A stretch of DNA of 64,000 nt from Escherichia phage B9-1. How positions within the stretch are numbered: the first letter of the stretch is position 1; every line of letters starts with the position of its first letter. A program made the position numbers and the translations under genes. Under the pieces are notes generated by a model. That model did no database searches, was not told the origin of the DNA, and saw only the letters and a list, made by a program, of their open reading frames with translations. This document shows, piece after piece, positions 1-64,000 of the stretch. Where the stretch lies: sequence record OQ420740.1; one strand, written 5' to 3'.

Positions 1-3000
1 AACGGAACGTCGTTGACTGTCCACGAACACCCAGACCCTTGGCCTGATCCTGGAAAACCTCACCCAGGTGCTCGTACACTGAAAATTGTCAGCCATGATG
101 CAGGATATTTCGGAATACGCTGGGAAGCCACAGTAAGATATGCAGACGGGACAACAAACAACATAGGGATTACACTTGGAGGCACCAGTGAAGATAGCTC
201 TCTGAAAATTGCCTACACCCCTAGGGGCATCTCTATTGATAATATGGATGTTGTTCGCAATGGTTACGGCGATGTGAATGTCAAAGTTACTCTTGGCGAA
301 CATCTTGGTGGGGAAAGGATCATCATGTATGCCTTTGATCATGACCCGCGAACCAATGGAACTTATGCAAATCAGGCATGGAGTTACCTGATAAATGCAC
401 CTGAGCCGAATACTAAAGAGTTCTACTACGGTATGAAGCGAGATGTATGCAAGAAAACAGGAACACATGACTGGATTGCTATCTGCGTTAAAGATGAGCG
501 CACAGCTTGGGATGAGCCTGTTAATAGATGGTTCATAGGTATTCCTACCAGAAGCGATAAGTATATCGCAGAATACATTGTGTGCATGGGCGGTACCAAC
601 CTAAATATGTGTTGGAACGAAGATGCAAACAAATACTCTGATTATGACTATATGAGAGATTACTCTTGTAATCAGTGGTTTAACCAATCAACAGGGTATC
701 CTCCACGACAGGCGAGAGTAAACCCTGCAATCTTTACAGATACGCAGGTTTTCTTGACAAAACAGGCCAACGAGGTTCAGACCTTCAAGAACAAATACGA
801 CCCTAACAAGTGGTTTTATAACTGTTATGGCGCATTTTTCTGGGGTCCTGGCGAACTGCCTAATGGAGGATCTTGCTTCGAGGCTGCAACTTACGCCAGT
901 GACAGGTTCATGGGGCAGGTTAAGAAGTACAAGATAATCCCAGGGCCTGAAACTTTAGGCAACGCTGTTGACCCATATATCATCATGACAGCACTAAGAT
1001 CGAACATGGACGGAACATCCATATCTATGCAAGTTCCAGTAACAAACGGGTACAAACGTGTTGTGATGATCATTAAGTGCGACTTAATAGGTAAGCAAGT
1101 TCTTGCAGAAAACGGAACCTCAACACATCTATTCGAGACTGCTCTGCATTATCAGTTTGCTGATTCACCTTTTGCAGGGGATAAGAGAATATCTGATACA
1201 GACAACACTCGATGCAAGAAATTTATGCTTGGTGGTGGATGGTGGTGGTATGAATTTGATTTAACAGACAAATTCACTGACACGTCTAAAGTGGTGACAG
1301 GGCTTCGTCTAGATCTTGGCGAAAACATGCACAAAAGTGTTTGTGATGGCACCTACGGTGACCCAACAATCTACTTAAAGTATGTCTCTTTTGAGCATCC
1401 GGAAGATGTTGTTTACGGTCCAAAACTGAGATTGTTTGGCAGTTGGATTGCAAAAGACAGGGTAGGCATGGGTAAAAAGGTAAGAGGGTTCTTGGTTGAT
1501 GCAGGAACAGAAGACATGCTGGTTAATGCAGTGTGGCCTGAATTACCTGGGACTCAGTGGGATAACTCAGCCAAGTCCATAAACTGGTTCAACATTCACA
1601 GAGCTATGTGGACAACTAACTGCTACCTGTGGAAAGAGTTGAATGACGGCGCTTTCGGGTTTACAGGTGGCAGAAGAATGGCAATCATTTGCTGGACAAC
1701 GCTGCAAAGATGTTATGACCATGACTACGAGATTGGGGGTAGGGCATGGAAAAATATTAGGGATAGAATCATAACTAACTTCGCAGACCCTAATGGTGGT
1801 GGAGCGTATGGCTTCGACTGCAGCAGGCTCATCCATTTGAACGGGTCCTCTGCATATAAGAAAGAGGGTTACTCTGGATCTATGATTGAGTGGGGCCTGG
1901 TGAAAGATGCTCGCGTATTGATGGGTCAACAACTTGCTGCTGCAATAGGACCTAACGCAGTGCAGTCTGTTAAACCAGCGTGGTTCGATATCCCAATATG
2001 GTCATCTGGAACACCAGGAACTGCGGCAATCAACCCTACCACTGGGGATCTGGAAATCTCTTGGGAGGACTTGAAGCAGGTTGGTGGCTGGGATAAGACA
2101 GGCTACCAGGTACAATGGTGGAGATCTGACGGATCGTTAGCGGCTGATGAGTTTGTTAAGGACAATTTCTACACTATGTCCTCTGCAAAAGCACAGCAAT
2201 TGTTTGGTCAGGCAACTCCGTCAACGATCACCATGTCCATGTGCTGTAAAGACAACAGGACTGGAGCCCTGGGACCAAGGGTTGCTAAAGTTTTCTCAGG
2301 TATTAAATGGAATCTCCCTGTTCAAAGTGTTTCATGGAAGCAAATAGGTGATAACAAGCTGCTGGTTACTCCTGCCTGTCAGTTCAACGCAACTCTTAAC
2401 GTTGATCCTGCTGTTGCGGCAAACTCAGCTAAAGCTTCTGACTTCTCTGTGTCTAACACTGCTATGGCAGATGTGAGGAAGATTGATACACTGAATGCCA
2501 GAATTACCTGTAAAAACACTTATGGCACATTCCAGATCATCAACAACTTCACAGATGCTGATTCTAAGGTAGTGAGGACAGCAAGCCAGACTATGCAGTT
2601 GGGAACTCTGGCATACTCTGCCTTGATCACTGAACAATCTCCTACCCTTCAGGGTGGGGGTGTTGGTAAGTTGATCACAACACCTGTGTGGAAGCCAAAT
2701 GAGTGGGTTGTGTTTGATTTGACTGTAGACTTCTCCAGTGACAATAACTGGACATGGGTAAGGAATTGCTTGTCACAGTTGATGGGTGGTCCAAGCTCTG
2801 TTAGTGATAGCCACGACTCTACTGACCCGAGCGTGTTCCAGGTGGGTAAAACTCACCCAGAAACTGGGGCACAGTTGCCTGACAGGAAGTATGCTTTGGT
2901 TTGCATCTCTTACGGAAAAGCAGATGTCACCTTCTCAGGGACGCACACTTATAACGGAACTTACAACTTCTCAAGGAAGTATAGTCTCAAGGCTGGTAAC

Positions 3001-3663
3001 ATTATAGATGAAGTTGGTGCGTTGTATAACCCAGGTAACGGCATAGGGATTGTGGGTGGTAAACTGCAGATGCAGGAACCTTCTATTACCCCTTCCAATG
3101 TGTCTGGGATTAGAAAGACTTGGGAAAGCAGTAATACCAACATTGCAACAGTGGATGCTACCACAGGGCTGGTAACATTTAAAGCCCCTGGTAATGTCAC
3201 TATAAAGTTTGTAGTTACTGATGATGCAGGGCGCAAAACGTCTTCAACATCTTTTACTGTCAAACAGATGACACCACAGTGGAGAATGTGGATAGGTACA
3301 GCAACAAACGGGGCATACCCTAATCCGGCAGGTACTTCTGGTATGAAGACTTTCTCTACAAGCAAACCGATGGAGTACGGCAGCGGTCCTAAGGTAGGGC
3401 AGATGGTGTACTTTGGTGCGTATATTCCTGAAATTATAGGGCTTCCGAGAAGTCAGCTTCAGTTGCTGTTTGGGGCTGGTGTTGACGATCTTGCCACTTT
3501 CGGGTATAGCGACAACATCGAGGCTGCAAGGAGTTCAGGATGGGTAGGGTTCAGAATGGAGTCTGGAAAGGAAGGCAGGATTCTAGGGACAGCCTCTATA
3601 GGTGTTATGTTCCCTGGTGACCAGCAGTATCGTCTGGAAGCCTACGCGACTTTCTCTCTTTAA
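1..3663 (+). CDS. Large virion structural / tail-fibre-like protein with C-terminal Ig-like (Big_2-type) domain; 5' end probably upstream of window
   Basis: Track ORF 13..3663 (1216 aa) with frame open back to position 1; Ig-like segment ITPSNVSGIRKTWESSNTNIATVDATTGLVTFKAPGNVTIKFVVTDDAGRKTSSTSFTV; followed by intrinsic terminator. Confidence 0.6.
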   Translation, partial: NGTSLTVHEHPDPWPDPGKPHPGARTLKIVSHDAGYFGIRWEATVRYADGTTNNIGITLGGTSEDSSLKIAYTPRGISIDNMDVVRNGYGDVNVKVTLGEHLGGERIIMYAFDHDPRTNGTYANQAWSYLINAPEPNTKEFYYGMKRDVCKKTGTHDWIAICVKDERTAWDEPVNRWFIGIPTRSDKYIAEYIVCMGGTNLNMCWNEDANKYSDYDYMRDYSCNQWFNQSTGYPPRQARVNPAIFTDTQVFLTKQANEVQTFKNKYDPNKWFYNCYGAFFWGPGELPNGGSCFEAATYASDRFMGQVKKYKIIPGPETLGNAVDPYIIMTALRSNMDGTSISMQVPVTNGYKRVVMIIKCDLIGKQVLAENGTSTHLFETALHYQFADSPFAGDKRISDTDNTRCKKFMLGGGWWWYEFDLTDKFTDTSKVVTGLRLDLGENMHKSVCDGTYGDPTIYLKYVSFEHPEDVVYGPKLRLFGSWIAKDRVGMGKKVRGFLVDAGTEDMLVNAVWPELPGTQWDNSAKSINWFNIHRAMWTTNCYLWKELNDGAFGFTGGRRMAIICWTTLQRCYDHDYEIGGRAWKNIRDRIITNFADPNGGGAYGFDCSRLIHLNGSSAYKKEGYSGSMIEWGLVKDARVLMGQQLAAAIGPNAVQSVKPAWFDIPIWSSGTPGTAAINPTTGDLEISWEDLKQVGGWDKTGYQVQWWRSDGSLAADEFVKDNFYTMSSAKAQQLFGQATPSTITMSMCCKDNRTGALGPRVAKVFSGIKWNLPVQSVSWKQIGDNKLLVTPACQFNATLNVDPAVAANSAKASDFSVSNTAMADVRKIDTLNARITCKNTYGTFQIINNFTDADSKVVRTASQTMQLGTLAYSALITEQSPTLQGGGVGKLITTPVWKPNEWVVFDLTVDFSSDNNWTWVRNCLSQLMGGPSSVSDSHDSTDPSVFQVGKTHPETGAQLPDRKYALVCISYGKADVTFSGTHTYNGTYNFSRKYSLKAGNIIDEVGALYNPGNGIGIVGGKLQMQEPSITPSNVSGIRKTWESSNTNIATVDATTGLVTFKAPGNVTIKFVVTDDAGRKTSSTSFTVKQMTPQWRMWIGTATNGAYPNPAGTSGMKTFSTSKPMEYGSGPKVGQMVYFGAYIPEIIGLPRSQLQLLFGAGVDDLATFGYSDNIEAARSSGWVGFRMESGKEGRILGTASIGVMFPGDQQYRLEAYATFSL

Positions 3664-3675
3664 CAAGTAGTAGAT

Positions 3676-3706
3676 AAAAAAGGGGCCAAATGGCCCCTTT
3701 CTTTTT
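3676..3706. terminator. Bidirectional intrinsic terminator between convergent genes
   Basis: A-run 3676-3680, hairpin AGGGGCC-aaat-GGCCCCT 3681-3698, T-run 3699-3706; sits between + gene stop (3663) and - gene stop (3711). Confidence 0.75.
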
Positions 3707-3710
3707 ATAG

Positions 3711-3911
3711 TTAGTAATACTCCCAACATGCCCCATCTTCAGACGGCTTGACGCGCTTACCTTTATGGTCAACATAGGTATAGCCACAACCTTCACAAAT
3801 AACAGGTGCTGCATAGCCTTCCTTCCACTGATCCTCAGTGATCAGACCTTCCAAATCTTTGCAGTCAAAGCCAAACAACTCTTCAGAGCAATCTTTACAA
3901 AAATCAGCCAT
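3711..3911 (-). CDS. Small cysteine-rich (CxxC...CxxC zinc-ribbon-like) protein
   Basis: Track ORF 66 aa; CKDCSEE...CEGCGY cysteine pairs. Confidence 0.55.
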   Translation of the reverse strand: MADFCKDCSEELFGFDCKDLEGLITEDQWKEGYAAPVICEGCGYTYVDHKGKRVKPSEDGACWEYY

Positions 3912-3914
3912 TTC

Positions 3915-4397
3915 TCAGTCCTCGCATTTAACAAATTTTTCTACAGATCCACCAAGCACAGCTTGTTGTTTGATGGCACTTTCTTCTTCATAGTGGATAG
4001 ACTTATGTGCCGTACCTCCGAACTTACCTGTGTGGAAGGTGTGCACCCAAATCTCTTTGGGAAGGGATTTATTCTCTTCTTCCACCAATTCCCACATACC
4101 CCACAAGTGATCTGTGATATCTTTGATGAAATACCCCTCGCCGAGGTTTGTATTCACACTATAGGCCGATTCGTGATCTCCACAAATATAACGGAAGGCA
4201 GTGTACTCCTTCCCAGGTGTGAAGTGGGTATCCATCAGTATAGCTGTTAGAGAATTAGGGTCTCGAAAGCCCAAGAACTTTAGTTTAACAATTTCGACGT
4301 TCACACTTGCAAGATTATCCATGACAATCTCCTCTGCTTGGTTGATGAGATAATCATATATAAATCTGGTGTTGATGTCAAGCTTAATTTTAAGCAA
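3915..4397 (-). CDS. Hypothetical protein (160 aa)
   Basis: Track ORF; tightly packed co-directional block; no recognised motif. Confidence 0.6.
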   Translation of the reverse strand: MLKIKLDINTRFIYDYLINQAEEIVMDNLASVNVEIVKLKFLGFRDPNSLTAILMDTHFTPGKEYTAFRYICGDHESAYSVNTNLGEGYFIKDITDHLWGMWELVEEENKSLPKEIWVHTFHTGKFGGTAHKSIHYEEESAIKQQAVLGGSVEKFVKCED

Positions 4398-4485
4398 TTT
4401 GAGAGGGTATTTTATTTAGAAGGGTAATCACACAGAGGCAGGTAGTTTATGAAGGCATAGGCCTCGTTTGAGGCCTTAAAATAGG

Positions 4486-4869
4486 TTACGACGATACCTT
4501 GACAGATTTATCTGATAAAGCTGGGAAACCTAAAGCAGCACCAAGACCGCCATACGCTATCCACCACTGGAGTTCATCGTGGCACCATTTTCCAATCAAG
4601 AAGGTGCTGTAGTAGCGGGTCAGTATCTTGGCATATGCTTTAGGATCTGCATTCTCCGGTATGATAATGCTTGGTGGGCGTTTGTTATGACCACAGCAGC
4701 AGTTTAAGGTCTTCAATCCTGCCGCCCATAGGCTCATGATAGGTTTAGCCATGCACTTATCAAGGCACACACGTTTTTTGCCGTCACGGAGCTTTTTAGG
4801 CACATCAACGATAACATTTGGATGCTTGGCACCTTTCACTTTCCAATTATAAGATTTACACTTGCACAT
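4486..4869 (-). CDS. Hypothetical Cys-rich protein (127 aa)
   Basis: Track ORF; cluster CLDKC...NCCCGHN suggests metal binding; family not recognised. Confidence 0.55.
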   Translation of the reverse strand: MCKCKSYNWKVKGAKHPNVIVDVPKKLRDGKKRVCLDKCMAKPIMSLWAAGLKTLNCCCGHNKRPPSIIIPENADPKAYAKILTRYYSTFLIGKWCHDELQWWIAYGGLGAALGFPALSDKSVKVSS

Positions 4870-4899
4870 TTAGTCAGTCTCCATCTAGAAAGCCATATT

Positions 4900-5070
4900 T
4901 TACTTAAAGTCTTTGTCACCTATTACGATTGCACGAATCCACTCATTGTGATGCTCAATGGATGTAAGGTGTAACATAATGCAGTGATTGTCATTACCAA
5001 ACACGGCTCGATAAGCCTTAGCAGCACCATGATATAACTTCCACATCACGTAATGGTATCTTCGTTTCAT
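4900..5070 (-). CDS. Small hypothetical protein (56 aa)
   Basis: ORF below track cutoff, MKRRYHYVMWKLYHGAAKAYRAVFGNDNHCIMLHLTSIEHHNEWIRAIVIGDKDFK; its ATG overlaps stop of upstream gene (ATGA). Confidence 0.3.
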   Translation of the reverse strand: MKRRYHYVMWKLYHGAAKAYRAVFGNDNHCIMLHLTSIEHHNEWIRAIVIGDKDFK

Positions 5071-5546
5071 GGTTCTTTCTCCGGTTCAGGATCTGGATAA
5101 TCTTCAATAATAAAGGGCCATCCGTTACGCTTAGCGTCAGACTTATACTCAATCTCCTTCATTGCAAACTCTAACTGATTCTTAGCCGGAATGCAAGCTG
5201 GAGAATCATCAACCCAGATGTCTGGGTAGATATCAAACTGCGCCAGATAAGCGGCCTTCTGAACGCCTTCAGTATAAAACACTCCAACATCTAACTCCTT
5301 GCGCCAGTATTCGATGTCCACGTTGTCTTGAGTGATGAATCGGAAAGTCACAAGATAGACTGTCCACCCTTCCTTCTTCAGGTCCTTAATAAGGCGGGAG
5401 AAGATGAAAGGGCTCGCATTAAACGTTCCATCAAAGTCGATAGCAATGATGTGGGTGCCGTGACGAGTCTCATATGGATTGCTCGTGGTGAGATTGCTGT
5501 AGTTGAAAGGTACTTCTTCTCCGCAGTAGCTGTAGTCCATATTCAC
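5067..5546 (-). CDS. HAD-superfamily phosphatase-like protein (possible nucleotidase)
   Basis: Track ORF 159 aa; HAD motif I IIAIDFDGTF and distal acidic motif WVDDSP. Confidence 0.6.
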   Translation of the reverse strand: MNMDYSYCGEEVPFNYSNLTTSNPYETRHGTHIIAIDFDGTFNASPFIFSRLIKDLKKEGWTVYLVTFRFITQDNVDIEYWRKELDVGVFYTEGVQKAAYLAQFDIYPDIWVDDSPACIPAKNQLEFAMKEIEYKSDAKRNGWPFIIEDYPDPEPEKEP

Positions 5547-5818
5547 ACCTTCTCGTTGATAAATTTACGGGCGGTTTGGTGAGTTGTTTCTGCTGTCTTC
5601 AGAATGATATTAATTTTATTGTCAAGATCATTCATCTCAGCAGTTAATTCAGGAATCTCTCCAGCATGCATGGTGAAATCATACATAGACATACCCAGGA
5701 TCTCATTGATTCGGCGGTTGCATTCTGCAGCACGTTGGTTCATTTTCCAAGCTAACACTAGAGCCTCTTGCGTAGCCTCTAGTGCAAAGTCTAATACGTC
5801 AGCTTCTTCTTTCGTCAT
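5543..5818 (-). CDS. Hypothetical protein (91 aa)
   Basis: Track ORF; 4-nt overlap with downstream gene. Confidence 0.55.
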   Translation of the reverse strand: MTKEEADVLDFALEATQEALVLAWKMNQRAAECNRRINEILGMSMYDFTMHAGEIPELTAEMNDLDNKINIILKTAETTHQTARKFINEKV

Positions 5819-5874
5819 CTCAGTCTCTCTTGTTGTATTGTTGATAGGTGTATGAATGCTTTATAACTCACCTT

Positions 5875-6441
5875 TTATTCAAACTGCAATAGCAAATCCA
5901 CTACCGCGCTAGGTCTGTCAACAAACTCACCGGGTCCACATGCCCACAGAGGGTATCCGTCTACATACCGCCAAATCCAACCTGCAGTGTGGAGTTCTAG
6001 CAGGGCAGTACCGTCCTTACTGTCAACCACTCTTTCCCACAGTGTTGGGCAGCGAAGCTTGAGGATCGGATCCCCTCCCTTATACCCATCCATGTAGATA
6101 CCCATTGCAAAGTTCAGCATCATCTTTTTGTGCACTGACCTCTTACTGAGGGTGCTCATCACTTCCTCTTTGTGGATGTTTGTAAGCTTCTCCTTGGCTA
6201 CCTGCAGATCGTTGCAGCCATTGTTCAGAAGATCTTCCAGACACTTGACCCGAAGGTCGTGAATATCTTTGTCGTGCACCGTTGGTACAGGGTCGTAGCG
6301 ATATAGCACTGTTGATACAAGGTTGCTCGGGTGTGGGTCTGACAGCAACCCATAACCCCAATACTCCTCTGTATCTGAAAGGACAAGACACCCAATGTCT
6401 CTGTCAAGCTTTCCTGTGTTGTAAGCCACATTGACCGCCAT
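5875..6441 (-). CDS. Hypothetical protein (188 aa)
   Basis: Track ORF; no recognised motif. Confidence 0.6.
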   Translation of the reverse strand: MAVNVAYNTGKLDRDIGCLVLSDTEEYWGYGLLSDPHPSNLVSTVLYRYDPVPTVHDKDIHDLRVKCLEDLLNNGCNDLQVAKEKLTNIHKEEVMSTLSKRSVHKKMMLNFAMGIYMDGYKGGDPILKLRCPTLWERVVDSKDGTALLELHTAGWIWRYVDGYPLWACGPGEFVDRPSAVVDLLLQFE

Positions 6442-6443
6442 AA

Positions 6444-6689
6444 TTATAGCTCCACTAGCAAAGTGCTCTCAAAATGCCTCTCATGCAGACCACTATAAGG
6501 AACCACTTCCACAACACCGTCGCGGATGTATGGAGTCATCATGGTGACATAATCACCGAACGGGTTGGCATTATCACTAACCACGACCACATGCTGCCCC
6601 TCCTTGGCAGAGTGCCAGATAGATCTGCACTTCATCATGTGTTCGAGAGCGCCAGGTAAAATCTTGTTACGTTCTTTACGGGTCTTCAT
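6444..6689 (-). CDS. Hypothetical protein (81 aa)
   Basis: Track ORF in co-directional block. Confidence 0.5.
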   Translation of the reverse strand: MKTRKERNKILPGALEHMMKCRSIWHSAKEGQHVVVVSDNANPFGDYVTMMTPYIRDGVVEVVPYSGLHERHFESTLLVEL

Positions 6690-7135
6690 AACAGATATAG
6701 CTCCTTATGAAAGTGGGCTTTCAATTTCTCACCGAGAAACTTCTTGATACCTTCCTCTAAAGTGTTTTCGATGTAGTCCAGCTTAACTGCTTCGATAGAC
6801 ATATCATAGATCGCCAGCTCTAAGCTGTCAAGTCCCATCATAGCATGAACCATAAGATTTTCATCTTCAGATACATTCAGGGGACTTCCTATAACATCTG
6901 GAGGCAGAATAGTTTCCCAATTATTCTGGGCGGTAGATCTCCCGCCATCCACCTTACGTCTCAGCTCGAATGTATTCTTAGTGTAGAACACTTCATAAGA
7001 AACGATACGACTGTCACTCTCATAATAGACGAAGTTCAAGTAGGAGCCCAGCCGTAGTCGGCAAACTTCTACCCCAAACCATTGTTTCTTATAAGAATTC
7101 AGGCTAATGCTGTCGCATTCACGTTTGCTCAACAC
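6686..7135 (-). CDS. Hypothetical protein (149 aa)
   Basis: Track ORF; 4-nt overlap with neighbour. Confidence 0.55.
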   Translation of the reverse strand: MLSKRECDSISLNSYKKQWFGVEVCRLRLGSYLNFVYYESDSRIVSYEVFYTKNTFELRRKVDGGRSTAQNNWETILPPDVIGSPLNVSEDENLMVHAMMGLDSLELAIYDMSIEAVKLDYIENTLEEGIKKFLGEKLKAHFHKELYLL

Positions 7136-7151
7136 GGCTCTCTCCTTCTTG

Positions 7152-7385
7152 TTAATCTTCGTAAATAATGATTTCTGCTTTAGGTTTTCGTGCTTTCAGG
7201 TCCAGCTCTATCCAGTGCACCATCGCTGTTTCAAGAAAAACAGCCTGGATGCATCCGTCTTCAGCGTGCCCTACCAGCATAACAAGATCTTCACATTCAT
7301 CATCTGCATCACGGACATACAAGATCTCTCCAGATTCAAAGTCTTTCACAACCTGATTGCTGGATAATTTACGAATTTTTGCCAT
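7152..7385 (-). CDS. Small protein, member of tandem paralogue array (77 aa)
   Basis: Track ORF; shares GEI/GTVV core and acidic C-terminus with next three genes. Confidence 0.5.
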   Translation of the reverse strand: MAKIRKLSSNQVVKDFESGEILYVRDADDECEDLVMLVGHAEDGCIQAVFLETAMVHWIELDLKARKPKAEIIIYED

Positions 7386-7386
7386 A

Positions 7387-7650
7387 TCAGAAACCCTCTA
7401 AAAAGCTCTTGTAGAAAATAATCTCAGTATCCACACCAGTCACGATCTTGTCGTTCCTGATTTCATCTGTAAGATAGGTGTCAAAACGCAGCACCTGTGT
7501 GGTATTGTCACACATCCACTCGGCTGTTACCATGGCAAAAATCTTAGCATCTTCATTATCTGGTGTAAATGTCACCACCTCACCGCATTTAAACTTTTCG
7601 ATAGGTTGCGTGTTAGCTTTTGGTTCTGCAATGGTGATTTTCGTGGTCAT
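7387..7650 (-). CDS. Small protein, tandem paralogue array member (87 aa)
   Basis: Track ORF; CGEVVTF core similar to neighbours. Confidence 0.55.
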   Translation of the reverse strand: MTTKITIAEPKANTQPIEKFKCGEVVTFTPDNEDAKIFAMVTAEWMCDNTTQVLRFDTYLTDEIRNDKIVTGVDTEIIFYKSFLEGF

Positions 7651-7913
7651 TATTCTCCTCCTTCTTTTGAATAGCTTGTCTCTCCAAGGATGGTAATTTT
7701 GGTGTCAAGCTCTGTAACTTTCATGTTTGGTGGCAGATCGTACAACTCATTATTTTCTAAATCGAACCCCCATACACAATGTTCCCCTGTTTTGACAATC
7801 ATAACTATGTTTTGAATGCCGTCTCCGTCACAACTTACCACGGTCCCACATGGAAAACTGTCTGCACGCTTTTTGTTCTTCACTTTAGAATTGAATACAA
7901 TGCTAGTAGCCAT
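7650..7913 (-). CDS. Small protein, tandem paralogue array member (87 aa)
   Basis: Track ORF; MAT..F.S..K.KK...GTVV...FDL...ILGE pattern shared with 7913..8176. Confidence 0.55.
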   Translation of the reverse strand: MATSIVFNSKVKNKKRADSFPCGTVVSCDGDGIQNIVMIVKTGEHCVWGFDLENNELYDLPPNMKVTELDTKITILGETSYSKEGGE

Positions 7914-8176
7914 TATTGTTCCTCCACCATAACTTCGCCAAGAATTTCTATGCAGGCATCCATTTCTGTAACAACCAAGGTGTGAGGTAGTTCTGCAAAC
8001 ACCTTTCTGAACAGGTCAAATACCCCAACATATATGTTTGCAGGATGTGATCTCACAACAAGTGCTGTATTCACATCTCCAAGTTCATCAACAAACATCA
8101 CCACAGTACCTGGAGCTACTGAAGACAGATACTTCTTAGTTTTACGGTTGGATGCAAATTTTAACTCTGTTGCCAT
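7913..8176 (-). CDS. Small protein, tandem paralogue array member (87 aa)
   Basis: Track ORF; clear similarity to 7650..7913. Confidence 0.55.
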   Translation of the reverse strand: MATELKFASNRKTKKYLSSVAPGTVVMFVDELGDVNTALVVRSHPANIYVGVFDLFRKVFAELPHTLVVTEMDACIEILGEVMVEEQ

Positions 8177-8191
8177 AAATAATCTCCTCCT

Positions 8192-9673
8192 TTATTTAAC
8201 GTACTCGATTAATTCCACAGTTCTCCCAAAGCTAGGGATATAATTTTTATTATACCCTTCGGTGAGAACCCATAAAGTATCGTACTTTTTCCACTTGTTG
8301 TCAACAGCCTTTTGTTCAAAGTTATGCTCAAAGTATAGGTCGGTAAGGACGATGACATCTTTTGCATTTGGTATGTTAGCATCCAGATACTCGAACACGC
8401 AGGCGGCTGTTGTGCCCCATGTTGAGTGGACCTCATAGTTGATCATCTCATCGATGTTACCGCGAGTGTATACTTTAACCTCTCCAACCTCGGTTGACCA
8501 ACAGAACATCGTAACCTTAAACTCTTTATACAAATTGCACAACCCGGTGATCTCATTGAACATTTTCTTTAAAGTTCTTTGTGAGATCGATCCAGAAACG
8601 TCTAAAGCCACCACAATATCTATAGTGTTTTCCGGATTACGACCAGGAACAATAACGTGCTGATTCTTGTTTATAGCTCCAACTTTTCGCATTGTGGTGG
8701 TCAAAGACCCAGATCGGCGACCCGGTTTTCTGTAGGTTAACTCAGCCTTCCTTTTAGATAACATACGTTGCTTAATAATATCTATATAATTGATTACAGG
8801 CTTGCCTCTGTTTTTGACAAACTCGCGCACCGCCTCGGGGCAACGACCTCCTGAAGCTTGCATTGCTGCTTCCAACATGTCACCAGAGTCCTGCATGGCC
8901 TGATCTTTATCCGATTGACTGATTACTGGTTGCGGCTGATCATACCCCATAGCCTTTCCAAGATCATCACTAGTGCCACCGTTCCCGCTCATGTGATCAT
9001 CGGTTTGTCGTTTATCTCCTTGGGAGTTCTCTCCTTTACCGTTCTTACTTTTACCGCTATTCTGATCTCTTTGTTTATCAAGAACTGCATAGACGTTCTC
9101 AGCAATCCATCCATGAAACTTCATGTCGCAGTAGCAACTAGCTAAGAAGCCAAAAGGCTTACCTTTTACGAACTCAGTGCTTTTCCCCTTCGGGAAGAAA
9201 ACACAAGGAGGCTTGCTAAAGTCAACCACAAGACCTGTGTTGATAACGTGATCACAAGCAATATTGAACAGTTCCGGCTCAAAGCTTTTACCACGGACCA
9301 GATGATCACAGATAATATGCCCCACCTCATGTGACAGAAGAAAGGCCACCTCTTTCACAGATTTTGGGGAATAGAAAACCTCAGCCATCTCAAACTGCTT
9401 GTCAGTCAGAGATGCTTTAAGAATGGTTTTACGCTCATCTGCCAACCCCATAATGAACTCAGGGCTGTAGTAGATGCGTTTATGGTCTGTTGCCATAGTG
9501 GAGCACCATGTGTGGTTTTCTACGAACTGCAACCCTGACAACAGTGTGCCATAAAACGGCAGCTTTTCAAGAAGGTACATGCGAGCGGCCTGCAGCATTC
9601 GCAAGGCATCATCTTTTTGTGCGGTAATGATTTCTGAACTTCTGCTATCCATTAAAACTCCAGAAGGGGCCAT
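8192..9673 (-). CDS. Putative metallopeptidase (HExxH) fused to von Willebrand factor A domain
   Basis: Track ORF 493 aa; HEVGHIICDH zinc-protease motif; C-terminal VWA MIDAS motif VVALDVSGSIS. Confidence 0.8.
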   Translation of the reverse strand: MAPSGVLMDSRSSEIITAQKDDALRMLQAARMYLLEKLPFYGTLLSGLQFVENHTWCSTMATDHKRIYYSPEFIMGLADERKTILKASLTDKQFEMAEVFYSPKSVKEVAFLLSHEVGHIICDHLVRGKSFEPELFNIACDHVINTGLVVDFSKPPCVFFPKGKSTEFVKGKPFGFLASCYCDMKFHGWIAENVYAVLDKQRDQNSGKSKNGKGENSQGDKRQTDDHMSGNGGTSDDLGKAMGYDQPQPVISQSDKDQAMQDSGDMLEAAMQASGGRCPEAVREFVKNRGKPVINYIDIIKQRMLSKRKAELTYRKPGRRSGSLTTTMRKVGAINKNQHVIVPGRNPENTIDIVVALDVSGSISQRTLKKMFNEITGLCNLYKEFKVTMFCWSTEVGEVKVYTRGNIDEMINYEVHSTWGTTAACVFEYLDANIPNAKDVIVLTDLYFEHNFEQKAVDNKWKKYDTLWVLTEGYNKNYIPSFGRTVELIEYVK

Positions 9674-9685
9674 TGGCCCCTGTCA

Positions 9686-10735
9686 TTATTTAACGTGCTT
9701 GAAAATACCAGCCAACTCGGTCATTGTCATGCGAGTGGTCTTCATAAGGTCTGTCATAGCCTTCTCCATGATTGGAGATACTACCATGAAGTTACCTTTG
9801 GTGAAACCTTTGTTCCAGTCGGTAACTAATAGGGGTTTAAGTCCGGCACCGAGACGTTCACCAGTTAAAGCACAACATTTTCGAATGTATGTGCTCTTAA
9901 ACTGGCTGAATGACAGATCAACTTTCATACCTGCATCGTAGAACGTCTGGCAATAGAAAGTGTAAGCTTTGGCAATCTCAACATCGTCAGGCAGTGCAGG
10001 AACCTCTTCTGTAAGCTCTTCTTCGACCCCTTGAGGCTCTTTTTCCTCTTCGTAAGCCTGTTGCGTCATCTCTTCAATCTCCTCTACTACAGGCTCGTTT
10101 ACAATGTCAGAAATGTGCTTGTTGGCTCCACGATTAGCCATGAAGTTTTTAAAATCCTGCATTGGTGACATATCTTCCTCCCATTCTTCGTCAAAGAGTG
10201 CTAGTTTATCCTCTTCCGTTCCATATTGCAAGATGAAATCTTCAAAAGTGTAATCACCTTTCAATTTCTCCATACGCTCTTCGCTCAGGTGGAGCATCAT
10301 CTGCTGGACAATTTTTCGATCAGTTTTGTCTTTAATCAAGACTGCGGTCTTTTTATCTACCAGGCAGTCCTTTAGGGAGTTGCATCTCAATCCCACCACA
10401 CAACAATTATCAACCGCATAAGGACCTTCATCATCTATCCGCTCCAGAGATGGGTAGAAAGGATTTCCCAGTCCGTTTTCATCTGTGTGCATGTCGAAAG
10501 GTATAAGGGTATAGTCGCATACTCCCTCTCCTAAAAGTTTTTTACCAAATAGGAGATATTCTTCCCATGACAGGTTGAACTCTATATCCCGTTTCCGTGC
10601 GTTATTCTGTTTGCGTCTGTATTTTTTGAGCAAGCGCTCTAACTCTTCTGGTGTATAATATTTTTCAAGATTCATGAGTTGTCTCTTGTTCTCTGTGGGT
10701 GGAGAAATCTTACCAAGTGCCTGAGAAGATGTCAA
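9686..10735 (-). CDS. HNH-like endonuclease domain protein
   Basis: Track ORF 349 aa; SLERIDDEGPYAVDNCCVV resembles HNH core; acidic central region. Confidence 0.55.
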   Translation of the reverse strand: MTSSQALGKISPPTENKRQLMNLEKYYTPEELERLLKKYRRKQNNARKRDIEFNLSWEEYLLFGKKLLGEGVCDYTLIPFDMHTDENGLGNPFYPSLERIDDEGPYAVDNCCVVGLRCNSLKDCLVDKKTAVLIKDKTDRKIVQQMMLHLSEERMEKLKGDYTFEDFILQYGTEEDKLALFDEEWEEDMSPMQDFKNFMANRGANKHISDIVNEPVVEEIEEMTQQAYEEEKEPQGVEEELTEEVPALPDDVEIAKAYTFYCQTFYDAGMKVDLSFSQFKSTYIRKCCALTGERLGAGLKPLLVTDWNKGFTKGNFMVVSPIMEKAMTDLMKTTRMTMTELAGIFKHVK

Positions 10736-10748
10736 CCTGAAAAACGTG

Positions 10749-10777
10749 TTGACTTTACTCTAAATCCACGATATAGT
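10749..10777 (+). promoter_or_regulatory. sigma70-type promoter for rightward module
   Basis: -35 TTGACT 10749-10754, 17-bp spacer, -10 TATAGT 10772-10777; RBS TAGGAG before ATG 10818. Confidence 0.55.
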
Positions 10778-10817
10778 GCACCCATTCAAAAGAAAACTAA
10801 CATAGGAGCACTTACTC

Positions 10818-11717
10818 ATGACAAATCTTAACAGTTTTAGCACCAGGTGGAAACAAGATATCACAACCAATCTCTCAGCAGGTGATATCCTTTCTGCAAT
10901 TTACGAGGCTTTGGATGATAAAGCTACTTCAAAATCGGTTTGTACTAATCCGCTAATCCCTGTAGTGATGAAGGTAATTGAGCGGAGGTTGGTATCTGGG
11001 TCCGATAAGTGGACATACCTTGATAATGGAGGGCATACTTACTCCAACGGATATGTTGATATAAAAGTGGAATACGCAGTATCATACCGCCGGAGCGGTT
11101 CTGTAACTTTCAACTTCTCTGGAGGTTTCCGATCTCTGGCAACTTCACCTTTTGTTTCCTCAGAGGAGAAGTATGAGCTGCCATTTCTTTGGATGATGGC
11201 TAACGCGACAGGAAAAACCCCCGTTAGCATCCGAGTAAAATACAACTACAACGGATCTAGTAAGATCTATGCCGAGAGTGTCTCAGCAAGTTTTTATTTT
11301 GTGATGGGGGATGGAATCCTCAAACATATAAAGATGTGCGATATGCATGATGTTATAAATGAAGTGACTGATAAGAATGTCCTAGTGAAAGACCTCAATA
11401 ATTTTTATACACCTGGAGACTATTACGTCAACCGCCCACTGTGCATCTTTAATGCCGCACACCCTTTAGGTGAGTATTTGATCGCCAATAGCGATATTGC
11501 CAATAATCGCTTCGAGGTAGCAAGAGTACAGAATGAGGTGTTGACATCTTGCAAGAGCGGTGATAAGTTTACCGAAGAAGAGATGGGTGTTTTAGAGATG
11601 ATGGGATATAAGTGTAGCCTTTGGGTAGATGAGGTGTTTAATGACGGCATCTATGGACAGGATATTTACCCACTAAAGAAGTATACTGATTCCAGTTTAA
11701 TTTACGCGGGGATTTGA
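10818..11717 (+). CDS. Hypothetical protein (299 aa)
   Basis: Track ORF; first gene of rightward block after divergent intergenic region. Confidence 0.65.
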   Translation: MTNLNSFSTRWKQDITTNLSAGDILSAIYEALDDKATSKSVCTNPLIPVVMKVIERRLVSGSDKWTYLDNGGHTYSNGYVDIKVEYAVSYRRSGSVTFNFSGGFRSLATSPFVSSEEKYELPFLWMMANATGKTPVSIRVKYNYNGSSKIYAESVSASFYFVMGDGILKHIKMCDMHDVINEVTDKNVLVKDLNNFYTPGDYYVNRPLCIFNAAHPLGEYLIANSDIANNRFEVARVQNEVLTSCKSGDKFTEEEMGVLEMMGYKCSLWVDEVFNDGIYGQDIYPLKKYTDSSLIYAGI

Positions 11718-11719
11718 CT

Positions 11720-11992
11720 ATGATGAAGTCATGTGGTAGTGTATATTATGTTGGTGAGAATGTTCAGGCAGATAGTGTGTGGAAATCCATTAAGTCCACC
11801 ACCGATGATGCCTTCTTGAGCGGATCATGTTTCCCCAATCCTGGGGACATTCTCCCTTACCCTGGGGATTTTGTTGTCAATAAGATGGACGGTTACACCG
11901 TGTGCCTGATGGTTGAAAAAATCTTTTTAGACACTAGACACAATCACCGTCTTGTGTTAAAATTTCAAGAATGTAAAATGACAGTTGCCTAA
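11720..11992 (+). CDS. Hypothetical protein (~90 aa)
   Basis: Track ORF 11714..11992; ATG at 11720 preferred over TTG 11714. Confidence 0.5.
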   Translation: MMKSCGSVYYVGENVQADSVWKSIKSTTDDAFLSGSCFPNPGDILPYPGDFVVNKMDGYTVCLMVEKIFLDTRHNHRLVLKFQECKMTVA

Positions 11993-12004
11993 GGAGGCCT
12001 ACCA

Positions 12005-12361
12005 ATGTCTAAAGTTACTTATCGTGCAGCTATTTACTGCAATGAGCAACCAATCAATAGTGATGGTCACTGCTTTTTTAAAGAAAATCAGTTGGGCTGT
12101 ATTGCCCTCCCTGATGAAGGGGAAGGTTATATGATTGCATTGACAGGGTTTGAGCCTGAAGCCTTGGAAGCCAATCTGGACTACCTGGTAGAGAAGGGTG
12201 CTGCAGACTTGGTTGCCAATGGCCTCTCCATAAGCCTTGAAGAAGTGGAGCGCTTCATGGGCAATTACCGTGTAGTGCGTGAGTTTACTGTCGAGGTGGA
12301 AACTCCAGAGTGGGGTGGTACTGAAACTAATGCTGAAGAAAAAGAAGAGGAGGCAGAATAA
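12005..12361 (+). CDS. Hypothetical protein with acidic C-terminus (118 aa)
   Basis: Track ORF; RBS AAGGAGG upstream; ends EEKEEEAE. Confidence 0.6.
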   Translation: MSKVTYRAAIYCNEQPINSDGHCFFKENQLGCIALPDEGEGYMIALTGFEPEALEANLDYLVEKGAADLVANGLSISLEEVERFMGNYRVVREFTVEVETPEWGGTETNAEEKEEEAE

Positions 12362-12618
12362 TGAAAGTGCAAATCTTAACTAATGCCGAGAAGATGTTTA
12401 TCGAAGATACGCCTTTTGAAACTGGTGAGCTACAGTTTGTATATTTTGTTGACTTAGATAAGGTTTTTCCTGCGCTGAATCTGGGTTTGGAGAAAGTACC
12501 TTATAAAACTCTATGCCAGGTTGTCCGTGCCTTAGCGGCAGATGGAGAGTTCCACACCTTTGAAGATATCCAGACCTATGGGTATCTTGAACTGCAACGA
12601 GAAGAAGAGGTAGACTGA
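12361..12618 (+). CDS. Hypothetical protein (85 aa)
   Basis: Track ORF; start overlaps upstream stop. Confidence 0.55.
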   Translation: MKVQILTNAEKMFIEDTPFETGELQFVYFVDLDKVFPALNLGLEKVPYKTLCQVVRALAADGEFHTFEDIQTYGYLELQREEEVD

Positions 12619-12620
12619 TA

Positions 12621-13001
12621 ATGGCCCAGTGGAAGACAACAGTTGACCTTCATGATCAGTGGTTAGGACGCATAACTGAAGACGGGAAACTGGTAGAGTG
12701 GGACAACAAACATGTTAGCGAGTTGGCAAGTATTGTGGCTGGCAAGTTACGCTCCAAGTTCCCTGAACAGCTGGATCCTGATAGTTCAAAGTTCGATCCT
12801 GAGTTGGAGGATGTTGTATACTACTTCGATACCGTTGATGACTACGACGCGTGGTTTGCAGCACGGGAGCTTTACCCACAAGGCTCTGCTATGCGCAAGA
12901 TGGAAGAAGATTATCCTCCGTGTGAGCAATTCAATAGTGCAATGACTTGCCTCTATGATTGGGCAGATAAGAACCTTGTCTGGATTCGGACTGCATTTTA
13001 G
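12621..13001 (+). CDS. Hypothetical protein (126 aa)
   Basis: Track ORF. Confidence 0.6.
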   Translation: MAQWKTTVDLHDQWLGRITEDGKLVEWDNKHVSELASIVAGKLRSKFPEQLDPDSSKFDPELEDVVYYFDTVDDYDAWFAARELYPQGSAMRKMEEDYPPCEQFNSAMTCLYDWADKNLVWIRTAF

Positions 13002-13045
13002 TGGGTAGGGATGGCGGCAAGGATGCTGCTTAAGGAGCAGTAGAG

Positions 13046-13315
13046 ATGTTATACCAGCAGTACGAACTTCGTGCAGAAAAAGAATTAAATTTTGACAAAG
13101 ATATTCACAGATATTATTATGGGAAAGTTAGAGGGCAAGCAAGAAAGTGTACTCCAACACTCTTTTATGCCAGCAGACGACTAGCGCCAGAAGAGGCAAC
13201 AGCAGAAAGGGTTGCATATGGCTGGAGAGTTGCGTATGATATTGACAGATCCGATGTGATGTCTGTTTTGGAAAACTTTGAAAACACTTACACACAAGTA
13301 GAGGACTTTTACTAA
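13046..13315 (+). CDS. Hypothetical protein (89 aa)
   Basis: Track ORF; stop overlaps next start. Confidence 0.55.
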   Translation: MLYQQYELRAEKELNFDKDIHRYYYGKVRGQARKCTPTLFYASRRLAPEEATAERVAYGWRVAYDIDRSDVMSVLENFENTYTQVEDFY

Positions 13316-14499
13316 TGTCAAGAAACGTATTCGAAAGTGGTCAAATCACTGTCCGCGAGTTGCCAGCTATTATTCAATTTGCCCAGCGTCATAACCGATC
13401 TGTCCTGATTTTAGGACCGATGGGCGTGGGGAAGAGCCAGGTGATGAAGCAGATTGCTGATAGTATGTTCGGTGAGCGAGATGACAACCTTGTTGACGTG
13501 CGACTGTCAGATAAAGACCCTGCTGACTTATCTGGGCTACCTATCCCTGTAGAGTCGGATGGGACTACACGTACAGTGTTTGCAATTCCAGAATTTTGGC
13601 CTGCAGATCCGGACTGGAGCGGAATTATCTTTCTAGACGAGCTTACTCATGCAGATAACTACCTGCAGAAGGTTGCAATGCAAATTATGCTCGACCACAA
13701 GTGCGGCACCTATGCATTTCCTAAGGGCTCTGTTTTTGTAGCTGCAGGTAACCGTGCTACAGACGGTGCTGTTCTTTCGGCGCTCGAAGCTCCTCTAGCT
13801 AACCGCTTTATCATTGTAGAAGTTACAAGCAGTGCAGAGGTGTTTATTGAGGACTATGCATTCCTTAATGGGGTGCACTCCTCTGTAATTGGATATCTGA
13901 AAAGAGTCCCATCAGCCATTGATAATTATGAGGCCATGGCTGAGATTAATTGTCCATCTTTTGCCACACCGCGATCTTGGGTTGCTGCATCTGACATCTT
14001 GCACGATTTTGACAGCGGTATTATTTCTGACGCTATGGCCCGTGTCCTTCTACAAGGTGCCATTGGTCACACTGCAGCGGTAGAAATTTGGACCTACCAC
14101 ACCAAGAAACGAAACTTGCCAGAAATCGGTCGGATTATGGCAGGAGGCTGCAAAGAATATGTAGGTCCTAAGCAGCCAGACATCTTGTGGATTCTGGGGT
14201 CTGAAGGTTGTATCGCTATTCGTAATATGATGGAAAATGCAAGTATCTCCGACGAAGATCTCGTCAGCTGTGTGGCAAACTTCCTTGATTTCCTTTGGGA
14301 AAATTTCAAGGATGAGAACCGAGACTTTGTATTCTCAGTCTTTATGGCGATGATGAAACCTAACGCCTTAGGAAATGCCTTACTTATTGGTAAAGGCAGG
14401 GACAAGATCGTTGCTCAGCTGATCAAAGCATACCCAAACCTGATGAAGATTGTAAAAGAGTTTGGTGAAGAGTTTAGCGCCATTTTAGCTAAAGCTTGA
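13315..14499 (+). CDS. MoxR-like AAA+ ATPase (AAA_5 type)
   Basis: Track ORF 394 aa; Walker A ILGPMGVGKSQ; Walker B IIFLDELTHAD; AAGNRA...LANRF arginine-finger region. Confidence 0.8.
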   Translation: MSRNVFESGQITVRELPAIIQFAQRHNRSVLILGPMGVGKSQVMKQIADSMFGERDDNLVDVRLSDKDPADLSGLPIPVESDGTTRTVFAIPEFWPADPDWSGIIFLDELTHADNYLQKVAMQIMLDHKCGTYAFPKGSVFVAAGNRATDGAVLSALEAPLANRFIIVEVTSSAEVFIEDYAFLNGVHSSVIGYLKRVPSAIDNYEAMAEINCPSFATPRSWVAASDILHDFDSGIISDAMARVLLQGAIGHTAAVEIWTYHTKKRNLPEIGRIMAGGCKEYVGPKQPDILWILGSEGCIAIRNMMENASISDEDLVSCVANFLDFLWENFKDENRDFVFSVFMAMMKPNALGNALLIGKGRDKIVAQLIKAYPNLMKIVKEFGEEFSAILAKA

Positions 14500-14508
14500 G
14501 GAGGTTGT

Positions 14509-14889
14509 ATGGCTAAAGTAGGTAAGCGGGGAAACTACTTGGTGGTATTGACCGAGGAGCCGGAGAAGGAGTACGAATGCAGCTCCGCTTGTGTGATCGA
14601 TATCCGAGAAAAAGATGTGGATGAAATCTGGTTTAAAATACTGGACGCTTGCGACAGCAGTGACTATTTCTTCATCTATGTCAACGATAAAGCGGGGTTC
14701 TTCCATGACGATGGGGAATTACCGTATGAAATCTATGAACTTGTAGAGGCTTGCCATCGTGGAGATGCGGAGTTGTTTGGTCTACGGCTGAAAAGCGGTA
14801 AATTCTTCTATCAAGATGAATGCATGAATCTTCACAACTTCGTAGAGGGGACTTGCAACGATGGAGAGATTTTGGCACACTACGATTAA
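14509..14889 (+). CDS. Hypothetical protein (126 aa)
   Basis: Track ORF with RBS GAGGAGG; followed by terminator. Confidence 0.6.
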   Translation: MAKVGKRGNYLVVLTEEPEKEYECSSACVIDIREKDVDEIWFKILDACDSSDYFFIYVNDKAGFFHDDGELPYEIYELVEACHRGDAELFGLRLKSGKFFYQDECMNLHNFVEGTCNDGEILAHYD

Positions 14890-14902
14890 TTTCTAAGACA
14901 CA

Positions 14903-14929
14903 CCCCGCTTCGGCGGGGATTTTCTATTT
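14903..14929 (+). terminator. Intrinsic terminator
   Basis: Hairpin CCCCGC-ttcg-GCGGGG 14903-14918 followed by ATTTTCTATTT. Confidence 0.7.
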
Positions 14930-14938
14930 GGAGCTATT

Positions 14939-15439
14939 GTGAAAATTAAAATCTTTGCTATTATTTTGAGCGCATTTTTATCGCTGCCTGTTGTTGCAGC
15001 ACCAAAACAAAAAGTATATCACACTTGCAAGCCGTCGGATACTAAGGAAAACATTCTAGCATGCAATATCTACAGGGAGGCTAGAGGGGATGGCACGATG
15101 GGTATGCTGGCATCCGGATTTGCCACACTAAACAGGAAATCTCACCCCAAATACCCAGACACTATAAGAAAGATTGTCTACCAACCTAACCAGTTTTCGT
15201 GGACAAACCACGGCAAAACTTTTAAGGTGACAGAAAAAGATTCATGGGATCACGCTAAAAGTCTTGCAAAGATGCTTCTAAAGGTCTATAATAACAACCA
15301 TGTTGCATACATGGCTATGGATATAACAGGCGGAGCAACACACTACCATACAACAAAAGTACGACCGAAATGGGCAAAAAAGATGCAGAGGACAGCTCAA
15401 TTCGGGAGCCATATCTACTACAAGGAGCGCAATAAATGA
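14939..15439 (+). CDS. Secreted SleB/CwlJ-like cell-wall hydrolase (GTG start)
   Basis: Track ORF 166 aa; N-terminal signal peptide MKIKIFAIILSAFLSLPVVAAP; motifs ILACNIYREARGDG and QPNQFSW typical of Hydrolase_2 family. Confidence 0.65.
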   Translation: MKIKIFAIILSAFLSLPVVAAPKQKVYHTCKPSDTKENILACNIYREARGDGTMGMLASGFATLNRKSHPKYPDTIRKIVYQPNQFSWTNHGKTFKVTEKDSWDHAKSLAKMLLKVYNNNHVAYMAMDITGGATHYHTTKVRPKWAKKMQRTAQFGSHIYYKERNK

Positions 15440-17418
15440 TTGTAAACAGCAATGAAACTAAAGCGGTGCTAACTGGGAATATGGAGGTAACCAGGGGATC
15501 AATTTCTCTGAACAAAGAGACTTTTGGGCTAATCATCAAAGGGATTTATGAAGATAAGGTACTGGCAAGCTGCCGTGAACCGATCTTCAATGCTGTGGAC
15601 TCACATGTTGAGTCTGGACGAGGTGATGTACCGATCATCATTCACTCTCCTACAGACCTTGAACCATACTTCTTTGTGCAGGACGTTGGATTAGGCATGT
15701 CAGAAGAGATGGTCCGTAACACTTTCATGAACCTAGGTGAGTCGACCAAGCGCAACAGCAACGCTCTGGTAGGCAATAAAGGTGTTGGTTCAAAGGCCCC
15801 GTTCAGCATGGTGGACACTTTCGATGTAATCAGTGTGCACAACGGTGTGGAAAGCACATACCTATTGTTCTTGGACCAGGGTATCCCAAATGTCACCAAG
15901 ATCCGTGAGCGGAAGACTGAAGAGCACAACGGGGTAAAAGTTCAGTTTCATGTTAAGAAAGAGCATGTTCTGAAATATCGCACCGCTATTGCATCATGCC
16001 TGCGCTATGCAAAATTTCCGTTCACTGTCACCGACCCGATGACGAGCAAGATGCTGGAGGGAGACAAAGTAGAGGCGCAGTATTATTATGAAAAAGATGG
16101 TTGGAAGATGACCATCCTGAAGGGTTATACCAGCTCTGACGAGAGTCGTGTGGTAATGGGTCACCAACCTTACCGTTCTAAGTTCCTGGAGACACTAATA
16201 GATTATCCTGCAATTTGTGTAGAGATCCCTATCGGAGATTGCAATATTAACCCAGGGCGTGAATGGACCATAGAAGGTCACGACGATGGTGGATTCCAAG
16301 AGCGTTTGGAAGCTTTTGTCAAAGAAGGCATTCGCCTTCGTGGAGCAGAAGTTGTTGCAGAACTGGAGACAGCAAAAACATCCTCAGAAGCACGCGAGAT
16401 GATGAAGAACAGTGGAGTGTTCGGGCACATCTTCGGTAAGAATTTTATGTATGACCGCTGGGAAGAAACAGGGCTAGGAAATTTGGGGGACTGCGAGATC
16501 TTCGCTGGCGGCTTAAATAAAGGCCGCATAGGTTACGCCTGCTACGGAAAGGTAGAATTCTTACGGGGAGTTTATTTAGTATTTAACGACGGAGACGGCA
16601 AATATAACCGGAATAAGTGTAACTACTTAAGCGAGATTACCGGACGCAACGTTTTCTATTGCCGTAACACGGATCTGGTGAAAGAGTTTAAAGAGGCGGC
16701 ACACCATCCGTTTTTTGCAGATACGGTCAAATTGTTATCGGAGCTTCCACGCCGACCTACGAAGAAAGGTGAAACCAAAACCCGTTACGAACCAGGCTAT
16801 TGGGTTAAAAAACTTGAGAAGGATGGTTACTTCCGGCGTGAGCGTATTACTAAGGCAGAGTTCAGGAAGATTAAGCACTGCATACCGTATGAGGGGGATA
16901 TCCAACGCGGAAGTTGTTGGCTAGGGCAGATGAGCAACATCTACCAGCAAGATTATGACCGTGTGCGTTCGGCACTCCAGATTCCTGAAGGGGAAGATCT
17001 GTACCTGGTGTCGGAATCTCGTCTGCTTTGGACTGATCCTGATTGCCAATATGTTACAGAGAAGAATGTGGAACATTTGTTGAAAGAGGATGCTTGGAAA
17101 TTCTTACTAACTCGCGCAGCAAATGAAACTTCATATGACAGCCTGTACAGACAGTTAGGTAAAATTATCCCCATGCAGGATTTTGGAAGTTATCGGCCAC
17201 ATTTCCACAAGTGGGAAGGTAGCACCACGTGGAAGTACGGTGAGCTAAATCATCGTGCCAAAATCTTAATCGCCAACCGGGTTAAGTGCGGGAAGGCCTA
17301 TATTGCAAGATTGGAAAAGAAATATCCACTTTTGAAGCATGTAGGCTTGAAATATTGGGACACTCCTGCTATGATTGAATACCGTGAACTGATTGATACA
17401 AAGAATAACATCAAATAA
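15436..17418 (+). CDS. GHKL-family ATPase domain protein, possibly rIIA-like
   Basis: Track ORF 660 aa; N-box EPIFNAVDS, G1 box VQDVGLGM, G2 box GNKGVGSKA; rIIA assignment is inference from domain type and size. Confidence 0.6.
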   Translation: MIVNSNETKAVLTGNMEVTRGSISLNKETFGLIIKGIYEDKVLASCREPIFNAVDSHVESGRGDVPIIIHSPTDLEPYFFVQDVGLGMSEEMVRNTFMNLGESTKRNSNALVGNKGVGSKAPFSMVDTFDVISVHNGVESTYLLFLDQGIPNVTKIRERKTEEHNGVKVQFHVKKEHVLKYRTAIASCLRYAKFPFTVTDPMTSKMLEGDKVEAQYYYEKDGWKMTILKGYTSSDESRVVMGHQPYRSKFLETLIDYPAICVEIPIGDCNINPGREWTIEGHDDGGFQERLEAFVKEGIRLRGAEVVAELETAKTSSEAREMMKNSGVFGHIFGKNFMYDRWEETGLGNLGDCEIFAGGLNKGRIGYACYGKVEFLRGVYLVFNDGDGKYNRNKCNYLSEITGRNVFYCRNTDLVKEFKEAAHHPFFADTVKLLSELPRRPTKKGETKTRYEPGYWVKKLEKDGYFRRERITKAEFRKIKHCIPYEGDIQRGSCWLGQMSNIYQQDYDRVRSALQIPEGEDLYLVSESRLLWTDPDCQYVTEKNVEHLLKEDAWKFLLTRAANETSYDSLYRQLGKIIPMQDFGSYRPHFHKWEGSTTWKYGELNHRAKILIANRVKCGKAYIARLEKKYPLLKHVGLKYWDTPAMIEYRELIDTKNNIK

Positions 17419-17428
17419 GGAGACCAAG

Positions 17429-18634
17429 ATGATTTTCATCTACGAACATTTCAAAACTCGTAAAGAAGCACGTGACCGCCGTGCAGAACTTGAGAAGAAG
17501 GGTTTCACATGCGCTATTGAGAAAGGTAACACAACCTGGACACTGGCAGTAGGTGCCCCAGAGTTGTTCGATCCTGACCGTGACAGCGTCTGCTACACCC
17601 GTGAGGATTTTGAAACCCGTGAAGAGGCCCGTTTATTTCGATATGGGCTGGAAGATAACGGTAAGTACGCCATGATCTTAGATTTAGGAGAAGGTTCCGT
17701 TAAACGTTGGGGTGTGGTATATCCACTGTGTGTTGTTCACGGTGTAGGGTTCACTGGGGTAGCAATCAAGTCAGAAGAACCTTTAGTAGAAGTAAAAGAC
17801 CCGGTGCTGGAGGTGGTGAGCAGTGTGTCTCAGCAACAGACCCGAAGCATCGAGCCTTTGGTGGTTATTTGCGGGGAACTCCTCCAGATCACCTGCAACG
17901 AAGGTATTTTTGAAATTCGCCGCAGTGAAAGTGAGGAAGTTTACCAGAAAGTCTTCGACCATATCTCTGTTCAGGAATATGACGAGGCAATTGGTGAAAT
18001 CCTTGTCTGGCTGGAACGCAAGAATGAGTTCACCACACTTGCAGACAACCTGATCATGAAAGATGGTAAGCTCTACTACTACGGTGTAGAGATGCGATCC
18101 ACCATTGCAAAGAAAATTGAGAAAGATTATGCAGACGGAACACTGGATGACCGCTATGTGAAATTCCTCGTTCGCCTGCTACGCAATCCTTCTGCAAAAT
18201 CTGTAAACATGCTCTACGATTTTATGCAGGCAAACGACATTCAGATTGCAGAAGATGGTCGAATCATTTGCTACAAAGGGGTTCAGTTTAACGGCGACAA
18301 GTGGGTGGATTGGCACAGTGGTAAAGTCCCACAATACCAGGGGGCTTTTGTATCCATGCCTCGTAACTTTGTAGAGGATGATCCGGAAGCTGCATGCTCT
18401 TATGGCCTGCACTGTGCCAGCAAAGAGTATGCAAAGAGCTACGGAACTGTGATGACGGTTATGGTTGACCCTGCCGATGTAGTTAGTGTACCTTACCAAC
18501 ACAACAGCGCCAAGTGCCGTGCATGCCGCTACGAAATCGTAGTAGCTCCAGAATCGCGCAAAGATGGCGACCCAATTGAGTACGTGGTTGACCGCGACGG
18601 TAATACTATCGACATTATCTACGAGGAGGCGTAA
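17429..18634 (+). CDS. Hypothetical protein, possible rIIB-like partner of upstream gene
   Basis: Track ORF 17393..18634; ATG 17429 preceded by RBS AAGGAGA is the likely start; partner call is by position only. Confidence 0.5.
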   Translation: MIFIYEHFKTRKEARDRRAELEKKGFTCAIEKGNTTWTLAVGAPELFDPDRDSVCYTREDFETREEARLFRYGLEDNGKYAMILDLGEGSVKRWGVVYPLCVVHGVGFTGVAIKSEEPLVEVKDPVLEVVSSVSQQQTRSIEPLVVICGELLQITCNEGIFEIRRSESEEVYQKVFDHISVQEYDEAIGEILVWLERKNEFTTLADNLIMKDGKLYYYGVEMRSTIAKKIEKDYADGTLDDRYVKFLVRLLRNPSAKSVNMLYDFMQANDIQIAEDGRIICYKGVQFNGDKWVDWHSGKVPQYQGAFVSMPRNFVEDDPEAACSYGLHCASKEYAKSYGTVMTVMVDPADVVSVPYQHNSAKCRACRYEIVVAPESRKDGDPIEYVVDRDGNTIDIIYEEA

Positions 18635-20004
18635 TGGAAAAAGGGCAGTACGATGTAGGCACAGATGCTGCCCTTGTTGCAATCATGAGCGGTGAGAATG
18701 TCTTCGTAAGTGGACCTGGTGGAACCGGGAAGACATATCTTATCAACATGATCCAGTCCATGTATGGAGACTCTTGCATAACGGTTGCCCCGACAGGGGT
18801 AGCCGCTTTAAACGTTAATGGAGCAACAGCGCACCGAACTTTCGATCTTGCCGCAGGTGTGAGCATGGAGTCAGACTGGACAGCAATAAGGGCAAAAACA
18901 GCAAAGCCTCTGAAAAGCAAGGCATTTACCATCCTGATTATCGATGAAATCTCTATGATCCGTGCTGACAAGTTCATAGAGATGGATAGAAAACTCCGCT
19001 TTCTTCGGAAAAATGACAAACCTTTCGGAGGCATTCAGGTGTTATTGTTTGGAGATTTCTACCAAGCACCTCCAGTTGTCTCTTCTATGGAGAAAGAAGC
19101 CTACTTCAACTTCTACCACACAGACCTGTGTTGCTATACAGAATCTTGGGAGGATCTTAATCTTCACAACATAGCCTTAGTAGACCAGTTCCGTCAGGAA
19201 TCTGTTCGCTTCGCCACAATGTTGAACTGTGTTCGTGAAGGTCGTCGCATAAAAGAGGTTGTAGCAGAGCTTAACACTCGTTGCTATCATGGTGGTGTCC
19301 CAACAGATGCCTTGACCATCTGTGCCACCAATAAGCAAGCAGAGGAGGTGAACAGACGTTTCTATGATGCCATCAAGGCCCCAGAGAAGACCTACATTGG
19401 TAAAATGAAAGGTAAGTTCCCTTCCACACTACCTGTGGAGCAGGAAATGAGGCTGAAGATAGGGATGAAGGTTATGATAACCTCAAACGATGTTGACCCT
19501 ACTCACAAAGTTCCGTATTATGTTAACGGGACACGTGCCACAGTGGTAAAATTCAAGACCAAATCCGTAGTAGTTGAGCTAGAAGACGGAACACAGGTTG
19601 AAATTGAGCCAAGATTGTGGGAGAATAACGAGTACAAACCTTCCCAGAGGTACAATATTGCCGAAAGGAAGATGGAGAAGTTCATAGAGAGGGTTGTGAT
19701 CGGGTCTTATGAGCAACTTCCTTTGAAATCTGGGTACGCAGTAACATCGCATAAAAGTCAAGGACTTACGTTAGATTGTTACAACCTAGACCTCGGAAAG
19801 AACGGAGCTTTCTCTCCCGGAATGACGTATGTTGCCTTGAGTCGGGTTAAGACGATACAAGGAATAAACTTGTTGCGTCCATTAAGAGAGGTGGATATTA
19901 TTGTTGACCCGAGAGTCGTAGAGTTTTATAATACAACTTTCCCTGGCTTAGACGAGAAAGTCAGGAAAGATTTTGAAACTAGAGCAGAAAAGGGGGACGT
20001 ATGA
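18634..20004 (+). CDS. SF1B DNA helicase (Dda/Pif1/RecD-like)
   Basis: Track ORF 456 aa; Walker A SGPGGTGKTY; Walker B LIIDEISM; C-terminal GYAVTSHKSQGLT...YVALSRV. Confidence 0.85.
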   Translation: MEKGQYDVGTDAALVAIMSGENVFVSGPGGTGKTYLINMIQSMYGDSCITVAPTGVAALNVNGATAHRTFDLAAGVSMESDWTAIRAKTAKPLKSKAFTILIIDEISMIRADKFIEMDRKLRFLRKNDKPFGGIQVLLFGDFYQAPPVVSSMEKEAYFNFYHTDLCCYTESWEDLNLHNIALVDQFRQESVRFATMLNCVREGRRIKEVVAELNTRCYHGGVPTDALTICATNKQAEEVNRRFYDAIKAPEKTYIGKMKGKFPSTLPVEQEMRLKIGMKVMITSNDVDPTHKVPYYVNGTRATVVKFKTKSVVVELEDGTQVEIEPRLWENNEYKPSQRYNIAERKMEKFIERVVIGSYEQLPLKSGYAVTSHKSQGLTLDCYNLDLGKNGAFSPGMTYVALSRVKTIQGINLLRPLREVDIIVDPRVVEFYNTTFPGLDEKVRKDFETRAEKGDV

Positions 20005-20342
20005 GTTTGTGGAGAAATATCGTTAACTACGTGTGTGGCAATCCGACTCCTGAAGAGAAGGATGTTGTGATTCACGATTTTACTAAAAGATCTCGTGAAA
20101 AAGATCTACTGCTAACAAAGGTGACTGATAAAGATCCTGCAGTAGGGGACTGGGCAGGTTTTGCGTTTACATCGGACAAATACACCTTTAACAAAGGTGA
20201 CTACCTTGTTGTGGATTTTAACGAAGATATTGAGGGTGCTGAACCTTACTATCAAACCCTTATTGTTGCAGGGTGTGTTGATCTCTCTGCAGGCATGCAC
20301 AGTTTGATTCTTTTTGAGCTTGACTCTGAAGACCTTGAGTAG
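20001..20342 (+). CDS. Hypothetical protein (113 aa)
   Basis: Track ORF; overlaps helicase stop. Confidence 0.55.
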   Translation: MSLWRNIVNYVCGNPTPEEKDVVIHDFTKRSREKDLLLTKVTDKDPAVGDWAGFAFTSDKYTFNKGDYLVVDFNEDIEGAEPYYQTLIVAGCVDLSAGMHSLILFELDSEDLE

Positions 20343-20403
20343 TAAGATGTGAGTATAAAGGGGAGGCACTCCTCCCCACAAAAACTAAGGAGAGCACCAA
20401 ACG

Positions 20404-21747
20404 ATGAGTAAAACCAAATTAGAACTTACCTGGATAGGTAAGAACGAGCGCAAAAAGCTAGAGCCTCACATTTTGCGAGAAGATTCGAGCAAGTCTTATC
20501 ACGCCAGTAAAAAGGTGACCGAAAACGATATTTTTGATAATAAACTGATTTTTGGAGATAACTTACTGGCATTGAAGGCACTAGAGCAAGAGTATGCAGG
20601 CAAAGTGAAGTGTGTTTACATAGACCCGCCATTTAATACCGGAAGGGATTTTGAGCACTACGATGATAGCCTGGAGCACTCCATTTGGCTGGGCTTAATG
20701 CGGGACAGATTAGAAATAATTCGTAATCTGCTAAGCGATGATGGAGTGATATTCGTTCACTTAGATGACTGCGAAATGGCTTATTTAAAAGTCTTGATGG
20801 ACGAGATTTTTGGTCGTGCAAATCAGTTAAATACCATATCGATGACTACAAATTGCCCTTCAGGCTTTAAGGCAACAGGAACTACAGTTTTCTCCACAGC
20901 AAACTTTTTGCTTGTATATGCAAAAGATCGTACCAAGAAACCACTTAACAAAATCTATATACCTAAAGAGTATGATACGGGATATAACAAATATCTATTA
21001 AACCCAGATGACCATTATAAAAGTTGGACGTGGTGCGGTATTGCCGATGCGTTTGCAAAGGCCAATGGCTATAAAGATACAAAAGAAGCCAAGAAAAAAC
21101 TGCCTGATACATTTGATGATGAATTAGCACAATTTGCAATTGATAATGCAGAACGTGTATTTCAATCCGTTGCAATTGGCGGTGGTGCCAAAATAAAGAG
21201 AAAAGAAACTATCGAGAAGTCAAAGAAAGATAGGGATAAGGTTTATGTACATCCAAATGAGGATGTCGAAGGCTTTTATATCGCAAATGGTAGGCAAATG
21301 GTCTTTTATTCCAATAGGCTTTTGGAAATTGACGGTGAGATGCAGCCTGCTGAACTAATAACTGATGTTTGGACTGACATTAGTTGGAATGGAATAGCAA
21401 ATGAAGGGGGCGTTAGTTTCAAAAATGGAAAAAAACCTGAAGCGCTTTTGAAGCGGATTTTAAAAATGTGTACGCGAGAAGGAGATTTAGTATTGGATTC
21501 ATTCGGCGGTTCGGGGACTACTGCTGCTGTAGCTCACAAGATGAAAAGACGTTGGATCTCTGTTGAGCTAGGAGATCATTGTCATACCCATATTATTCCA
21601 CGCTTGCAAAAAGTGATCGATGGTGAAGATCAAAGTGGTATTTCTAAATCTGTAAACTGGCAAGGTGGTGGGGGCTTTCGTTATTACAAACTTGCCCAGA
21701 ACTTAGTTGTGAAAGATAAGCTTGACTCAGAAGAAGATTTAGAGTAA
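20404..21747 (+). CDS. DNA N6-adenine/N4-cytosine methyltransferase (beta-class)
   Basis: Track ORF 447 aa; motif IV DPPF then motif I LDSFGGSGTT; N-terminal LELTWIGK. Confidence 0.85.
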   Translation: MSKTKLELTWIGKNERKKLEPHILREDSSKSYHASKKVTENDIFDNKLIFGDNLLALKALEQEYAGKVKCVYIDPPFNTGRDFEHYDDSLEHSIWLGLMRDRLEIIRNLLSDDGVIFVHLDDCEMAYLKVLMDEIFGRANQLNTISMTTNCPSGFKATGTTVFSTANFLLVYAKDRTKKPLNKIYIPKEYDTGYNKYLLNPDDHYKSWTWCGIADAFAKANGYKDTKEAKKKLPDTFDDELAQFAIDNAERVFQSVAIGGGAKIKRKETIEKSKKDRDKVYVHPNEDVEGFYIANGRQMVFYSNRLLEIDGEMQPAELITDVWTDISWNGIANEGGVSFKNGKKPEALLKRILKMCTREGDLVLDSFGGSGTTAAVAHKMKRRWISVELGDHCHTHIIPRLQKVIDGEDQSGISKSVNWQGGGGFRYYKLAQNLVVKDKLDSEEDLE

Positions 21748-21803
21748 TATTTAAAATATCGAAGGAGAGGTCTACTCTTAACACAAGATAAGGAGAACAC
21801 CGA

Positions 21804-22109
21804 ATGATGAAGCGTTATAAACCATATACTTTTGAAATCGATTTCGAACTTGACAATATGCTCACTGTAGAGGCTCAGGCAGTTGTCCAGTTGCCAGATC
21901 CAGAGTGCCGTGATTCTGATGTTGATTATTATGGATTTAGACAGATTACTGATGTGCATGTTTACCACAACGGAGAAGAGGTGGATTTTCACCAACTGCC
22001 GAACGATATGCGCCACTCGATTTACAAACGGGCAGCACGTGAACTAGAGTCCTATCTGGATGCAGCAACAACAGCGGCTGCATTTGCTGAAGAGACAGGA
22101 GGTTTCTGA
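21804..22109 (+). CDS. Hypothetical protein (101 aa)
   Basis: Track ORF with RBS AAGGAGA. Confidence 0.55.
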   Translation: MMKRYKPYTFEIDFELDNMLTVEAQAVVQLPDPECRDSDVDYYGFRQITDVHVYHNGEEVDFHQLPNDMRHSIYKRAARELESYLDAATTAAAFAEETGGF

Positions 22110-22504
22110 TGATTACAGATGTGAAGATTATCCAATACCACCTAACCAAATTAGAAGATGCTGAAAAAGAGCTTTCAGAAGTTCTGAACAGTGGGTATAC
22201 TTTACTGACATGCTCCTGTTCAGACACATACATTGTGTGGACACTTGCTAAGAAGGAAGAACCAGCAGGAATCTTGGTGCCAAACCCTAAGATTATTAGT
22301 GAGGTGGACGACTACTCTCAGGATGGCCTACCAGAAGGCTGGGAAACATGGGAAGGTGGTGAAAACCCTGCACCAGGTAAGTGGGTAAAATACAAACTAC
22401 GTAGCGGTGCACAGTATGCTGACTACTCTGATGACCTAGACTGGAGTCACTCTTCACCAGGATCATCTGCAAGTGCATATGATATTGTTGCTTTTCAGGA
22501 ATAA
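22109..22504 (+). CDS. Hypothetical protein (131 aa)
   Basis: Track ORF; ATGA overlap. Confidence 0.55.
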   Translation: MITDVKIIQYHLTKLEDAEKELSEVLNSGYTLLTCSCSDTYIVWTLAKKEEPAGILVPNPKIISEVDDYSQDGLPEGWETWEGGENPAPGKWVKYKLRSGAQYADYSDDLDWSHSSPGSSASAYDIVAFQE

Positions 22505-22516
22505 GGAGAGAGTGTT

Positions 22517-22999
22517 ATGTCAGATTTTATGTGGAAGGTAGGCTACGCTGCTCCCGAGATGTGCAAGGCCTGCTTTGTGAAAATAGGCCGCGAGGATATC
22601 GACAAAGTTATCTTTAAGTTTCGTGATGTGGCTGTAATCGGCAACCGAGTGCTTAAGCACTTAAAAAATCTGAAACTCACCAAAAAGAAATTCTTCGGGC
22701 TTTTTGAAGAGAAAGTTGATGCTTGGACCCATTGCATTCAGGAAGCTAAATCTCACTACAGTGCTATTGTTACTCCAGAACGGGTAGCCAAGATGGAAGG
22801 ATTCATCAACAGCACGGAGTTTGAGTGCTTAAAAGCTGCCCTTGATAGTTATCCAAAGTGCCTCAAACATCTCGACAAGTATGTAGAAGAGGATGGGGAA
22901 ATGTATCTCACTCTGGATGCATACTATGAGATGCAAGAAATTTTAAATTTAGATTTGACATTGGTATCCACCGAGTATACAATAGGTATCCGGGTTTAA
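22517..22999 (+). CDS. Hypothetical protein (160 aa)
   Basis: Track ORF with RBS AAGGAGAG. Confidence 0.6.
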   Translation: MSDFMWKVGYAAPEMCKACFVKIGREDIDKVIFKFRDVAVIGNRVLKHLKNLKLTKKKFFGLFEEKVDAWTHCIQEAKSHYSAIVTPERVAKMEGFINSTEFECLKAALDSYPKCLKHLDKYVEEDGEMYLTLDAYYEMQEILNLDLTLVSTEYTIGIRV

Positions 23000-23005
23000 C
23001 ACTAG

Positions 23006-23032
23006 GCCCTGCCCGAAAGGGTGGGGCTTTTT
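23006..23032 (+). terminator. Intrinsic terminator (hairpin with G.U pairs, GAAA loop)
   Basis: GCCCTGCCC-gaaa-GGGTGGGGC then TTTTT; identical hairpin recurs at 33152. Confidence 0.7.
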
Positions 23033-23050
23033 GCATTAGGAGACAGCAAA

Positions 23051-23815
23051 TTGAAATTTATCTACAAAGAACACTACCACAAAGGTGTTGTGTGGAGTCT
23101 ATTTGACGGGTCTGGTGGTGCAGTTATTGACTGGGCAAAAGCTGGATATCTGTGCCTGTGCTTTAACGCAGAAGGTGCTGACCATGGCAGTTATGCAGAG
23201 GTGATAACCGATCATCCCAACATTCACTACGTGGATTATTGGATTGACCCGTGGTTCCCTCAAGAAACTTTTTGCATGTACCCAGCTCCAGACTTTATTC
23301 TTGCATTTCCTCCGTGCACGCATTTAGCAGTATCAGGTGCTGCACATTTTAAGAAAAAGCTGGCTAAGGACCCTCTGATTCAAATTAATGCTGTAAAAGA
23401 TGCTCGGGTTGCAGAAGAGTTGGGAGAGATTTACGATTGCCCGTGGCATGTAGAGAATCCTGTGGGAGTTATGTCCACACTGTGGCGAAAACCTGATTAC
23501 CGTTTTCATCCTTCAGATTATGGCGGGTATTTACCGGAGGATGATGTAAACCCCTGGTTTCCTGAATTTATAGCTCCACGGGATGCCTACCCAAAAATAA
23601 CTTGCGGTTGGATAGGCAATGGATTTATAATCCCCGCCACAAAACCTGTCCCGCAAATAGTTGATGTGGTTAGTGGTTATTCCATGCAACACGCTAAGCT
23701 AGGTGGAAAGAGTGCAAGGACGAAGATGATTCGAAGCCTTACACCACGTGGCTGGGCAAGAGCTGTATTCTTAGCAAACGAGCCTGCAGTAAGGAGAAGA
23801 ATTAATGGGCAGTAA
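23051..23815 (+). CDS. Putative C5-cytosine methyltransferase-like protein (TTG start)
   Basis: Track ORF 23021..23815 begins inside the terminator hairpin; TTG 23051 follows RBS AGGAGA; motifs SLFDGSGG (motif I), AFPPC (PC motif), VENPVG (ENV motif). Confidence 0.5.
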   Translation: MKFIYKEHYHKGVVWSLFDGSGGAVIDWAKAGYLCLCFNAEGADHGSYAEVITDHPNIHYVDYWIDPWFPQETFCMYPAPDFILAFPPCTHLAVSGAAHFKKKLAKDPLIQINAVKDARVAEELGEIYDCPWHVENPVGVMSTLWRKPDYRFHPSDYGGYLPEDDVNPWFPEFIAPRDAYPKITCGWIGNGFIIPATKPVPQIVDVVSGYSMQHAKLGGKSARTKMIRSLTPRGWARAVFLANEPAVRRRINGQ

Positions 23816-25883
23816 ATTCATGGCATCTGCATACAACCGTTTCGGTGAGCCAAACCCGAAAGCAACTAAGTATAAAAGTGGGGGAAGTGTGAAACGAGAC
23901 TATCGTGATGAAAAAGAAGTTGAAACTGTAGAGACTGTTTTAGAAAATACTAAAATTGTCCCTGTTCCACAACAAAATATTGGACTGATGGCTGCACAAT
24001 ATTTTGGTGTACGATCATCGCTATCCCAAGAGGATGGTGTAACTGTTACTGCCACCTACTTTCCGTATTACGACCGCTACGGTAATCTATCTGGCTTTAA
24101 AAAGCGTGACTGGACAATCCCTAAAGAGCAAAGGGGCCATTTCTCGGTTGTCGGCATAGTAAAGGCCAACTCCCAGATGTTTGGTCAAAAGCTGTGTGCA
24201 TCCTCCAACAACCGCAAGCAGATTAACGTTTGTGAGGGGGAAGGGGATGTTATTGCAGCGTGGCAGGCTGCATATCAGGTACAAGTAAAAGGAATTCTCA
24301 CCAATGCTAAAGCCCCAGCGAAGGTGAAGCAGTGGGCTAAAGAAGTCCAGGATGGGATCGATGCAGTTATCAACGGCGGCGATCTTGCAGGAAAACCATG
24401 CCTGCCTTTTGTTGGAATTAACTGCGGGTGTGCAAACGCAGTAGACACTTTTGCGAACAATGAGAAATTTATCCGTAGCTACGGAACAGTAGTCCTTGCA
24501 ATGGACAACGATGCAGCTAACGAGGTAGAGAAGCAAAAACACGTTATCAAAGGTGTTGAAGCTACGCATAATATCGCAGCATTTTTGATGGCTGACAACG
24601 TTTACCACGTGGAATACCCAGGTGAGGTAAACGACCCTGATGGTGTAAAAGATATTCGTGACATGCTGAAGGCTAAAAAGCTGGAAGATATTGTCAACAT
24701 GTTCCGTCACCCAGTCAAATATGTGCCTGATGCTGTATCTGATTTAGAAGACTTCTCCATTGAATCTCTTCGTAAGAAGACTTCCAATGGCGTGGATATT
24801 AGTGCAGAGTTCCCTAAACTGCAGAAGATGCTGAAAGGACTCCACAAAGGCACCTTGATGATGCTGACAGGCCCGTCTGGCGGTGGTAAAACAACTGTAG
24901 CCAAGAAGCTGGAACATTGCATTGCAAGATACTTGATGGATCCAACATGCCCTAAAGCTGATGATTATGAAGAGGATGATCGCCTGTGCCTGATTCACCT
25001 TGAAGAGGATCCTGAGGAAGCAATCAACTCTCTGTACGCTAACCAGCTGGGGTTTGATGTTAAAGAGTTTGTTGAAGACCCCAGTCAGTTCCTGACCGAT
25101 CAGGAGCACGCTGAGATTCATCAATCTTGGGCCAAGGCCGGAAAAATCAAAGTGTTCAAGCATTTCGGCTCCATCCCTGTAGATGAGCTGATCACTAAGC
25201 TTAAACAAATGGTGTGCCTGTATCACTGCCGTTACATTGTGCTGGATCACTTGTCTATGGTGATTTCAGGGCTTAATGTTAAGGATGAGCGTAAAGAGCT
25301 TGACATGGCTATGACTCAACTAGCCGCGTTCTGTAAGCAGTTTAATGTGTTTATCTTGGTGATTGCTCACCTGAAGCGCACAGAGATTGTACCTCCGAAG
25401 GATAAGGATGGAAATCCGTTACCTTTCTGGTACCCTGTACGAAAAGAGAACCTTCGCGGTAGTGCCGGATTGGAGCAACTTAGCTGGGTGGTTGTCGGGG
25501 TAGAGGCAGAGGAGATGGTGGATCGTTCCCGTGGACGTGTCCGACTGGTAGGTCTTAAAAACCGCCCAGCAAAAACCTTAGGTATTGCGGACACTCTAGT
25601 TATGGATCCTCACACAGGCAAGTTCCATGATGCCAGCAACTGGTACTGGGACAAAGAAATGCAGATGTTTACAGACGGGGAAGGTGGGGAGGTTGTTTGG
25701 AGACCTCAGGCTATGTTTGAGGATCAGGAGCATGCAGTTGTAGAAACACCTGTGGGCAAGGTTGTGGCTGATAAGGTTGTAACTCCTACTGTTAACCCTG
25801 TTGACACACAGGAAGACCTTCAGTATGATGATCCGTCCTCTAACCACGTTCCGGGTTTTGAAGACGACGAAACACCTTTTTAA
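23805..25883 (+). CDS. Primase-helicase (Toprim primase domain + DnaB/gp4-like helicase)
   Basis: Track ORF 692 aa; Toprim VCEGEGDVIA and VVLAMDNDAAN; Walker A LTGPSGGGKTT. Confidence 0.85.
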   Translation: MGSKFMASAYNRFGEPNPKATKYKSGGSVKRDYRDEKEVETVETVLENTKIVPVPQQNIGLMAAQYFGVRSSLSQEDGVTVTATYFPYYDRYGNLSGFKKRDWTIPKEQRGHFSVVGIVKANSQMFGQKLCASSNNRKQINVCEGEGDVIAAWQAAYQVQVKGILTNAKAPAKVKQWAKEVQDGIDAVINGGDLAGKPCLPFVGINCGCANAVDTFANNEKFIRSYGTVVLAMDNDAANEVEKQKHVIKGVEATHNIAAFLMADNVYHVEYPGEVNDPDGVKDIRDMLKAKKLEDIVNMFRHPVKYVPDAVSDLEDFSIESLRKKTSNGVDISAEFPKLQKMLKGLHKGTLMMLTGPSGGGKTTVAKKLEHCIARYLMDPTCPKADDYEEDDRLCLIHLEEDPEEAINSLYANQLGFDVKEFVEDPSQFLTDQEHAEIHQSWAKAGKIKVFKHFGSIPVDELITKLKQMVCLYHCRYIVLDHLSMVISGLNVKDERKELDMAMTQLAAFCKQFNVFILVIAHLKRTEIVPPKDKDGNPLPFWYPVRKENLRGSAGLEQLSWVVVGVEAEEMVDRSRGRVRLVGLKNRPAKTLGIADTLVMDPHTGKFHDASNWYWDKEMQMFTDGEGGEVVWRPQAMFEDQEHAVVETPVGKVVADKVVTPTVNPVDTQEDLQYDDPSSNHVPGFEDDETPF

Positions 25884-25941
25884 TGTTTAACCAAGAGTGG
25901 GAGGGGTAGTACAACCGCCTCCCCTTTAAGGAGAACTGTAT

Positions 25942-28719
25942 ATGAGCATGTGGTCGTTCGATTTTGAGGCCTCTGGCCTGCTGGAAGACCCAGATCTTTA
26001 TTATCACTGCGGTTTGTTTAAAGAGCTGAATAAGAACCGTTTTATGCTGTTCCTTCCTCTAAATGACCGCACACACTACTCTGAAGAGGATGTGGAGAAA
26101 GCTAAGAACTTCATTCTGGCAAAGAAGACCCTTTATACAGATTTTGATGTTCGCATAGCAGATTTTTCAGAGTTGGAGGGTTGGCTTACAGGTAACTCAG
26201 ACTGGTCACCTACAGCTTTGAACTGTCATAACTGCTACAGCTACGACTTTATGCTAATGGAGAGATTATCCGGTATTCATTTTGATATGTTCCGTGATCC
26301 TAAATGCATGGGGACTATCAACGACCACCAGGTTAATCTGTTCGATACGTTAGCAATGAGTCGAATCTTGTGGCCTGACCGCCCTTTGCCAAAAGGTTGT
26401 CCGGACGCAGTATTTAATCCAGTTACCAAGAAAATGCAGCCTGTTGGGCCTCATGGCCTTATGGCATGGGGCTATGCCCTTGGTAACCAGAAAGTTCAAA
26501 TCGATGACTGGCGTGAGCTTCCGCTGTGGAAGTATGTGGATCGTGTGTTCGAGGACGTTATCATTCAGGAGTTGCTCTGGAAGGAGTTGGTAGCTGAATC
26601 AAAAGGTGTATTCTACGGCAAATCTGACATGCAGAACTTTATGTACGATCCTGCCAAAGAGAAGCCGAAAGGCTTCAAGAAGATCACCTGGAAGAACGCA
26701 TTACGCCGAGGCATGTTACAGCACTTCCTGATGGAGCTGCAGGCTCGACAGGGGGTGTATTTCGACATAGATGGGGCTATTGCTCTACGTGACCGTTGCG
26801 ATGCGTGGATGAAAGAGATCGCTGATCGTGTTGAACCACAACTCCCTTTAAAAGAGCTATCAATGTCTCAACGGCCTAAGTTTCCTGAAAAGCCGTTTAA
26901 CCAGGATGGGACAATCTCCAATAATGGTTGGAAATGGTTAAAAGACAAGCTTGGCTACCCTGTGGACATGAGTGCTTTAGAGTTCAAAGCTCCTCCTAAG
27001 CGAGCATTTACCTCCACAGGGGATGTAAGTAAGATGGGGATAAAATGGTGTGAAGAGATGGGCTGTAAAGACCCCGATAAGATGGCTGATTTCTTGAGGG
27101 GGTATATCAAAGGAACTTCTACACCACACCCTTTACCTAAAGAGCTGATGGATCAGGCGATAAGTGACCTACAGCAGAAGCGAATGCCTGACTGCAAGAT
27201 ACCTATGAAAATCAGCAATCAGGACGACATCAAGCGATACCTGATCAGTGCTGGTTGGCTCCCAACAATGTGGAGAACTAAGGATGTAACTAAGGACAGC
27301 AAGAAGAAAGCTTTACCTGATGCAGATGTTGATGCACGAGTATATGCATATATGGACGAGCTTTTGGAGTCAGAGTATTGTGACCTAATTATCAACTTCT
27401 GGAACAAAACTGATGCTAAGTTCCAGACAACTGTACATAAGTTCAGAAGCTTCCCTAACTCTGAAAGAATTAAAAAGGAAGTGTTCGGGAAAATACGTAG
27501 AAAAGCCAGAGCGCTTATTACTTCTCCGCAACTGAAAGATACGTTTGGACACCTATGTCCGAATCTTGAAAAATTGAACGGAGAGATGGCTAAAGATATC
27601 GTTTTGTGGTTATCATTGCGAAACCGCAGATCGGTCCTTGATCCAATCAAGGAAGATAAGGTCGATACTGGTCTTCTTAATCATCCACGTTTGAAGATTG
27701 ACCACAAGCTTCCTGCTAAAAGTTCTGGATTAACAAACACTTCCAGACAGAAACATAGTATTTGTGCAAACATGCCTAAACCATCTCCTAAAGTGGTTAT
27801 GGGTAAAGAGATGCGTAGTCTGTGGGGTGTTCCTCCGGGATACTTTGAGATCGGTATTGACGGGTCCAACTTAGAGCAGCTCATCGGGGCCTGGGGTGCC
27901 TTTGAGTTTGACAACGGTCTGTATTATGATGTTGTAAGTAACGGGGACGCGCACCAAAACAATGCTGAGGCATATACAAAAGTAGCAGGTAGAGAGGTGT
28001 CTCGTAACGATGGTAAACCTATCACGTATGGGGTTATGTATGGGGCACAAAAAGATAAAGTTGCAGATATGCTGGATATCTCTCCAGAACTGGGGCAGAG
28101 AGTAATTGATGCTCTCTGGGATGCCAACCCAGGTCTTAAGGGGCGCAAAGAGGATCTGGAGAAATTCTGGGAAGCAACAGGTAAGAAATTTATCTACTCT
28201 TTTGACGGGCATGCCATTTGGACCCGCTCTAAACACTCTTTGCTTAATGCATATCAGCAAAATGGCGGTGCATCGTTGTGCGACTTGGTCGGAATCCTCA
28301 TGCACCACCAAATGGTGAAGCGTGGATGGTATGATGAAGGTGTTCGTCGTATTATTTATTACCATGACGAATATCAGCTTCAAGTGCCTGACACCCCTAA
28401 GTATAAAACTGTATACACCTTCGACACAATTGAAGAGCTGGAAACATTTAAAGCCCAACAAGAGGCTAAACTTCATGTGTTCGACGGTCATAAGTACAAA
28501 AAGGCACGCAAAGATGAGGACGGAAACGAAGTGGTTGACAAGGACGGAAATACGGTATACGATCCTATCTTGAACGATGACGGAAAGCTTGAACTTATCT
28601 GGAGCCCTGTGGGCGAAATGGTGGTGCATTGCTTCTGGCAGGCTTCTAAAATGATGGGCGTTCCGTTCCAGATCACAGGTGAATACTTGTGCGGTCGTAA
28701 CTGGGGCGATTGTCACTAA
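25942..28719 (+). CDS. Family A DNA polymerase
   Basis: Track ORF 925 aa; exo-like FDFEASGL; motif A GIDGSNLEQL; motif B GKPITYGVMYG; motif C YYHDEYQLQV. Confidence 0.9.
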   Translation: MSMWSFDFEASGLLEDPDLYYHCGLFKELNKNRFMLFLPLNDRTHYSEEDVEKAKNFILAKKTLYTDFDVRIADFSELEGWLTGNSDWSPTALNCHNCYSYDFMLMERLSGIHFDMFRDPKCMGTINDHQVNLFDTLAMSRILWPDRPLPKGCPDAVFNPVTKKMQPVGPHGLMAWGYALGNQKVQIDDWRELPLWKYVDRVFEDVIIQELLWKELVAESKGVFYGKSDMQNFMYDPAKEKPKGFKKITWKNALRRGMLQHFLMELQARQGVYFDIDGAIALRDRCDAWMKEIADRVEPQLPLKELSMSQRPKFPEKPFNQDGTISNNGWKWLKDKLGYPVDMSALEFKAPPKRAFTSTGDVSKMGIKWCEEMGCKDPDKMADFLRGYIKGTSTPHPLPKELMDQAISDLQQKRMPDCKIPMKISNQDDIKRYLISAGWLPTMWRTKDVTKDSKKKALPDADVDARVYAYMDELLESEYCDLIINFWNKTDAKFQTTVHKFRSFPNSERIKKEVFGKIRRKARALITSPQLKDTFGHLCPNLEKLNGEMAKDIVLWLSLRNRRSVLDPIKEDKVDTGLLNHPRLKIDHKLPAKSSGLTNTSRQKHSICANMPKPSPKVVMGKEMRSLWGVPPGYFEIGIDGSNLEQLIGAWGAFEFDNGLYYDVVSNGDAHQNNAEAYTKVAGREVSRNDGKPITYGVMYGAQKDKVADMLDISPELGQRVIDALWDANPGLKGRKEDLEKFWEATGKKFIYSFDGHAIWTRSKHSLLNAYQQNGGASLCDLVGILMHHQMVKRGWYDEGVRRIIYYHDEYQLQVPDTPKYKTVYTFDTIEELETFKAQQEAKLHVFDGHKYKKARKDEDGNEVVDKDGNTVYDPILNDDGKLELIWSPVGEMVVHCFWQASKMMGVPFQITGEYLCGRNWGDCH

Positions 28720-28770
28720 TGTAAACTATCAACACACGGAAGTGTTGTTAGACAAAGAGAGGAGACTTTT

Positions 28771-29055
28771 ATGGTAGTAGAACCAACAAAAACATTTACC
28801 TCCATGACTATCCCTGTCATTATGCAGGTAGAGTGCGTTCAGGTGTCCCAAGTGTGGCCCGGTACTAAAATTCCAACAGGGCCCGATTTCTTTCAGGTCG
28901 GCAAAGTGTATAATGTCTGGAAGGCACCGGATTGTTATCCTTTCATCAAAGATGACCGTGGGATGCTGTGGTATCTTGGAAATGATTTGACACTGCATCT
29001 TGGAAATGCTATTATTGCAGTGTTCCGGCTCAACAAGAAGGAGACAGATCAATGA
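28771..29055 (+). CDS. Small protein, GKVY/WY paralogue family (94 aa)
   Basis: Track ORF; FFQVGKVYNVW...DDRGMLWYL shared with next two genes. Confidence 0.55.
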   Translation: MVVEPTKTFTSMTIPVIMQVECVQVSQVWPGTKIPTGPDFFQVGKVYNVWKAPDCYPFIKDDRGMLWYLGNDLTLHLGNAIIAVFRLNKKETDQ

Positions 29056-29279
29056 CAACTTTGGTTAAAGCTACATTTGTAGAAGAAAAGATGACAGACC
29101 TGTCATTCTTTGAAGAAGGTAAGGTCTACAAGGTTTATTACGATAAGGATCGCAGGAACAATATGATCGAAGACGAGGACGGTATCTCCTGGTATATCTC
29201 CCATCTGGCAAATGGTGAGTATCATATCTATGGGACCACCCTACTTGCCAAGTTTGTAGTTGTTGAAGAGGATCTATGA
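29052..29279 (+). CDS. Small protein, GKVY/WY paralogue family (75 aa)
   Basis: Track ORF; FFEEGKVYKVY...DEDGISWYI. Confidence 0.55.
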   Translation: MTTLVKATFVEEKMTDLSFFEEGKVYKVYYDKDRRNNMIEDEDGISWYISHLANGEYHIYGTTLLAKFVVVEEDL

Positions 29280-29470
29280 AAGTAAAGTATCTGGCTGAAG
29301 GTATGAGTAGGTATTTTACCCTTGGGGAAGAGTATTGGCCCTTCACGGAAAATGGAGATGTATACGTGAAGGATGACCAAGGTGTGCCGTGGTTTCTGCA
29401 CCATAATGGGTTGGGATATTCCATCTACTGCGGTGCGGTGAACAACACAACCCTTGCAGAGTTTGTATAG
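29276..29470 (+). CDS. Small protein, GKVY/WY paralogue family (64 aa)
   Basis: Track ORF; YFTLGEEYWPF...DDQGVPWFL. Confidence 0.5.
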   Translation: MKVKYLAEGMSRYFTLGEEYWPFTENGDVYVKDDQGVPWFLHHNGLGYSIYCGAVNNTTLAEFV

Positions 29471-29480
29471 AGGAGGTAGA

Positions 29481-29852
29481 ATGTTAGTAAAAGGTACCCA
29501 CACAGTCAAGCAACGTATTGAAGTTGAGATTGATGACTGCGAGCTGAAGCATATTTTACAGTCATGCTCCAACGTTTTGCTCCTCAGTATTCTCCAGGAG
29601 CGAGCGGAGAACGAGTTCTTAAATGCACTGGCAGGCCGCCCCGGTGACTTCTGTGTGCGTAAGCGTGGTGACAACAAGTCATGGTTGTGGGAAATCGATG
29701 CCGACTGGGATTACCACAAAAATGAGGGTATAGATGAGCCTATTCGTGAATTGACAGACAAAGAGATTCAGATGTACAATGAAGTTTGTCATTGGGCAAA
29801 ACGCCAACAAATTTACCTCGACCCTGTGTGGCTGATTGAAAATAGCCATTGA
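29481..29852 (+). CDS. Hypothetical protein (~123 aa)
   Basis: Track ORF 29454..29852; ATG 29481 after RBS GAGGAGG preferred. Confidence 0.55.
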   Translation: MLVKGTHTVKQRIEVEIDDCELKHILQSCSNVLLLSILQERAENEFLNALAGRPGDFCVRKRGDNKSWLWEIDADWDYHKNEGIDEPIRELTDKEIQMYNEVCHWAKRQQIYLDPVWLIENSH

Positions 29853-29927
29853 CAAGAAGTAAGATTAGATATAAGATGCTTCACACAAACAGAGCGTTGA
29901 TTTCAAATAATTAAGGAGACCTCCAAG

Positions 29928-30182
29928 ATGAAAATCACTTTGAAGCCAGAATGCGTTGCAAATGACCGAGCTTTTAAAGATTGCACAGTCGGTGCAATTT
30001 ATGAAGCAGAGTTTTGTGAGAATCCCCTGGTAAAAGCCCTTCTGGAAGAAGGGACCTATTTATCACAAGAAGAGCTAGATGAGTTGGAAAACTCAGCCCA
30101 GTGTCTTACCTTTAAAGATGATGAAGGAGATTCTGTCTGGTGCACTGTTAACGAAGTAGTTTTTGTAAAACCTGAGCATTAA
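29928..30182 (+). CDS. Small Cys-containing protein, paralogue of 30246..30506 (84 aa)
   Basis: Track ORF; KPECVANDRAFKDCT...DDEGDSVWCT. Confidence 0.55.
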   Translation: MKITLKPECVANDRAFKDCTVGAIYEAEFCENPLVKALLEEGTYLSQEELDELENSAQCLTFKDDEGDSVWCTVNEVVFVKPEH

Positions 30183-30185
30183 TAC

Positions 30186-30222
30186 TTGACAATAGCGATA
30201 GGGCCTAATATAATGGCCCTAT
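30186..30222 (+). promoter_or_regulatory. sigma70-type promoter whose -10 is embedded in a perfect palindrome
   Basis: -35 TTGACA 30186-30191, 17-bp spacer, -10 TATAAT 30209-30214; palindrome ATAGGGCC-taatataat-GGCCCTAT 30198-30222. Confidence 0.6.
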
Positions 30223-30245
30223 CAAAACGAAAGGGTACCACAGCA

Positions 30246-30506
30246 ATGACCAAACAATATCAACGAATTAAAGCCAAGGTTAAGCCAGACTATCTGGAGA
30301 AGGACTCTGCTTTTCGGGACTGCACGGCAGATAAAGTTTACACAGGTTCCGTTCTGTTAAACGACGAATTTGAAGTGGATGTTCTTGGTAAAGAGGCCGT
30401 TATCGAAGATGACAACGGGGACTGTGTTTTCTGCACCACCCGTGAGCTGGAAGTCTTAGAATACTTCGGTGAAATCTTCAACTCATTAGATGACGAGGAA
30501 GCGTGA
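30246..30506 (+). CDS. Small Cys-containing protein, paralogue of 29928..30182 (~86 aa)
   Basis: Track ORF 30186..30506 starts on the promoter -35; ATG 30246 preferred; KPDYLEKDSAFRDCT...DDNGDCVFCT. Confidence 0.55.
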   Translation: MTKQYQRIKAKVKPDYLEKDSAFRDCTADKVYTGSVLLNDEFEVDVLGKEAVIEDDNGDCVFCTTRELEVLEYFGEIFNSLDDEEA

Positions 30507-30907
30507 TGAAAAACATTTGGGATATTAATATCTTTGAAGCCTCGGAGCTTGACGGTGCCGATGGGGTTATTATAGTTTCTGATGGGAAGGCAACATTGAC
30601 CTCTGGACTGACCTATGAGGACACTACCTACGCATTGGGCGATCTTGCCTTGTTGAAATCCACAGGTGACTCTCTGGAAGAACGTCTGCAAGGATTTGCC
30701 TTTAAAGAAGGCACAAGCACCACACTAATGTGCACTACACGCACTGTTCAGTTGGGCAACGGGGTCTATATGGTCATTGCAGTGTGCCCCAAATTCAGCA
30801 ACATCAATAAAGATGATGCTGACGCTGTCAACGACGTGGTTGTCCTCTTCGTTGGTGACGCTATGGCAGATCTGATGAATGCAGGAGAAGCAGCAAATGA
30901 AGACTGA
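30503..30907 (+). CDS. Hypothetical protein (134 aa)
   Basis: Track ORF; ATGA overlap. Confidence 0.55.
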   Translation: MMKNIWDINIFEASELDGADGVIIVSDGKATLTSGLTYEDTTYALGDLALLKSTGDSLEERLQGFAFKEGTSTTLMCTTRTVQLGNGVYMVIAVCPKFSNINKDDADAVNDVVVLFVGDAMADLMNAGEAANED

Positions 30908-31199
30908 AAACATCAACCCAACAGGATTCTTGAAAGTATACCGTGAACTGCTGTATACTACAGAAGATAGTGTTCTAGAGTATCCAGAATATCTTTTGCT
31001 GTATAAGTATCTACAGGAAGCTGGTGAAAATCTACCAGTTAGTGCAGAAGGCGGTCCGAACTGGATATACAGCGCATGGAGAAAGGTTGACATTCTCCCA
31101 GATCCAGGAAAAGATATGGTAGTTTGGCAGCTTATCAACAACATCGGGATTCCAATCTTTGATGAGGCTGTTAAAATCTATTTTGAACTTGACGATTAA
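30897..31199 (+). CDS. Hypothetical protein (~100 aa)
   Basis: Track ORF 30879..31199; ATG 30897 after RBS AGGAGA preferred. Confidence 0.5.
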   Translation: MKTENINPTGFLKVYRELLYTTEDSVLEYPEYLLLYKYLQEAGENLPVSAEGGPNWIYSAWRKVDILPDPGKDMVVWQLINNIGIPIFDEAVKIYFELDD

Positions 31200-31216
31200 T
31201 ATCAGGAGACCTTAAG

Positions 31217-31462
31217 ATGGCTGAAGTAGTTGCTCGCGCAGGACAGAAAGTACGTTGTGTTGAAGTTGGTTTCGGCGGCAAAGGTTGCCAGAACCTGACA
31301 CAAGGTAAGGAATACGCTGTTATTTCTGGTGGTGGCGATAAGAGCATTGTGTTCGATGACCATATTCTGGATGCTGAAAACTTTGAAATAATTGACGATG
31401 ATGGTGATCCAATCACCTGCCTGCTGAACGGGAGTTGGGGTACTTTCGAAGTAATTGGCTAA
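31217..31462 (+). CDS. Small Gly-rich protein (81 aa)
   Basis: Track ORF; RBS AGGAGA; loosely resembles the small paralogue families. Confidence 0.55.
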   Translation: MAEVVARAGQKVRCVEVGFGGKGCQNLTQGKEYAVISGGGDKSIVFDDHILDAENFEIIDDDGDPITCLLNGSWGTFEVIG

Positions 31463-31499
31463 CAAATACCTGTTGTAATTTACAGAAGGAGATGCTAAA

Positions 31500-31910
31500 A
31501 TGGTGTCTCCTTTATGTTGTTCAAATAAAATCGGAGATTCCACAATGGAACAAATGAACGATCAAACGTCGGTTGCGATGAACGGGCAAGAACAACCTCA
31601 AGAATTTTTCTTAGGGTTAAGCAAAGATCAAGTGTCTCTTCTACTAGTGCTTTCTTCTTTCATGGGAAGACTTCAGGAGCTTACACAACAGCCAGAGGCT
31701 GAACAATTATTCCAGGCTCTGCGTGAAGAAGAAAAATATCGCCGTTTGGACTATGCCTTAGGTTGGGTAGCTCAACAACGAGATATGCTGATGGCCCTCT
31801 CTGGGACCACGAGTTTTGCAATGGGCCTGTTGGCTCAAGTTCAGGACAAATTAATTCAAGCAGGGTTTGCACACACGGCAAACACTAACGAAGAACAAGG
31901 AGATAAATAA
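31500..31910 (+). CDS. Hypothetical protein (136 aa)
   Basis: Track ORF; RBS AAGGAGA 7 nt upstream. Confidence 0.55.
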   Translation: MVSPLCCSNKIGDSTMEQMNDQTSVAMNGQEQPQEFFLGLSKDQVSLLLVLSSFMGRLQELTQQPEAEQLFQALREEEKYRRLDYALGWVAQQRDMLMALSGTTSFAMGLLAQVQDKLIQAGFAHTANTNEEQGDK

Positions 31911-33136
31911 TGAGCGTTATTCAACAATTCGCTAACCCGATGAATCCGCGTGAAACTGTTTTACTGGCTCACGGCATGATTAAACGTGTCAGCATCAAGC
32001 CTATCAAAGGTGCTGATCCTACAACAGGTATTAAAACCACTGTGTGGCAAGGTAAGAAAATTGAATCCAGCCACACCATCTCTTTACTGATTTCTGAACT
32101 GGACTCCTCTGATAACCTGCTCCAAGGTGGTGAAGAAGTTTGGATCAGCATGGGTGATAAGCTGCTTAAGCCTGGTCATCAAGACTCCGTCTCTGTTAAA
32201 ATTGATGACAAGTGGGAAACAGTAACGCCAGGATGGATCGTAAATATCCCTTTAAAGGCAAATGAGCATAACGGTAAGACCTACTACAAAGGCTCACTGG
32301 CTAAAATGGTTAAGTTGGGGGCAGGAGAGGCTCCAGCAGCTCCACAGCAACAAAAACAGCAACAAGGCACACAATCACAAGGTCAGAAGCAGAAACCTCA
32401 GCAGAATGCCAATCAGGACGTTTTACGCATCTATGGTGATGTGACTCAGATTGTTGGTAACGTGGTTACTGTCAATGACCACAAGATTGGCGAAGGTGCT
32501 ATGGTTGTCTCTGATGAGCAGCTTAAAGACCTAGTGGTAGGTGGTCGTGTTGCGGCTATTGTTGACAAAGACACCGGGAATATTATCAGCGGTTTTAAAG
32601 CCTACCCGCCCAAGGCAGAGAACGGAACTCAAGGCTCTGGTGGTAAGCGTAAATCTTCTTATGATCCTATCGGTGTAGAAACAGGACATAGCATCAATGC
32701 GTTGCAAATCATCCTGGATCGCGGGTTTAAGGTAGACAATCCTTTAGACGTGGCTAAAACACTACACGTTGTCACCATTGAGCTTAAGAAAGAGTACGCT
32801 CAAGCTACCAACCGAACTGAAGATGAAGTAGGTGCCAGTGTTGGTAATGCGGTATTGAACGCTTGTCGCCGTATTGACAAGAAAACGAAAGTTGACGATT
32901 TTGCAGTAGCAATTACTGCAGAGGCAAAAGATGTCTTGACTAATCTTGCTGAACCGTTGTATGATTGGATCAAGAACGGTGCGGGAGCCACTGACCATCA
33001 AGAACCTCAAGCTGCCAAACAGGAAGCTGCTCCACAGCAAAACACTGTAGACGCTCCTCCTGTAGATAATGATGAAGATGACCCTATGGATCAGAATCCG
33101 GCACAGTACGCCTTTGATGATGACATTCCTTTTTAA
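31910..33136 (+). CDS. ssb: Single-stranded DNA-binding protein-like, with E. coli SSB-type acidic C-terminal tip
   Basis: Track ORF 408 aa; Q/P-rich linker; C-terminus YAFDDDIPF matches the bacterial SSB tip; OB fold not verifiable by eye. Confidence 0.7.
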   Translation: MSVIQQFANPMNPRETVLLAHGMIKRVSIKPIKGADPTTGIKTTVWQGKKIESSHTISLLISELDSSDNLLQGGEEVWISMGDKLLKPGHQDSVSVKIDDKWETVTPGWIVNIPLKANEHNGKTYYKGSLAKMVKLGAGEAPAAPQQQKQQQGTQSQGQKQKPQQNANQDVLRIYGDVTQIVGNVVTVNDHKIGEGAMVVSDEQLKDLVVGGRVAAIVDKDTGNIISGFKAYPPKAENGTQGSGGKRKSSYDPIGVETGHSINALQIILDRGFKVDNPLDVAKTLHVVTIELKKEYAQATNRTEDEVGASVGNAVLNACRRIDKKTKVDDFAVAITAEAKDVLTNLAEPLYDWIKNGAGATDHQEPQAAKQEAAPQQNTVDAPPVDNDEDDPMDQNPAQYAFDDDIPF

Positions 33137-33151
33137 CATCTAGTTAACATG

Positions 33152-33179
33152 GCCCTGCCCGAAAGGGTGGGGCATTTTT
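33152..33179 (+). terminator. Intrinsic terminator, same hairpin as at 23006
   Basis: GCCCTGCCC-gaaa-GGGTGGGGC then ATTTTT. Confidence 0.7.
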
Positions 33180-33198
33180 GTATATAGAGGACTGAAAA

Positions 33199-33615
33199 AT
33201 GACATTAGAAGATATCATTGTTAAACCTGAGAACTATGACCAATACAATCTATCAACTCAATCTGTGGATCTTGGATGCGCCACTGTCAGTGCGTGGCTG
33301 GTTAACGGAAAAGAGCTGGATAAATGCTTAGAAGCTCACATGACTGTGAACAAGTTCCTTGATGAAAATACTCACTGGCTGGAAGGTGCAGGTGTATACG
33401 CTTCGTGGCTAGAGAGTATGGGATTTGACTACCAATCTGAAGAGGGGTGGTGGAGCTATCTGGCTATCTGTCCAGAGACGTTGCAATGCTTCATGAAATA
33501 TTCTGAAGATTTGGAGTACCGGGCGGTGGTTGACAGTGCTATTGCCCGTTATAGCCGCAAACCTTTTTCCCATGACATTAAAACTGTGGAAGAATTTGTT
33601 GAAGTTTTCTGTTGA
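33199..33615 (+). CDS. Hypothetical protein (138 aa)
   Basis: Track ORF; RBS AGAGGA. Confidence 0.6.
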   Translation: MTLEDIIVKPENYDQYNLSTQSVDLGCATVSAWLVNGKELDKCLEAHMTVNKFLDENTHWLEGAGVYASWLESMGFDYQSEEGWWSYLAICPETLQCFMKYSEDLEYRAVVDSAIARYSRKPFSHDIKTVEEFVEVFC

Positions 33616-33711
33616 CACGGGTTGTAAGGTGTGCAATTATAACCTTGTTGAGCTGGAGGATGTGATGAACGAAGAAAACTGGGATGTGTAACTAACAGGA
33701 GGCCACTGCCC

Positions 33712-33909
33712 ATGATTTATCGAATCCGTGTGAGAGAAGATGCACCAGGTTGTTACTTTGACTGGCGTGGGTGGTGGTTTCTCCACCCAATGGATGGACT
33801 CACAGATAGAATGCTAGATGCTGCCCTTTACACAGATACTGACATAGAGTATAATCTTTACTTGAAGGATGGTATCGATAACGGCCTGTTTGAAGCAATT
33901 CCTGCGTAA
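33712..33909 (+). CDS. Hypothetical protein (65 aa)
   Basis: Track ORF; RBS AGGAGG. Confidence 0.5.
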   Translation: MIYRIRVREDAPGCYFDWRGWWFLHPMDGLTDRMLDAALYTDTDIEYNLYLKDGIDNGLFEAIPA

Positions 33910-33974
33910 GAGAATGTGATCGCCATGTTTTATGATCTTCCTGTAGCACCACCTATTGATCCTGGAGAACTACG

Positions 33975-34400
33975 ATGATTTATGAAATGCCAAAACTGAT
34001 TCGTGACGATGCACGAAACGCCCACACCTTTATTATGGGCAAGCGCATGGATATTATTTGTCACAAAGACTTCTGGGAAGGGAGCTACTTCACAGAATAT
34101 TTTGGAAAAATGGATGATGGCCTACTGATCCAGTTTTACACCGATGCGGAAAACAACATTAGTTGGGAGTTCGAGACCGAAGATGTCCATAAACTTTTCA
34201 CCTTCCTCGACATTAAGGTTAAGGCCAAGTTTGAAGAAGGTGAGTGCGACGATTGTGGATTTTATGAGGTAACGGATTTCTATCTTCCGAGCGGTAAAAA
34301 CCTTTACTATGAAAGCCACTTCGGTAACTCCAATATGCCACAGTGCTGGACTGAGTTTTTTGAAATTGTGGAAGAGGAGCTGGAATATCGTGATTATTGA
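33975..34400 (+). CDS. Hypothetical protein (141 aa)
   Basis: Track ORF. Confidence 0.55.
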   Translation: MIYEMPKLIRDDARNAHTFIMGKRMDIICHKDFWEGSYFTEYFGKMDDGLLIQFYTDAENNISWEFETEDVHKLFTFLDIKVKAKFEEGECDDCGFYEVTDFYLPSGKNLYYESHFGNSNMPQCWTEFFEIVEEELEYRDY

Positions 34401-34848
34401 TACTGTAGAGGGAGATTTAATCTCCCTTTTTAAGAGCGGTGCTGGTCACCTGATCCACGGTTGTAACTGCTTCCACACAATGGGGAAGGGTGTAGCAAAG
34501 CAGATTGCTCGTGAATTCCCTCAAGCATTGGAAGCTGATAAAATGACTATGCACGGTTGCCTAAGTAAACTGGGCGCGTTCTCCCGCTGGGAGCACTTAT
34601 CTCCGAGAGGTATTGTCTACGGAATAAATCTGTATACTCAGTTCTACCCAGGGCCTAATGCTGAATATTTCTCAATACTGAAAGGATTTGAGCGAGTCAA
34701 TGAAGTATTTGAGGGGTCGATTTTACCATTCTACATCCCTAAGATCGGGTGCGGCATAGGCGGTTTGAAGTGGGAACATGTAGAGGACATTATTAACCTT
34801 GCCACTTTTGATATAGATATTATCGTGGTGGAGTACAAAGAGTGTTGA
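34390..34848 (+). CDS. Macrodomain protein (ADP-ribose binding/processing fold); start uncertain
   Basis: Track ORF 34309..34848; GTG 34390 after GAGGAG proposed; motifs HGCNCFHTMGKGVAKQI and later IGCGIGG fit macrodomain signatures. Confidence 0.6.
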   Translation: MIIDTVEGDLISLFKSGAGHLIHGCNCFHTMGKGVAKQIAREFPQALEADKMTMHGCLSKLGAFSRWEHLSPRGIVYGINLYTQFYPGPNAEYFSILKGFERVNEVFEGSILPFYIPKIGCGIGGLKWEHVEDIINLATFDIDIIVVEYKEC

Positions 34849-34902
34849 CAGCTATATTTTAAGGTGGTATAGTCACCACAACGATTAAGACAGGGGAGCA
34901 CT

Positions 34903-35097
34903 ATGGAGACTAAAATCTTAATTCTAGCTGTGGTAGATACAACAGAAGGAGCCATGTTTGAATCTGCAGGAGGGTATTTCTACCTGCCCTACGGAAAAAG
35001 AACTTCCGAGCCGAGTAAAGATTCAATCATCAAAGTGTTCCCGTGTGCTTTCTGGCTGGAGATTCTGGTAGAAGATTGCAGAGGCTTGGGGAGATAA
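34903..35097 (+). CDS. Hypothetical protein (64 aa)
   Basis: Track ORF. Confidence 0.45.
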   Translation: METKILILAVVDTTEGAMFESAGGYFYLPYGKRTSEPSKDSIIKVFPCAFWLEILVEDCRGLGR

Positions 35098-35099
35098 TT

Positions 35100-35294
35100 A
35101 TGAGAAACAAGAAAGAGCTTTACTCTGGCGAGTGGATAAACGATCAACAGGTAGGAGAGGTAACCTGCTTCCGTTGCTTTACTCGGTACAATCTTAAAAC
35201 TGCACCAAAAAGTGTTCCAAAGACTGACGGTTATTACATAAAAGAACCTCATTGCCCGAAGTGTAAATGCCGAGTATACTGGAGTAACCTGTAA
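35100..35294 (+). CDS. Small zinc-ribbon protein (~64 aa)
   Basis: Track ORF 35043..35294; ATG 35100 after RBS GGGGAG; CFRC...CPKC. Confidence 0.5.
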   Translation: MRNKKELYSGEWINDQQVGEVTCFRCFTRYNLKTAPKSVPKTDGYYIKEPHCPKCKCRVYWSNL

Positions 35295-35298
35295 AAGG

Positions 35299-35326
35299 TT
35301 GACATCTGAAAACTGCGGTATATAAT
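35299..35326 (+). promoter_or_regulatory. sigma70-type promoter
   Basis: -35 TTGACA 35299-35304, 16-bp spacer, -10 TATAAT 35321-35326. Confidence 0.6.
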
Positions 35327-35357
35327 ATAAACATAAACTAGCAGAGAGGGATAAATT

Positions 35358-35549
35358 ATGGTAATTTTTAATCGAGACGGTATCATAGTTAGACAGCACC
35401 CATTCCTTGAATACTATCAGGTTGAGCAATGGTGTTACGGTGATTGCAGTCATTCCTATGGGCAAAGTTGGGGATATCGCACAGTTTTTGAATCAACAGA
35501 TCTTGATAAAGTAAAACAGAAAGTCTTAGAACTTCTTAACAACAAGTGA
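35358..35549 (+). CDS. Hypothetical protein (63 aa)
   Basis: Track ORF downstream of promoter. Confidence 0.5.
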   Translation: MVIFNRDGIIVRQHPFLEYYQVEQWCYGDCSHSYGQSWGYRTVFESTDLDKVKQKVLELLNNK

Positions 35550-35559
35550 GTATTATACT

Positions 35560-35892
35560 ATGGTAACATTAGAAAGACGTAAAGCTATCGCCGCCACACT
35601 GGCAGACATCTTTTGGGATTGCAATTTAAAAGATACCCGATATTGCGGCGCATCTGTAGATGTATTATTCCCACGGCCCACCATTGTTGCAATGGGTAGC
35701 CTGCTGGGTGTAGTTGCAGGTGCATGGGATAAGGAAGGTGGTTTCTATATCTGGCAGCCTGACTACGGGACCTGGAAAGAAGTAAGGGGTGCTGATGACT
35801 TTGGGCCTGCAGTTGCTAAGATGGATGGCTGGGAAATTTATGTTGGAAACGACATGAAGCTGAAAGGTGAGATTGTTTACTGGTTACCTTAA
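35560..35892 (+). CDS. Hypothetical protein (110 aa)
   Basis: Track ORF. Confidence 0.55.
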   Translation: MVTLERRKAIAATLADIFWDCNLKDTRYCGASVDVLFPRPTIVAMGSLLGVVAGAWDKEGGFYIWQPDYGTWKEVRGADDFGPAVAKMDGWEIYVGNDMKLKGEIVYWLP

Positions 35893-35912
35893 TAAAACGC
35901 AGGAGATAAAGT

Positions 35913-36158
35913 ATGAACAAAGGGTGGACATTTGTAGACGGCGTTAAAAACATGCCTCTAGGAAAGTATATTGTAGCCATGGCAGATGAGAATGGCAAGG
36001 TGGATTTCGGAGTTTGCGAGATTGTTCTTGCAGGATCTGGTGACTATGCCCACAAAACTGGGATAATTAACGGTCATTTCTACTTTGATTACAACCCTGT
36101 TGTGGCGTATATGGCTATGCCAGAGTTAGAGCTCCCAAAGGAGGGTGCAAATGTTTAA
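35913..36158 (+). CDS. Hypothetical protein (81 aa)
   Basis: Track ORF; RBS AGGAGA. Confidence 0.55.
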   Translation: MNKGWTFVDGVKNMPLGKYIVAMADENGKVDFGVCEIVLAGSGDYAHKTGIINGHFYFDYNPVVAYMAMPELELPKEGANV

Positions 36159-36348
36159 GCTTAAATCTGCATGGAACATTGCTGTGGGTGATGAGATCCG
36201 CATCCCTGGTGGGAAGACCGTTATGAAGATATCTCGTATTGAATACGAAGGCGACCGTGTATTCCACATCTTTGCAGAAGATGGTCGGGAAATTTATGTA
36301 CAAGCGGGCTCTCACATCTATATCCGTAAGAAAGGGGATGACAAATGA
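36145..36348 (+). CDS. Hypothetical protein (67 aa)
   Basis: Track ORF; RBS AAGGAGGG. Confidence 0.5.
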   Translation: MQMFKLKSAWNIAVGDEIRIPGGKTVMKISRIEYEGDRVFHIFAEDGREIYVQAGSHIYIRKKGDDK

Positions 36349-36674
36349 CAGAGATCATTATTTCAACTGCAGGGTATGTATTCCTGACAATCATTGCTCT
36401 GACCATTTTGGTGGCGGTATATGGATTTGTTATTCTACCTATTCTTGAGACAATTAGTTTGTGTCGGTGTTGGAGAAAGGCTTACGGTCCACAGCCGTGG
36501 AGGGACTGGCCCCACCTGGTTCGCATAGCGTTCTCTTATGCTTATGATCACGCCAGCAGTGCATGCATAACCGGGTATCACGCTCACAATTGGAACTGGG
36601 AGGGGTTGGGTAGATGGAATGTTATAAAGACCATACCTCTACGTATGCACAAGCCTAAAAACAAAGACAGTTGA
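36345..36674 (+). CDS. Putative membrane protein (109 aa)
   Basis: Track ORF; N-terminal hydrophobic helix IIISTAGYVFLTIIALTILVAVYGFVILPIL. Confidence 0.55.
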   Translation: MTEIIISTAGYVFLTIIALTILVAVYGFVILPILETISLCRCWRKAYGPQPWRDWPHLVRIAFSYAYDHASSACITGYHAHNWNWEGLGRWNVIKTIPLRMHKPKNKDS

Positions 36675-36985
36675 TACTTGAAAATCCCTGGCACATCAAG
36701 TATAAGGAGGATTTCTAAAATGGACTTCCTCCTTTTGATATTTTACCTGGCCGGATATTTTAAAATTCTTAGAAAATCAGAAAATGGATCGAAAACTAAA
36801 ATGGATTTTTCAAGACAGGCGCGATAAGATGTGCTGCTCATTCTATCGTTCGCACCGTACTTTAAGTTACTATTCCAGATTTTCCGCACATACTCTCACC
36901 CTTCTACCAGGACTTTCCCAGCTTACCTTTGACCCTTTATAACAATAAACCCATTATTCTCAGTAGGTTTTGATACATCTCTCTC

Positions 36986-37151
36986 AGTACTCGATCTGTT
37001 TTTCGTTTCAAAGATTGAATTTTCTGAAAATTTTTCTCGATAAATTTCTTAGTACTCGATCTGTTTTTCGTTTTCTGAATCAGATTTTCTGGAAATCGTT
37101 CCGGAGCTCGACCTGAAATTTTTGGGGACGAAATCGATTTTTCGTTTTCGG
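36986..37151. repeat. AT-rich iteron-like direct repeats in non-coding DNA
   Basis: AGTACTCGATCTGTTTTTCGTTT at 36986-37008 and 37051-37073; related CTCGACCTGAAATTTTTGG 37107-37125 and CGAAATCGATTTTTCGTTTTCGG 37129-37151. Confidence 0.7.
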
Positions 37152-37282
37152 AAATGGATTTTTAAAATTTGTATATGGAAATACTTAAGGAGGTATTATT
37201 TTATATAGAATTGTCACGGTAGGTAATTAGCATGCTAACTAAATTTATGAAATGCGAAAAGTTCTCATTTAGAATTTTGAAT

Positions 37283-37490
37283 GATAATCATTCTCGTTTG
37301 CAGAATAACGGGCACCCCCGGTGATTGTCTCCCGGCCCCTGTTGCCCCGGCTTGTTATTATAGTATCACACAGGACAAAGAAAGCAAGGATTTTTTGCAT
37401 AAATTTTTAAATGATAATGATAACCGTTCTCATTTTATGCAGCGCCCATCCCCGGTGGTTGTCTCCCCCGTCACCGGTGCCTGCCGTCCT
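37283..37490. repeat. Two direct copies of a GC-rich ~50-bp element (third, inverted copy at 46052-46100)
   Basis: AATGATAA...CCCGGTGATTGTCTCCC at ~37283-37340 and AATGATAATGATAA...CCCCGGTGGTTGTCTCCCCCGTCACCGGTGCC at ~37420-37490. Confidence 0.65.
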
Positions 37491-37652
37491 TTCGATAGGT
37501 ATATTGTGCCACCTGGCGGGGCCGCTGTCAACACTTTTCAAAAAAATTCTAACCTGATGCGCTAACCGTTGCAACCTGGCGGGGCCAGCCTGGCAGGGCT
37601 ATGCTATAGGGTAGGCAACAACTGAAGAGGAGGTACAAAAATAAAAGGTAAT

Positions 37653-37820
37653 ATGATCCCTGGAAATGTAGCGATTAATGACGCTGAGGCTATCGCCCTG
37701 GTTGAAAAGGCTATGGCGGGAGCGTTGGAACATAAAGAAGAGTACGAAAAAATGATGGTTAACCTGGCAGGGCGGCGGCTGGAGAATTCTGCCCAAAAAA
37801 TAATTCTAACTAATGGTTGA
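37653..37820 (+). CDS. Small hypothetical protein (55 aa)
   Basis: ORF below track cutoff, MIPGNVAINDAEAIALVEKAMAGALEHKEEYEKMMVNLAGRRLENSAQKIILTNG; RBS GAGGAGG/AAAAGG upstream. Confidence 0.35.
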   Translation: MIPGNVAINDAEAIALVEKAMAGALEHKEEYEKMMVNLAGRRLENSAQKIILTNG

Positions 37821-37896
37821 CAGCTCGGATAGTTCTGTTATTCTTATCCTCGCAAGGTGAACAACACCACACTAATTAACAGAGAGGATAAAAATC

Positions 37897-38094
37897 ATGA
37901 ACGCCTACGGAATTAAAGTACGTCGCAACACTCGCCAGGCCGTCACCGATCAAATGATTTGCCAGGTGGACGTAACCATCAACAACGGGCAAGGCCTTTA
38001 TAAATTCCGTCGCGGTCAGAGCTACACCCGGCAACAGCTTAATCGTTGCGCCCTGACAAAAGGCCAGATCAACCACTGGTTTAATAAAAAATAA
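37897..38094 (+). CDS. Small basic protein (65 aa)
   Basis: Track ORF; RBS AGAGAGGA. Confidence 0.5.
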   Translation: MNAYGIKVRRNTRQAVTDQMICQVDVTINNGQGLYKFRRGQSYTRQQLNRCALTKGQINHWFNKK

Positions 38095-38097
38095 GTA

Positions 38098-38126
38098 TTG
38101 ACATACAGTCTGACACCAAATACACT
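38098..38126 (+). promoter_or_regulatory. sigma70-type promoter
   Basis: -35 TTGACA 38098-38103, 17-bp spacer, -10 TACACT 38121-38126. Confidence 0.5.
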
Positions 38127-38158
38127 AAAAGCACAAAAGACACTAAGAGGATAAAATC

Positions 38159-38557
38159 ATGAAAACCACTACCTTTAATTTTGATAATGCGGACTTTTCT
38201 TTTTCTGATGTCAAGAACTGCCGCCGTGATCGTGGATTTTACAAGGCTTATAATCTGGTGGGCCTGGACGATGACAATAATTTGCACGAAGTAGCTGAGA
38301 TCCGGTATTATGCCGCCGCCAGCGGGAACACTCAATACTGTGTTTTTTGGATTCACGACAACAAGAACAATAAGTACGGTTATACTGGCGGGAAGGCGAG
38401 CGGTCACGGTTACGATAAAGCTAATGCAGCACTTGAGAGCGCATTAAATGCTATGGGGATCACTGCCAACGGCTGGATCTATGAAGAAGAGTTTTTGTCG
38501 GCACTTGCTAACCACCTGGGCTATAAAAAGCACATTGTAACATGCGCCCACGAATAA
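38159..38557 (+). CDS. Hypothetical protein (132 aa)
   Basis: Track ORF; RBS AAGAGGA. Confidence 0.6.
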   Translation: MKTTTFNFDNADFSFSDVKNCRRDRGFYKAYNLVGLDDDNNLHEVAEIRYYAAASGNTQYCVFWIHDNKNNKYGYTGGKASGHGYDKANAALESALNAMGITANGWIYEEEFLSALANHLGYKKHIVTCAHE

Positions 38558-38563
38558 AAATTG

Positions 38564-38620
38564 TTGACACGCTGCAAAATTCAAGTAAACTAATCACAAA
38601 AGGCGGGAATGTTTCCCGCC
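38564..38620 (+). promoter_or_regulatory. sigma70-type promoter plus 5' leader hairpin
   Basis: -35 TTGACA 38564-38569; weak -10 TAAACT ~38586; hairpin GGCGGGAA-tg-TTTCCCGCC 38602-38620 then AACACAAAGGA and ATG 38640. Confidence 0.5.
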
Positions 38621-38639
38621 AACACAAAGGAAAAAGATC

Positions 38640-39044
38640 ATGAATAAGAACGTACGCCGCATCATGAATGAACTGGCAAACGATGAAAAAATTATTGACA
38701 TGCATTTGATCAACATTTGCCGCCGTTGTGTAACATATAACAACCGCGCCGCAAAAGCGCGTGAGATGAACGCAAAAGGCACCTTAAAGCCCTTCCAGGT
38801 GGTGGTAAAGGCCATTAAAGATGTAACTAATACGGCAAATCAGGTACAGGGGAACACCAACGAAAGTACCAATATTGATCCGGCTTACATCATGAAACGG
38901 ATCCGGACCTGCAAGAACAAAGAGCAGGTGTATAACGTCATAGACTGGTTGGATTCCATGGGCGACGTGGTGTACAATAGGTTTTCTGCAGCTATCGAGA
39001 TCCAGCTTGACAGGTTGGACGGTAAAGTACTGAAAACTTACTAA
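38640..39044 (+). CDS. Hypothetical protein (134 aa)
   Basis: Track ORF. Confidence 0.6.
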   Translation: MNKNVRRIMNELANDEKIIDMHLINICRRCVTYNNRAAKAREMNAKGTLKPFQVVVKAIKDVTNTANQVQGNTNESTNIDPAYIMKRIRTCKNKEQVYNVIDWLDSMGDVVYNRFSAAIEIQLDRLDGKVLKTY

Positions 39045-39093
39045 GTTTATTTTTAGATGGCCTTGACTACAGGGCCATCAATAAAGTAAACTA
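39043..39093 (+). repeat. Conserved ~45-bp intergenic element, copy 1
   Basis: TAAGTTTATTTTTAGATGGCCTTGACTACAGGGCCATCAATAAAGTAAACT, starting on the stop codon; internal hairpin GATGGCC...GGCCATC. Confidence 0.7.
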
Positions 39094-39123
39094 ATCTCAG
39101 TTAAGCGAAAAAGGGGCTTTAAG

Positions 39124-39243
39124 ATGAGCACTACACGCCAATACACAAAGGTAACTATTATCGCCTGCGTTGTCGGTTACATCCTGGCGCAAATGTTAAT
39201 GAGTAGCGCTAACAGTTTTGCAAAATTTTTCTTAAATTTTTAA
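39124..39243 (+). CDS. Small hydrophobic peptide (39 aa)
   Basis: ORF below track cutoff, MSTTRQYTKVTIIACVVGYILAQMLMSSANSFAKFFLNF; weak RBS. Confidence 0.25.
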   Translation: MSTTRQYTKVTIIACVVGYILAQMLMSSANSFAKFFLNF

Positions 39244-39271
39244 TTGACAAGCTAACCCAAATCAGTATACT
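39244..39271 (+). promoter_or_regulatory. sigma70-type promoter
   Basis: -35 TTGACA 39244-39249, 16-bp spacer, -10 TATACT 39266-39271; then leader hairpin GGGAAAACTTCCC 39285-39297. Confidence 0.6.
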
Positions 39272-39322
39272 TAAACACGTAAACGGGAAAACTTCCCAGA
39301 ACACACAAAAGGAGAAAACACC

Positions 39323-39664
39323 ATGACTACTATGACCGCCGCAGAAAAAGCTATTCAGGTTGCCGCACTGAAAAAACAGATCGCAGACCTTGAGAACAAG
39401 ATCGATAACTTTGAAATCGACGAGGACAAGTACGACGAAAACTATGATGAATGGTTAGACGAGGTCTACGGCGAAATCATGATCGGAAACATTTCTTTTC
39501 TTCCGTCGCGTATCCTCAAGGAGCTAGATCCTATCGCTTACCGCTGCGGATTTAGCGACTACATCGACAGCCTGGATATTGAGGACGATGAAGAGTACCA
39601 AGAATTGCAAACAGAGTTGGAAGAAGCAAAAGAAGAGCTTGCAGAACTGGAAGAAAACGAGTAA
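39323..39664 (+). CDS. Highly acidic coiled-coil-like protein (113 aa)
   Basis: Track ORF; RBS AAGGAGA; D/E-rich, e.g. DEDKYDENYDEWLDE and DIEDDEEYQELQTELEEAKEELAELEENE. Confidence 0.6.
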   Translation: MTTMTAAEKAIQVAALKKQIADLENKIDNFEIDEDKYDENYDEWLDEVYGEIMIGNISFLPSRILKELDPIAYRCGFSDYIDSLDIEDDEEYQELQTELEEAKEELAELEENE

Positions 39665-39713
39665 GTTTATTTTTAGATGGCCTTGACTCCAGGGCCATCA
39701 ATAAAGTAAACTT
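39663..39713 (+). repeat. Conserved ~45-bp intergenic element, copy 2
   Basis: TAAGTTTATTTTTAGATGGCCTTGACTCCAGGGCCATCAATAAAGTAAACT, starting on the stop codon. Confidence 0.7.
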
Positions 39714-39750
39714 TACACTGTTAACACTGAACTAATGAGGAGTTAAAACC

Positions 39751-39996
39751 ATGGCAGCACTAATCACCAAATACTATGCCCCTACCAACACCAAAAGCGC
39801 CCGGATCATGGTAAAAGGCTTCGGACGTAAAAAGGTTTACACCTGGGATTATTCCCTAGACATGGAAGACAACTACACCAACGCGATGACCGATTTTATT
39901 AACGAGCTGAATACGCGGATCTTAACAAATTATAAAATTACCGACATTGCTTATATAGGTGAAGGCGGGATCTGTTTTGTAGGCATTGTGAAATAG
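39751..39996 (+). CDS. Hypothetical protein (81 aa)
   Basis: Track ORF; RBS GAGGAG. Confidence 0.55.
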   Translation: MAALITKYYAPTNTKSARIMVKGFGRKKVYTWDYSLDMEDNYTNAMTDFINELNTRILTNYKITDIAYIGEGGICFVGIVK

Positions 39997-40047
39997 TTAT
40001 TTTTTCGGTGGTCCTGGTTGCAGGGCCATCTATAAAAATAATTTACT
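39997..40047 (+). repeat. Diverged copy of the ~45-bp intergenic element
   Basis: TTATTTTTTCGGTGGTCCTGGTTGCAGGGCCATCTATAAAAATAATTTAC, directly after a stop codon. Confidence 0.5.
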
Positions 40048-40071
40048 AACACCATGAAAGGAGAAAGTAAC

Positions 40072-40425
40072 ATGATCAGCGGTGCAAGTTTTATTATTGG
40101 CGCTATTGCTACGGCTTTAATTGTAAACAAGATCCAATCCAAAAACGAAAAAGAGAGCAACGCCCTTGCAGAATATCCATTTTGGACATTTAACGATAAC
40201 GAAGATTATATTATAAAGTATAAAAATAAAGAAGGTGACCAAGTAACACCGCGACCGATCCCGGCTTACAAGATGCAGGAAACACTATACCGCCTGGAGG
40301 CGGGGGGCGCAAAAATTGTGGACTTTTGGGGATACGATCACACAGATCAGGAAGTTATAAAGCGCCGTATCCGGGCTATTCAGGCCAATATTGAAGTTAG
40401 CAAGGGGGGAATATATGAAGATTAA
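40072..40425 (+). CDS. Putative membrane-anchored protein (~117 aa)
   Basis: Track ORF 40054..40425; ATG 40072 after RBS AGGAGA; N-terminal helix ISGASFIIGAIATALIV. Confidence 0.55.
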   Translation: MISGASFIIGAIATALIVNKIQSKNEKESNALAEYPFWTFNDNEDYIIKYKNKEGDQVTPRPIPAYKMQETLYRLEAGGAKIVDFWGYDHTDQEVIKRRIRAIQANIEVSKGGIYED

Positions 40426-40612
40426 TTTTGAGAAGATTGTAAAGCGATCTCATGATTCCGAAGAGCTGCCGGAACGCCGCCAGCGTAACAATAAACTGAA
40501 TAAGCCAAAAAGATTTGGAAAGATCTGGCGAAATCATTATGATCGTAAATTGCCTGGCCTACTTTTGGAACGTGAACGACAGGCAGAACGATACCGCCAT
40601 AAAGACAAATAA
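40415..40612 (+). CDS. Small basic protein (~65 aa)
   Basis: Track ORF 40391..40612; ATG 40415 after GGGGGGA preferred. Confidence 0.45.
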   Translation: MKINFEKIVKRSHDSEELPERRQRNNKLNKPKRFGKIWRNHYDRKLPGLLLERERQAERYRHKDK

Positions 40613-40620
40613 CAACCAAC

Positions 40621-40647
40621 GCCCCGCCATTGTGCGGGGCTTTTTAT
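40621..40647 (+). terminator. Intrinsic terminator
   Basis: GCCCCGC-cattgt-GCGGGGC then TTTTTATTT. Confidence 0.75.
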
Positions 40648-40793
40648 TTCTATCCTACGAATAGCGCCCCTGGTTGGCCCTATAAGCGCCAAAAAGGCCC
40701 CCACCTATGCAATCCCCTTTCTTAACCTGAAAACATCGCCCAGGGCCGTTTTATGGCGTTAAAAATATTATTGACAGTGATTTTATTTAAAGC

Positions 40794-40821
40794 TTGACAT
40801 CTTAAACAGGTTAGCTATACT
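40794..40821 (+). promoter_or_regulatory. sigma70-type promoter
   Basis: -35 TTGACA 40794-40799, 16-bp spacer, -10 TATACT 40816-40821. Confidence 0.6.
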
Positions 40822-40853
40822 AACCACATCAAAGAGAGAAAGGAGTAAACGCC

Positions 40854-41114
40854 ATGCGTAAATTAAAAAATTTTGATAAGGTTGATGTTGTCCTGAATAA
40901 TTTTTACTACTGCAACAACAAGGCCATTTGGTGGCGTGATAGTTCCACCGATAAAGTCAAGGCGCGCTTTCTCCAGGGGCACTGGCAAGGCCGCCCAGTG
41001 ATTAAAATCATGGGGCAATTGGTAGCGTTTAAAAATTGCCGCCGTGTTGATGACGTTGAAGAGATCTTGAACATTTTACGCCACAATAATTTAAAAAATA
41101 GTGTTGACAAGTAA
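40854..41114 (+). CDS. Hypothetical protein (86 aa)
   Basis: Track ORF; RBS AAGGAG. Confidence 0.6.
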   Translation: MRKLKNFDKVDVVLNNFYYCNNKAIWWRDSSTDKVKARFLQGHWQGRPVIKIMGQLVAFKNCRRVDDVEEILNILRHNNLKNSVDK

Positions 41115-41160
41115 ATCTCGATAAGTATAATTAAACACACAGGCGGGAAAACTTCCCGCC
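41104..41160 (+). promoter_or_regulatory. Near-consensus sigma70 promoter plus 5' leader hairpin
   Basis: -35 TTGACA 41104-41109, 16-bp spacer, -10 TATAAT 41126-41131; hairpin GGCGGGAA-aac-TTCCCGCC 41142-41160; RBS AGGAGA; ATG 41189. Confidence 0.7.
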
Positions 41161-41188
41161 ACTAACAAAGAAAACAGGAGAAAATATC

Positions 41189-41812
41189 ATGACCACCGTT
41201 AACATTACCACAGGTTACAATTTATCTTTCGACGTGCTGACCGACGAACAAAAAGAAAAAGCCGTTGAAATGGTCCGCGAAAGAGAAGAACACAGCGGGG
41301 ATAACTTTTTTGCAGAAAGTGTAATTGAATACTATAAAGAATATGTTTTTCCAGAGTATGGCCTTGAAGATACCGAAGTACATTGGTCCGGCTTTTGGTG
41401 CCAGGGTGACGGCGCGTCAATCAGTGCTGAAAACGTTGATTTAGAAAAATTCTTGCGTAAAGTCAAATCTCTGACTAAATTCCGCTCAATTCGTAACTTG
41501 TTCGGCACAATGCACGATGGCGAGCTATCTGCAAGTGTTGAGCGTGATCCATATAGCCGCCATAGTCACGAAAACACTGTAAGCGGGTACATTGATACTA
41601 CATGGCTAGACCTGACAGCCAAGCAAGAAAGTAAGGTTGAAGAGCTGGAAGAGCTGATCACCGAGACGGTACGGGAGCTATCCCGCAAGGTTTATGTAGA
41701 CCTGGAGGAGGCCTATCTTGAACAGTTTACTACCGAAAACCTGATCGGCCTTATTGAAGCCAATGATTGGCGGTTTAATGTGGATGAATATGGGGAGATG
41801 AGTTTTTCATAA
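41189..41812 (+). CDS. Hypothetical acidic protein (207 aa)
   Basis: Track ORF; largest gene in the island; no motif recognised. Confidence 0.65.
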   Translation: MTTVNITTGYNLSFDVLTDEQKEKAVEMVREREEHSGDNFFAESVIEYYKEYVFPEYGLEDTEVHWSGFWCQGDGASISAENVDLEKFLRKVKSLTKFRSIRNLFGTMHDGELSASVERDPYSRHSHENTVSGYIDTTWLDLTAKQESKVEELEELITETVRELSRKVYVDLEEAYLEQFTTENLIGLIEANDWRFNVDEYGEMSFS

Positions 41813-41820
41813 ATAAAGTG

Positions 41821-41877
41821 TTGCAATAATCTAAAAACCTGCTATATTAAAACTCAAGGGGCGAGATGACTTGCCCC
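41821..41877 (+). promoter_or_regulatory. sigma70-type promoter plus 5' leader hairpin
   Basis: -35 TTGCAA 41821-41826, 16-bp spacer, -10 TATATT 41843-41848; hairpin GGGGC-gagatgactt-GCCCC 41858-41877. Confidence 0.6.
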
Positions 41878-41901
41878 ACACAAAACAAAGAGGATAACAT
41901 C

Positions 41902-42282
41902 ATGAAAAACACCACCAAGGCTATTGACACCGTTATGTTTAACCTGGTTACATTCCGTGAAGATATGAAAGATCTTCCACGTGAAACAGTGTGCGACCAT
42001 ATCGAAAACTATCGCAAACTTATTAAAGAATTGCCATTAAAACGAGATCAGTACGCGGCTAACGCTATGCTTAACGCCATGATCAAAAAGATGATCCAGT
42101 GTGATTTAACTCTGGCCTATGATTATGCAGGTGGTCGTTTTGCAGTATACAATCAGCCCGTGCCTGGTATGAGCACCACCGAAGAATTGCACGCGCTCAA
42201 TCTAAAACAAGACGTGTGGGATAATATGCCCCGCGTGGTGGTGTGGGCAGAAAGCGGAAAGATTTACGGCGATAATTTTTAA
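41902..42282 (+). CDS. Hypothetical protein (~127 aa)
   Basis: Track ORF 41866..42282; ATG 41902 after RBS AAGAGGA preferred. Confidence 0.6.
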   Translation: MKNTTKAIDTVMFNLVTFREDMKDLPRETVCDHIENYRKLIKELPLKRDQYAANAMLNAMIKKMIQCDLTLAYDYAGGRFAVYNQPVPGMSTTEELHALNLKQDVWDNMPRVVVWAESGKIYGDNF

Positions 42283-42348
42283 TCAGGTAACAGGCGGCGG
42301 CATATTTGCCGCCCTATTGTTAAGAAGAATTGTAAGAGGGTACATAGA

Positions 42349-42720
42349 ATGGAATTTATTATTTTGGCTATATTAGTTGCCTTGTTTAACGCCTGGATCG
42401 CTGGCAAGATGGGCAGATCTGCCTTTTTATGGTTTATTATATCTATCTTCCTGGGAGTGGTTGCAACTATTGTATTGGTTATCCTTGCAATTGTTGATAA
42501 GGGGAATAATAGAAAGGGTAAAGTATTTTCAGACCTGTACGACGCTCAAACATTTGTCAACGCCTACTACAGCGATCTTCCAGTCTCCCTACGTTGCAGC
42601 CTTGCACAACAGGTTTTCGATGAAGCTAAAACCAGAGATCACGCCCATGAGATATGTTTAACTGAGGCGGATCGCCTATTTGAGAGGAATAGAAAATATG
42701 TGGACCAACCGTTTAAATAA
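42349..42720 (+). CDS. Putative membrane protein (123 aa)
   Basis: Track ORF; two hydrophobic helices near N-terminus. Confidence 0.6.
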   Translation: MEFIILAILVALFNAWIAGKMGRSAFLWFIISIFLGVVATIVLVILAIVDKGNNRKGKVFSDLYDAQTFVNAYYSDLPVSLRCSLAQQVFDEAKTRDHAHEICLTEADRLFERNRKYVDQPFK

Positions 42721-42770
42721 TGCCACGTTAATTAATCCCTTTAGTGAAGATTTGAAGCCAGCCGCCTGGC

Positions 42771-42956
42771 GTGATGGATTCAATAACGAAAGCTTTATTT
42801 TCAGGCCTGATCTTAAGGAATTTTATAACAATGGATCGAACAACGACAGAGATAATTTTTCTCGTAATGTGCGTGGCGATAATACTCCTGGGGGCCATTG
42901 CAAACCACGTCACTGCTAACAGGAGGGAAGGGGGAGACGATGACACCCAAGGATAA
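42771..42956 (+). CDS. Possible small membrane protein (61 aa); frame choice ambiguous
   Basis: Track ORF with hydrophobic segment IIFLVMCVAIILLGAIA; competing ORF 42680..42919 in another frame. Confidence 0.3.
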   Translation: MMDSITKALFSGLILRNFITMDRTTTEIIFLVMCVAIILLGAIANHVTANRREGGDDDTQG

Positions 42957-43059
42957 GCCCCGCACCGATAAGGCGCGCCGTGTTATGGTATGGCTTGAGA
43001 TCATCGCCCTTGAAATATTGTTAGGCGTAGGGATGTATTTTATCGCTGTAAGTAACTGA
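42940..43059 (+). CDS. Small membrane peptide (39 aa)
   Basis: ORF below track cutoff, MTPKDKPRTDKARRVMVWLEIIALEILLGVGMYFIAVSN; strong RBS AGGAGGGAAGGGGGAG; followed by terminator. Confidence 0.4.
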   Translation: MTPKDKPRTDKARRVMVWLEIIALEILLGVGMYFIAVSN

Positions 43060-43063
43060 TAAC

Positions 43064-43096
43064 GGCCCCCGATCCCTGGGGGCCTAACTTTTTAAA
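43064..43096 (+). terminator. Intrinsic terminator
   Basis: GGCCCCC-gatccct-GGGGGCC then TAACTTTTTAAATTTTTT. Confidence 0.75.
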
Positions 43097-43113
43097 TTTT
43101 TTCTCCCTGGGTG

Positions 43114-43165
43114 TTGCAATCCGATCCAGAATATGGATAATAACAATCAACGGGGAGCAATCCCC
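43114..43165 (+). promoter_or_regulatory. sigma70-type promoter plus 5' leader hairpin
   Basis: -35 TTGCAA 43114-43119, 16-bp spacer, -10 GATAAT 43136-43141; hairpin GGGGAGCAATCCCC 43152-43165 then ACCAACACAAAG. Confidence 0.6.
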
Positions 43166-43196
43166 ACCAACACAAAGACTAAAAAGGAGAAACAAA

Positions 43197-43397
43197 ATGA
43201 GCAACAATATCCGCGTTATTAACTTCAAAAAAGAAGAAAAAATTGCCGTGCTGATTGACGGTCAAGAAATCTTTAAAGGCGATTATGAAGATCATCAGGT
43301 AGCGATCAGTATTACCCGCGTGATTGGTTACCATAATTTTTACCCCCAAGGCGCTGAGGCAGCAGTAAAACGAATTAAAGAGATTGTAGGCCTGTAA
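43197..43397 (+). CDS. Hypothetical protein (66 aa)
   Basis: Track ORF; RBS AAGGAGA. Confidence 0.6.
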   Translation: MSNNIRVINFKKEEKIAVLIDGQEIFKGDYEDHQVAISITRVIGYHNFYPQGAEAAVKRIKEIVGL

Positions 43398-43399
43398 AA

Positions 43400-43444
43400 T
43401 TTATTTTTAGATGGCCTTGACTCCAGGGCCATCAATAAAGTAAA
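43400..43444 (+). repeat. Conserved ~45-bp intergenic element, copy 3
   Basis: TTTATTTTTAGATGGCCTTGACTCCAGGGCCATCAATAAAGTAAA, immediately after stop codon at 43395-43397. Confidence 0.7.
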
Positions 43445-43481
43445 TTTAAACCCTGTTAAAATAATCAGTGCAAAAGGAGTA

Positions 43482-43787
43482 ATGATCATGTTTATCCAGG
43501 CTAATAATCTTTATTTCTTTGATGGTCAGATCGTAGACGGCGTGGAGGTGGAAATCACCGGGTGCCCTGGCGGTCAGGTTATGACTTTTCGGAATAATGC
43601 CTTTGATGATTCTCATATCGTTATGAGAATGGAAGTTAGTAAGCTGGACGATAAGAAAACACTCATTGATTATTCCGTGAAAGATCATCCAGACTACCAC
43701 ATGATCTATGGCGATTTGTGCATTGTTGACCGTGACAAGGTGGGCGGCATTGTGATCGCTATTGTGAACGATGTTTTCTCTAAATAA
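43482..43787 (+). CDS. Hypothetical protein (101 aa)
   Basis: Track ORF; RBS AAGGAG; ATG 43488 equally possible. Confidence 0.6.
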   Translation: MIMFIQANNLYFFDGQIVDGVEVEITGCPGGQVMTFRNNAFDDSHIVMRMEVSKLDDKKTLIDYSVKDHPDYHMIYGDLCIVDRDKVGGIVIAIVNDVFSK

Positions 43788-43927
43788 TTCCGGCAAATGA
43801 TGCAAAATAAGGCCCCTGGCAGGGCCTGCAGCGATATAATCACATAAAGGCTATGCGGTTGCATGGCCTTTATTATTTTAGCGTTACAGCTGCCCCCAAG
43901 GCGCTTAAAAAATTTTTAAAGAAGTAC

Positions 43928-43955
43928 TTGCATCAAGTCCTACAATATGGATAAT
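43928..43955 (+). promoter_or_regulatory. sigma70-type promoter
   Basis: -35 TTGCAT 43928-43933, 16-bp spacer, -10 GATAAT 43950-43955; same ATATGGATAATAA block as the 43114 promoter. Confidence 0.55.
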
Positions 43956-44016
43956 AAAGGGTGTCGGGGGGCGGTGAGGCCTCCAATCATTAACCAGATA
44001 GATAGGAGTTAAAACC

Positions 44017-44301
44017 ATGGCTATTGTTACCGTTGGCGATGTAGTAGAAATGGAAGCCAAATACTTAAAAGCGGGTATGCATATCATACGGAATGATCAA
44101 GAATTGTTATTAACCATGGTTGAATATAATCCCGGTCAGGATTATCCTAGCGTTGACTACTTTTTCCAGTATGTTGATGAAGAATTAAAAGAGGATGAGG
44201 CTTATCAGGGTGAATTTTGCAATTTCTTTTGCTCTGACGAGGTTGTAAAAGTTATTTATCAACCTGGTGTACCTTTCCCGTTGCACGCCATCAATAAATA
44301 A
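44017..44301 (+). CDS. Hypothetical protein (94 aa)
   Basis: Track ORF; RBS TAGGAG. Confidence 0.6.
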   Translation: MAIVTVGDVVEMEAKYLKAGMHIIRNDQELLLTMVEYNPGQDYPSVDYFFQYVDEELKEDEAYQGEFCNFFCSDEVVKVIYQPGVPFPLHAINK

Positions 44302-44367
44302 GCCTGGCGGGGCCGAAAAGGCCCCTCCTGAAATTATGAAAAAAAAAATAAAGAGGGGTGAATCATC

Positions 44368-44604
44368 ATGATTGAACAAATTAAAAGCACTAAACCGAAC
44401 GTTAACGGCAATGTTTCTCACTTTATTGGTGATAATGAAAGAGGGACACCGTACGCTGCGGTAACAGTTCAACCGAACGGGGATTATTGGTTTACTGTAT
44501 ATGGATCTTATTCTTTTGGGCGTCCGGTGCATGATAGAATTTTAAAAGTAGCTAATCCGACCGGGAAGAATATCACAGCAGAAAAATTTTTTGAAAATAG
44601 TTGA
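44368..44604 (+). CDS. Hypothetical protein (78 aa)
   Basis: Track ORF; RBS AGAGGGG. Confidence 0.55.
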   Translation: MIEQIKSTKPNVNGNVSHFIGDNERGTPYAAVTVQPNGDYWFTVYGSYSFGRPVHDRILKVANPTGKNITAEKFFENS

Positions 44605-44651
44605 CATGACCGTATAAGACTGTAGTATATAAATCAAAGGGGGCAAGCCCC
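44601..44651 (+). promoter_or_regulatory. sigma70-type promoter (-35 overlaps upstream stop codon) plus leader hairpin
   Basis: -35 TTGACA 44601-44606, 16-bp spacer, -10 TAGTAT 44623-44628; hairpin GGGGGCAAGCCCC 44639-44651 then ACCAACCACAAAGAGGA. Confidence 0.55.
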
Positions 44652-44676
44652 ACCAACCACAAAGAGGATAAAAATC

Positions 44677-44856
44677 ATGGCTATTATTGCAAAGACCGAG
44701 ATTGTAGGGTTAGATTCTATTCTCCTGGCATATGAGGAGGCTATAGAAATGTATGTGGTTTCCTATGGTGAGTATATCCGTGAATATAAATCTATTGATC
44801 TAGCTTTTGAATGTTATATTCGCCAGGTCAATAAAGCATATGATGATTATCGTTAA
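44677..44856 (+). CDS. Small hypothetical protein (59 aa)
   Basis: ORF just below track cutoff, MAIIAKTEIVGLDSILLAYEEAIEMYVVSYGEYIREYKSIDLAFECYIRQVNKAYDDYR; preceded by promoter, hairpin and RBS AAGAGGA. Confidence 0.45.
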   Translation: MAIIAKTEIVGLDSILLAYEEAIEMYVVSYGEYIREYKSIDLAFECYIRQVNKAYDDYR

Positions 44857-44948
44857 AATAGTTTGACAACAAACAACACCGTCTAACAAAGCATAATACA
44901 TAAGGTGGTGGAATGGTCCGCCACCTGGAGCAAGAAGAGGAAAACAAG

Positions 44949-45053
44949 ATGAAACAGAAATTAATTGATGCGATGATCCTGGTTATTGCCCTGGGTATTG
45001 GCCTGATTGCAACCATGGCTAATATGATCTTGTCTTCCAACGGTATCGGATAA
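44949..45053 (+). CDS. Small membrane peptide (34 aa)
   Basis: ORF MKQKLIDAMILVIALGIGLIATMANMILSSNGIG; RBS AGAAGAGGA; preceded by hairpin GGTGGTGGAATGGTCCGCCACC. Confidence 0.3.
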   Translation: MKQKLIDAMILVIALGIGLIATMANMILSSNGIG

Positions 45054-45062
45054 GGTGGGCAA

Positions 45063-45278
45063 ATGATCACCAACAAAACAGGCAAAACAGAATTTTTACG
45101 CAACTTGCAGATCGGCAAGCCTGAGATCTGGTATTGCACTAAAACACCACGTGACGAAATGAAAGATTTTACCGCCACGCTGAAGCGGGTAAAGATATCT
45201 ATCACGCAGAAAAAAGCCTTGATAGTGGTTGAAGGTGAGATCCCTCAAGCCGTTGTTATAGTTGAGCGTACAGCATAG
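45063..45278 (+). CDS. Hypothetical protein (71 aa)
   Basis: Track ORF; RBS AAGGTGGG. Confidence 0.5.
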   Translation: MITNKTGKTEFLRNLQIGKPEIWYCTKTPRDEMKDFTATLKRVKISITQKKALIVVEGEIPQAVVIVERTA

Positions 45279-45369
45279 TTTAATTTATACAGATACCCGA
45301 AAATTAACCAACAAAGCATAAACAGGCGGTTACTGCCGCCTTAAACGTAGCAGAAAGAGGATAGACACA

Positions 45370-45654
45370 ATGAAAAAGATGATCGCAGTGGTTGCCCTGG
45401 TTGTTGGACTTAATGCGCCTGTAATGGCTAAAGAGTTGGCAAAAGAGGTAGATCTAACTGATATCCATGCCGTCAATCAAATCGGGGTTACTTATCGCCT
45501 ATGCCTTGCCGCAAAAACTTTTAAGGACGGCACTACAGAGTACTACGGATTCGAGGGCGTCCGGTGCGGTGAACTTGCTCGCGACCTTAAAGAAGATCCA
45601 GACCTGGAGGATCTGCCGATAACCGTAAACGGGAAAACTTACGTGAACCGTTAA
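45370..45654 (+). CDS. Small secreted protein with signal peptide (94 aa)
   Basis: Track ORF; N-terminus MKKMIAVVALVVGLNAPVMAKE; RBS AGAGGA; upstream hairpin GGCGGTTACTGCCGCC. Confidence 0.6.
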   Translation: MKKMIAVVALVVGLNAPVMAKELAKEVDLTDIHAVNQIGVTYRLCLAAKTFKDGTTEYYGFEGVRCGELARDLKEDPDLEDLPITVNGKTYVNR

Positions 45655-45656
45655 CC

Positions 45657-45791
45657 ATGAGAAAGATAATTATTACCATAGGGATCGTGGCGGCAATGTT
45701 GGCGATCTTTCCCCTTATGGTTAGGTATGTGCTGATCAGTGTTGTCCTGGTAGTCAGCGATCTAATGTTATATATTAACTCATTGTTTTAG
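45657..45791 (+). CDS. Small membrane peptide (44 aa)
   Basis: ORF MRKIIITIGIVAAMLAIFPLMVRYVLISVVLVVSDLMLYINSLF, directly after previous stop. Confidence 0.3.
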   Translation: MRKIIITIGIVAAMLAIFPLMVRYVLISVVLVVSDLMLYINSLF

Positions 45792-45799
45792 GTGGAATA

Positions 45800-45991
45800 A
45801 TGACAGCAGAAGAAGTTAAAAAAGTACTGGCAGTACTGCGCTACCATAATCACAGAAAGGTAATAGATGATCCTGATTATGTAGATTCAAGCCTAGAAGA
45901 GGATACACTACAAGCTATCAGCCATATGCAAGAATTGTTTAAGCGTATGACAGAGAAGAACAGATCCGACTACATAGGCGAAAAAATATAA
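45800..45991 (+). CDS. Hypothetical protein (63 aa)
   Basis: Track ORF; RBS AGGTGG. Confidence 0.5.
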   Translation: MTAEEVKKVLAVLRYHNHRKVIDDPDYVDSSLEEDTLQAISHMQELFKRMTEKNRSDYIGEKI

Positions 45992-46051
45992 TCCTTAAAT
46001 ACTATAAAGCAGGGCTTGCAACGGTCCTGTTTTTTGTTACACTTGTTTCAC

Positions 46052-46100
46052 GGGTGGCACCTGGCGACGGGGGGAGACAATCACCGGGCCTGCCTGTCAT
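46052..46100 (-). repeat. Inverted copy of the GC-rich element found at 37283-37490
   Basis: Reverse complement ATGACAGGCAGGCCCGGTGATTGTCTCCCCCCGTCGCCAGGTGCC aligns closely with 37436-37490. Confidence 0.6.
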
Positions 46101-46119
46101 ATAAAAACTATAAAAACCG

Positions 46120-46173
46120 TTGACACCTGCCAGGCGGTGGGGTAACATTTATCTTGAAGGGGCAAAAGTGCCC
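46120..46173 (+). promoter_or_regulatory. sigma70-type promoter plus leader hairpin
   Basis: -35 TTGACA 46120-46125, 17-bp spacer, -10 TAACAT 46143-46148; hairpin GGGGCAAAAGTGCCC 46159-46173 then ACACAACAACC. Confidence 0.5.
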
Positions 46174-46202
46174 ACACAACAACCAGAAGAGAGGAAAACG
46201 CC

Positions 46203-46475
46203 ATGTTAGGCTGGATTAACCAAGAAGTCGAATCACGTTTTAACGCTATTTGGGATCTCATCGAAAAAGAGGACGGAACATCAAGCCCTTATCTCAATAA
46301 TCTTGAATTCCATTTCGTGGAAGCGATGAACGCAGAACATGATCACGAAGGTGGTGCGGACGAGTTCGCTAAAGGGTATGGCTTCAACAATGCCAACGAA
46401 ATGATCGAGGCGGTTGTACTCCAGGCTGAGGAAGATTATCAATTAAAAACGCTTGAATTCTGCCGCCGTAAGTAA
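46203..46475 (+). CDS. Hypothetical protein (90 aa)
   Basis: Track ORF; RBS AGAGAGGA. Confidence 0.6.
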   Translation: MLGWINQEVESRFNAIWDLIEKEDGTSSPYLNNLEFHFVEAMNAEHDHEGGADEFAKGYGFNNANEMIEAVVLQAEEDYQLKTLEFCRRK

Positions 46476-46537
46476 TAAGATAATGACACGGGCCAAAAGG
46501 CCCACTAAACCAGGACCACATAAAGAGGAAAAACATC

Positions 46538-46801
46538 ATGAAACGTCTGGATCAGCTCAAACTAGTTCAGTACATGGCTTACAAAATTCTTGAAGTCCAA
46601 AAAGGTAGCAAAAAAGAAGTTTGCGAGAAAGCTTACAAGATCTTTACTCGCAAAAAAGACGATTGGATGTTACGCCAGACTAAAAAGGCTGATATCTTGG
46701 GGTGCCTGGAAGAAGAGATCCGGCTTGAAGAACAAGAAGAGATCCGCCGTAGTGAGGCAGATTATCAGGCAGCTTGGGAAAACTGGATGAGCAACAAATA
46801 A
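46538..46801 (+). CDS. Hypothetical basic protein (87 aa)
   Basis: Track ORF; RBS AAGAGGA; preceded by hairpin GGGCCAAAAGGCCC 46490-46503. Confidence 0.6.
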   Translation: MKRLDQLKLVQYMAYKILEVQKGSKKEVCEKAYKIFTRKKDDWMLRQTKKADILGCLEEEIRLEEQEEIRRSEADYQAAWENWMSNK

Positions 46802-46867
46802 TACAACAAGCTACATGGTCAGGGGCAATAAAGCCCCTTGATCACATAAAAATTATGCTATCCTTGG

Positions 46868-46896
46868 TTGACAGGGATCGGCAGTTTTGCTATATT
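46868..46896 (+). promoter_or_regulatory. sigma70-type promoter
   Basis: -35 TTGACA 46868-46873, 17-bp spacer, -10 TATATT 46891-46896. Confidence 0.6.
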
Positions 46897-46945
46897 CTTT
46901 TTTGAAGGGAAGTTGTAAGAAAATTAACTAAGAGGTAAAAACACC

Positions 46946-47365
46946 ATGAACATTAAATCTGATAATCCGGCATATAGCTTTGATAACGCTTTTTGTCACG
47001 GTCCGGCGGCGAAAGGATTCGAAATCGATGGTAAACTAGTTATTGTTAATGTTGACGGGGAAGAGGTTGCAGTATATCCGGTGGCAGACGTTAAAAGCCG
47101 TCTACAATGCCGCATGGATGTTACCGCCTACCAGCTTGATCCGGTCCGGGTAGTTGCCCTAGTCCTGGAAGAAGAAATTAAAGCAATGCACCACAGCAAC
47201 AAGTTTATTGGTGACGCTCAAGATAATATGCAGGTATGCCGCCATAAAGTTAATGAAGTACTTAAAGAGTACGGCTATAAGGATTTAATGATCAAGCGTG
47301 ATGAAAAATTCCGTTACCGTAACGACCTGGCAAATCGGATTTTTGAAATATACGAATCATTATAA
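46946..47365 (+). CDS. Hypothetical protein (139 aa)
   Basis: Track ORF; RBS AAGAGG; last gene of rightward island. Confidence 0.65.
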   Translation: MNIKSDNPAYSFDNAFCHGPAAKGFEIDGKLVIVNVDGEEVAVYPVADVKSRLQCRMDVTAYQLDPVRVVALVLEEEIKAMHHSNKFIGDAQDNMQVCRHKVNEVLKEYGYKDLMIKRDEKFRYRNDLANRIFEIYESL

Positions 47366-47384
47366 TTTCTTAACTGAATTATCA

Positions 47385-47410
47385 AGGGGCTTAAAGGCCC
47401 CTTTCTTTTT
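47385..47410 (+). terminator. Intrinsic terminator
   Basis: AGGGG-cttaaagg-CCCCT then TTCTTTTT. Confidence 0.7.
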
Positions 47411-47412
47411 GT

Positions 47413-49819
47413 CTGCTCTTCTCCTACCATAAACGGCCCTACCTGGCAAGTGGAATAATTGACTAGCCATCAATCCCACACACTGTACAAATATACATAT
47501 AAAATAACTATTGCATAATCTTTCACTGTGTGGTAGCAGGGCCATTTTTACCCGTTTTCTCTCCCAAAAGTGCACGTAATGCCGCTATTGCACAAATTTT
47601 AACCTGATGCACATCTCCAATATCTTGTCAACAACTAAAAATCTTTATAAGTCATACACTTACACAACATAGAAAGCGTGTCCTACGCGAAAAATCGAGT
47701 ATAACTATAGCCGCCAGATCTCAGAATTCACGTACGAACACCATTCTATAGTCTGCAAAGTATTTATTCCAACCACAGAATAACGGAATAGTCAATACCT
47801 GCATAAAATAATTATTCGTGTAAACTGCATAACATAAATCAGCTCAGGTGTCAACATTTTTCGTAAACAGTCCGAAATTATCACGATGAGTTATCATAAA
47901 CAGAGAAATCTTTAGTCGTCTAATGTTTACTGTACATTACTATACTGACTGGAATCATTAGATGACTAAGAGAAAGATAAGAAATAATTAATAATGTAAT
48001 TGTTTTACCTGTAACAATAAGGCAACTATGCAAACGAATGGCATGGCGCGACGGAGTCGCGACATAATATAAAAGCAGTAACAATCACCCCCGTGATAGT
48101 TTTTCTGCAATCTATTACTCAGATCATAGTTGCCTTGTATTTAGTTAATCATGACATAACAAGCAAGGCAACTATAGATCTTCTAATAGTTGCCCTGCTT
48201 TTATATTATGTCATAGATTGTTAGCTTGTTAATTGTTTTCATGCAAACGAATGGCATGGCTTATCATCTCTGTGTAAACTGTTCAGGCGTAAACAGTCTA
48301 TGCGTAAACAGTGAGATATGGAATAGTAACAGCCGTTATTGTGTCATATTGTGTGACATTGTGTCCGGTGTCTGGTGTCCAGTGTGTCAGACAAGTTTTT
48401 CTCCTCTTTGTCAAGTGCTGCATGAAAAATTTACAAACTGGTATGGTAGCATTTTTGCGGCCCTGTTTACATTCAGGAATGTATGTATAATCCTTGTTGT
48501 GTGGGCGTTTAGACGTCTGGACGGTCAGAAGTCTGCAGGTCAATATCTAATCTATTGGTTGCTAACTATATCCCACACAAATAGTAAGAAATATAATTGT
48601 TATATGCGTAAACAGTAACCCATGTTATCAATCCCTGCATGTATCGCCAGTGGTGCGCATAATGGGTATTATGTTAAATTGCCCGTAATGATAACCATTC
48701 TCACAATGATAGGTATTCTCATTCACTCCCACAAGATAGATTGCAAATGTTGTGCCACTGTGTGAACGGCCTGGCCTATTAATTTGCCTCACTGCCTCGA
48801 TATTTGAGAATTATTATAAAAATGAGAAGTATTCCCATTCCGTCCGCCTGGCAGCACTCCTGTAGGACAGGCACAAAATCGGGGTATAACTGGACCTGTT
48901 CAGATATTTCTGGCTGACTCTTCAGGCCTGTGTGGGAAAAGCCAACCTCTCCGGCGGCGGGGAGGGGTCAATTAAAAAATTTACGTGGTGTATGAAGCGC
49001 TCTTCAGGTAAGGCAGGTATTATGGGATGAAACCCTCTTCAGATGATGATATTTGTGGGTGTGATATTTGCTGGAAAGCCAGATATGACGGGACTCCCGG
49101 CAGGGGTGGGGTAGTACAGACAGGGAAAATGTGGGAATGTGATGGAGTAAATTGATCAGGTAGGTAGGATATGGAATATGTTACAAGTATGTTAAATATG
49201 GAGGTAGGATATTTGTAAGATTTGTGTGTAAAATCAAATACTTAAGTGGTGTTGTGGTATTTTCTATAAATAATTCAAGTTTAATAGGTGATATTTGTCT
49301 CCATCCACTTTGTGTGGTAAACAGATTCTAATTGAATTGGTTTACAAGTGTATATAAAGTATACAAATTAAAGATATAAGAAACCCCCCTCCCCCTTCGG
49401 CTACCATTCACCTTTTCCTCTGACTGGTACTTAAACACTTATTCAGACTCTTCAGGTTATCACCCATATACTATATGGCAGTGACTGGTGTCCTCCGGCC
49501 CCTCTTTCGTCACCCGTCCGCTTCGCCATGCTAATGCCATAGCCAAATGTTCGGTTGTTCACCCTGTTCACTCAGGTGTATCTCCATACCCCTTCAAACC
49601 GAAGAGAACAGAAAACCCGAATTACTCGGTAAAAGAAAAGAGAAGAACTTAATTTTATCAAGATAGGCAAGAATGTCAAGGGATGACTGCTCACTAAACA
49701 AGCAAACAGTCATGTGTGGTGGGTAAGTAACTGTGTTGGTAGGAAATTTAGTTGAAAGATGTTATAGGTGCCTCCAGAACCTTAGCTGGGCAGCTAAACC
49801 TGCAAAGCAGACTTGTGTG
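47413..49819. other. 2.4-kb non-coding, repeat-dense region between convergent gene blocks
   Basis: No convincing ORF; CGTAAACAGT x4, ATGCAAACGAATGGCATGGC x2, AAGGCAACTAT x4 in alternating orientation, palindrome GTCGCGAC, CTCTTCAGG x4. Confidence 0.7.
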
Positions 49820-50101
49820 TCAGTCCAAAGGTTCATCTACTACTTCACTGAAATCAATGGTCAGAGTCTCTTCCCAACCATCAATCTCAGCACCGGAGTA
49901 GAGATCTTTAGGGTCTACATCAAGGGCTTCCGCAACAGCATCTATATTTAACACCTCTGGCAGGTATGATTCATCAAATTCAAGGTAAATCAGGCCACGA
50001 GTGTTGTCAGCCCCACCAAATATTTCTATTTTCATGAAATCTCCTCTGGAAATGAGAGTGTGAACGGGGTTTATACGTTCCAATACGATGGAATTATGCA
50101 C
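49820..50101 (-). CDS. Hypothetical protein (93 aa)
   Basis: Track ORF; last gene of leftward block. Confidence 0.55.
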   Translation of the reverse strand: MHNSIVLERINPVHTLISRGDFMKIEIFGGADNTRGLIYLEFDESYLPEVLNIDAVAEALDVDPKDLYSGAEIDGWEETLTIDFSEVVDEPLD

Positions 50102-50155
50102 GTTTGCCTCTTCAGGCCATGCTTTAGCATGATAAACTTATGTGGGCTCGGTGCT

Positions 50156-50341
50156 TCATAGTCTCCCACCTCTGAACTCTTCGTGCTCAGGCATAATAGA
50201 GAACCAGATGGCTATGATATCTTCCCACGTTAGGTCATCAGCCTCAGGATCCACCTGGGACGGAGATAGAGAATCCTCAGAATTGAAGTTTTCCTCTGTC
50301 ACCCCTTCAGATGTCTCTTTAGATGCATGTGTGTTGGTCAT
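50156..50341 (-). CDS. Small acidic protein (61 aa)
   Basis: Track ORF; D/E-rich. Confidence 0.45.
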   Translation of the reverse strand: MTNTHASKETSEGVTEENFNSEDSLSPSQVDPEADDLTWEDIIAIWFSIMPEHEEFRGGRL

Positions 50342-50662
50342 GTTCCACCCGTGAGTATTCCGGCAACATGTTTAAAAATAAGACTTTATCGACATATGGC
50401 TGGAACGTGTCGATGCTATAAGCATATTTCAGGAGCGGTAATGTGTCAACAGAAGCGCCGCGAGGGTTTGGTTAAAATCCGAGCGTATGGTGATTTGGGT
50501 CAAAACGGACGTGCGTTCTCGCTACGCTCGAAATAGAGAGTTGCTTGTAAGCCGCCCTTAAACGCTCTGTAATGAGATTAACTGCTTAAGGTATGGAATC
50601 GTTCACCGGATAAAGAAAAGGACGCCACAGAGCGTCCTATGTGCCTTAAATTTGATACTTTG

Positions 50663-50974
50663 CTATACCCATGAAGGCTTGTCTAGGTTTGAGTAACTAA
50701 AAGGTGTCAAAAGGTGACTGTCAAAATCTTTCAAACTCTCCAGATCTTTTTCCTCGTCTTGACACCATCTGTGCCTACATTTATTGTTGTAGTGCATGGA
50801 GTGCATAGCGTTCTGCAACTTAACAGGTACAAGGGATTCAGGAGTAGATAGAATTGTTGGGTATGCCAGGACTATCTCAAACAATGGAAACACATCGAAA
50901 CTGAAGTCTATTTCTGCTGAGGTTGCTGGCATATAGGAGTATTTAGCTGTCGTTGTAGACATAATCCACCTCAC
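50663..50974 (-). CDS. Hypothetical protein (103 aa)
   Basis: Track ORF; overlaps upstream stop. Confidence 0.55.
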   Translation of the reverse strand: MRWIMSTTTAKYSYMPATSAEIDFSFDVFPLFEIVLAYPTILSTPESLVPVKLQNAMHSMHYNNKCRHRWCQDEEKDLESLKDFDSHLLTPFSYSNLDKPSWV

Positions 50975-51297
50975 ACAGGCTTGATAATACCTTCACCGAA
51001 TAACTCTTCATATTTAATCTTATCAGGATCCCACTCTTGGATAATTTCGAAGACAATGTCCAGCCCGGGGATAATCACTTCTCCAGTATCAAGTCTGGCA
51101 AGAACAAAACCGGAAGGTTGAATGGTTTCCCAGTTGCGACGATTAGAATAGAGAACTTCGAAAATATCACCAACCGCAATCTGCTGATCAAGGTGCTCAA
51201 GATTCTCTTTCATATAAACGCAGCGTATTTTCCGTGCAGGCCACAGGCCCCCTACATCACGTTCATTTAGCTCTTTTACAGTAATCGGCATTAGCAT
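50971..51297 (-). CDS. Hypothetical protein (108 aa)
   Basis: Track ORF. Confidence 0.55.
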   Translation of the reverse strand: MLMPITVKELNERDVGGLWPARKIRCVYMKENLEHLDQQIAVGDIFEVLYSNRRNWETIQPSGFVLARLDTGEVIIPGLDIVFEIIQEWDPDKIKYEELFGEGIIKPV

Positions 51298-51351
51298 CTC
51301 TGATCTCCTTCATAGATAGTAAAAAGAGGGGCTTTGAGCCCCTCTTTGTCA

Positions 51352-51657
51352 TTATTCTACAGAGCGTTTGAACAGAATGTCTGCTTCAGACATGTGCTCA
51401 ACCTCCTCTTCGATTTTAGCTCGACGTTTTTCAGCTTCGTAGCGGATATCGAACTCGGTAGCCACCAATGACTTGATAAACTTAGGAGAATACAAGTGAT
51501 CCTGTTTCTCGACAAGAATAATATCCTTGATAGCGTCTTTCAGATCTTTAATCTGAAGCTGAAGTTCCACCAGCTCTTCAATTGTTTTACGGAGGCGATC
51601 ACGCTCTGCAATGTCAGAAGGAAGAGAGGTGAACAGTTCAACTTTAGATTTAGCCAT
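51352..51657 (-). CDS. Hypothetical coiled-coil protein (101 aa)
   Basis: Track ORF; charged heptad-like sequence. Confidence 0.55.
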   Translation of the reverse strand: MAKSKVELFTSLPSDIAERDRLRKTIEELVELQLQIKDLKDAIKDIILVEKQDHLYSPKFIKSLVATEFDIRYEAEKRRAKIEEEVEHMSEADILFKRSVE

Positions 51658-51685
51658 AGTAAGAGTCTCCTTATATTGTTTTAAA

Positions 51686-52003
51686 TTAACGTTCTACAAA
51701 AATACCGTTCAGTTCGATAACCAGGAATTTCTGGTCTTCACTATCGTCACGTGCCAGCACCTCACAGACGTAGCGGTCATCTCCGTCATCATCACAGTCA
51801 AATACAAGGCTAAGGACTTTATCATGATAAACCTTCGCCACAACTGCCTCGTAAGTATTGCCGATTGTGAATCCAAGATAATCCCCGATGCATTTGACAA
51901 CAACATGGTCGCCAGCATTTAAGTCAATCTTCGTCATTACTGTGCTCCTTGGGTGAGAATATGGTATGTAAAACTTTAACCAGAGATGTGAATAACGCCC
52001 CAA
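51686..52003 (-). CDS. Hypothetical protein (105 aa)
   Basis: Track ORF. Confidence 0.55.
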   Translation of the reverse strand: MGRYSHLWLKFYIPYSHPRSTVMTKIDLNAGDHVVVKCIGDYLGFTIGNTYEAVVAKVYHDKVLSLVFDCDDDGDDRYVCEVLARDDSEDQKFLVIELNGIFVER

Positions 52004-52092
52004 AACACACCGATAGCGCTAAAACAGATAAGGCCATCATTAAAGCTTCAGTAAAATCAGTCATTCCTCACCTCTTGTTAGTCACTATACTA

Positions 52093-52407
52093 TCATTTGT
52101 CTTTGCCGTCAAGAACTTTTTTAAATCTCTCAGGAATATCTCCTGTTCTTAGATAGTTCATGACCTCACAAGGTTCCCACTTAAACTTCTTACACAGCAG
52201 GGCGGCTGAGATTGTCTCATTGCGAAAAGAAAGGATATTAATATCCCACTCTGAGAACCCTAATTTCCGAAGAGTGGCTATAGAAATCCTCACAGCAACC
52301 CAACAAGAGAGGCACGCAACAAACGCTACTGCTACAACCCACACCAAGATGTTCATACAGCCCCTTAATGAAATACAAGACATAGTGCCAAGGTCACTAT
52401 CCAGCAA
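52093..52407 (-). CDS. Putative membrane protein (104 aa)
   Basis: Track ORF; hydrophobic segment ILVWVVAVAFVACLSCWVAV. Confidence 0.5.
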   Translation of the reverse strand: MLDSDLGTMSCISLRGCMNILVWVVAVAFVACLSCWVAVRISIATLRKLGFSEWDINILSFRNETISAALLCKKFKWEPCEVMNYLRTGDIPERFKKVLDGKDK

Positions 52408-52444
52408 ATAATTAACAGTGCCGTTGCAACCTTGGCAAGATTTA

Positions 52445-52732
52445 TCATAGCGTCTCTAAAATTTCATACCCTTCGGGTCGGAAAACAAGCCACTCAGGTG
52501 CTCCATTTGGTCGATACGCTTTATACAGAACAACCTGATCTCGGCACATACACATTGCTACATAGTTTTCATCCACACCTGCAGCCTGCATTGCATCTTC
52601 TTCTCCGGCAACCGCTTTGCTTACAACTTCCTTGGTAGGCAGGTGGGCGATCAGTTCGTCACCATCGTTAATTCCAAAATGGCTGAGTTCTCCATTGGTG
52701 TCTTTAATCTTGATCTTAATCAAATCTTTCAT
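52445..52732 (-). CDS. Small protein, loosely related to MKVK family (95 aa)
   Basis: Track ORF; MQAAGVDE motif, C-terminal YEILETL. Confidence 0.55.
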   Translation of the reverse strand: MKDLIKIKIKDTNGELSHFGINDGDELIAHLPTKEVVSKAVAGEEDAMQAAGVDENYVAMCMCRDQVVLYKAYRPNGAPEWLVFRPEGYEILETL

Positions 52733-53061
52733 TAGTCTTCCCCCAAGTTCAAAGGCCCTAAGATCTCATATGCCAGATTAGAGGTTACCAGGGGATCTTC
52801 TGCATCTTTAGTATTATACCACCCGTGAATAACCAGAGTCCCACTTTGCTTCATGTCTAACTGGAACTGTTCTGCCGTTTCCTCATCCATCTCCAAGATC
52901 TCCATGAGGTATTTGATGTTAGGAAGGTGTGCAGCTGTTACAGTCCCCTCTACTAGGCCTTCAGGCCAACCTACATCCGGATGACAAGTAGGGACCAGAG
53001 AGGTCAGCTTGATAGTGTATGCTTTTTCTGCACGAGCCTTCAGTAACGGATCAATTTTCAT
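52732..53061 (-). CDS. Hypothetical protein (109 aa)
   Basis: Track ORF; overlapping start/stop. Confidence 0.55.
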   Translation of the reverse strand: MKIDPLLKARAEKAYTIKLTSLVPTCHPDVGWPEGLVEGTVTAAHLPNIKYLMEILEMDEETAEQFQLDMKQSGTLVIHGWYNTKDAEDPLVTSNLAYEILGPLNLGED

Positions 53062-53411
53062 TATTCTTCCTCCTCTTCGGTGCCTGCTTCCAGTAGTAAG
53101 TTAAGAACATCTTCAGCAGAAGGTTCGTAGAACTCTTGGCCTTCGTTGTCGATGATGCTATAGTCATCACCACGAATAATCAGAGGATCGTCATCAAAAC
53201 CTTCAAGACCTTTAACAACGACAACACGGTCGATTGCCATCATTGTAAGAACTTTATCGACATCTTCCTCTGCTACACCATACTGCAGCAGAATGTCTTT
53301 GGTAGGAGGAACAGCATCAACCACAACACCGTTACCAAAACCTTCCGGGAGTTTAGCTAAAATATCTTCCGGAACCGCATTCATATCAAAACCTGTGATC
53401 TCTACTTTCAT
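53061..53411 (-). CDS. Small acidic protein, paralogue of 53412..53672 (116 aa)
   Basis: Track ORF; VAEEDVDKVLTMMAIDRVVVVKGLEG; C-terminal EEEEE. Confidence 0.55.
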   Translation of the reverse strand: MKVEITGFDMNAVPEDILAKLPEGFGNGVVVDAVPPTKDILLQYGVAEEDVDKVLTMMAIDRVVVVKGLEGFDDDPLIIRGDDYSIIDNEGQEFYEPSAEDVLNLLLEAGTEEEEE

Positions 53412-53672
53412 TTACAGCACCTCTTCGTCAACTACTTCATAAAAATGGCTCGGGATTGCAATAGCGTTCTCACCTTCACCTACAAACACAGTCCCGTCAA
53501 GGATCAACATCATAAGAATGTCTGTAATATCCTCCTCCGGAACGTTGCCAAAACCTTTAATCAACTTATATGTCGGGACATTCGCCTCTAGGATGTCGCC
53601 ATCTTTAGAACGGAAATCAACACCTTCCTGAATCTCTGCCGTTTCAAGGTTTTTCAATTTAATCTTCATCAA
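53412..53672 (-). CDS. Small acidic protein, paralogue of 53061..53411 (86 aa)
   Basis: Track ORF; VPEEDITDILMMLILDGTVFVGEG; C-terminal YEVVDEEVL. Confidence 0.55.
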   Translation of the reverse strand: MMKIKLKNLETAEIQEGVDFRSKDGDILEANVPTYKLIKGFGNVPEEDITDILMMLILDGTVFVGEGENAIAIPSHFYEVVDEEVL

Positions 53673-53749
53673 TCAGTCTCCTAATCTTGTTAAGATGAAG
53701 GTATTATTGCACACAGGGTTGGTGTTGTCAACACCTGTGTGGCATAAAA

Positions 53750-54145
53750 TTACTGAAACAGTGCAGATAAATTACCTTCTGGTGGGAACTTATCTGCCAG
53801 GAATGGGGTTAGAACAGTGGCCTTCTGAATATCAGGAGTCCACTCATTGTTCAGAACATCCCAGTAGTACGCAATGTTACTGTGTGGGTGCCGCATTACG
53901 AACTTTTTCCCTTCGTAGTCAGTTGAAACCTCTACAGAAGAAATAACAACAGAATCTTCAAGGGTTTCTTCATAGAAAGATCCACCCTCAAATTTCCAAC
54001 GAGATGCAAGAGCTCCTGCCTTAAACGCTGCAGATAACGGATTGTCTGCAAGAACATACATTTCTTGCACTCTATCACTGCGATCTTTGCTTCTTACGTT
54101 GTATACAGTATCTGAGCTATACTCAACACGGTATAGACTTACCAT
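53750..54145 (-). CDS. Hypothetical protein, paralogue of 55952..56350 (131 aa)
   Basis: Track ORF; shared HP.S...YW.....WTP motif. Confidence 0.55.
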   Translation of the reverse strand: MVSLYRVEYSSDTVYNVRSKDRSDRVQEMYVLADNPLSAAFKAGALASRWKFEGGSFYEETLEDSVVISSVEVSTDYEGKKFVMRHPHSNIAYYWDVLNNEWTPDIQKATVLTPFLADKFPPEGNLSALFQ

Positions 54146-54477
54146 TACCGAACCTCCTCAATAACTTCCACATCTGAACCCACCACAAATGCAAAAGGAC
54201 AGGTTTCATGAAAGATATCCGGATCTCCACCGAGCTTGCTAACTATCTCTCCGCCACTAATAAACACAAGCTCACCAATATTCATCAGATTGCTAAAATA
54301 GTAGCCATAATGATTGAAGAATGCAGCTGGGTCAGGTAGACTGGTGGCCTCAAGCTCTACATTGCTTGAGATCACTTTCTTATCATACCCTCGCGCCTTT
54401 TGAGATGCAAGATCTGCAGAGTCTTCAGGAGACCGGAGATGCACAGGAATTGTTTCACCAATAAAGCGTACTTTCAT
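54145..54477 (-). CDS. Small protein, probable MKVK family member (110 aa)
   Basis: Track ORF; MKVRFIG start, C-terminal DVEVIEEVR. Confidence 0.55.
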   Translation of the reverse strand: MKVRFIGETIPVHLRSPEDSADLASQKARGYDKKVISSNVELEATSLPDPAAFFNHYGYYFSNLMNIGELVFISGGEIVSKLGGDPDIFHETCPFAFVVGSDVEVIEEVR

Positions 54478-54481
54478 ATTC

Positions 54482-54745
54482 TCACCCTACAATCATGGCT
54501 TCAAAAGGTGTCATAAACGAATAAACAGCATCATCATCTGCTTCAGGGAATGCCCCCAAAGACTTCATGTCTGAGCCTTTGACAAATACAAGGTTTTGAT
54601 CAAAAGCTTCTTGGGGATCAATCCGATACATATCTTGTAGGATACCGCTTACCTCCTCATCAAGAGGCGAGTATGCTGTGCACGTTTTTCCAATCAAGCT
54701 TTGAGAATCAGGGTATCCACCTGAAGTTTTAAAATAAACAATCAT
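54482..54745 (-). CDS. Small protein, MKVK family member (87 aa)
   Basis: Track ORF; GYPDSQSLIGKTCTA and LVFVKGSDMKSLGA resemble 60256..60489. Confidence 0.55.
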   Translation of the reverse strand: MIVYFKTSGGYPDSQSLIGKTCTAYSPLDEEVSGILQDMYRIDPQEAFDQNLVFVKGSDMKSLGAFPEADDDAVYSFMTPFEAMIVG

Positions 54746-54837
54746 ATAGTATCACCTCTGGTAAGAGATGGGGATTCCTTTCCCACAAATAATTATAAAC
54801 ATTTCTTGTCGAGGAAAGTATTCCAACCCAAGCAGGA

Positions 54838-55107
54838 TTACTCTTCTACAACCTCATACACATCCGGAGTTACAATCAACTCCTCTCCATTACCCGGAGC
54901 AACAAACACTACCAAACCTTCCGGTGTGTGCTTTTTAGCCATCTCGATGACATCTTCTCGCAGAGCTGGCTCCATCAGATCAAAACCTTCACCCAGGGCA
55001 TCACGAACCACCTTCATGTAGTCAACTGGTTGTGCTTCAACGATCATGCCTTCAACCAGTCCACAGTTTTTGTCTGCCAGCTCAGTTTGGAATAATTTAA
55101 TTTTCAT
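54838..55107 (-). CDS. Small acidic protein, MKVK-like (89 aa)
   Basis: Track ORF; MKIKLF start, C-terminal YEVVEE. Confidence 0.55.
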   Translation of the reverse strand: MKIKLFQTELADKNCGLVEGMIVEAQPVDYMKVVRDALGEGFDLMEPALREDVIEMAKKHTPEGLVVFVAPGNGEELIVTPDVYEVVEE

Positions 55108-55250
55108 TTAGAGGTCTCCTCAATTATTTGATATTAATAGCCGTAACCTAACACATTAACTACAACTGCGATTGCAAACATAATTTCAAAGCATGCAATC
55201 TCTACATTTGGGATTAATTTCTTAATCGTGCCCATTGTAGCACCTCAATC

Positions 55251-55562
55251 TCAAAAGTCAATCTTTACTTTGCCTTTTCCCTTACCTTTCTTTCCACCAC
55301 ACTTAGCCAACTGGCGTGCTGCAACATCTACCATACGGTCAGTTGCCTCGTAAGCATCACTACCTTTAGCTTTGGCGATAACTTCTTTTCCAGAAGTGTC
55401 AAAAATGAAAGCCATAACTTCCTGGTGATCATTTTCAACTTTTACACTCACACGTGCATAGTTGGCAGAGGGGTGCAAACGCTCCAGCTTGGACATTTTG
55501 TTGGAAATGAAAGACACCATACCTTCAGTGATCTCTACGTTGCCAGTGATTTCAATTTGCAT
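55251..55562 (-). CDS. hpf: Ribosome hibernation-promoting factor / RaiA-like protein
   Basis: Track ORF 103 aa; MQIEITGNVEITEGM...KLERL...VKVEN...AKAKGSDAYEATDRMVDVAARQLAK closely matches the bacterial HPF/YfiA sequence pattern; lysine-rich tail. Confidence 0.75.
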   Translation of the reverse strand: MQIEITGNVEITEGMVSFISNKMSKLERLHPSANYARVSVKVENDHQEVMAFIFDTSGKEVIAKAKGSDAYEATDRMVDVAARQLAKCGGKKGKGKGKVKIDF

Positions 55563-55643
55563 AATGTGTTCCTTTTAAAGAAGAGGGACCAACCCCTCTT
55601 TGAAAACAATGATACTAAATCTGAAGCGTTGTGTCAACAGTTT

Positions 55644-55934
55644 TTACAACTTGTTGTCGATAGTTTTTAAAATATCTACTGCAAGATCTGCCATTTTACG
55701 AACATACTCTGCAAACTCAACAGGATCCTTGATCAATGAGTTCACAGGGTCATACCCTAAAGCGTTTAAAATGGCTACAGCATCCACGACCTTCTCATCA
55801 TTTGCGAAGATCTCACCGTCAAACTTGTAGGTCCATTTTGAGTCAATCTTGACATCGCAGGATTGGTCCATGCTTATTACACCATCTTTTTTAAACGATC
55901 CGGTGTTATCAGCGTCCAAAACTAAATCCATCAT
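55644..55934 (-). CDS. Hypothetical protein (96 aa)
   Basis: Track ORF. Confidence 0.55.
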   Translation of the reverse strand: MMDLVLDADNTGSFKKDGVISMDQSCDVKIDSKWTYKFDGEIFANDEKVVDAVAILNALGYDPVNSLIKDPVEFAEYVRKMADLAVDILKTIDNKL

Positions 55935-55951
55935 GTAAGCACCCCACTATT

Positions 55952-56350
55952 TCAGCTTATCTTTTCTTCAACAACCCCATAGCTTGGGGCAGAGTCAAGA
56001 GCTTTCTGGTTTAAAAGTGGTGTAGCAGAATCTGCAAACGGTGTCCAGGTTTTTGTTCTGGCATTCCAGTAATGCTTCACTCTGGAATCTGGATGCACTA
56101 TAACAAAAACTTTTTCACTTGTCAACACATTAATTTCTTCCACACCCTTACTGACAATTTCTCCGTCATAGCCTCCAGTCTGGTATCCTTCGTACCAGGT
56201 TCTTGCATAGGCATAGCCAGCCTGCCAGCATGCAGCCTCCTCCGAGGTGGAGACTACGTAGAAGTCTTTCTCAAATTCGGGGATACGACCTTGCTTTACG
56301 CTCCAAGCTCCGCGAATTTTCATTGTAACTTTGAACAGTTTATTTTTCAC
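55952..56350 (-). CDS. Hypothetical protein, paralogue of 53750..54145 (132 aa)
   Basis: Track ORF; HPDSRVKHYWNARTKTWTP motif. Confidence 0.55.
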   Translation of the reverse strand: MKNKLFKVTMKIRGAWSVKQGRIPEFEKDFYVVSTSEEAACWQAGYAYARTWYEGYQTGGYDGEIVSKGVEEINVLTSEKVFVIVHPDSRVKHYWNARTKTWTPFADSATPLLNQKALDSAPSYGVVEEKIS

Positions 56351-56362
56351 AACAGTTCCCCA

Positions 56363-56617
56363 TCACAGCTCTAAAATATCTGCATCTGACCCTGCCCCAA
56401 AGGCATAATACGAGTCCTCTCCGAAATAATATTCCGGGGCACCAGCCGCGATCAGGTCTGATCCCAAGATGAACACCACATTGTGGCCTACATGGCTGTG
56501 ATTTTGCCGCACAGGATCGTCCCACGGCAACCCTTCGAAGTATACAGCAGGTACTACCTTTCCTTTCAGGAAGGATTGTCCCAAGTAGACGTTAGAGTCA
56601 AGAATTTTAACCTTCAT
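56363..56617 (-). CDS. Small protein, MKVK family member (84 aa)
   Basis: Track ORF; MKVKILDSNVYLGQ...GSDLIAAGA. Confidence 0.55.
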   Translation of the reverse strand: MKVKILDSNVYLGQSFLKGKVVPAVYFEGLPWDDPVRQNHSHVGHNVVFILGSDLIAAGAPEYYFGEDSYYAFGAGSDADILEL

Positions 56618-56831
56618 GATCGTCCTCCACTATCTCCACATCCTCTCCTAGGGCAAAGTTGTAGGTCCACTGACTGTCAAAGCATTCCTGGGATGCACCA
56701 GCGGCAATAAGATCTGCACCTTTTATTTTTAAAAGGTCAGGATAATCTTCGTTAGGGATAGCGGTAAACACTTTCCCCACTAAGGGCTCCTGACCAATAT
56801 AGAAGCTTGAATCTAAAACTTTAACTTTCAT
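56607..56831 (-). CDS. Small protein, MKVK family member (74 aa)
   Basis: Track ORF; MKVKVLDSSFYIGQ...GADLIAAGA...VEIVEDD. Confidence 0.55.
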   Translation of the reverse strand: MKVKVLDSSFYIGQEPLVGKVFTAIPNEDYPDLLKIKGADLIAAGASQECFDSQWTYNFALGEDVEIVEDDHEG

Positions 56832-57115
56832 CAGCGGTCTCCATCGGGCGGTTGTGGAACGTAAACACTGTTACGAATCTCGTCAGCAGTGTAGTAACAA
56901 GTTTTACCCTCTCTGTCCCTGGCAGCAATGTATTCAGCTATACCAATAAGTGCCATAGCCTTGGTTGCGTATCTCTTAAGCTCGTTAGCTCCCCAGCAAA
57001 ATCTCTGCCAAAACGGTATGAAACCGAATAGGTACACTTTCTGTTTCACTATCCAATAAGTTCCTTTACAGATCACTTTAAACTCTGCAGCACTATTGCT
57101 AACACCATTGCTCAT
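56831..57115 (-). CDS. Hypothetical protein (94 aa)
   Basis: Track ORF. Confidence 0.55.
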   Translation of the reverse strand: MSNGVSNSAAEFKVICKGTYWIVKQKVYLFGFIPFWQRFCWGANELKRYATKAMALIGIAEYIAARDREGKTCYYTADEIRNSVYVPQPPDGDR

Positions 57116-57127
57116 TATCTTCTCCTT

Positions 57128-57412
57128 TTATTTTTCTGGGTTTGGCAGATATTGCACATTAGCAGGAGGAACACCGGATAGCTCCCAAACAACCATAGTG
57201 CTGTACCCTGGCACACTTCTAACATTTAAAAGAGTAGGAGCACCAACACATTTAAACTTCCTTTTCCCAAATCCGTTCTCCATCATAACCCAGTATCCGG
57301 TATCCTGATCACCGGGAATTTGTGTTCCATCATCGTCCACCCAGCGGACGGTCCATTTCGACACAGCAACAGCCTGGTATTTAAACTTTTTAAACCACTC
57401 GAACAGTTTCAT
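57128..57412 (-). CDS. Hypothetical protein (94 aa)
   Basis: Track ORF. Confidence 0.55.
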   Translation of the reverse strand: MKLFEWFKKFKYQAVAVSKWTVRWVDDDGTQIPGDQDTGYWVMMENGFGKRKFKCVGAPTLLNVRSVPGYSTMVVWELSGVPPANVQYLPNPEK

Positions 57413-57507
57413 AATTCAGCCTCGCATAGCCATGATAACTATAAACAGACAAAGAATGAATCCGAATGCCACGCCACCCATAAACGTTAATATTGATGCG
57501 ACCATAA

Positions 57508-57693
57508 TCAATCAGCCTCGTTTGGCAGCTCTTCCATTTTGACATGCCGGAAAGTGTTGCCGTAATAGTTGATCCATGACATCAGCTCACTTTCTTGCTC
57601 TTCCTCTGGGATGGACTCTCGAACGCTGACAAGTTTTAAGAAAACCCAATCACAATCCACCCCCATCCTACCAGACAGACAATAGTGCTTCAT
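57508..57693 (-). CDS. Hypothetical protein (61 aa)
   Basis: Track ORF. Confidence 0.45.
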   Translation of the reverse strand: MKHYCLSGRMGVDCDWVFLKLVSVRESIPEEEQESELMSWINYYGNTFRHVKMEELPNEAD

Positions 57694-57711
57694 AAAACCC
57701 TCCCGCCTGGT

Positions 57712-57906
57712 TTAGAATATTGCTTCTTCCATTGCACCTGAGAGCAACAAAGAGGTAATCTGGCTAACATTCATCTCAGACTCCACTTCCTCTCCTTTGA
57801 AAGGTTCGCGGCAGAATAGGACTGTTTCAGGATTTTTACTTCGAACAATATAATACAAATCATTCAAAGTGTTGTAGTAATAAGTGTTAAAATGTAAGTT
57901 TTTCAT
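57712..57906 (-). CDS. Hypothetical protein (64 aa)
   Basis: Track ORF; overlaps upstream stop. Confidence 0.45.
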   Translation of the reverse strand: MKNLHFNTYYYNTLNDLYYIVRSKNPETVLFCREPFKGEEVESEMNVSQITSLLLSGAMEEAIF

Positions 57907-58190
57907 TTTCTAGTCCCCTTTTTAGATTTTTGTGCAGAAACGCTTTCTGCAATACGAGACAGGCGTTCTTCTGAAGCTTTACCTACCCCAGGTTTCTTGA
58001 GCGGGTTATCTTTATGACCGCAATCCAATTGGATGCTAGATACATCCCCAACCTTGTAAGTCAATTCTAGCAAAAGGTTGTCGTCCTTGTCAAATGTTTT
58101 TACGATAAATTTTTTATCGTCCTCCTTAACTTCATATCTAGTACCTGCAGTATACAGCATGGTGCCATCAGCGTAGGATATCCAGATCAT
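57903..58190 (-). CDS. Hypothetical protein (95 aa)
   Basis: Track ORF. Confidence 0.55.
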   Translation of the reverse strand: MIWISYADGTMLYTAGTRYEVKEDDKKFIVKTFDKDDNLLLELTYKVGDVSSIQLDCGHKDNPLKKPGVGKASEERLSRIAESVSAQKSKKGTRK

Positions 58191-58534
58191 TGCACCTCCT
58201 TCTGCTGCAACAGCATCAACTCTTTGTTGGAAATCTTTACTGCTGTCTTTATTGTCCCATCTTCACGGAACCACGACCAGAATTCTACAGTATCACCACT
58301 ATCAAGCAAGGCATGACCATGGTAAAAATCTTTGTCCTTAGACAGTTTCTCATCTATATCTGCATCGACACATTCGTGATCCATAGCATTCTGCCTGAAT
58401 GCATCGGTTATACCAATACACGCCTTGCTCTCAAGACTGGTATACCCAATATCTTTTAATTCAGTTTCCCAAGTCCAGTATCCTACAAAAGCTACAACAG
58501 CCACCCACATTAATATCGATTTAATCTTTGACAT
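58187..58534 (-). CDS. Putative membrane-anchored/secreted protein (115 aa)
   Basis: Track ORF; N-terminal hydrophobic ILMWVAVVAFVGYWTW. Confidence 0.55.
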   Translation of the reverse strand: MSKIKSILMWVAVVAFVGYWTWETELKDIGYTSLESKACIGITDAFRQNAMDHECVDADIDEKLSKDKDFYHGHALLDSGDTVEFWSWFREDGTIKTAVKISNKELMLLQQKEVQ

Positions 58535-58594
58535 TCTCTCTACCTCTTTCTTAGTTTATTTAATCATGGCACATCCTTTGTGCCATAATGCACA

Positions 58595-59056
58595 TTACTT
58601 AAACAACAGTTCAAAATAGTGCAAAATTAACAGAAGTTGAATTACGCCTAGCACAACGGCGAGTATGTTGATCTTAGAATCAAAAAACTTCTTAACTTTT
58701 ACCCTAAAAGGCTCCTTAATGTCCTTTACGATCCTATTTATAGATGATTTCATATCCCTGATTACCATCCTAAACATTAGGGACGGATCTTCCTTCTCTG
58801 TAACGGAATCGAAAACATACTCTCTTCGGTCATAAGGACCTCCAGATCTGCGTATTAACCTCTCCACAGATACCTCGTACGACACACCTGTAACGTAATC
58901 ATCTATGACAAGTAGTGACGGATCTTTATCGTCCAAAGGTATCAAAGTTATCTTTCCAGATTTTGTTAAAATTTCTCCTTTTTCAAGCAGTGTGTACCAA
59001 TGCTCTCTACCAAGGTTGTTGAGGCACGTTTTTACATATTTAACAAACATCGTCAC
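58595..59056 (-). CDS. Hypothetical protein with C-terminal hydrophobic anchor (153 aa)
   Basis: Track ORF; C-terminus ILAVVLGVIQLLLILHYFELLFK. Confidence 0.55.
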   Translation of the reverse strand: MTMFVKYVKTCLNNLGREHWYTLLEKGEILTKSGKITLIPLDDKDPSLLVIDDYVTGVSYEVSVERLIRRSGGPYDRREYVFDSVTEKEDPSLMFRMVIRDMKSSINRIVKDIKEPFRVKVKKFFDSKINILAVVLGVIQLLLILHYFELLFK

Positions 59057-59256
59057 CCCTCATCGCACGTCTGATATAGCCATTCTATGAAATCTTGATA
59101 CCACTCTCCCTCTGAGCGCTCCGTAGGCCAATAATCTTCCCCCTCTCTTGCATTAAAATCTGAGTATTCAACTTTCCACTCCTTTACCAGCTCGTGGAGA
59201 AGGTTTTCAGCCTGTTCTAAGGATTTATTTTTTGTCATTACTGTCCCCTTTTTCAA
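59053..59256 (-). CDS. Hypothetical protein (67 aa)
   Basis: Track ORF. Confidence 0.5.
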   Translation of the reverse strand: MKKGTVMTKNKSLEQAENLLHELVKEWKVEYSDFNAREGEDYWPTERSEGEWYQDFIEWLYQTCDEG

Positions 59257-59458
59257 GATAATTATACATCAGTGCCGCACCACCCAAAATGGCTACCAGC
59301 AGTAATACCCCAGAGAGCATTTCAATAAACATGGCTTGAAACATTAGAAGGCCCCCTCTAATTTCACGCACCATTTTAAATACATATTCTTTTCCCATAA
59401 AGGTGCCCGGCTAAGATCTGCGTAGAACGCAATCTCTTTAAGAACAGTATAAACAGTT

Positions 59459-59695
59459 TTAGGTGCGGTATCCATCCCTACTCTCCTTTTTCTCCTTACG
59501 GGTATTCTTGTGGTAATCAACTAGGCACATTATTACGATGAAGATAACAACAGGCCAAAAGGGCGCAGCAGTGATGATGGTGATAAAATCATCAAACTTC
59601 ACCCTTCGTGTAGACACGATGCATATACCTGCCAAGATTACTGCTGTTATAACAGCTACTACCAGGTAACCTATCAGCACAGCATCTATACTCAT
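59459..59695 (-). CDS. Putative membrane protein (78 aa)
   Basis: Track ORF; two hydrophobic helices. Confidence 0.5.
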   Translation of the reverse strand: MSIDAVLIGYLVVAVITAVILAGICIVSTRRVKFDDFITIITAAPFWPVVIFIVIMCLVDYHKNTRKEKKESRDGYRT

Positions 59696-59713
59696 TGGCT
59701 CCTCCTTTGTAGG

Positions 59714-60259
59714 TTAAATTGTACACTGCAGGTGGTTGCCGAGGGTGTCAAGAAAATTATCCCGTTCTTTCTCAGAGTTTTCACGGGTGTAGCTGAAAAA
59801 CATATCTAGAATAACCTTATTGATATATTCCAGCTCCTCTGTGTTCAGGTACTTAGCAGGATCTACAATGACATCCCAAATATCATACAAACCGCACTCA
59901 TGATACCCCCAACGCCACTCAATTGTCAAACTGAGCGGCAAATCTTTACCATCACAAACAACCTTCCATCTACAGATGTTGGTATCTGGACGTACCTGTG
60001 CACGGTATACCTGTACAAAATCCAATTTGAATTTGAGGTACTCGTCATACAATTTAAGTACAAAACTCTCGATTTGTGGAGACACTTTTGCAGCAAACTG
60101 TGCGTATTTGTACTTGCACTGGATGATCTTTCTGCGTTTTGCAGTTAAATTTTTTGCAGCCAGTTGTTCTTCAGTGTATCTCCACCTACGATCAACAAAC
60201 GCAACAGGGTCTTTGTCCCCATAGAGGTCTTCCCAGTTAATCAGAAGCATACCTGTCAC
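59714..60259 (-). CDS. Hypothetical protein (181 aa)
   Basis: Track ORF. Confidence 0.6.
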   Translation of the reverse strand: MTGMLLINWEDLYGDKDPVAFVDRRWRYTEEQLAAKNLTAKRRKIIQCKYKYAQFAAKVSPQIESFVLKLYDEYLKFKLDFVQVYRAQVRPDTNICRWKVVCDGKDLPLSLTIEWRWGYHECGLYDIWDVIVDPAKYLNTEELEYINKVILDMFFSYTRENSEKERDNFLDTLGNHLQCTI

Positions 60260-60489
60260 TCCTCCACAACTTCAAGGCCTTTGCCGCCTCGTTCTGGTAG
60301 ATTACTTAAAGACAGGTAATACGTATAGTCAGGAGAGATCCTGCCAGACTCTGCACCTGCAGCTAGTAAATCTTTTCCCTTAACCATGACAACATTATCG
60401 TTTGCAGATAGCCGTTTTGCTTCCACAATTTTACCAACGCAGTCAACCAAGGAAGGGTACCCTAAATCTGTAAGAAATTTAACTTTCAT
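60256..60489 (-). CDS. Small protein, MKVK family member (77 aa)
   Basis: Track ORF; MKVKFLTDLGYPSLVDCVGKIVEA...KGKDLLAAGA...LEVVEE. Confidence 0.55.
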   Translation of the reverse strand: MKVKFLTDLGYPSLVDCVGKIVEAKRLSANDNVVMVKGKDLLAAGAESGRISPDYTYYLSLSNLPERGGKGLEVVEE

Positions 60490-60528
60490 GCTACCTCCTG
60501 CTTTTACCGTCCCTGGTAAGATAAATTA

Positions 60529-60927
60529 TTACTGAACAGATCGCGGAGCTGGGAAGGATAACTCTTCTAAAGAGAAGATTTCATTTCCCACAATCCATGT
60601 TGCCGGATCATCCGGGTTGACTGGATAGATAATCATCACCTCGTCCGTGTTACATACTCGCTTTTTACCTGTGGAGTTATCAGCAACTAGCATGCGAGGC
60701 TCTTCAGAGATACACAAGTATCCACCACGTCCAACTGTCCCTTCTACAGGATCCTGGCCTTTTATCACGATGAATATCTTCTCTCCTGAGGTGATATTAC
60801 CTTGCACACTCACCGTTTGACCAACCTTGGATGTGCCAATCTTAGTGACTTCGAACATTACATCACGGATAACTGTTGCATAGTTACCAGAGACTTTCTT
60901 ACCTTCTTCAGTAATCTCAATCTTCAT
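60529..60927 (-). CDS. Hypothetical protein (132 aa)
   Basis: Track ORF. Confidence 0.55.
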   Translation of the reverse strand: MKIEITEEGKKVSGNYATVIRDVMFEVTKIGTSKVGQTVSVQGNITSGEKIFIVIKGQDPVEGTVGRGGYLCISEEPRMLVADNSTGKKRVCNTDEVMIIYPVNPDDPATWIVGNEIFSLEELSFPAPRSVQ

Positions 60928-61190
60928 AATCTAGGCTCCTTAAATGAATCTATATAGTCAATTAAATCCCAAGCATCCCTATGACCTGTCAGAGGGTATA
61001 CTTCTCCAAGAGGGATCATAGCAATAAGCCTATCAAAAACCCAGTCTGGACGCAACATTTTATGATGATATTCCCACTCACCTTCCACAGATTTTTTCTG
61101 AGTGATCAGAATCTCTGTGTAGTGTTTTGCCTGTCTTGAGTAAATTGAAAATGACTTATACATAGATGACCCCCCTCTTGTTGAAAACAA
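60924..61190 (-). CDS. Hypothetical protein (88 aa)
   Basis: Track ORF. Confidence 0.5.
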   Translation of the reverse strand: MFSTRGGSSMYKSFSIYSRQAKHYTEILITQKKSVEGEWEYHHKMLRPDWVFDRLIAMIPLGEVYPLTGHRDAWDLIDYIDSFKEPRL

Positions 61191-61199
61191 AATACACTA

Positions 61200-61484
61200 C
61201 TACCAGGTCACTGTCAAGTAGGCAACTGTGTTATTTTTCTCCGGGGAGATGCCAACAACATCCACCTGCAGACCTCCTGCCCTCAAATCCCCAACGATGT
61301 GTGGGAAGTAGTCTGAGAGGTGTGATGGAAGATTTATCGAAAATCCGCATCCCAGAAAGCCTGCTAACGCCTTATTTTGTATCTCCCCTACAATCGCATC
61401 ATAAATGGAGTTAAGCTCGTCAGGGAGAGTTACAGGACGTTTTAGCGCTAACTGGTGCAACTTGTCCTTAGCACTCATTTTCAT
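61200..61484 (-). CDS. Hypothetical protein (~94 aa)
   Basis: Track ORF 61200..61553; internal ATG at 61484 gives an ATGA overlap with the upstream stop and avoids a 73-nt overlap. Confidence 0.5.
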   Translation of the reverse strand: MKMSAKDKLHQLALKRPVTLPDELNSIYDAIVGEIQNKALAGFLGCGFSINLPSHLSDYFPHIVGDLRAGGLQVDVVGISPEKNNTVAYLTVTW

Positions 61485-62014
61485 TTCAAGTCTGCCTCCG
61501 GAGGTGCCAACCACATAAATGGTGGTAGGTCTAAACGGTTCTTCTTGTCCCACACAAAATATGCATATGCTTGCCCGTCAGTTCTGCCATTCGATTGGAA
61601 TGATGGACGCTTAGATATTGTGATCACAGTGGTAGGGGCATTATCAAGCCACCATTCAAATCTGGCCTTGCTTTCCAGAAAATTAAGACGCAAAAGCATA
61701 ATAACTACGTCGGCATCTTTCAACGCCTTGTCCACAAACTCACGAGCCAGGCTGTACGGCGGGTTGGTGATAATACAGTCAACATGGTTGTATTCTGTAT
61801 TCAGATAGTCAACACCTTCTTGGATTTCTCCCCATGCAGATCCTAACGGCATACGGGAGTAGAACACACCTGAGGCGCTATTCCTGCAAGGCTCCAAATA
61901 GGTCCAATCTTCTGGGAACGGGATGAGGTCATACAACCCTTCTGCACACCACTCTGGTGTCACATATTCATCATAGGCGTTACGTTGTTCGTCAGGTTTT
62001 CTAGCACAAGTCAT
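61481..62014 (-). CDS. Small phage Dam-like DNA N6-adenine methyltransferase
   Basis: Track ORF 177 aa; catalytic motif DCIITNPPYS; size fits the short phage Dam family. Confidence 0.7.
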   Translation of the reverse strand: MTCARKPDEQRNAYDEYVTPEWCAEGLYDLIPFPEDWTYLEPCRNSASGVFYSRMPLGSAWGEIQEGVDYLNTEYNHVDCIITNPPYSLAREFVDKALKDADVVIMLLRLNFLESKARFEWWLDNAPTTVITISKRPSFQSNGRTDGQAYAYFVWDKKNRLDLPPFMWLAPPEADLK

Positions 62015-62065
62015 GCAAATCTCCAGATCATAAAAGCCCTCCGAAGAGGGCTTTAAGATTAATGT

Positions 62066-63115
62066 TTAAGCTTCTTCGATAATTCCTGCGCCCAGGATTT
62101 TTTCATTGAGCTCTTTTGCTGTTTTAATAATATTGTCCACCAGACGCTTGCGGGTCTTATCTTTAACCTGAACTTCTTCACCTCCGTTCAGGGTGGTTTT
62201 CAATTGGGACAAAATGTCCTGAAGCTCTACCACAGAGAATCGCTGCAGATCTTCCGAGGTAATCTCACCCAGTGCAATCTTAACGGTCTCACCACTCTCC
62301 ATCTGCAGATTCAGGAACACAGTGTGAACATCACCTTTCATACCATTTGCTTTTGCAGACTCAACAGCGTGAACCAGCTCGTCCAGAGATGTGCATTGGT
62401 GAATCTCTGGCAGGCCTGCTTCGCCTAGCACACCTTCTTCATCACTTTTTGCCAAAAGCTTTTTCGGTTTCTGCCCATTCTGAATGCGCTGAATGTTTTC
62501 ATCGTCCAGAATGATAGCACCAGTTCGAGCTGCCAGCTCTTCTCCATCCAACCACACTTCTCCACCAGCCGTGATGGATGCGATCTCATCTTCTGTCAGA
62601 ACCCCACCGTAGTATTTTTCGATCAGGCGTTCAAAACGTTTCTTCCAGTAGTTGACCTGAGTATTCATGTTCACACCGTTGCCATAGGTGCCACCTTGAT
62701 AGTAGTGGAACATAAACTCTGTGTCCGGAGCCACAGTTCGTTCTTTGCAACCCAGCCATAAGATTGTTCCTGCTGAGCAGCACATCCCTTCAGCGTGTAC
62801 AACAACGCTTGCCTGAGACTCGCGGAATGCCTGCAAATACGCCATGGCAATGTGGACACAACCACCAGGGCTGTTAACAATTACACGGATACTTTCTTCC
62901 GGCTGTGCCATACGAATTGTTTGCAAACGGGACATATGATCCTGCAAATCATCAAGATCGTCAATATAAAGCACGTGGTCAACAACTGGCGTTGGGTAGC
63001 TGTATGTTTCCATAATACCACCGGGCATACCAAACATTTTATTACTCATCGGTTCGAAGCCGTTCTGTTTTTCTTTCATGCCGTGTACCATGGTGCTGCG
63101 AGGTGTTAAATTCAT
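62066..63115 (-). CDS. ClpP-like serine protease with C-terminal extension
   Basis: Track ORF 349 aa; VNSPGG, catalytic Ser in GMCCSAGT, His in FMFHYYQGG; ~150-aa acidic C-terminal extension. Confidence 0.7.
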   Translation of the reverse strand: MNLTPRSTMVHGMKEKQNGFEPMSNKMFGMPGGIMETYSYPTPVVDHVLYIDDLDDLQDHMSRLQTIRMAQPEESIRVIVNSPGGCVHIAMAYLQAFRESQASVVVHAEGMCCSAGTILWLGCKERTVAPDTEFMFHYYQGGTYGNGVNMNTQVNYWKKRFERLIEKYYGGVLTEDEIASITAGGEVWLDGEELAARTGAIILDDENIQRIQNGQKPKKLLAKSDEEGVLGEAGLPEIHQCTSLDELVHAVESAKANGMKGDVHTVFLNLQMESGETVKIALGEITSEDLQRFSVVELQDILSQLKTTLNGGEEVQVKDKTRKRLVDNIIKTAKELNEKILGAGIIEEA

Positions 63116-63184
63116 GTGAGGTCCTTAATGTTGGAAAGTTAAAAGCGATCAAGCGATCTATTTAAACCTGATTCTCATTTGCCT

Positions 63185-63496
63185 TTATTTAGCAATTACC
63201 ATGGAATACTTACAATTGTCAGAAGCATCACAGGTCAACGATTGCCAGTCTACCACATACCACGTGTCATTGTCAACAATTACTTTATCCCCTGTTCTGT
63301 AAAATGTGTTGCTTTCAATAACACGGGACTCAGTGAAGAATCGGTGTCTTCGCTCACGTAGTAGCGCCAAGTTGATTATGTTACCACCGCTGTCCTTAAT
63401 CCACACATTCTTGTATCCTTTGTTTGCCAAAATTGTCTCACCGTTATAGACAAATAGGCAGTATATCTTATTCAGTCTCTCTTGTATTGTAGCCAT
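63185..63496 (-). CDS. Hypothetical protein (103 aa)
   Basis: Track ORF; leftward promoter upstream. Confidence 0.55.
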   Translation of the reverse strand: MATIQERLNKIYCLFVYNGETILANKGYKNVWIKDSGGNIINLALLRERRHRFFTESRVIESNTFYRTGDKVIVDNDTWYVVDWQSLTCDASDNCKYSMVIAK

Positions 63497-63521
63497 ACTG
63501 TCATTCTCCTTTTTTTGTTCG

Positions 63522-63550
63522 ATAATACCTAAAACTTATCTGTTTGTCAA
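63522..63550 (-). promoter_or_regulatory. sigma70-type promoter on minus strand
   Basis: Minus strand reads TTGACA (plus 63545-63550), 17-bp spacer, TATTAT (plus 63522-63527); upstream of 63185..63496. Confidence 0.55.
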
Positions 63551-63594
63551 TAATTGTTTTAGATATTTAAGGGTGGAATAACCACCCTTCTGTA

Positions 63595-64000
63595 TTACTC
63601 GGAAACAGGGGTCCAAATATGATTTGCACGATCCTCGATAAGATTGAGTGCAATCTGACGACCCAACCCGGAACGAACGACATCATCTGGGCTATCAAAG
63701 CTAATCATCCCAACCTCAGGATCTGGATGACGAGTAAAGAAATCCGTTACCCATGCAAGTCCAGACTTACCAGGGATGTCACGTTGGCTATTATCACCCA
63801 TGATTACAAGTGTGGCCTGATCAGAGATCCTTGTGATAATTGACAACATTTCTTCAGGGTTAGTTTGCTGTGCCTCGTCAATTAGGACAAAGCATCGCTC
63901 ATCGAAACTACGACCACGAATGCTTTCAACTTCACAGATCTCGATACGACTGTTCTGACCATCTCCCAGCATTGCGGCAAAAGCACCTTTGCCAACACGA
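63595..64000 (-). CDS. phoH: PhoH-like ATPase, C-terminal part; N-terminus beyond window end
   Basis: Track ORF 63595..63972 with frame open to window edge; FVLIDEAQQT and LVIMGDNSQRDIP match the PhoH family pattern. Confidence 0.7.
   Translation of the reverse strand, partial: RVGKGAFAAMLGDGQNSRIEICEVESIRGRSFDERCFVLIDEAQQTNPEEMLSIITRISDQATLVIMGDNSQRDIPGKSGLAWVTDFFTRHPDPEVGMISFDSPDDVVRSGLGRQIALNLIEDRANHIWTPVSE

Follow-up and report, generated by a model that had tools for sequence, protein, structure and literature searches.

Gene content of the island

The window, a 64,000-nucleotide stretch of the Escherichia phage B9-1 genome, belongs to an rV5-like coliphage (Vequintavirus) with 92-96% identity to rV5-like phages, and the small-gene island analysed here is the equivalent of ORF164-197 of rV5. 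All 29 named open reading frames were present as packed, rightward frames on the + strand between 37653 and 47365, as the preliminary description had stated, and 28 of the 29 matched PHROG families, every one of unknown function. The exception, g18 (43853..43954, 33 aa), is probably not a gene, since it has no PHROG match, a dN/dS of 0.87 and a start inside a terminator hairpin (43844-43873). The final set comprises 28 genes of 39-207 aa (median 83.5 aa, 19 below 100 aa), at a coding density of only 77%. Codon-level comparison with nine relatives gave a pooled dN/dS of 0.11 across the island genes, showing that they are under purifying selection.

The island opens with g1 (37653..37820, 55 aa; phrog_21957, E 2e-27), the equivalent of rV5 ORF197, whose N-terminus varies among relatives, followed by the basic g2 (37897..38094, 65 aa, pI 10.7; phrog_7119; dN/dS 0.21), g3 (38159..38557, 132 aa), a member of a large family with 238 representatives at 50% identity, and g4 (38640..39044, 134 aa; phrog_13245; dN/dS 0.04). 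Next come g5 (39124..39243, 39 aa; phrog_16391), which is hydrophobic and probably a membrane peptide, and g6 (39323..39664, 113 aa), which is very acidic (pI 4.1); both are missing in magaca. The conserved core of g6, YDxxLDExYG...LKELDPIAYRCGFSDY, occurs in many unrelated phages and was also located in the genome of a T7-like Providencia phage, at 2964-3092. Downstream lie g7 (39751..39996, 81 aa; phrog_3199; dN/dS 0.08), g8 (40072..40425, 117 aa; phrog_12734), with an N-terminal transmembrane segment by hydropathy, g9 (40415..40612, 65 aa, basic; dN/dS 0.03), g10 (40854..41114, 86 aa; phrog_11241; dN/dS 0.05) and g11 (41189..41812, 207 aa), which carries the invariant motifs SGFxxQGDGA and YSHENT and is shared with jumbo coliphages. 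The start of g12 (41902..42282, 126 aa) was revised and probably lies at 41902 rather than 41866, as the PHROG match begins at residue 13, rV5 ORF184 is 381 nt long and the ATG at 41866 sits inside a leader hairpin.

The membrane protein g13 (42349..42720, 123 aa; phrog_13090; maximum hydropathy 3.1) is overlapped at its end by g14 (42698..42919, 73 aa; phrog_12060), which is weakly constrained (dN/dS 0.64), and these are followed by the hydrophobic g15 (42940..43059, 39 aa; phrog_13629), g16 (43197..43397, 66 aa; phrog_12347; dN/dS 0.06), g17 (43482..43787, 101 aa; phrog_7366; dN/dS 0.17), the acidic g19 (44017..44301, 94 aa; phrog_12610; dN/dS 0.11) and g20 (44368..44604, 78 aa; phrog_9227), which is shared with Phapecoctavirus and jumbo phages. 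The remaining genes are g21 (44677..44856, 59 aa; phrog_9374), whose cassette is missing in SYGMH1; g22 (44913..45053, 46 aa, hydrophobic; phrog_14631); g23 (45063..45278, 71 aa; phrog_5988), the island gene most widely retained among Vequintavirinae genera (CR8, CR9, GAP31, SSE121); g24 (45370..45654, 94 aa; phrog_9845), with a signal-peptide-like N-terminus and missing in SYGMH1 and WM; g25 (45657..45791, 44 aa, hydrophobic; phrog_16005); g26 (45800..45991, 63 aa; phrog_9599), replaced or deleted in SYGMH1, WM and V18; the acidic g27 (46203..46475, 90 aa; phrog_7287), with homologues in T1-like phages; g28 (46538..46801, 87 aa; phrog_11701); and g29 (46946..47365, 139 aa; phrog_12277), whose cassette (46808-47378) is entirely missing in Gotham, SYGMH1 and WM. 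The label 'DNA translocase' given to g28 in some records was unsupported, as a Pfam search found no FtsK domain.

No function for any island product emerged from PHROG, Pfam and structure searches, including the two with confident structure models: the g3 model had no neighbour among solved structures, and the predicted g11 structure (pLDDT 87.3) gave no fold match. The sole match to a family of known function was that of g9 to the T7 gp1.1 family (Pfam Phage_1_1, PF08200; E 2.2e-11, 44.5 bits against a cut-off of 21). The products include seven small membrane or secreted peptides and several small proteins of very acidic or very basic character.

Promoters and terminators

Strong promoters were defined as matches of at least 10/12 to TTGACA-16..18-TATAAT, with 300 Markov simulations as the null. 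The + strand of the island carried 11 such sigma70-type matches against 1.86 +/- 1.48 expected and the - strand none, in line with the ten or more host-type promoters proposed earlier, and the -10 was intergenic in 9 of the 11, although intergenic DNA makes up 23% of the sequence. At 9/12 or better, 14 intergenic promoters were found, 5′ of g2, 3, 4, 5, 6, 7, 10, 11, 12, 16, 17, 21, 27 and 29; six island promoters are already annotated in the rV5 record. The literature searched contained no transcriptome or 5′-end mapping for any Vequintavirinae phage.

The promoters, all on the + strand, begin with those of g2 (37817..37844, TTGACA-16-TATTCT with an extended -10, the hexamers kept in 9/9 relatives), g3 (38098..38126, TTGACA-17-TACACT) and g4 (38564..38591, TTGACA-16-TAAACT, then a stem-loop at 38602-38620, GGCGGGAA..TTCCCGCC). 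Promoter cassette A (39042..39092) reads TAAGTTTATTTTTAGATGGCC TTGACT aCAGGGCCATCAATAAAG TAAACT, with a palindrome, GATGGCC/GGCCATC, across the -35; cassette B (39662..39712) is 50/51 identical to it, and a third copy, cassette C (43395..43446), is the promoter of g17. The g6 promoter (39244..39271, TTGACA-16-TATACT, stem-loop at ~39285-39297) lies between A and B, and further promoters serve g10 (40794..40821, TTGACA-16-TATACT), g11 (41104..41131, TTGACA-16-TATAAT, 12/12, stem-loop at 41142-41160), g12 (41821..41848, TTGCAA-16-TATATT with an extended -10, stem-loop at ~41858-41877), g16 (43114..43141, TTGCAA-16-GATAAT, stem-loop at 43146-43171), g21 (44601..44628, TTGACA-16-TAGTAT, stem-loop at ~44639-44651), g27 (46120..46148, TTGACA-17-TAACAT, stem-loop at ~46159-46173) and g29 (46868..46896, TTGACA-17-TATATT with an extended -10). 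As had been noticed before, -35 boxes overlap or abut the preceding stop codon, at g1, g5, g10 and g20, the stops of g1 and g20 lying inside the -35 boxes of g2 and g21.

When aligned, the island promoters showed AT-rich upstream regions and GC stem-loops 3′ of the promoter, a clear stem-loop following the -10 in only about 8 of the 14 and a palindrome spanning the -35 in three more. Among nine relatives, the -35 and -10 hexamers were 96.4% and 97.2% identical, compared to 89.4% for the spacers, and the changes in the -10 swapped one functional variant for another. The proposal that unmodified host RNA polymerase transcribes the block agrees with this conservation, with the consensus-like sigma70 boxes and with the AT-rich DNA upstream of them. 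Host-type promoters are not a hallmark of the island, because strand-concordant sigma70 matches occur throughout the window (12 between 28 and 36 kb, for example) and track gene direction over its whole length. The same promoter type is found all along the 36-kb rightward block with its replication genes, as well as in the convergent block, indicating that the island has no transcriptional class of its own.

Six intrinsic terminators, interspersed on the + strand as first described, divide the island into short units. They follow g9 (40621..40640, GCCCCGC..GCGGGGC, then TTTTTATTT), g12 (42293..42313, a terminator-like hairpin), g15 (43064..43084), g17 (43844..43873, with a 13-bp stem), g26 (46010..46035, CAGGGC..GTCCTG, then T6, read from the sequence) and g29 (47384..47403), the last of these closing the island. 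Several further 'terminator-like' hairpins were GC stem-loops just 3′ of promoters that lacked a + strand T-run.

Non-coding flanks and the genome end

The two repeat-carrying gaps reported on either side of the island are real. The left gap (36675..37652) contains three repeats 65-74 bp apart (36977-37162) and a ~134-bp tandem unit (37241-37500), and the core of a conserved non-coding element (37251..37350, + strand) is kept at the DNA level in five genera. Within it, an invariant palindrome, GAATGATAATCATTC, lies in a weak promoter-like TTGAAT-18-CAGAAT; a search of the element for conserved RNA structure found none. Four Fur-box-like 9-1-9 palindromes (37251..37434; at 37251, 37280, 37410 and 37416) occupy this gap, and such palindromes, of which the window holds 8 against 0.30 expected, recur in the terminal repeat described below (48687..48839; at 48687, 48705 and 48821).

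The right gap (47404..49819), between convergent gene blocks, is the genome-terminus region. It contains, in single copy, the 459-bp direct terminal repeat of Vequintavirus genomes (48390..48848), identified from the Gotham and ECP2309 records, whose identical 459-bp ends map to 48390-48848; the bov10K2 version 2 record opens at 48848. The island therefore adjoins a physical genome end, its last gene ending ~1 kb from the repeat and its transcription directed towards that end. Tandem GTAAACAG (3 copies, 15-bp period) and TTGTGTCA/GTGTC repeats (48270..48389) abut the inner boundary of the terminal repeat and are candidate packaging signals. Klebsiella phage KPP-1 has the same terminal layout, with the repeat supported by read coverage (PMC9862379). 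Published accounts of the genome ends conflict: rV5-type genomes are described as circularly permuted in two papers, while another infers that permutation is partial.

Gain and loss of whole cassettes

Each cassette runs in the order preceding stop codon, AT-rich stretch, consensus-like sigma70 -35/-10, often a GC-rich stem-loop, CA-rich leader, Shine-Dalgarno and gene. The gain and loss anticipated for this block was seen in comparison with nine relatives, which differ by whole cassettes with breakpoints inside the repeated regulatory parts. In magaca, g5 and g6 are absent exactly between the two 51-nt cassettes, so that one hybrid cassette replaces A-g5-g6-B. The g21 junction has AAAATAGTTGACA on both sides, that of g29 falls between two GGGGC..GCCCC stem-loops, the extra ORF166 of rV5 is flanked by repeated CA-rich leaders, and an insertion in S127 has its breakpoint at a -35 box. 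For some indels (g24 and a 351-nt gene at 43795) the breakpoint falls in short microhomology and not in a promoter. The protein content of the island is 80-98% present in Vequintavirus and only 5-20% in other Vequintavirinae genera, and single island genes are found in jumbo, T1-like and T7-like phages.

Cassettes would move in and out by homologous recombination between repeated copies of the promoter, stem-loop and leader, a mechanism proposed for the PeSL elements of T4-type phages (PMC2839356). The published description of those elements matches the island cassettes feature by feature, but the two share no sequence homology, indicating that the resemblance is architectural.

Interpretation

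We read the island as a hyperplastic, or accessory, gene region occupying one end of the Vequintavirus genome and made up mostly of self-contained cassettes of small genes, and give this reading a probability of about 0.7. The preliminary description was right about the host-type promoters, whereas its comparison with T5-like phages was not supported; the position next to a genome end is something it could not have known.

That most of the small proteins inhibit bacterial immune systems is unlikely. Small, fast-turning-over accessory genes on early-type promoters would be a fitting context, and in favour there is also g6, with its pI of 4.1 and its core in the T7-like Providencia phage. Strong acidity is a property of DNA-mimic anti-restriction proteins. 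However, Pfam, PADLOC and PDB searches matched the island proteins to no solved structure and to no known family linked to defence or anti-defence, and the seven tiny membrane peptides are of a kind that more often serves superinfection exclusion, lysis control or envelope functions. For restriction-modification the suggestion is contradicted by the BASEL study, in which Vequintavirinae proved 'exceptionally susceptible' to RM systems and were stopped by Fun/Z (PMC8594841), making effective anti-restriction unlikely.

A T5-style arrangement, in which the ~11 kb from the terminal repeat to the conserved non-coding element enters first, DNA entry or downstream expression is gated at that element and host shut-off by the island proteins precedes arrival of the remaining genome, is distinctly improbable. 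The island adjoins the terminal repeat, and the distance from genome end to element, ~11.1-11.6 kb or ~8% of a 136-137 kb genome, resembles the T5 first-step-transfer segment of 7.9% (10.1101/866236). The non-coding boundary recalls the T5 injection stop signal in being conserved at least as well as the genes and in carrying clustered boxes that resemble the site of a host DNA-binding protein; these boxes recur in the terminal repeat, in a two-cluster layout also present in KPP-1. Vequintaviruses resemble T5-like phages in being highly sensitive to daunorubicin, a compound that stops T5-type infection once first-step transfer has taken place (PMC13250531). Against this, the repeat is 459 bp, not ~10 kb, and the island genes lie outside it; no sign of A1, A2 or dmp emerged, T7 gp1.1 being the only family of known function that was matched; and DnaA boxes were sought in the non-coding gap and were absent. 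In KPP-1 the corresponding distance is 8.3 kb (~6%), which means that the agreement at 8% may be fortuitous, and the other genome end has a similar outward-facing block of small genes. Two-step transfer is not known to occur outside T5-type siphoviruses, which also counts against this arrangement.

It is very improbable that the island forms the promoter-distal end of a single long early/middle operon, expressed mainly by read-through from a divergent promoter region ~26 kb upstream with weak or irrelevant internal promoters. In favour of such an operon, all genes from ~11 kb up to 47.4 kb point the same way, and the rV5 authors proposed that genes 10-1-238-164 form one single transcription unit (PMC3606486). 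Against it, the block is broken up by six + strand terminators and by a 1-kb gap free of ORFs, the promoter hexamers are selectively conserved, and promoters of consensus grade (12/12, 11/12) preceded by AT-rich stretches are not likely to stay silent. Given that single-unit proposal, upstream read-through may nonetheless contribute to island expression.

Under the accessory-region reading, unmodified host RNA polymerase would transcribe the units early in infection, and the stem-loops would insulate them from read-through, stabilise transcript 5′ ends, or both. A block of ~28 tiny genes with no known function is already annotated in rV5-like phages, and swappable promoter-plus-gene cassettes are a layout known from other large phages; what is new here is that the island gene units follow the same plan as the PeSL cassettes known from T4-type phages, and the less expected part of the region is its conserved non-coding flanks. 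For Vequintavirus, the products of these cassettes would be dispensable, niche-specific host-interaction factors and not core replication or structural proteins.

The small-gene island and its counterparts in rV5-like phages

The best-supported description of the island at 37650-47412 is that of a terminal hyperplastic region made of cassettes that resemble the PeSL (promoter-early stem-loop) units known from other phages. The overall observation made in the preliminary description, a block of small rightward genes, was correct and largely known already, as the genes, promoters and terminators are present and the record and paper on phage rV5 precede it. More than 200 rV5-like coliphages (genus Vequintavirus) match the island at 92-96% identity, with S127 BCL3 as the best match at 96%. 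The rV5 counterpart is ORF164-ORF197, all hypothetical proteins in the rV5 record, which annotates six sigma70 promoters and two terminators within the equivalent block. The rV5 paper of 2013 assigned genes 10-1-238-164 to one transcription unit, reported 33 sigma70-type promoters across the genome and labelled the gap to the right of the island 'non-coding' (PMC3606486). Because record and paper cover both genes and promoters, the basic observation is already public. An island of this kind is nothing unusual in a large lytic phage, and GenBank already has the genes and several of the promoters.

The same strand carries, upstream of the island, rIIB, helicases, a methyltransferase, a primase/helicase, DNA polymerase and endonuclease VII, and after these come more small genes. 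The stretch just upstream at 33700-35000 is 98-100% identical to rV5, and the stretch 35100-47400, which includes the island, is about 88-98% identical to it, a step in identity that indicates a recent recombination mosaic. Relative to 36652-36754 of the window, phage SYGMH1 carries a 757-bp insertion (1844-2602 of its locus L006) with a 192-aa gene labelled 'ATP-dependent Clp protease'.

Coding capacity of the island

About 28 rightward ORFs had been claimed, and all 29 of the named ones (g1 to g29, in order) exist, most with a good Shine-Dalgarno sequence. PHROG families matched 28 of the 29, each annotated 'unknown function', and codon-wise comparison with nine Vequintavirus relatives gave a pooled dN/dS of 0.11, with most genes at 0.03-0.2, indicating that these 28 are real protein-coding genes. 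A reading of the block as junk ORFs is ruled out by the dN/dS values except for g18 (43853-43954, 33 aa), which is without a PHROG, has a dN/dS of 0.87 and starts inside a terminator with a 13-bp stem. Without g18 the island counts 28 genes, which range over 39-207 aa (median 83.5) and include 19 under 100 aa; its coding density is only 77%. The start of g12 is probably at 41902.

Seven products (g5, g8, g13, g15, g22, g24 and g25) are small hydrophobic or signal-bearing peptides, while g6, g11, g19 and g27 are strongly acidic and g2, g9 and g10 strongly basic. The sole informative match for any island protein in PHROG, Pfam, PADLOC and PDB-sequence searches was that of g9 (40415-40612) to Pfam PF08200, the T7 gene 1.1 family (E 2.2e-11, above the curated cut-off). 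Like g9, T7 gp1.1 is a small basic protein, and gene 1.1 is an early gene in T7; we know of no function assigned to gp1.1 itself, and the likeness is limited to one of the 28 island genes. Profile searches with g3, g6 and g11 against PDB sequences returned nothing below E 0.05. High-confidence AlphaFold models were obtained for g3 (38159-38557, pLDDT 96) and g11 (41189-41812, pLDDT 87), neither with a meaningful PDB neighbour. No Pfam entry covers the g3 family, for which 238 representatives exist at 50% identity. The proposed anti-defence character of the block finds no echo in likeness to characterised anti-defence inhibitors, either by Pfam, PDB-sequence and PADLOC searches of all proteins or by the folds of g3 and g11. 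As uncharacterised effectors, the 28 proteins still form a reservoir, and two or more of them have confident models and no relative of solved structure.

Two existing annotations were also checked. The 87-aa product of g28 (46538-46801) and its equivalents at three relatives' loci (L002, L008 and L011) are called 'DNA translocase (FtsK)' in several GenBank records, a label that looks like annotation carry-over, Pfam finding no FtsK domain in g28. The homology of g27 to RB49 stated in the rV5 record was not recovered by tblastn at E 1e-3, which matched T1-like phages instead. A tRNA scan found none, and Rfam, searched over the whole window, no family.

Promoters and terminators

The claim of at least ten host-type promoters is borne out by 11 sigma70-type matches at 10/12 or better on the plus strand of the island, against an expectation of 1.86 +/- 1.48 from 300 first-order Markov simulations, with none on the minus strand. 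For nine of these 11, the -10 box falls within the 23% of sequence that is intergenic, and at 9/12 or better the island has 14 intergenic promoters. Across nine relatives, identity is 96.4% in the -35 and 97.2% in the -10 hexamers, compared to 89.4% in the spacers, and variation in the -10 box consists of swaps among functional variants such as TATACT/TATAAT or TAGTAT/TAATAT/TAGAAT. The overlap of stop codons with -35 boxes likewise holds, the stop lying in or beside the -35 box at g1, g5, g10 and g20 and forming the first triplet of all three repeated cassettes, and six interspersed intrinsic terminators on the plus strand divide the island.

Sigma70 promoters are nevertheless not a hallmark of the island, as the same scan finds them in the direction of the genes over the whole window: 35 distinct sites on the plus strand, all but one within 10.7-47 kb, and 22 on the minus strand, all but two in leftward-transcribed blocks. 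The rV5 'late' motif TGGTAAAATA was too short to be informative, and our literature search found no transcriptome for any Vequintavirinae phage.

PeSL-like organization of the island units

Alignment of the 14 promoters gave a recurring order of parts, in which the preceding stop codon, set in an AT-rich stretch, is followed by the -35 and -10 boxes, often a stem-loop, a CA-rich leader, the Shine-Dalgarno sequence and ATG. A GC-rich stem-loop lies a few bases after the -10 box at about 7-8 of the 14 (g4, g6, g11, g12, g16, g21 and g27), including GGCGGGAA..TTCCCGCC at 38602-38620 and 41142-41160 and stem-loops of the GGGG..CCCC type near 41858, 43146, 44639 and 46159; similar leader hairpins are found upstream of g24 and g28. 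The promoters of g2, g3, g10 and g29 have no stem-loop or one of just 3 bp. At 39042-39092, 39662-39712 and 43395-43446 (cassettes A, B and C), near-identical 51-nt units carry a GATGGCC/GGCCATC palindrome across the -35 box. The hairpins that follow promoters were scored as terminator-like on the minus strand by the scan and, having no T-run on the plus strand, are not rightward terminators.

PeSL cassettes have been described in the hyperplastic regions of the T4-type phages RB49 and phi1 (Arbiol et al. 2010, PMC2839356; Comeau et al. 2014, PMC4122927). The likeness extends to the stop codon in an AT-rich stretch, the sigma70-consensus -35 and -10 boxes, the GC-rich GGGG..CCCC stem-loop whose position varies relative to the promoter, the Shine-Dalgarno sequence and the start of a small gene lacking known homologues, as well as to the dense arrays within a variable region and the gain or loss of whole cassettes between close relatives, with breakpoints inside cassettes. 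The sigma70 intergenic promoters, the stop/-35 layout, the GC stem-loops and the variable genes with breakpoints in cassettes are all found in the island, whereas a T4-type host genome and homology to described PeSLs are not. The present phage is a Vequintavirus whose cassettes have no recognised homology in sequence to T4-type PeSLs, and the region is apparently terminal and adjoins a direct terminal repeat. Terminator or attenuator activity of the stem-loop and mini-circles arising by recombination also belong to the PeSL picture; the island stem-loops differ in standing mostly after the -10 box without a T-run, which makes a terminator function doubtful. Judged by structure and breakpoints, the island units appear to be built and to behave like PeSL cassettes, short of membership in the T4 PeSL family.

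Gene turnover among relatives

In tblastn searches, 80-98% of the concatenated island proteins was covered in most Vequintavirus genomes, compared to only 5-20% in Phapecoctavirus, phi92-like, Certrevirus and Seunavirus genomes. Single genes occur elsewhere, with g11 and g20 in jumbo coliphages, g27 in T1-like phages and the core of g6 in a T7-like Providencia phage. Nine Vequintavirus loci differ within these 10 kb by no fewer than 12 distinct events (insertion, deletion or replacement), each involving one or a few whole genes, and five of the seven junctions examined at the sequence level fall in a -35 box, a stem-loop, a leader or a whole cassette. In phage magaca, one hybrid cassette replaces the window's cassette A-g5-g6-cassette B. 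The g21 cassette has AAAATAGTT(T)GACA at both borders where SYGMH1 has one copy, and a gene specific to S127 is bordered by ATTGACA/TTTGACA. Two GGGGC..GCCCC stem-loops enclose g29, a gene absent from three phages; a repeated CA-rich leader flanks ORF166, which rV5, Gotham and magaca have in addition; and deletion of g24 fuses two similar start regions.

Such a pattern would be predicted by the PeSL model, in which cassettes are moved by recombination between repeated regulatory sequences. Cassette-mediated gene shuffling, so far described in T4-type phages, thereby appears to operate likewise among therapeutic coliphages that are very common and unrelated to the T4 type. It would explain the variation of this region between otherwise near-identical phages, and it marks the shuffled region as a safe engineering site.

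A probable terminal repeat in the right gap

The non-coding right gap (47404-49819) separates convergent gene blocks. In phage Gotham (MT682716), the two ends of the record are annotated as identical repeat regions of 459 bp, which map to 48390-48848 of the window at 96.3% identity; the independent record of ECP2309 (PP464953) has 459-bp ends that are 100% identical and map to the same coordinates, and version 2 of the bov10K2 record opens exactly at 48848. Among relatives, short direct terminal repeats have been reported for Klebsiella phage KPP-1 (514 bp, with two-fold coverage; PMC9862379) and the phAPEC8-like phage Schickermooser (328 bp; PMC6563267). Genomes of the rV5 type were called circularly permuted in the rV5 paper (PMC3606486) and likewise in a genome announcement, and a third paper infers partial permutation. 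Fixed 459-bp ends, located here from related records, would conflict with these statements. If the terminal repeat holds, the island would take up roughly the final 10 kb at one terminus, with transcription running towards that terminus, and the block convergent with it (50-64 kb) would have the same arrangement at the other end. Placing the repeat in the 'non-coding box' would address the conflicting statements on the rV5 ends and put the island at a physical terminus.

Tandem GTAAACAG copies (15-bp period) and TTGTGTCA/GTGTC repeats at 48270-48389 abut the inner boundary of the repeat, with further GTAAACAG copies at 47858 and 48603; the GTAAACAG and GTGTC-type repeats may be packaging signals. 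Also in the right gap, on the minus strand at 49679-49617, is a near-consensus promoter, TTGACA-16-TAAAAT with TG, and, no more than ~25 nt beyond it, a terminator-like hairpin, ACCGAGTAATTCGGGTTTTCTGTT. Promoter and hairpin are kept in Gotham, and the unit could produce a very short RNA or act as an attenuator.

Comparison with the early regions of SPO1 and T5

Stewart et al. (1998) are said to have described a host-takeover module inside the 13-kb terminal redundancy of Bacillus phage SPO1, reportedly of about two dozen tiny genes split among numerous short operons, each behind a strong host-type early promoter, with several of the gene products said to have demonstrated host shut-off roles. 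The island resembles it in having many very small genes behind host-type promoters in short units at a genome end. It differs in that there is no sequence relationship, the island genes lie outside the terminal repeat and a host shut-off role is known for no island product.

The comparison with the pre-early region of T5 stands in part. The island is a ~10-kb block of mostly small genes, apparently at a genome end, and its inner border is highly conserved, repeat-rich non-coding DNA with boxes resembling the site of a host DNA-binding protein; T5 pre-early genes use host-type promoters. The terminal position, with a repeat 1 kb beyond g29, is suggested by related records, and all other testable defining features of the T5 system fail. 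The 459-bp repeat is non-coding and excludes the island genes, whereas the T5 repeat of ~10 kb encloses genes. PHROG and Pfam family matches gave no sign of A1, A2 or dmp, PF08200 being the sole Pfam match above cut-off. DnaA boxes (TTWTNCACA) are absent from the left gap (36675-37652), and the two gaps together hold one, at 49225; the conserved non-coding region carries Fur-like palindromes rather than the paired DnaA boxes of the T5 injection-stop region. To our knowledge, two-step DNA transfer is not known for myoviruses. It is plausible that host RNA polymerase would transcribe the island early, at the end that enters the cell, and the terminal position of the island strengthens this reading.

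A conserved element with Fur-box-like palindromes in the left gap

The surroundings of the island, rather than the island itself, provide the most interesting lead: clusters of Fur-like boxes shared by the left gap and the terminal repeat. The stretch at 37240-37600 is 96-100% identical among five Vequintavirus species, equal to or above the conservation of the flanking genes. A core of ~100 nt (~37251-37350) retains 71-89% DNA identity in Phapecoctavirus, Certrevirus, Seunavirus and Mydovirus (loci L016-L023), and the five genera sharing it have little other nucleotide identity between their genomes. At the four loci with enough flank, the core lies within an ORF-free gap of 0.8-1.3 kb in a run of small same-strand genes. 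What does not vary in it is the palindrome GAATGATAATCATTC, made up of the 13 inner nucleotides of the E. coli Fur box (consensus GATAATGATAATCATTATC) and one symmetric base per side. This palindrome occupies the spacer of TTGAAT-18-CAGAAT, which resembles a weak promoter.

Fur boxes were scored against the 19-bp consensus or the 7-1-7 motif TGATAATnATTATCA. The site at 37277-37295, whose version in phage 4MG is AATGATAATCATTATC, matches the consensus at 15/19 with the 13-nt core exact, and a second copy at 37413-37431 matches at 16/19, the sole match at three or fewer mismatches (0.03 expected). Sites of the generalised 19-bp palindrome AATGAKAATNATTMTCATT number eight in the window, where 0.30 would be expected. 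The left gap (37251-37434) has four of them and the terminal repeat three (48687-48839, all inside it), and the one elsewhere is probably a chance occurrence. In KPP-1 (locus L024), which belongs to another genus, all seven AATGAKAATNATTMTCATT sites in 40 kb fall in two places, in or beside the repeat and in the conserved element 8.3 kb inside (20714-21442 and 29153-29182).

Folding led to rejection of the idea that the left-gap units and the GC-rich element are structured RNA: z-scores of single sequences lay between -1.0 and +0.3, and a consensus fold computed from ten sequences reached -3.6 kcal/mol with no covariation. As no conserved RNA structure was found, the core is probably a DNA-level site such as an operator, promoter or origin. 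For the predicted boxes, candidate roles are Fur-dependent regulation, a replication origin or a function at the genome end, and the recurrent TTCTC (not TTATC) half-site would leave room for another binding protein.

Other repeats were seen in and around the left gap. The GC-rich motif CCCCGGTGRTTGTCTCCC (four matches against 0.07 expected) occurs at 37316-37333 and 37450-37467 and, inverted, at 46072-46089 between g26 and g27. On the minus strand at 37531-37503, a leftward sigma70-type promoter (TTGACA-17-CACAAT, extended -10) would yield transcripts of the second tandem unit's G-rich complement, so that an R-loop-type origin comes to mind. Three iteron-like copies resembling TCAGTACTCGATCTGTTTTTCGTTT, spaced 65-74 bp apart, lie at 36977-37162, in the half of the gap that is less conserved.

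A wider reading, which we consider improbable, is that the Vequintavirinae share a terminal module, in which 8-11 kb of early accessory genes would be bracketed by two Fur-box-like clusters, one in and beside the terminal repeat and one in the five-genus element, and Fur or another reader of the boxes would gate DNA entry, early transcription, or replication or packaging at the genome end. If true, this would be a functional analogue, in myoviruses, of the T5 DnaA-box injection-stop region, tied to host iron status. The palindrome shared by the two flanks, together with the layout in the Klebsiella phage, would connect the phage genome end, in a concrete and testable way, with host iron regulation or with another DNA-binding factor.

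Follow-up and report, generated by a model that had tools for sequence, protein, structure and literature searches.

We conclude that the GC-rich hairpins between positions 38564 and 46540 of Escherichia phage B9-1 (OQ420740.1) are a real, non-random and conserved part of a cassette that is repeated before many small early genes. The window, a stretch of 64,000 nucleotides, belongs to an rV5-like coliphage (Vequintavirus), and sequence comparison gave 92–96% identity of the region to rV5-like phages. Between 38 and 47 kb it carries, on the + strand, an array of small genes with no known function, the content of which differs among relatives. Ten proteins were tested, nine encoded by the array and the tenth being gp11 (10818-11717), and each was placed in a PHROG without a known function; the locus is a variable, ORFan-rich region of the phage genome.

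Anatomy of the repeated cassette

The cassettes fill intergenic spans of 62–137 nt: each begins at the stop codon of the preceding gene and ends with the Shine-Dalgarno sequence (SD) and start codon of the next. Their elements follow one order: an AT-rich tract, a sigma70 promoter, about ten A-rich bases, a GC hairpin, an A/C linker, a strong SD and ATG. In the list below, promoters are given as -35 box, spacer length and -10 box, and z compares the folding of a leader with that of its own shuffles.

38564..38642, + strand: cassette 1; TTGACA (38564-69) and TAAACT (38586-91); hairpin GGCGGGAATGTTTCCCGCC (38602-38620), then leader AACACAA and SD; ATG 38640; z -4.26
39244..39325, + strand: cassette 2; TTGACA-16-TATACT, gap to hairpin 13 nt; weak hairpin GGGAAAACTTCCC (39285-39297); leader AGAACACACAA; SD AAGGAG; ATG 39323; z -1.18
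41104..41191, + strand: cassette 3; consensus TTGACA-16-TATAAT; hairpin GGCGGGAAAACTTCCCGCC (41142-41160); leader ACTAACAAAGAAAA; SD AGGAG; ATG 41189; z -4.66; covariance-model match 40.4 bits
41821..41904, + strand: cassette 4; TTGCAA-16-TATATT; hairpin GGGGCGAGATGACTTGCCCC (41858-41877), including one G.U pair; leader ACACAAAACAA; SD AGAGGA; ATG 41902; z -4.79
43114..43199, + strand: cassette 5; TTGCAA-16-GATAAT; hairpin GGGGAGCAATCCCC (43152-43165); leader ACCAACACAAAGACTAAA; SD AAGGAG; ATG 43197; z -3.08
43928..44019, + strand: cassette 6; TTGCAT-16-GATAAT; hairpin GGGGGGCGGTGAGGCCTCC (43966-43984); SD AGGAG; ATG 44017
44601..44679, + strand: cassette 7; TTGACA-16-TAGTAT; hairpin GGGGGCAAGCCCC (44639-44651); leader ACCAACCACAA; SD AGAGGA; ATG 44677; z -0.68
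44863..44951, + strand: cassette 8; TTGACA and CATAAT (44892-97); hairpin AGGTGGTGGAATGGTCCGCCACCT (44903-44926); SD AAGAGGA; ATG 44949; z -3.96
46120..46205, + strand: cassette 9; TTGACA-17-TAACAT; hairpin GGGCAAAAGTGCCC (46160-46173); leader ACACAACAACCAGA; SD; ATG 46203; z -1.69
46453..46540, + strand: cassette 10; weak promoter TTGAAT-17-TAAGAT (8/12); hairpin GGGCCAAAAGGCCC (46490-46503); leader ACTAAACCAGGACCACATAAA; SD GAGGA; ATG 46538; z -2.05
39042..39104, + strand: class B sister cassette, copy 1 of four
39662-39724, 40001-40045 and 43396-43458: other copies of the class B sister cassette

The eight hairpins reported in the first-pass annotation are where it placed them: all seven of its quoted sequences are exact, the one at 41858-41877 is GGGGCGAGATGACTTGCCCC, and all eight fold, with free energies of -4.0 to -13.6 kcal/mol. 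Two hairpins of the same type (cassettes 6 and 8) are added here. The annotation had also set the hairpins behind -10 boxes. This holds for seven of its eight, which follow sigma70-like promoters scoring 9–12 of 12, and is weaker for the hairpin at 46490. Such scores were found in eight cassettes altogether, while in cassette 8 the two promoter boxes are 23 nt apart in the B9-1 phage and 17 nt apart in some relatives. The distance from -10 box to hairpin, previously given as 6–12 nt, measures 8–13 nt with a mode of 10 in the ten cassettes, cassette 8 being an outlier at 5; 10 nt is likewise the mode among unique Vequintavirus modules (44 of 69). A+T makes up 77% of the 15 nt that precede the -35 box. 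Between hairpin and SD the leaders contain 58% A, 27% C, 9% G and only 6% T, where the region as a whole has 26% T (p = 6e-9), which bears out the A/C-rich leader described earlier. The proposed conserved ACACAAAG motif is partly just the 5' edge of the SD (AAAGAGGA / AAGGAG). None of the predicted folds pairs the SD.

Under a strict definition, six modules were found in 36–48 kb; 200 dinucleotide shuffles gave 0.065 on average and never more than two. The same definition picked out a single module when applied to about 170 kb of loci from unrelated phages. Tested singly, five of the ten leaders fold much better than their own shuffles (z <= -3), and the short ones among them (39285, 44639, 43966 and 46159) have no individual significance against shuffles.

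The array also holds other arrangements. GC hairpins surround the -35 box in four cases and the -10 box at 30197-30223, others stand upstream of a promoter as terminators (43064, 46816), and similar ones come straight after stop codons with no promoter present. Class B cassettes consist of a stop codon, a T-run, the hairpin GATGGCC..GGCCATC and the -10 box TAAACT, with the -35 box TTGACT inside the hairpin loop. Four promoters of the array (37817, 38098, 40794 and 46868) have no hairpin at all. Cassette 5 is preceded by a true terminator (43064-43084), and cassette 4 contains an additional upstream in-frame ATG (41866) within its hairpin loop, which is missing from most relatives.

Conservation of pairing and the wider hairpin family

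The first-pass annotation had named a loss of structure in relatives as evidence against its reading; all hairpins are kept in relatives, and pairing is held among orthologs while loops vary. Across 53 ortholog variants of the ten hairpins, the summed loss of stability is 103 kcal/mol, compared with 295 kcal/mol for an equal number of random changes. Random mutations were thus about three times costlier, and none of 200 simulations gave a loss as low as that of the orthologs. Variation affects 64% of loop columns against 31% of stem columns; with 34% of neighbouring non-coding columns varying, the stem sequence itself is no better conserved than its surroundings. For cassette 6 there are 15 haplotypes with differing stems, all of which form hairpins (-7.9 to -12 kcal/mol).

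The cassettes are paralogous; cassettes 2 and 3, for example, share 74% identity across 66 nt. The hairpin family GGCGGGAA..TTCCCGCC recurs in 17 modules of a tuntematon stretch and 11 of a phi92 stretch, and compensatory G-C to C-G swaps were seen in family hairpins of the phAPEC8-like and phi92 phage stretches. The cassette hairpins are assigned to a family common to phAPEC8-like and phi92-like phages. The covariance model matches cassette 1 with 46.6 bits. In the model-based alignment, paired cells amount to 93.9% and both sides change in six of nine pairs, one pair being GC in 68 rows and CG in 17. The covariation score (0.151 against 0.082; 0 of 500 shuffles) is inflated, as the paralogues and orthologues compared are not independent. 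A search of Rfam 15 gave no match at the gathering score, only three sub-threshold chance matches. Sense-strand rows contain 35 G.U against 13 A.C oppositions. Because G.U pairs in minimum-energy folds are nearly equal by strand (32 against 31), the case for selection on the sense strand at the RNA level is a modest one.

Resemblance to PeSL cassettes and exchange of genes

In layout, the cassettes closely resemble the promoter-early stem-loop (PeSL) cassettes described in the T4-type phages RB49/phi1, PST and nt-1 (Arbiol et al. 2010, PMC2839356; Comeau et al. 2014, PMC4122927), which are their probable functional analogue. Both combine an AT-rich tract, a consensus sigma70 early promoter and a polyG/polyC stem-loop in variable positions, both are clustered in ORFan-rich variable regions, and in both the indels of close relatives break within the cassettes. 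One PeSL subclass also places its stem-loop behind the -10 box (PMC2839356). In contrast to the T4-like PeSL, the present cassettes occur in Vequintavirinae and Stephanstirmvirinae, the dominant class has its hairpin at a fixed distance of about 10 nt from the -10 box, where it would be within the transcript, one family of hairpin sequences spans subfamilies, and the leader is markedly U-poor. The first-pass annotation had overlooked this main context of repeated, exchangeable PeSL-type regulatory cassettes.

Among about 20 relatives, indel breakpoints fall within the cassettes, with 11–61 nt of common sequence each. The mapped junctions are 39092->39653/64, 39706->40021, 40766-76, 44933-64, 46515-31 and 46839->47385, and the majority lie in promoter, leader, SD or class B repeat rather than in the class C hairpins themselves. 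Deletions in relatives extend from one class B copy to another, ECP32 has an extra gene inserted at the leader of cassette 10, and in one relative the hairpin at 44903 is swapped for a different family member.

Proposed function and alternative readings

We consider it somewhat better than an even chance that the hairpins are a component of a repeated early-gene expression cassette working as follows. Host RNA polymerase would begin within the roughly ten A-rich bases, 2–4 nt before the hairpin, so that primary early transcripts would each open with a near-terminal stem-loop. Such a stem-loop would slow 5'-end-dependent attack by RppH and RNase E, the unstructured U-poor stretch behind it would keep the SD open and rid the leader of RNase E-type AU sites, and translation would be made independent of upstream context. 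In read-through transcripts the hairpins would be intercistronic, where they may attenuate weakly or hold up 3'-exonucleases. What the sequences themselves show is the anatomy of the cassettes, its departure from chance, the conserved structure, the paralogous family and the breakpoints within the cassettes; the points where transcription begins, a stabilising effect on the mRNA and any attenuation are inferred.

Stem-loops that stabilise mRNA from its 5' terminus are known from the ompA and papA 5' UTRs and from the start of the T7 phi10/gene 10 transcript, with references listed in PMC3997798; they have essentially zero unpaired 5' nucleotides. The cassettes resemble them in a GC-rich hairpin that is predicted to lie close to the transcript start, in the unstructured leader and strong SD behind it, and in a conservation of structure rather than sequence; they differ in the unpaired 5' nucleotides predicted and in having the same hairpins also in non-terminal positions. 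With starts predicted 7–8 nt after the -10 box, at a purine following a pyrimidine, the unpaired tails would be 4, 6, 3, 2, 3, 3, 3, -1, 3 and 2 nt, mostly 2–4 nt. The U-poor leader leaves no room for an alternative -10 box, and in transcripts from the local promoter the hairpin would therefore be close to the 5' end. RppH and RNase E require at least two unpaired 5' nucleotides and prefer three or more (PMC8833179), and RNase E is able to scan past simple stem-loops (PMC9943677); given the predicted tails, the geometry would be borderline for 5'-end protection. Literature searches found no transcript start sites or half-lives for these phages. The protection proposed in the first-pass annotation is favoured by promoter geometry, conserved structure and the open SD, and opposed by the predicted tails and the non-terminal copies; a 5'-stabiliser reading fits the hairpin geometry only partly. 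The array's similar GC hairpins include ones for which a 5'-terminal position is impossible, which speaks against a 5'-terminal role. The four promoters that lack a hairpin, and stems whose sequence is as variable as the non-coding DNA beside them, also count against the proposed working.

The hairpins might instead be transcription attenuators or insulators that damp read-through from upstream promoters, their presence in the local transcript being incidental. This was proposed for PeSL stem-loops, one of which cut lacZ expression as strongly as rrnB T1 (PMC2839356), and damping would spare distal genes over-expression; orthologous hairpins are annotated as rho-independent terminators in ASO2A and Alma, and the promoterless hairpins behind stop codons point the same way. 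We nevertheless regard attenuation as an unlikely explanation: the U-tract is absent (the 3' flank has 6–7% T), whereas the array's true terminators (40621, 43064, 43844 and 47384) bear T-runs, a terminator behind a promoter would abort the local transcript too, and the tight 10-nt spacing from the -10 box would be left unexplained. Still less probable is recognition of the hairpin by a phage or host protein, be it at an RNA site for a boxB/N-like antiterminator or a translational regulator, or at a DNA operator whose palindrome at +3 to +22 would shut off all early promoters together. The sequence GGCGGGAA..TTCCCGCC, beyond mere pairing, recurs in two phage subfamilies, as does a conserved 10-nt segment before the hairpin (GTATCACATAG / TAAACAC), and operators typically lie just behind the start site. 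However, loops of 3 to 9 nt are hypervariable in sequence, half-site spacing is variable, and arms differ wholly between cassettes of one genome (GGGCC, GGGGAG, GGCGGG, AGGTGGTGG) while always remaining self-complementary; no boxA-like motif was found nearby, and Rfam gave no match. The earlier suggestion that the shared leader is a recognition site finds no support: the leader is biased in composition, and recombination between the repeated cassettes accounts for the sequence similarity.

That the GC palindromes have no RNA function, and persist by promoting or accompanying recombination, as crossover hot spots like those of PeSL minicircles, while spreading with gene cassettes, seems to us as improbable as a protein site. 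It would agree with the indel breakpoints in the cassettes, with the hairpin replacement at 44903, with one cassette being common to different subfamilies and with G.U pairs showing no clear strand asymmetry. Against it, junctions lie mostly outside class C hairpins, pairing survives indels and compensatory changes, homology-driven recombination requires identity and not self-complementarity, and G.U exceeds A.C in sense rows.

Other known elements were compared and do not match. Like intrinsic (Rho-independent) terminators, the hairpins are short intergenic GC-rich stem-loops, and they are so annotated in MZ726793 and OV101294; unlike them, they lie behind a promoter and directly before an SD, with no 3' U-tract, and none of the ten is among the + strand terminator-like sites, which include 40621, 43064 and 43844. 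With the boxB of lambda nut they share a 5-bp GC stem, an A-rich loop in some copies (GGGCCAAAAGGCCC) and a place downstream of early promoters. They differ in unconserved loops, in the absence of boxA (no + strand boxA-like match in 38–47 kb, and a window-wide count at chance), in having many copies before single genes, and in that new promoters follow real terminators instead of read-through. An operator for a dimeric repressor would have half-sites of fixed sequence and spacing, which the differing arms and the loop spacer of 3 to 9 nt do not show.

The cassettes are a new example of an already known kind of element, with a putative role at the RNA level. At the DNA level, the repeated cassettes would serve as crossover points where small genes are gained, lost and swapped.

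The early gene array and the anatomy of its cassettes

We conclude that the hairpins behind the -10 boxes of the window are elements of promoter/stem-loop cassettes like the promoter-early stem-loop (PeSL) cassettes of T4-like phages, in lineages without an earlier description of such elements. The first-pass annotation had listed eight of these hairpins; its observation is borne out, and grows to ten cassettes with four sister repeats and a family found in two phage subfamilies. The stretch 38000-46600 is 92-96% identical to rV5-like coliphages (genus Vequintavirus) and matches 239 phage records, with Escherichia phage S127 BCL3 as the top match (95.8%). Array genes are annotated as hypothetical in relatives almost without exception, and gene content varies from isolate to isolate. 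Pfam and PHROGs scans of nine array proteins and gp11 assigned no function; the nine array proteins matched only PHROG families of unknown function, and no Pfam domain. In these respects 37.8-47.4 kb resembles the early region of a large virulent phage, variable and rich in ORFans. Hardly any intergenic region of the array is without a GC hairpin, and the hairpins take several positions relative to promoters.

Features of the window
ca. 37.8-47.4 kb, plus strand: array of small genes
38602, 39285, 41142, 41858, 43152, 43966, 44639, 44903, 46159, 46490: hairpin after the -10 box (cassettes 1-10, class C)
39042, 39662, 43396, with a variant at 40001: hairpin around the -35 box, 63-nt repeat (class B)
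30197-30223: hairpin around the -10 box
40621, 43064, 43844, 47384: true terminators with T-runs, upstream of a promoter
42293, 44309, 45324: hairpins without any promoter
37817, 38098, 40794, 46868: the four promoters without a hairpin

All eight hairpins listed initially are in place and fold as claimed (-4.0 kcal/mol at 39285 to -13.6 kcal/mol at 41858). Seven follow sigma70-like promoters scoring 9-12 of 12, including the perfect TTGACA-16-TATAAT at 41104; the candidate promoter before the eighth, at 46490, is weak (TTGAAT-17-TAAGAT). Two further modules of the same build had been missed, namely 43966-43984, behind TTGCAT-16-GATAAT, and 44903-44926, whose promoter spacer is 23 nt in the window phage and 17 nt in some relatives. 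The -10 box ends 8-13 nt before the first paired base. The hairpin-SD linkers consist of 58% A, 27% C, 9% G and 6% T, compared with 26% T in the region (p = 6e-9). The leader motif described as ACACAAAG is partly SD, its final bases being the SD start (AAAGAGGA, AAGGAG). In all predicted 5' UTR folds the hairpin is the sole stable element and the SD is open. For the cassette 4 gene, the longest ORF begins at ATG 41866 within the hairpin loop and is annotated so in S127 BCL3 and ECP32; this ATG is missing from most relatives, and the conserved, SD-preceded start is 41902 (126 aa product).

The class B element is a 63-nt direct repeat (39042-39104, 39662-39724 and 43396-43458) with a diverged fourth copy at 40001-40045. 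Its order is stop codon, T-run, hairpin GATGGCC..GGCCATC with the -35 box TTGACT in the loop, and -10 box TAAACT. Two class B copies are labelled as terminators in the Murica record. Outside the array, the promoter at 30186-30248 (TTGACA-17-TATAAT) carries its -10 box in the loop of hairpin GATAGGGCC-TAATATAAT-GGCCCTATC (-15.9 kcal/mol), the counterpart of the PeSL subclass 'overlapping the -10 box'. At 20340-20406, hairpin GGGGAGGCACTCCTCCCC (-12.6 kcal/mol) is followed by a ACAAAAACTAAGGAG leader and a gene at 20404. Because this hairpin and leader stand behind GAGTATAAA, which is similar to the T4-late-like motif discussed for rV5, the design may not be confined to sigma70 promoters.

Some further features of the window and its matches were noted. 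Three direct repeats of about 47-55 nt each (36977-37162; 65-74 nt spacing, core TTAGTACTCGATCTGTTTTTCGTTTT) lie in the gene-poor 36.9-37.4 kb and could have an iteron-like or regulatory role. About 1.6 kb without convincing ORFs (47400-49000) separates the plus-strand array from a minus-strand array, and in it the 20-nt sequence ATGCAAACGAATGGCATGGC stands twice without change, at 48028 and 48241. This stretch is probably the 'non-coding' box in the figure of the rV5 genome paper. More than 20 GenBank records named 'Campylobacter phage' (MG0656xx) are 92-93% identical to the rV5-like coliphage region of the window, and two retrieved ones (L041, L042) are marked UNVERIFIED; they are probably mislabelled coliphage genomes.

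To count as strict, a module needed a promoter score of 9 of 12 or higher, a hairpin with dG at or below -5 kcal/mol beginning 6-14 nt past the -10 box, and an SD and start codon within 45 nt. Six occur in 36-48 kb, whereas 200 dinucleotide-preserving shuffles contained 0.065 on average and never more than 2. Single rV5-like loci of 10-15 kb contain 5-8, and approximately 170 kb of unrelated phage loci contain one. Taken singly, five leaders out of ten clearly outdo their own shuffles in folding (z -3.1 to -4.8), which is not so for 43966 or for the shortest hairpins, at 39285, 44639 and 46159. The cassette pattern exceeds chance, and the case is made by the ensemble and by comparison with relatives.

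Conservation of pairing and the wider hairpin family

Since a protein-anchored scan of IMG/VR gave only two close loci, a promoter-pattern scan of it ten stretches, and a metagenome scan five loci including one duplicate, GenBank phage records were used for comparison. About 20 genomes and contigs of rV5-like phages made up the set, with 87-98% identity in the cassette modules. The hairpin is formed in nearly every haplotype of every module, with a few variants weakened to about -3 to -5 kcal/mol, so that the loss of structure in relatives proposed earlier as a refutation is not what is seen. Variable columns make up 64% of the loop and 31% of the stem (p = 2e-4), whereas stem and other non-coding columns do not differ in sequence conservation (31% and 34% variable): it is the pairing that is conserved, not the stem sequence. 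Among the ten hairpins there are 53 distinct variants, whose summed loss relative to the window copies is 103 kcal/mol; an equal number of random substitutions would cost 295 kcal/mol, and none of 200 simulations was as low as observed. The clearest case is module 43966, in which 15 haplotypes differ in loop length and stay at -7.9 to -12 kcal/mol with stems that include GGGG/CCCC, GGGGG/CCCCC, GGAGG/CCTCC and GGGGGC/GCCTCC.

The same cassette precedes nearly every small early gene of Escherichia phage tuntematon, a Phapecoctavirus of another subfamily (Stephanstirmvirinae). There it consists of TTGACA-16/17-TAAnnT, a conserved GTATCACATAG, the hairpin GGGCGGGAA..TTCCCGCC or GGGCGGCAATGGTGCCGCTC, a short A-rich leader, SD and ATG. 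Under the strict definition, tuntematon has 17 modules in 20 kb and phi92 has 11 in 18 kb. A single module used as blastn query matched 139 phage records, most of them from coliphages of the phAPEC8 and phi92 types and from related phages of Klebsiella, Salmonella and Serratia. By a covariance model trained on 22 family hairpins, the window hairpins at 38602 (GGCGGGAAtgtTTCCCGCC, 46.6 bits) and 41142 (GGCGGGAAaacTTCCCGCC, 40.4 bits) belong to this family; 44903 and 39285 score weakly. Curated RNA families (Rfam) gave no match for the cassette hairpins.

MAFFT mis-registered the 3' arms of GGCGGCA-type hairpins, and the covariance-model alignment, which is biased towards the modelled structure, was used instead. 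In it, 93.9% of cells are paired and both-side changes occur in six of nine pairs (for example GC:68 and CG:17 in one, and GC:52, GU:23 and AU:9 in another). The covariation score, for related sequences in a model-fitted alignment, is 0.151, compared with 0.082 when shuffled (0 of 500) and at most 0.070 with partners slid. Sense-strand rows of this alignment contain 35 G.U against 13 A.C, and the sense RNA folds more stably than the antisense in 67 of 89 unique hairpins; a crude column count, noisy owing to the alignment, gave 19 and 20. The evidence for selection on the sense RNA rather than on a DNA palindrome is modest, because G.U counts in minimum-energy folds are equal on both strands (32 and 31).

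Gene gain, loss and possible exchange at the cassettes

Indel breakpoints among relatives lie inside the repeated regulatory pieces. The class B deletions run exactly from copy to copy: 39092 to 39653/39664, comprising two genes and cassette 2, is absent in ECP32 and in a metagenomic contig, two repeats overlapping by 49-61 nt, and 39706-40021 is absent in 241Ecol014PP. At 40766-40800 there are tandem -35 boxes (ATTGACAgtgattttatttaaagcTTGACA, at 40770 and 40794), exactly between which S127 BCL3 has a 171-nt gene with its own promoter (retrieved stretch L011, ~5770-6030); the tandem pair looks like the trace left by deletion of a cassette. At the cassette 10 leader ECP32 carries an inserted gene of 219 nt, the shared leader/SD sequence being 17 nt long. 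The gene driven by cassette 8 in several relatives is one of 246 nt that the window phage lacks; there the junction falls within 32 nt of shared SD/start sequence. Similar hairpins (..AGGGGC..GCCCCT..) at 46816-46844 and 47384-47404 flank the gene 46946-47365 and its promoter; the segment between them is precisely absent in four relatives, with 18 nt of overlap, which points to its loss by hairpin-to-hairpin deletion.

Exchange may extend further. Some Vequintavirus isolates have a phAPEC8-type cassette, GCGCGGGAATACTTCCCGCC..GAGGGTAGAATCATG, at the cassette 8 position (L014 10218-10256; L039 7997-8035). Its leader and start GAGGGTAGAATCATG match a tuntematon module (L043 10541-10620) and its hairpin is of the GGCGGGAA family, which suggests cassette exchange between phage subfamilies. 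On these comparisons, service as crossover sites at the DNA level is the best-documented function of the cassettes, with mapped junctions mostly in the promoter, leader/SD or class B repeat and not in the class C hairpin itself.

This picture of layout, ORFan setting and gene shuffling is the same as that of PeSLs. These consist of an AT-rich tract, a consensus sigma70 early promoter, a polyG/polyC stem-loop, an SD and a start codon, and fall into five subclasses by stem-loop position, 'downstream of the -10' among them (PMC2839356). They are known from the T4-like RB49/phi1, PST and nt-1, are located in hyperplastic ORFan regions, and recombine to shuffle genes (PMC2839356; PMC4122927). In our literature search, no paper spoke of PeSLs in phages of the rV5 or phAPEC8 type. 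The promoter-hairpin arrangement goes unmentioned in the rV5 genome paper, where 33 promoters and 20 terminators are listed.

Putative roles of the hairpin and their significance

Most cassettes have a C-A step 7-8 nt past the -10 box, and host sigma70 polymerase would initiate at the purine there. Predicted unpaired 5' nucleotides before the hairpin number 4, 6, 3, 2, 3, 3, 3, -1, 3 and 2 in cassettes 1-10, so that transcripts are predicted to begin typically with 2-4 unpaired nucleotides followed by the hairpin. The nearly T-free linker leaves no room for another -10 box, and a local transcript is therefore predicted to include the hairpin. A search for start-site or transcriptome data from Vequintavirinae or Phapecoctavirus found none in the literature. 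A near-terminal hairpin, a U-poor unstructured leader and a strong SD would together resist 5'-end-dependent decay and RNase E while translation stays efficient. Protection of the 5' end, as the first-pass annotation had proposed, is partly supported, and we rank it first among predicted RNA-level roles. Our reservations come from the 2-4 nt tails, as two unpaired 5' nucleotides suffice for RppH/RNase E, with three or more preferred (PMC8833179), from the scanning of RNase E past simple stem-loops (PMC9943677), and from the retention of the same kind of hairpin at positions that cannot be 5'-terminal.

An attenuator or terminator is the reading favoured for PeSLs, and also by genome annotators: orthologous hairpins are annotated as 'rho-independent terminator' in ASO2A and Alma, in ASO2A straight after a 'promoter' feature. 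It is weakened here by the lack of a U-tract (3' flanks have 6-7% T), by the abortion of its own transcript that a terminator behind a promoter would cause, and by the fixed 10-nt spacing, which it leaves unexplained; the genome records mislabel the cassette hairpin. Terminators for the minus strand were rejected, since a T-rich tail on that strand is found in only two of ten cassettes and in none of the phAPEC8-type copies. RNase III sites were likewise rejected, the stems of 4-10 bp being too short for an enzyme whose substrates need longer ones. A specific protein-binding site, either a boxB-like RNA or a DNA operator, is unlikely: arms and loops differ freely between cassettes, the 'half-sites' stand 3 to 9 nt apart, a search for boxA gave chance-level matches and none near the cassettes, and the Rfam comparison was negative.

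We regard it as improbable that a common 5' structure on some 10-20 early transcripts per genome acts as a tag. Such a tag would exempt early phage mRNAs from a phage-induced, RNase E-dependent acceleration of host mRNA decay; gp11 was proposed as a T4 Srd homologue in the rV5 genome paper, an assignment that Pfam and PHROGs did not confirm. Alternatively, a dedicated phage factor would read it and control all early genes together. In that case what two phage subfamilies have in common, the conserved hairpin GGCGGGAA..TTCCCGCC with the 10 conserved nt that precede it, would serve for recognition instead of being a generic structure.

Whatever the RNA-level role, the cassette accounts for the odd annotation, in at least one GenBank record (ASO2A), of a 'promoter' and then a 'terminator' before a gene. 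It also accounts for the shuffling of small genes within and between the rV5-like and phAPEC8/phi92-like subfamilies, whose myoviruses are often considered for coliphage therapy and biocontrol and have early regions that vary between isolates. With its UP-like tract, consensus promoter, 5' hairpin, nearly U-free leader and strong SD, it is a compact natural expression module. Its presence extends the PeSL concept past T4-like phages, and suggests that large virulent phages using host sigma70 polymerase for early transcription employ promoter/stem-loop cassettes as a general device.

Follow-up and report, generated by a model that had tools for sequence, protein, structure and literature searches.

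A strand-specific hairpin at the 3′ ends of small gene cassettes in an rV5-like Vequintavirus, a candidate RNase III-like processing site and crossover point

The window analyzed here, a stretch of 64 kb, belongs to an rV5-like Vequintavirus. As listed in Table 1, four copies of one element lie within 4.4 kb of it, three of them nearly identical (A-type) and one diverged (B-type). Each copy starts at or immediately after the stop codon of the upstream ORF (TAA 39042-44, TAA 39662-64, TAG 39994-96, and TAA 43395-97), and the next start codon follows after about 28-38 nt, which agrees with the placement described in the first-pass annotation. The flanking genes all fall into PHROG families of unknown function and have no significant Pfam match. 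The copies come after the first (or second) gene downstream of a promoter, the one upstream of ORF179 being weak by a weight matrix built from 26 predicted rV5 promoters. The upstream message often opens with a 5′ leader hairpin, too. No terminator was found between the upstream promoter and the element, and a terminator scan placed canonical U-tract terminators at operon ends (40621, 43064, and 43844). No promoter of their own was found for ORF190/189, which lie behind the B-type copy. Thus, these genes need read-through. Host sigma70-type promoters have been proposed throughout rV5, in which modification of the RNA polymerase may not occur (PMC3606486), and the element is absent from the promoter and terminator lists of the rV5 authors. 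A literature search found no paper on a Vequintavirus transcriptome.

Table 1. Features of the locus, in window coordinates.
Feature	Position	Strand	Remark
Promoter TTGACA-16-TAAACT with 5′ leader hairpin GGCGGGAATGTTTCCCGCC	38564..38620	+	drives ORF194
ORF194-homologue	38640-39044	+	ends in copy 1
Copy 1, A-type	39044..39092	+	3′ of ORF194-homologue, then ORF193; -24.6 kcal/mol
Copy 1-copy 2 segment (ORF193, promoter, ORF192)	39093..39663	+	missing in magaca, ECP32, and IMG/VR contig L028
ORF193, 39 aa	39124-39243	+	3′ of copy 1
Cassette (P192 promoter, leader hairpin, ORF192, copy 2)	39244..39712	+	self-contained
sigma70 promoter, rV5 'P192'	TTGACA 39244-49, TATACT 39266-71	+	5′ of ORF192
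5′ leader hairpin of ORF192 cassette	39285-39297	+	
ORF192	39323-39664	+	ends in copy 2
Copy 2, A-type	39664..39712	+	-25.4 kcal/mol
Copy 2 lower stem	39664-39673 / 39703-39712	+	
Copy 2 internal loop	39674-75 / 39700-02	+	
Copy 2 upper stem	39676-39685 / 39690-39699	+	
Copy 2 tetraloop	39686-39689	+	
Copy 2 -35-like TTGACT	39683-88	+	
Copy 2 -10-like TAAACT	39707-12	+	
ORF191 segment	39707..40020	+	missing in phage 241Ecol014PP
ORF191	39751-39996	+	ends in copy 4
Copy 4, B-type	39995..40043	+	between ORF191 and ORF190; diverged sequence, same architecture; 72 bits
Putative weak promoter TTGCAA-16-GATAAT with leader hairpin GGGGAGCAATCCCC	43114..43165	+	5′ of ORF179
ORF179	43197-43397	+	5′ of copy 3
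Copy 3, A-type	43398..43446	+	between ORF179 and ORF 43482-43787
ORF	43482-43787	+	3′ of copy 3

The first-pass annotation had reported an element of about 45 bp conserved almost base for base at three sites and a diverged fourth copy. The element is real, its 45-mer spans 39046-39090, 39666-39710, and 43400-43444, and the single substitution noticed in copy 1 is located in the loop. The core GATGGCCTTGACT[C/A]CAGGGCCATC occurs on the + strand at 39056, 39676, and 43410, with 0 matches expected from shuffles. When the 64-kb window was searched with a covariance model with the filters off, only the four copies matched and no fifth was found. The same four are the only matches in the complete rV5 genome. 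Orthologous copies are present in related phages, and the distribution of the element comprises one genus and one transfer. No Rfam family matched; SurC and rhtB were sub-threshold chance matches, far below their gathering scores.

It was found that the element folds into a 49-nt bipartite hairpin whose layout is common to the A- and B-types. In it, a 10-bp A/U lower stem, which starts inside the stop codon of the upstream ORF, is separated by a 2x3 internal loop from a 10-bp G/C upper stem that is closed by a tetraloop. This replaces the 7-bp stem with a 10-nt loop that had been proposed. The upper stem is GAUGGCCUUG/CAGGGCCAUC with one U.G pair in the A-type, and GGUGGUCCUG-GUUG-CAGGGCCAUC, tetraloop included, in the B-type. 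The B-type differs from copy 2 at 13 of the 49 hairpin positions but has retained both stem lengths as well as the 2x3 loop and tetraloop. The internal-loop bases are UA/AAU and UC/UAU in the A- and B-types, respectively, with equal geometry. In copy 3, the foot pair of the lower stem is A-U instead of G-C. The free energy of the A-type is -23.6 to -25.4 kcal/mol, and all four copies lie between -22 and -25 kcal/mol (z = -6 to -7.7), whereas folding of the - strand is far less favorable (-11 to -18 kcal/mol for the four copies; -22.3 on the + strand versus -11.4 on the - strand for copy 4). Copy 1 scores 82.1 bits on the + strand and 40.2 bits on the - strand in the covariance model. In a 290-nt context, the pair probability is 0.97-0.98 for the A-type (0.98 for copy 1) and 0.66 for copy 4. 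Another hairpin of the same 2x3 layout, at 42288-42325 at a cassette end, was designated terminator t184 by the rV5 authors.

Across 47 copies (34 distinct), 98.4% of the pair cells pair, while slid registers reach at most 57%. In the lower stem, four pairs have changed on both sides, and the upper-stem changes are all to or from G.U. Uncompensated mismatches occur at lower-stem column 7 in a few orthologous copies. Among 38 distinct copies, the cells comprise 658 Watson-Crick, 88 G.U, 9 A.C, and 5 other combinations, so that 98% can pair. Since 88 G.U stand against 9 A.C, it is the + (sense) strand that is under constraint. The lower-stem double changes would also be compatible with a preserved DNA palindrome; it is the G.U bias alone that argues for a single-stranded form, and this bias would fit RNA and single-stranded DNA alike. 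It had been claimed that the element is conserved far above its surroundings. This is true when the paralogous copies are compared, their flanks being mutually unrelated, but the contrast is more modest between orthologues. Orthologous elements are 93-99% identical, compared with 86-95% for other intergenic DNA and 76-84% for third codon positions in five of the six neighboring genes examined (98.8% in ORF178), and their sliding-window conservation percentiles (45-99) are not extreme. The three A-type copies resemble each other much more closely than RNase III recognition would demand; gene conversion, recent duplication, or a sequence-specific partner would account for this equally well.

Recombination between the copies has left its traces in related phages. 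The deletions are precise, and magaca, ECP32, and L028 have a single chimeric element at the junction. In 241Ecol014PP, the junction joins the 5′ half of copy 2 to the 3′ lower-stem strand of copy 4, with two lower-stem mismatches. KKE7M, a phi92-like phage of a different subfamily, shares exactly window 39243-39710 at 94.9% identity, that is, a promoter, ORF192, and the element, with the right boundary at the element's end. Thus, homologous crossovers between copies delete or exchange cassettes in related phages. The crossover sites vary (the 3′ lower-stem strand in magaca, ATAAAG in 241Ecol014PP), which fits ordinary homologous recombination. The recombination target suggested by the first-pass annotation has direct support in the sense of homologous crossovers, but no evidence for homing or a dedicated enzyme was found.

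Could the element be a promoter? The first-pass annotation saw no usable -10, which was too strong: the A-type copies have TAAACT or TAAATT 18 nt after TTGACT, the -35-like hexamer lying in stem and loop and the -10-like hexamer in the 3′ lower-stem strand. A PeSL-type composite, in which the A-type copies are working sigma70 early promoters and the stem-loop attenuates or terminates upstream transcription to insulate the cassettes, is conceivable but doubtful. The PeSL description (stop codon, G-T stem-loop over the -35 and spacer, -10, Shine-Dalgarno, and ATG; PMC2839356) fits the element in its layout. The A-type copies rank 32nd, 37th, and 45th of 127,900 window positions by the weight matrix, and TTGAC is invariant in 31 A-type variants, with T, A, C, or G at the sixth position (TTGACA in eight). 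An unrelated hairpin (L059, 4463-4526) has TTGACA-17-CATAAT embedded at the same relative places. The A-type scores (13-16) are below those of clear promoters (19-26). However, the B-type keeps the hairpin without a -35 (-4.0). Thus, the common feature is the hairpin, not a promoter. The A-type matches the sigma70 consensus at 9-10 of 12 positions (TTGACT or TTGACA, 18-nt spacer); its spacer is seen in only 1 of the 26 matrix promoters, and its -10 matches at only 4/6, while an A-rich 3′ stem strand yields such strings automatically. Where the -10 varies, the base that pairs with the variable position, 46 nt upstream and beside the stop codon, changes with it. The A-type also lacks the A-tract 5′ of the -35 and the leader hairpin present at the phage's clear promoters, there is no U-tract for termination while read-through is needed downstream, and the rV5 authors listed the element as neither promoter nor terminator. 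The A-type copies do score as weak promoters, so that selection on them could act partly or entirely through the initiation of transcription.

An intrinsic terminator is unlikely, because the element has no U-tract, as already noted in the first-pass annotation, and the conserved downstream genes need read-through; the tail is AAUAAAGUAAAC, and the terminator scan did not call the element. The suggested promoter or terminator for a phage-modified polymerase finds no support either, with host sigma70-type promoters proposed for rV5 (PMC3606486) and canonical terminators nearby. An attenuator or pause site, factor-independent or factor-assisted and with no promoter role, might tune the ratio of proximal to distal genes. 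The position of each copy after the first (or second) gene behind a promoter would suit this, one PeSL stem-loop cut reporter expression as much as rrnB T1 (PMC2839356), and t184 was called a terminator. This reading is unlikely, as the G/C stem is followed by AAUAAAGU (8 nt) instead of a U-tract, the phage uses textbook terminators elsewhere, and a 10-bp A/U lower stem, conserved and covarying here, plays no part in intrinsic termination. Action at the DNA level, as an operator or as a site- or structure-specific recombination site in a folded single strand like attC, is quite improbable. The near-identity of the A-type copies suggests sequence-specific recognition, folded single-stranded DNA also tolerates G.T pairs, and crossovers lie inside the element, at whose end the cassette transferred between subfamilies is bounded. 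Nevertheless, PHROG and Pfam searches of the neighbor genes found no recombinase or regulator adjoining the copies, the left half-site is degenerate in the B-type as double-stranded DNA, and the crossover points differ between events. It is very improbable that the element is a selfish or hitch-hiking palindrome, a repeat without function whose uniformity comes from duplication or gene conversion. Just four copies in one 4.4-kb stretch and the narrow distribution would be in keeping with this, but the diverged B-type has kept pairing, loop geometry, and stop-codon position, the G.U pattern is strand-biased, and in five of six neighboring genes the third codon positions are less conserved than the orthologous elements.

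Among the candidates of the first-pass annotation, an RNA processing site is the best-supported molecular reading, in view of the strand-specific structure, the covariation, and the T7-site architecture. The element is probably an RNase III processing or stabilizing site by this analogy. The full reading, to which I give a probability of about one half, is that a strand-specific RNA hairpin marks the 3′ ends of small early-gene (ORFan) cassettes, undergoes RNase III-like processing, and serves as a crossover point. The element would most likely act post-transcriptionally, as the RNase III sites in the early mRNA of T7 do. In read-through early mRNA, it would form about two helical turns of dsRNA, host RNase III may cut at or near the internal loop and separate the cistrons, and the remaining 3′ hairpin may protect the upstream message. 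As direct repeats of about 50 bp, the copies double as homologous crossover points, at which PeSL-like recombination deletes or transfers cassettes. The weak sigma70-like hexamers of the A-type copies may add some internal promoter activity.

An RNase III substrate comprises dsRNA, either continuous or coaxially stacked, over about two helical turns (~20-22 bp; PMC1540722, PMC6212723), and all four copies offer 10-bp and 10-bp stems across the 2x3 loop. Internal loops confine the cut to a single strand, and a 3′ hairpin with a protective effect remains, the cleavage site lies about 11 bp from the tetraloop, and the distal box UA/UG adjoins the tetraloop (PMC1540722). In the element, the asymmetric internal loop lies at position 11 from the loop-closing pair, a correspondence of structure only, and the position is intercistronic on the sense strand of a polycistronic transcript. 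Outward from the loop, the A-type has G-C, U-A, and U.G; the U-A and U.G that follow the loop-closing pair, an order shared with T7 R1.1, would form a canonical distal box (PMC1540722). With the register of the boxes inferred from the analogy with R1.1, the A-type proximal box would be only partly canonical (pb1 U-A and pb3 G-C deviate) and has no G-C antideterminant (pb2 A-U, pb4 A.A), and the B-type distal box would be U-A/C-G, with C-G replacing U.G.

The T7 sites R0.3, R0.5, R1, R1.1, and R1.3 fold in the same layout as the element, over about two helical turns, with an asymmetric internal loop that is one nucleotide longer on the 3′ side, a 9-10 bp G/C upper stem with G.U pairs, and a tetraloop. 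Their lower stem can also start on a stop codon (R0.5: G-UGA-UAG), and they are likewise intercistronic, on the sense strand, and repeated several times in near-identical form per genome. In contrast, the internal loop is 2x3 in the element and about 4x5 in T7, the lower stem of the element is almost pure A/U, and its phage is a myovirus transcribed by the host RNA polymerase. There is no sequence homology; the resemblance of CAGGUCAUC/GGUGGCCUG of T7 R1 to CAGGGCCAUC/GGUGGUCCUG of the element, with the arms swapped, is probably due to chance. The REP elements of E. coli are imperfect palindromes between the cistrons of an operon which, like the element, could block 3′ exonucleases and raise the expression of the upstream gene. 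Unlike the element, they are chromosomal in the host, far more numerous, about 35 nt long, and associated with a transposase family; no sequence similarity is to be expected.

The PeSLs of T4-like phages (Arbiol et al. 2010, PMC2839356; Comeau et al. 2014, PMC4122927) are also repeats between ORFans of a variable early region. PeSLs and the element both begin, within AT-rich DNA, at the stop codon of the preceding gene and have a stem-loop with G-T pairs overlapping -35/-10-like hexamers, and in both, recombination between neighbor copies deletes or inserts ORFan cassettes (here in four genomes and one inter-subfamily transfer). PeSLs, described only in T4-like phages, differ in that they have very strong promoters conforming to the sigma70 consensus, while the B-type has none, and in that their stems are short GGGG/CCCC hairpins proposed as terminators, while the element is long and bipartite. 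Unlike integron attC sites, the element has neither an integrase nor R/L core sites, its cassettes carry their own promoters, and the crossovers look like ordinary homologous ones. Like attC, it is an imperfect palindrome at the 3′ end of a cassette that moves as a unit, with strand-specific folding and unpaired bases, and the attC analogy has already been drawn for PeSLs (PMC2839356). The element is thus not of a radically new kind and is comparable to the PeSL motifs.

The best-supported reading of the repeated element is a cassette-boundary RNA hairpin. The window belongs to an rV5-like E. coli myovirus of the genus Vequintavirus, and the 6 kb around the element are 94-96% identical to S127 BCL3, rV5_ev156, PDX, FV3 and about 120 others. 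It was found that the core GATGGCCTTGACT[C/A]CAGGGCCATC occurs three times on the + strand, where no match is expected by chance; these near-identical copies are called A-type. A looser pattern added a diverged copy, called B-type. As the first-pass annotation had described, every copy (4/4) starts on the stop codon of the preceding gene and lies ahead of the next one, whose start codon follows after about 28-38 nt. The local genes are on the + strand throughout. To search the rest of the genome and related phages, as had been proposed at that stage, a covariance model was derived from the four copies, and BLAST was run on a phage collection. With filters off, the model detected no fifth copy in the window, and the complete rV5 genome has the same four sites only; BLAST placed the element in 120 phage records. 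Weak model matches at 48124 and 60472 are unrelated to the element, the former being a different long hairpin. These results confirm the observation, and the structure is larger than had been noted.

Each + strand copy folds as RNA into a bipartite hairpin of 49 nt. In the A/U-type lower stem (10 bp), pairing begins at the final base of the stop codon. A 2x3 internal loop separates this stem from a G/C-type upper stem of 10 bp (GAUGGCCUUG/CAGGGCCAUC, with one U.G pair), which is closed by a tetraloop. The first-pass annotation had drawn a 7-bp stem around a 10-nt loop carrying TTGACT; the fold replaces it with these two stems, and TTGACT lies half in the stem and half in the tetraloop. The free energy is -22.3 to -25.4 kcal/mol on the + strand (z against shuffles, -6.1 to -7.7) versus -11.4 to -18.2 kcal/mol on the - strand (z, -2.8 to -4.9). 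The hairpin is kept in a 290-nt context, the mean pair probability being 0.97-0.98 in the A-type copies and lower, at 0.66, in the B-type copy. The B-type sequence differs (GGUGGUCCUG-GUUG-CAGGGCCAUC, and an A-U pair is shifted in the lower stem), while the stem lengths, the 2x3 loop and the tetraloop are all alike.

Positions of the element copies, of the cassettes that they end, and of other features mentioned in the text
Feature	Genome	Position	Core match	Upstream gene	Promoter	Leader hairpin
Copy 1 (A-type)	Window	39044-39092	39056	ORF194	P38564	38602-38620
Copy 2 (A-type)	Window	39664-39712	39676	ORF192	P39244	39285-39297
Copy 4 (B-type)	Window	39995-40043	40010-40030 (looser pattern)	ORF191		
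Copy 3 (A-type)	Window	43398-43446	43410	ORF179	P43114 (weak)	43152-43165
Clear promoters	Window	38098, 38564, 39244, 40794, 41104				
Textbook terminators	Window	40621, 43064, 43844				
Further leader hairpins	Window	41142-41160, ~41858-41877, ~46160				
Smaller hairpin	Window	42288-42325		ORF184		
First long hairpin	Window	47908-47971				
Second long hairpin	Window	48121-48180				
Junction of ~345-bp segment	Window	~43795-43801				
Stem-loops behind this junction	Window	43810-43873				
Unrelated bipartite hairpin	KKE7M	4463-4526				
Leader-hairpin sites	KKE7M	2693, 5306, 8636, 9003, 9847, 10829				
Minor promoters B, C	T7	1514, 3113				

Is the pairing itself maintained? Among 47 copies, 34 of them distinct, that came from 14 related genomes and contigs, standard pairs fill 98.4% of the pair cells versus at most 57% after a shift of the 3′ partners by 1-3 columns, although the sequences are closely related and the alignment was fitted to the model. 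Two-sided changes were found in four lower-stem pairs (G-C/A-U/G.U, U-A/C-G, U-A/A-U/G.U and A-U/U-A), and all upper-stem changes are to or from G.U. A few orthologues have uncompensated mismatches at one lower-stem column. With the metagenomic copies included, 38 distinct sequences give 658 Watson-Crick, 88 G.U, 9 A.C and 5 other pair cells. Since a G.U pair is an A.C mismatch on the opposite strand, the constraint acts on a single-stranded + strand form, which is most simply the mRNA, given the gene orientation. Orthologous copies are 93-99% identical to each other. The identity is 76-84% at the third codon positions of five of the six neighbouring genes examined (98.8% for ORF178) and 86-95% for other intergenic DNA.

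All 120 records found by BLAST in the phage collection are Vequintavirus, except for KKE7M. Among the IMG/VR pattern matches, real-element scores were limited to rV5-like contigs, and the metagenome scan also yielded rV5-like contigs only, with a length of about 137 kb wherever the full length is known; these viral and metagenomic contigs amount to a handful. There were zero matches in 185,579 bacterial and archaeal genomes. ORF194 is restricted to the genus and the homologues of ORF192 are weak and scattered, so the flanking proteins provide no deep comparative series. The element is not among the 33 promoters and 20 terminators tabulated in the rV5 genome paper, and the four sites are unlabelled in RefSeq. 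Rfam, scanned over 36-46 kb with a permissive threshold, gave chance sub-threshold matches only, a literature search by the element sequence gave chance matches only, and no Vequintavirus transcriptome study was found in the literature.

Does the element act on transcription? The element is unlikely to be an intrinsic terminator; the G/C stem is followed by AAUAAAGUAAAC, and the lack of a U-tract had been recognized correctly at first pass. A terminator scan did not call the element and called textbook terminators at the local operon ends. ORF190 and ORF189 behind the B-type copy have no promoter of their own; thus, transcription must pass through the B-type hairpin. A terminator on the opposite strand, where the hairpin is weaker and followed by UAAAAAUAAAC, was rejected, as was a stimulator of stop-codon read-through or frameshifting: the element contains stop codons in every frame, and it is not followed by an extended ORF.

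Less clear-cut is the possibility that the A-type copies are sigma70-type promoters by main function. Their TTGACT-18 nt-TAAACT (or TAAATT) is a 9/12 match and ranks 32nd, 37th and 45th of 127,900 positions by a weight matrix for which 26 promoter predictions of the rV5 authors were the training set, and TTGAC is invariant across 31 A-type variants, whereas the sixth base takes all four values. However, the match is at noise level in a simple consensus scan, the matrix scores are 13-16 versus 19-26 for the clear promoters, and an 18-nt spacer is found in 1 of the 26 training promoters. The first-pass statement that no usable -10 is present was too strong, as there is a -10-like hexamer. The 3′ strand of the lower stem is A-rich and thereby yields -10-like strings automatically, and changes at the variable -10 position are matched by changes at the paired base beside the stop codon. 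The short G/C leader hairpin that comes after the clear promoters of this phage is absent from the element, and the B-type copy has kept the hairpin with a promoter score of -4.0 and no -35. Judging from their sequence, the A-type copies may add weak promoter activity. In T7, the minor E. coli promoters B and C are annotated beside or inside the hairpins R0.5 and R1, which is a precedent for weak sigma70-like promoters at the A/U-rich flanks of RNase III sites.

Three units each begin with a sigma70 promoter and a short 5′ leader hairpin, continue with a small ORF of unknown function, and end in copy 1, 2 or 3 as the long 3′ hairpin. The neighbouring genes have no significant Pfam match, and their PHROGs families are all of unknown function. 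A cut in the 3′ side of the long hairpin would leave every cassette message with a structure at both ends.

A short G/C hairpin lies about 10 nt past the -10 of each clear early promoter and would form the 5′ end of the transcript. Two of the window leader hairpins are near-identical (GGCGGGAA-NNN-TTCCCGCC, with 0 expected by chance), and the phi92-like KKE7M has at least six copies of a promoter plus GGCGGGAAATGGTTTCCCGCC in 12 kb. These leader hairpins look like the 'stem-loop downstream of -10' motifs of PeSL type (promoter-early stem-loops of T4-like phages) or 5′ mRNA stabilisers. Behind ORF184 lies a smaller hairpin, which the rV5 paper lists as terminator t184; it has an element-like layout (6-bp lower stem, 2x3 internal loop, 7-bp G/C stem and tetraloop) and a tail that is U-poor in the window genome. 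The counterpart of the 2.6-kb 'non-coding' ORF163-ORF164 region of rV5 contains two long hairpins with near-perfect pairing (-18.6 and -26.1 kcal/mol; z of the second, -7.7), which could be origin-related or packaging-related structures. A bipartite hairpin of KKE7M (-26 kcal/mol, z -7.4), unrelated to the element, starts on a stop codon, namely that of the gene homologous to window ORF 44677-44856, and contains TTGACA-17-CATAAT, placed relatively as the hexamers of the element. A homology block between KKE7M and the window stops exactly at the start of this hairpin.

The copies recombine with each other, in line with the recombination target listed among the first-pass candidates. In magaca, ECP32 and the IMG/VR contig L028, ORF191 directly follows the ORF194 homologue. 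It was revealed by BLAST that the break is exactly in the element; the window sequence ending at 39092 joins that starting at 39664, with 49 bp in common. The single remaining element has its 5′ flank from copy 1 and its 3′ flank from copy 2, and the 5′ flank varies among the three (ACTAAG, ATTGAG and ACTGAG). 241Ecol014PP lacks ORF191, and its junction consists of the 5′ half of copy 2 and the 3′ lower-stem strand of the B-type copy, with two mismatches precisely at covarying positions. KKE7M, a Justusliebigvirus of another subfamily, has window 39243-39710 at 94.9% identity, from the promoter -35 through the last hairpin base; apart from this segment, KKE7M resembles the same part of the window only in two short unrelated stretches.

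Might the hairpin be a dedicated cassette-exchange site? The folded single strand would be recognized by a structure-specific phage enzyme, like integron attC, and rV5-like and phi92-like phages would trade ready-made 'promoter-ORFan-hairpin' cassettes in an integron-like system without a canonical integrase. The recognition features would be the conserved 2x3 loop with its asymmetry, the strand specificity of the pairing, the location at the cassette 3′ end, and the KKE7M cassette whose right boundary is the element end. I regard this as very improbable. The crossover points vary between events, which fits homologous recombination of the ordinary kind between 50-bp repeats rather than the action of a site-specific enzyme. 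PeSL-like cassette shuffling, driven by the element as a repeat, is the best-supported reading of these exchanges.

The plasticity of the region was seen again in the laboratory-evolved derivative rV5_ev146 (5400-7300), where copies 1 and 3 are missing, a different small gene is in place of ORF194/193, and the block after ORF190, including the copy-3 region, is missing. An extra segment of about 345 bp with a small hypothetical gene is present in most of the related genomes examined (10 of the 12 loci covering its junction) and is absent from the window; the junction is just ahead of stem-loops.

The hairpin is probably an RNase III-type processing and stabilising signal, by analogy with T7. 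I took the positions of the early T7 RNase III sites to be those of Dunn and Studier. The five early sites, folded from NC_001604, resemble the element in that the lower stem can start on the upstream stop codon (R0.5: G-UGA-UAG), the asymmetric internal loop is longer by one nt on its 3′ side, the upper stem is 9-10 bp of G/C type with G.U pairs, and the apex is a tetraloop. They are also repeated almost base-for-base within T7, as the element is in the window. The substrates of E. coli RNase III have about two helical turns, with a U-A/U-G distal box adjoining the tetraloop and cleavage about 11 bp from it; G-C at proximal-box positions 2 and 4 is inhibitory, and internal loops confine cleavage to one strand, leaving a 3′ hairpin that shields the upstream RNA from exonucleases (PMC1540722; PMC6212723). 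The A-type boxes were assigned by analogy with R1.1, counting outward from the loop. A loop-closing G-C (position 1) is followed by U-A and U.G (2-3), a canonical distal box as in R1.1, and by four G/C pairs between the boxes (4-7). The putative proximal box has U-A at pb1 (8, non-canonical), A-U at pb2 (9, acceptable), G-C at pb3 (10, non-canonical) and the internal-loop A.A at pb4 (11, acceptable). The fit to an RNase III substrate is good in architecture and, with this box assignment, partial in sequence determinants. Should RNase III cut the hairpins, early polycistronic mRNAs of rV5-like therapeutic phages would be processed in the T7 manner, and each ORFan message would be capped by hairpins at both ends, the one at the 5′ end being the leader hairpin; this would be a compact design for the expression of host-takeover genes.

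PeSLs are repeated promoter-plus-stem-loop motifs that begin at the upstream stop codon and mediate ORFan-cassette deletion, insertion and mini-circle formation; two papers describe them, for T4-like phages only (PMC2839356; PMC4122927). The recombination behaviour of the element copies is the same. This extends PeSL-style modular shuffling past the T4-like phages, with a whole expression cassette moved between the subfamilies Vequintavirinae and Stephanstirmvirinae. Differences of whole small genes among the early regions of these widely used O157 and biocontrol phages are partly accounted for by such shuffling. The element is a variation on known kinds, not a new kind.
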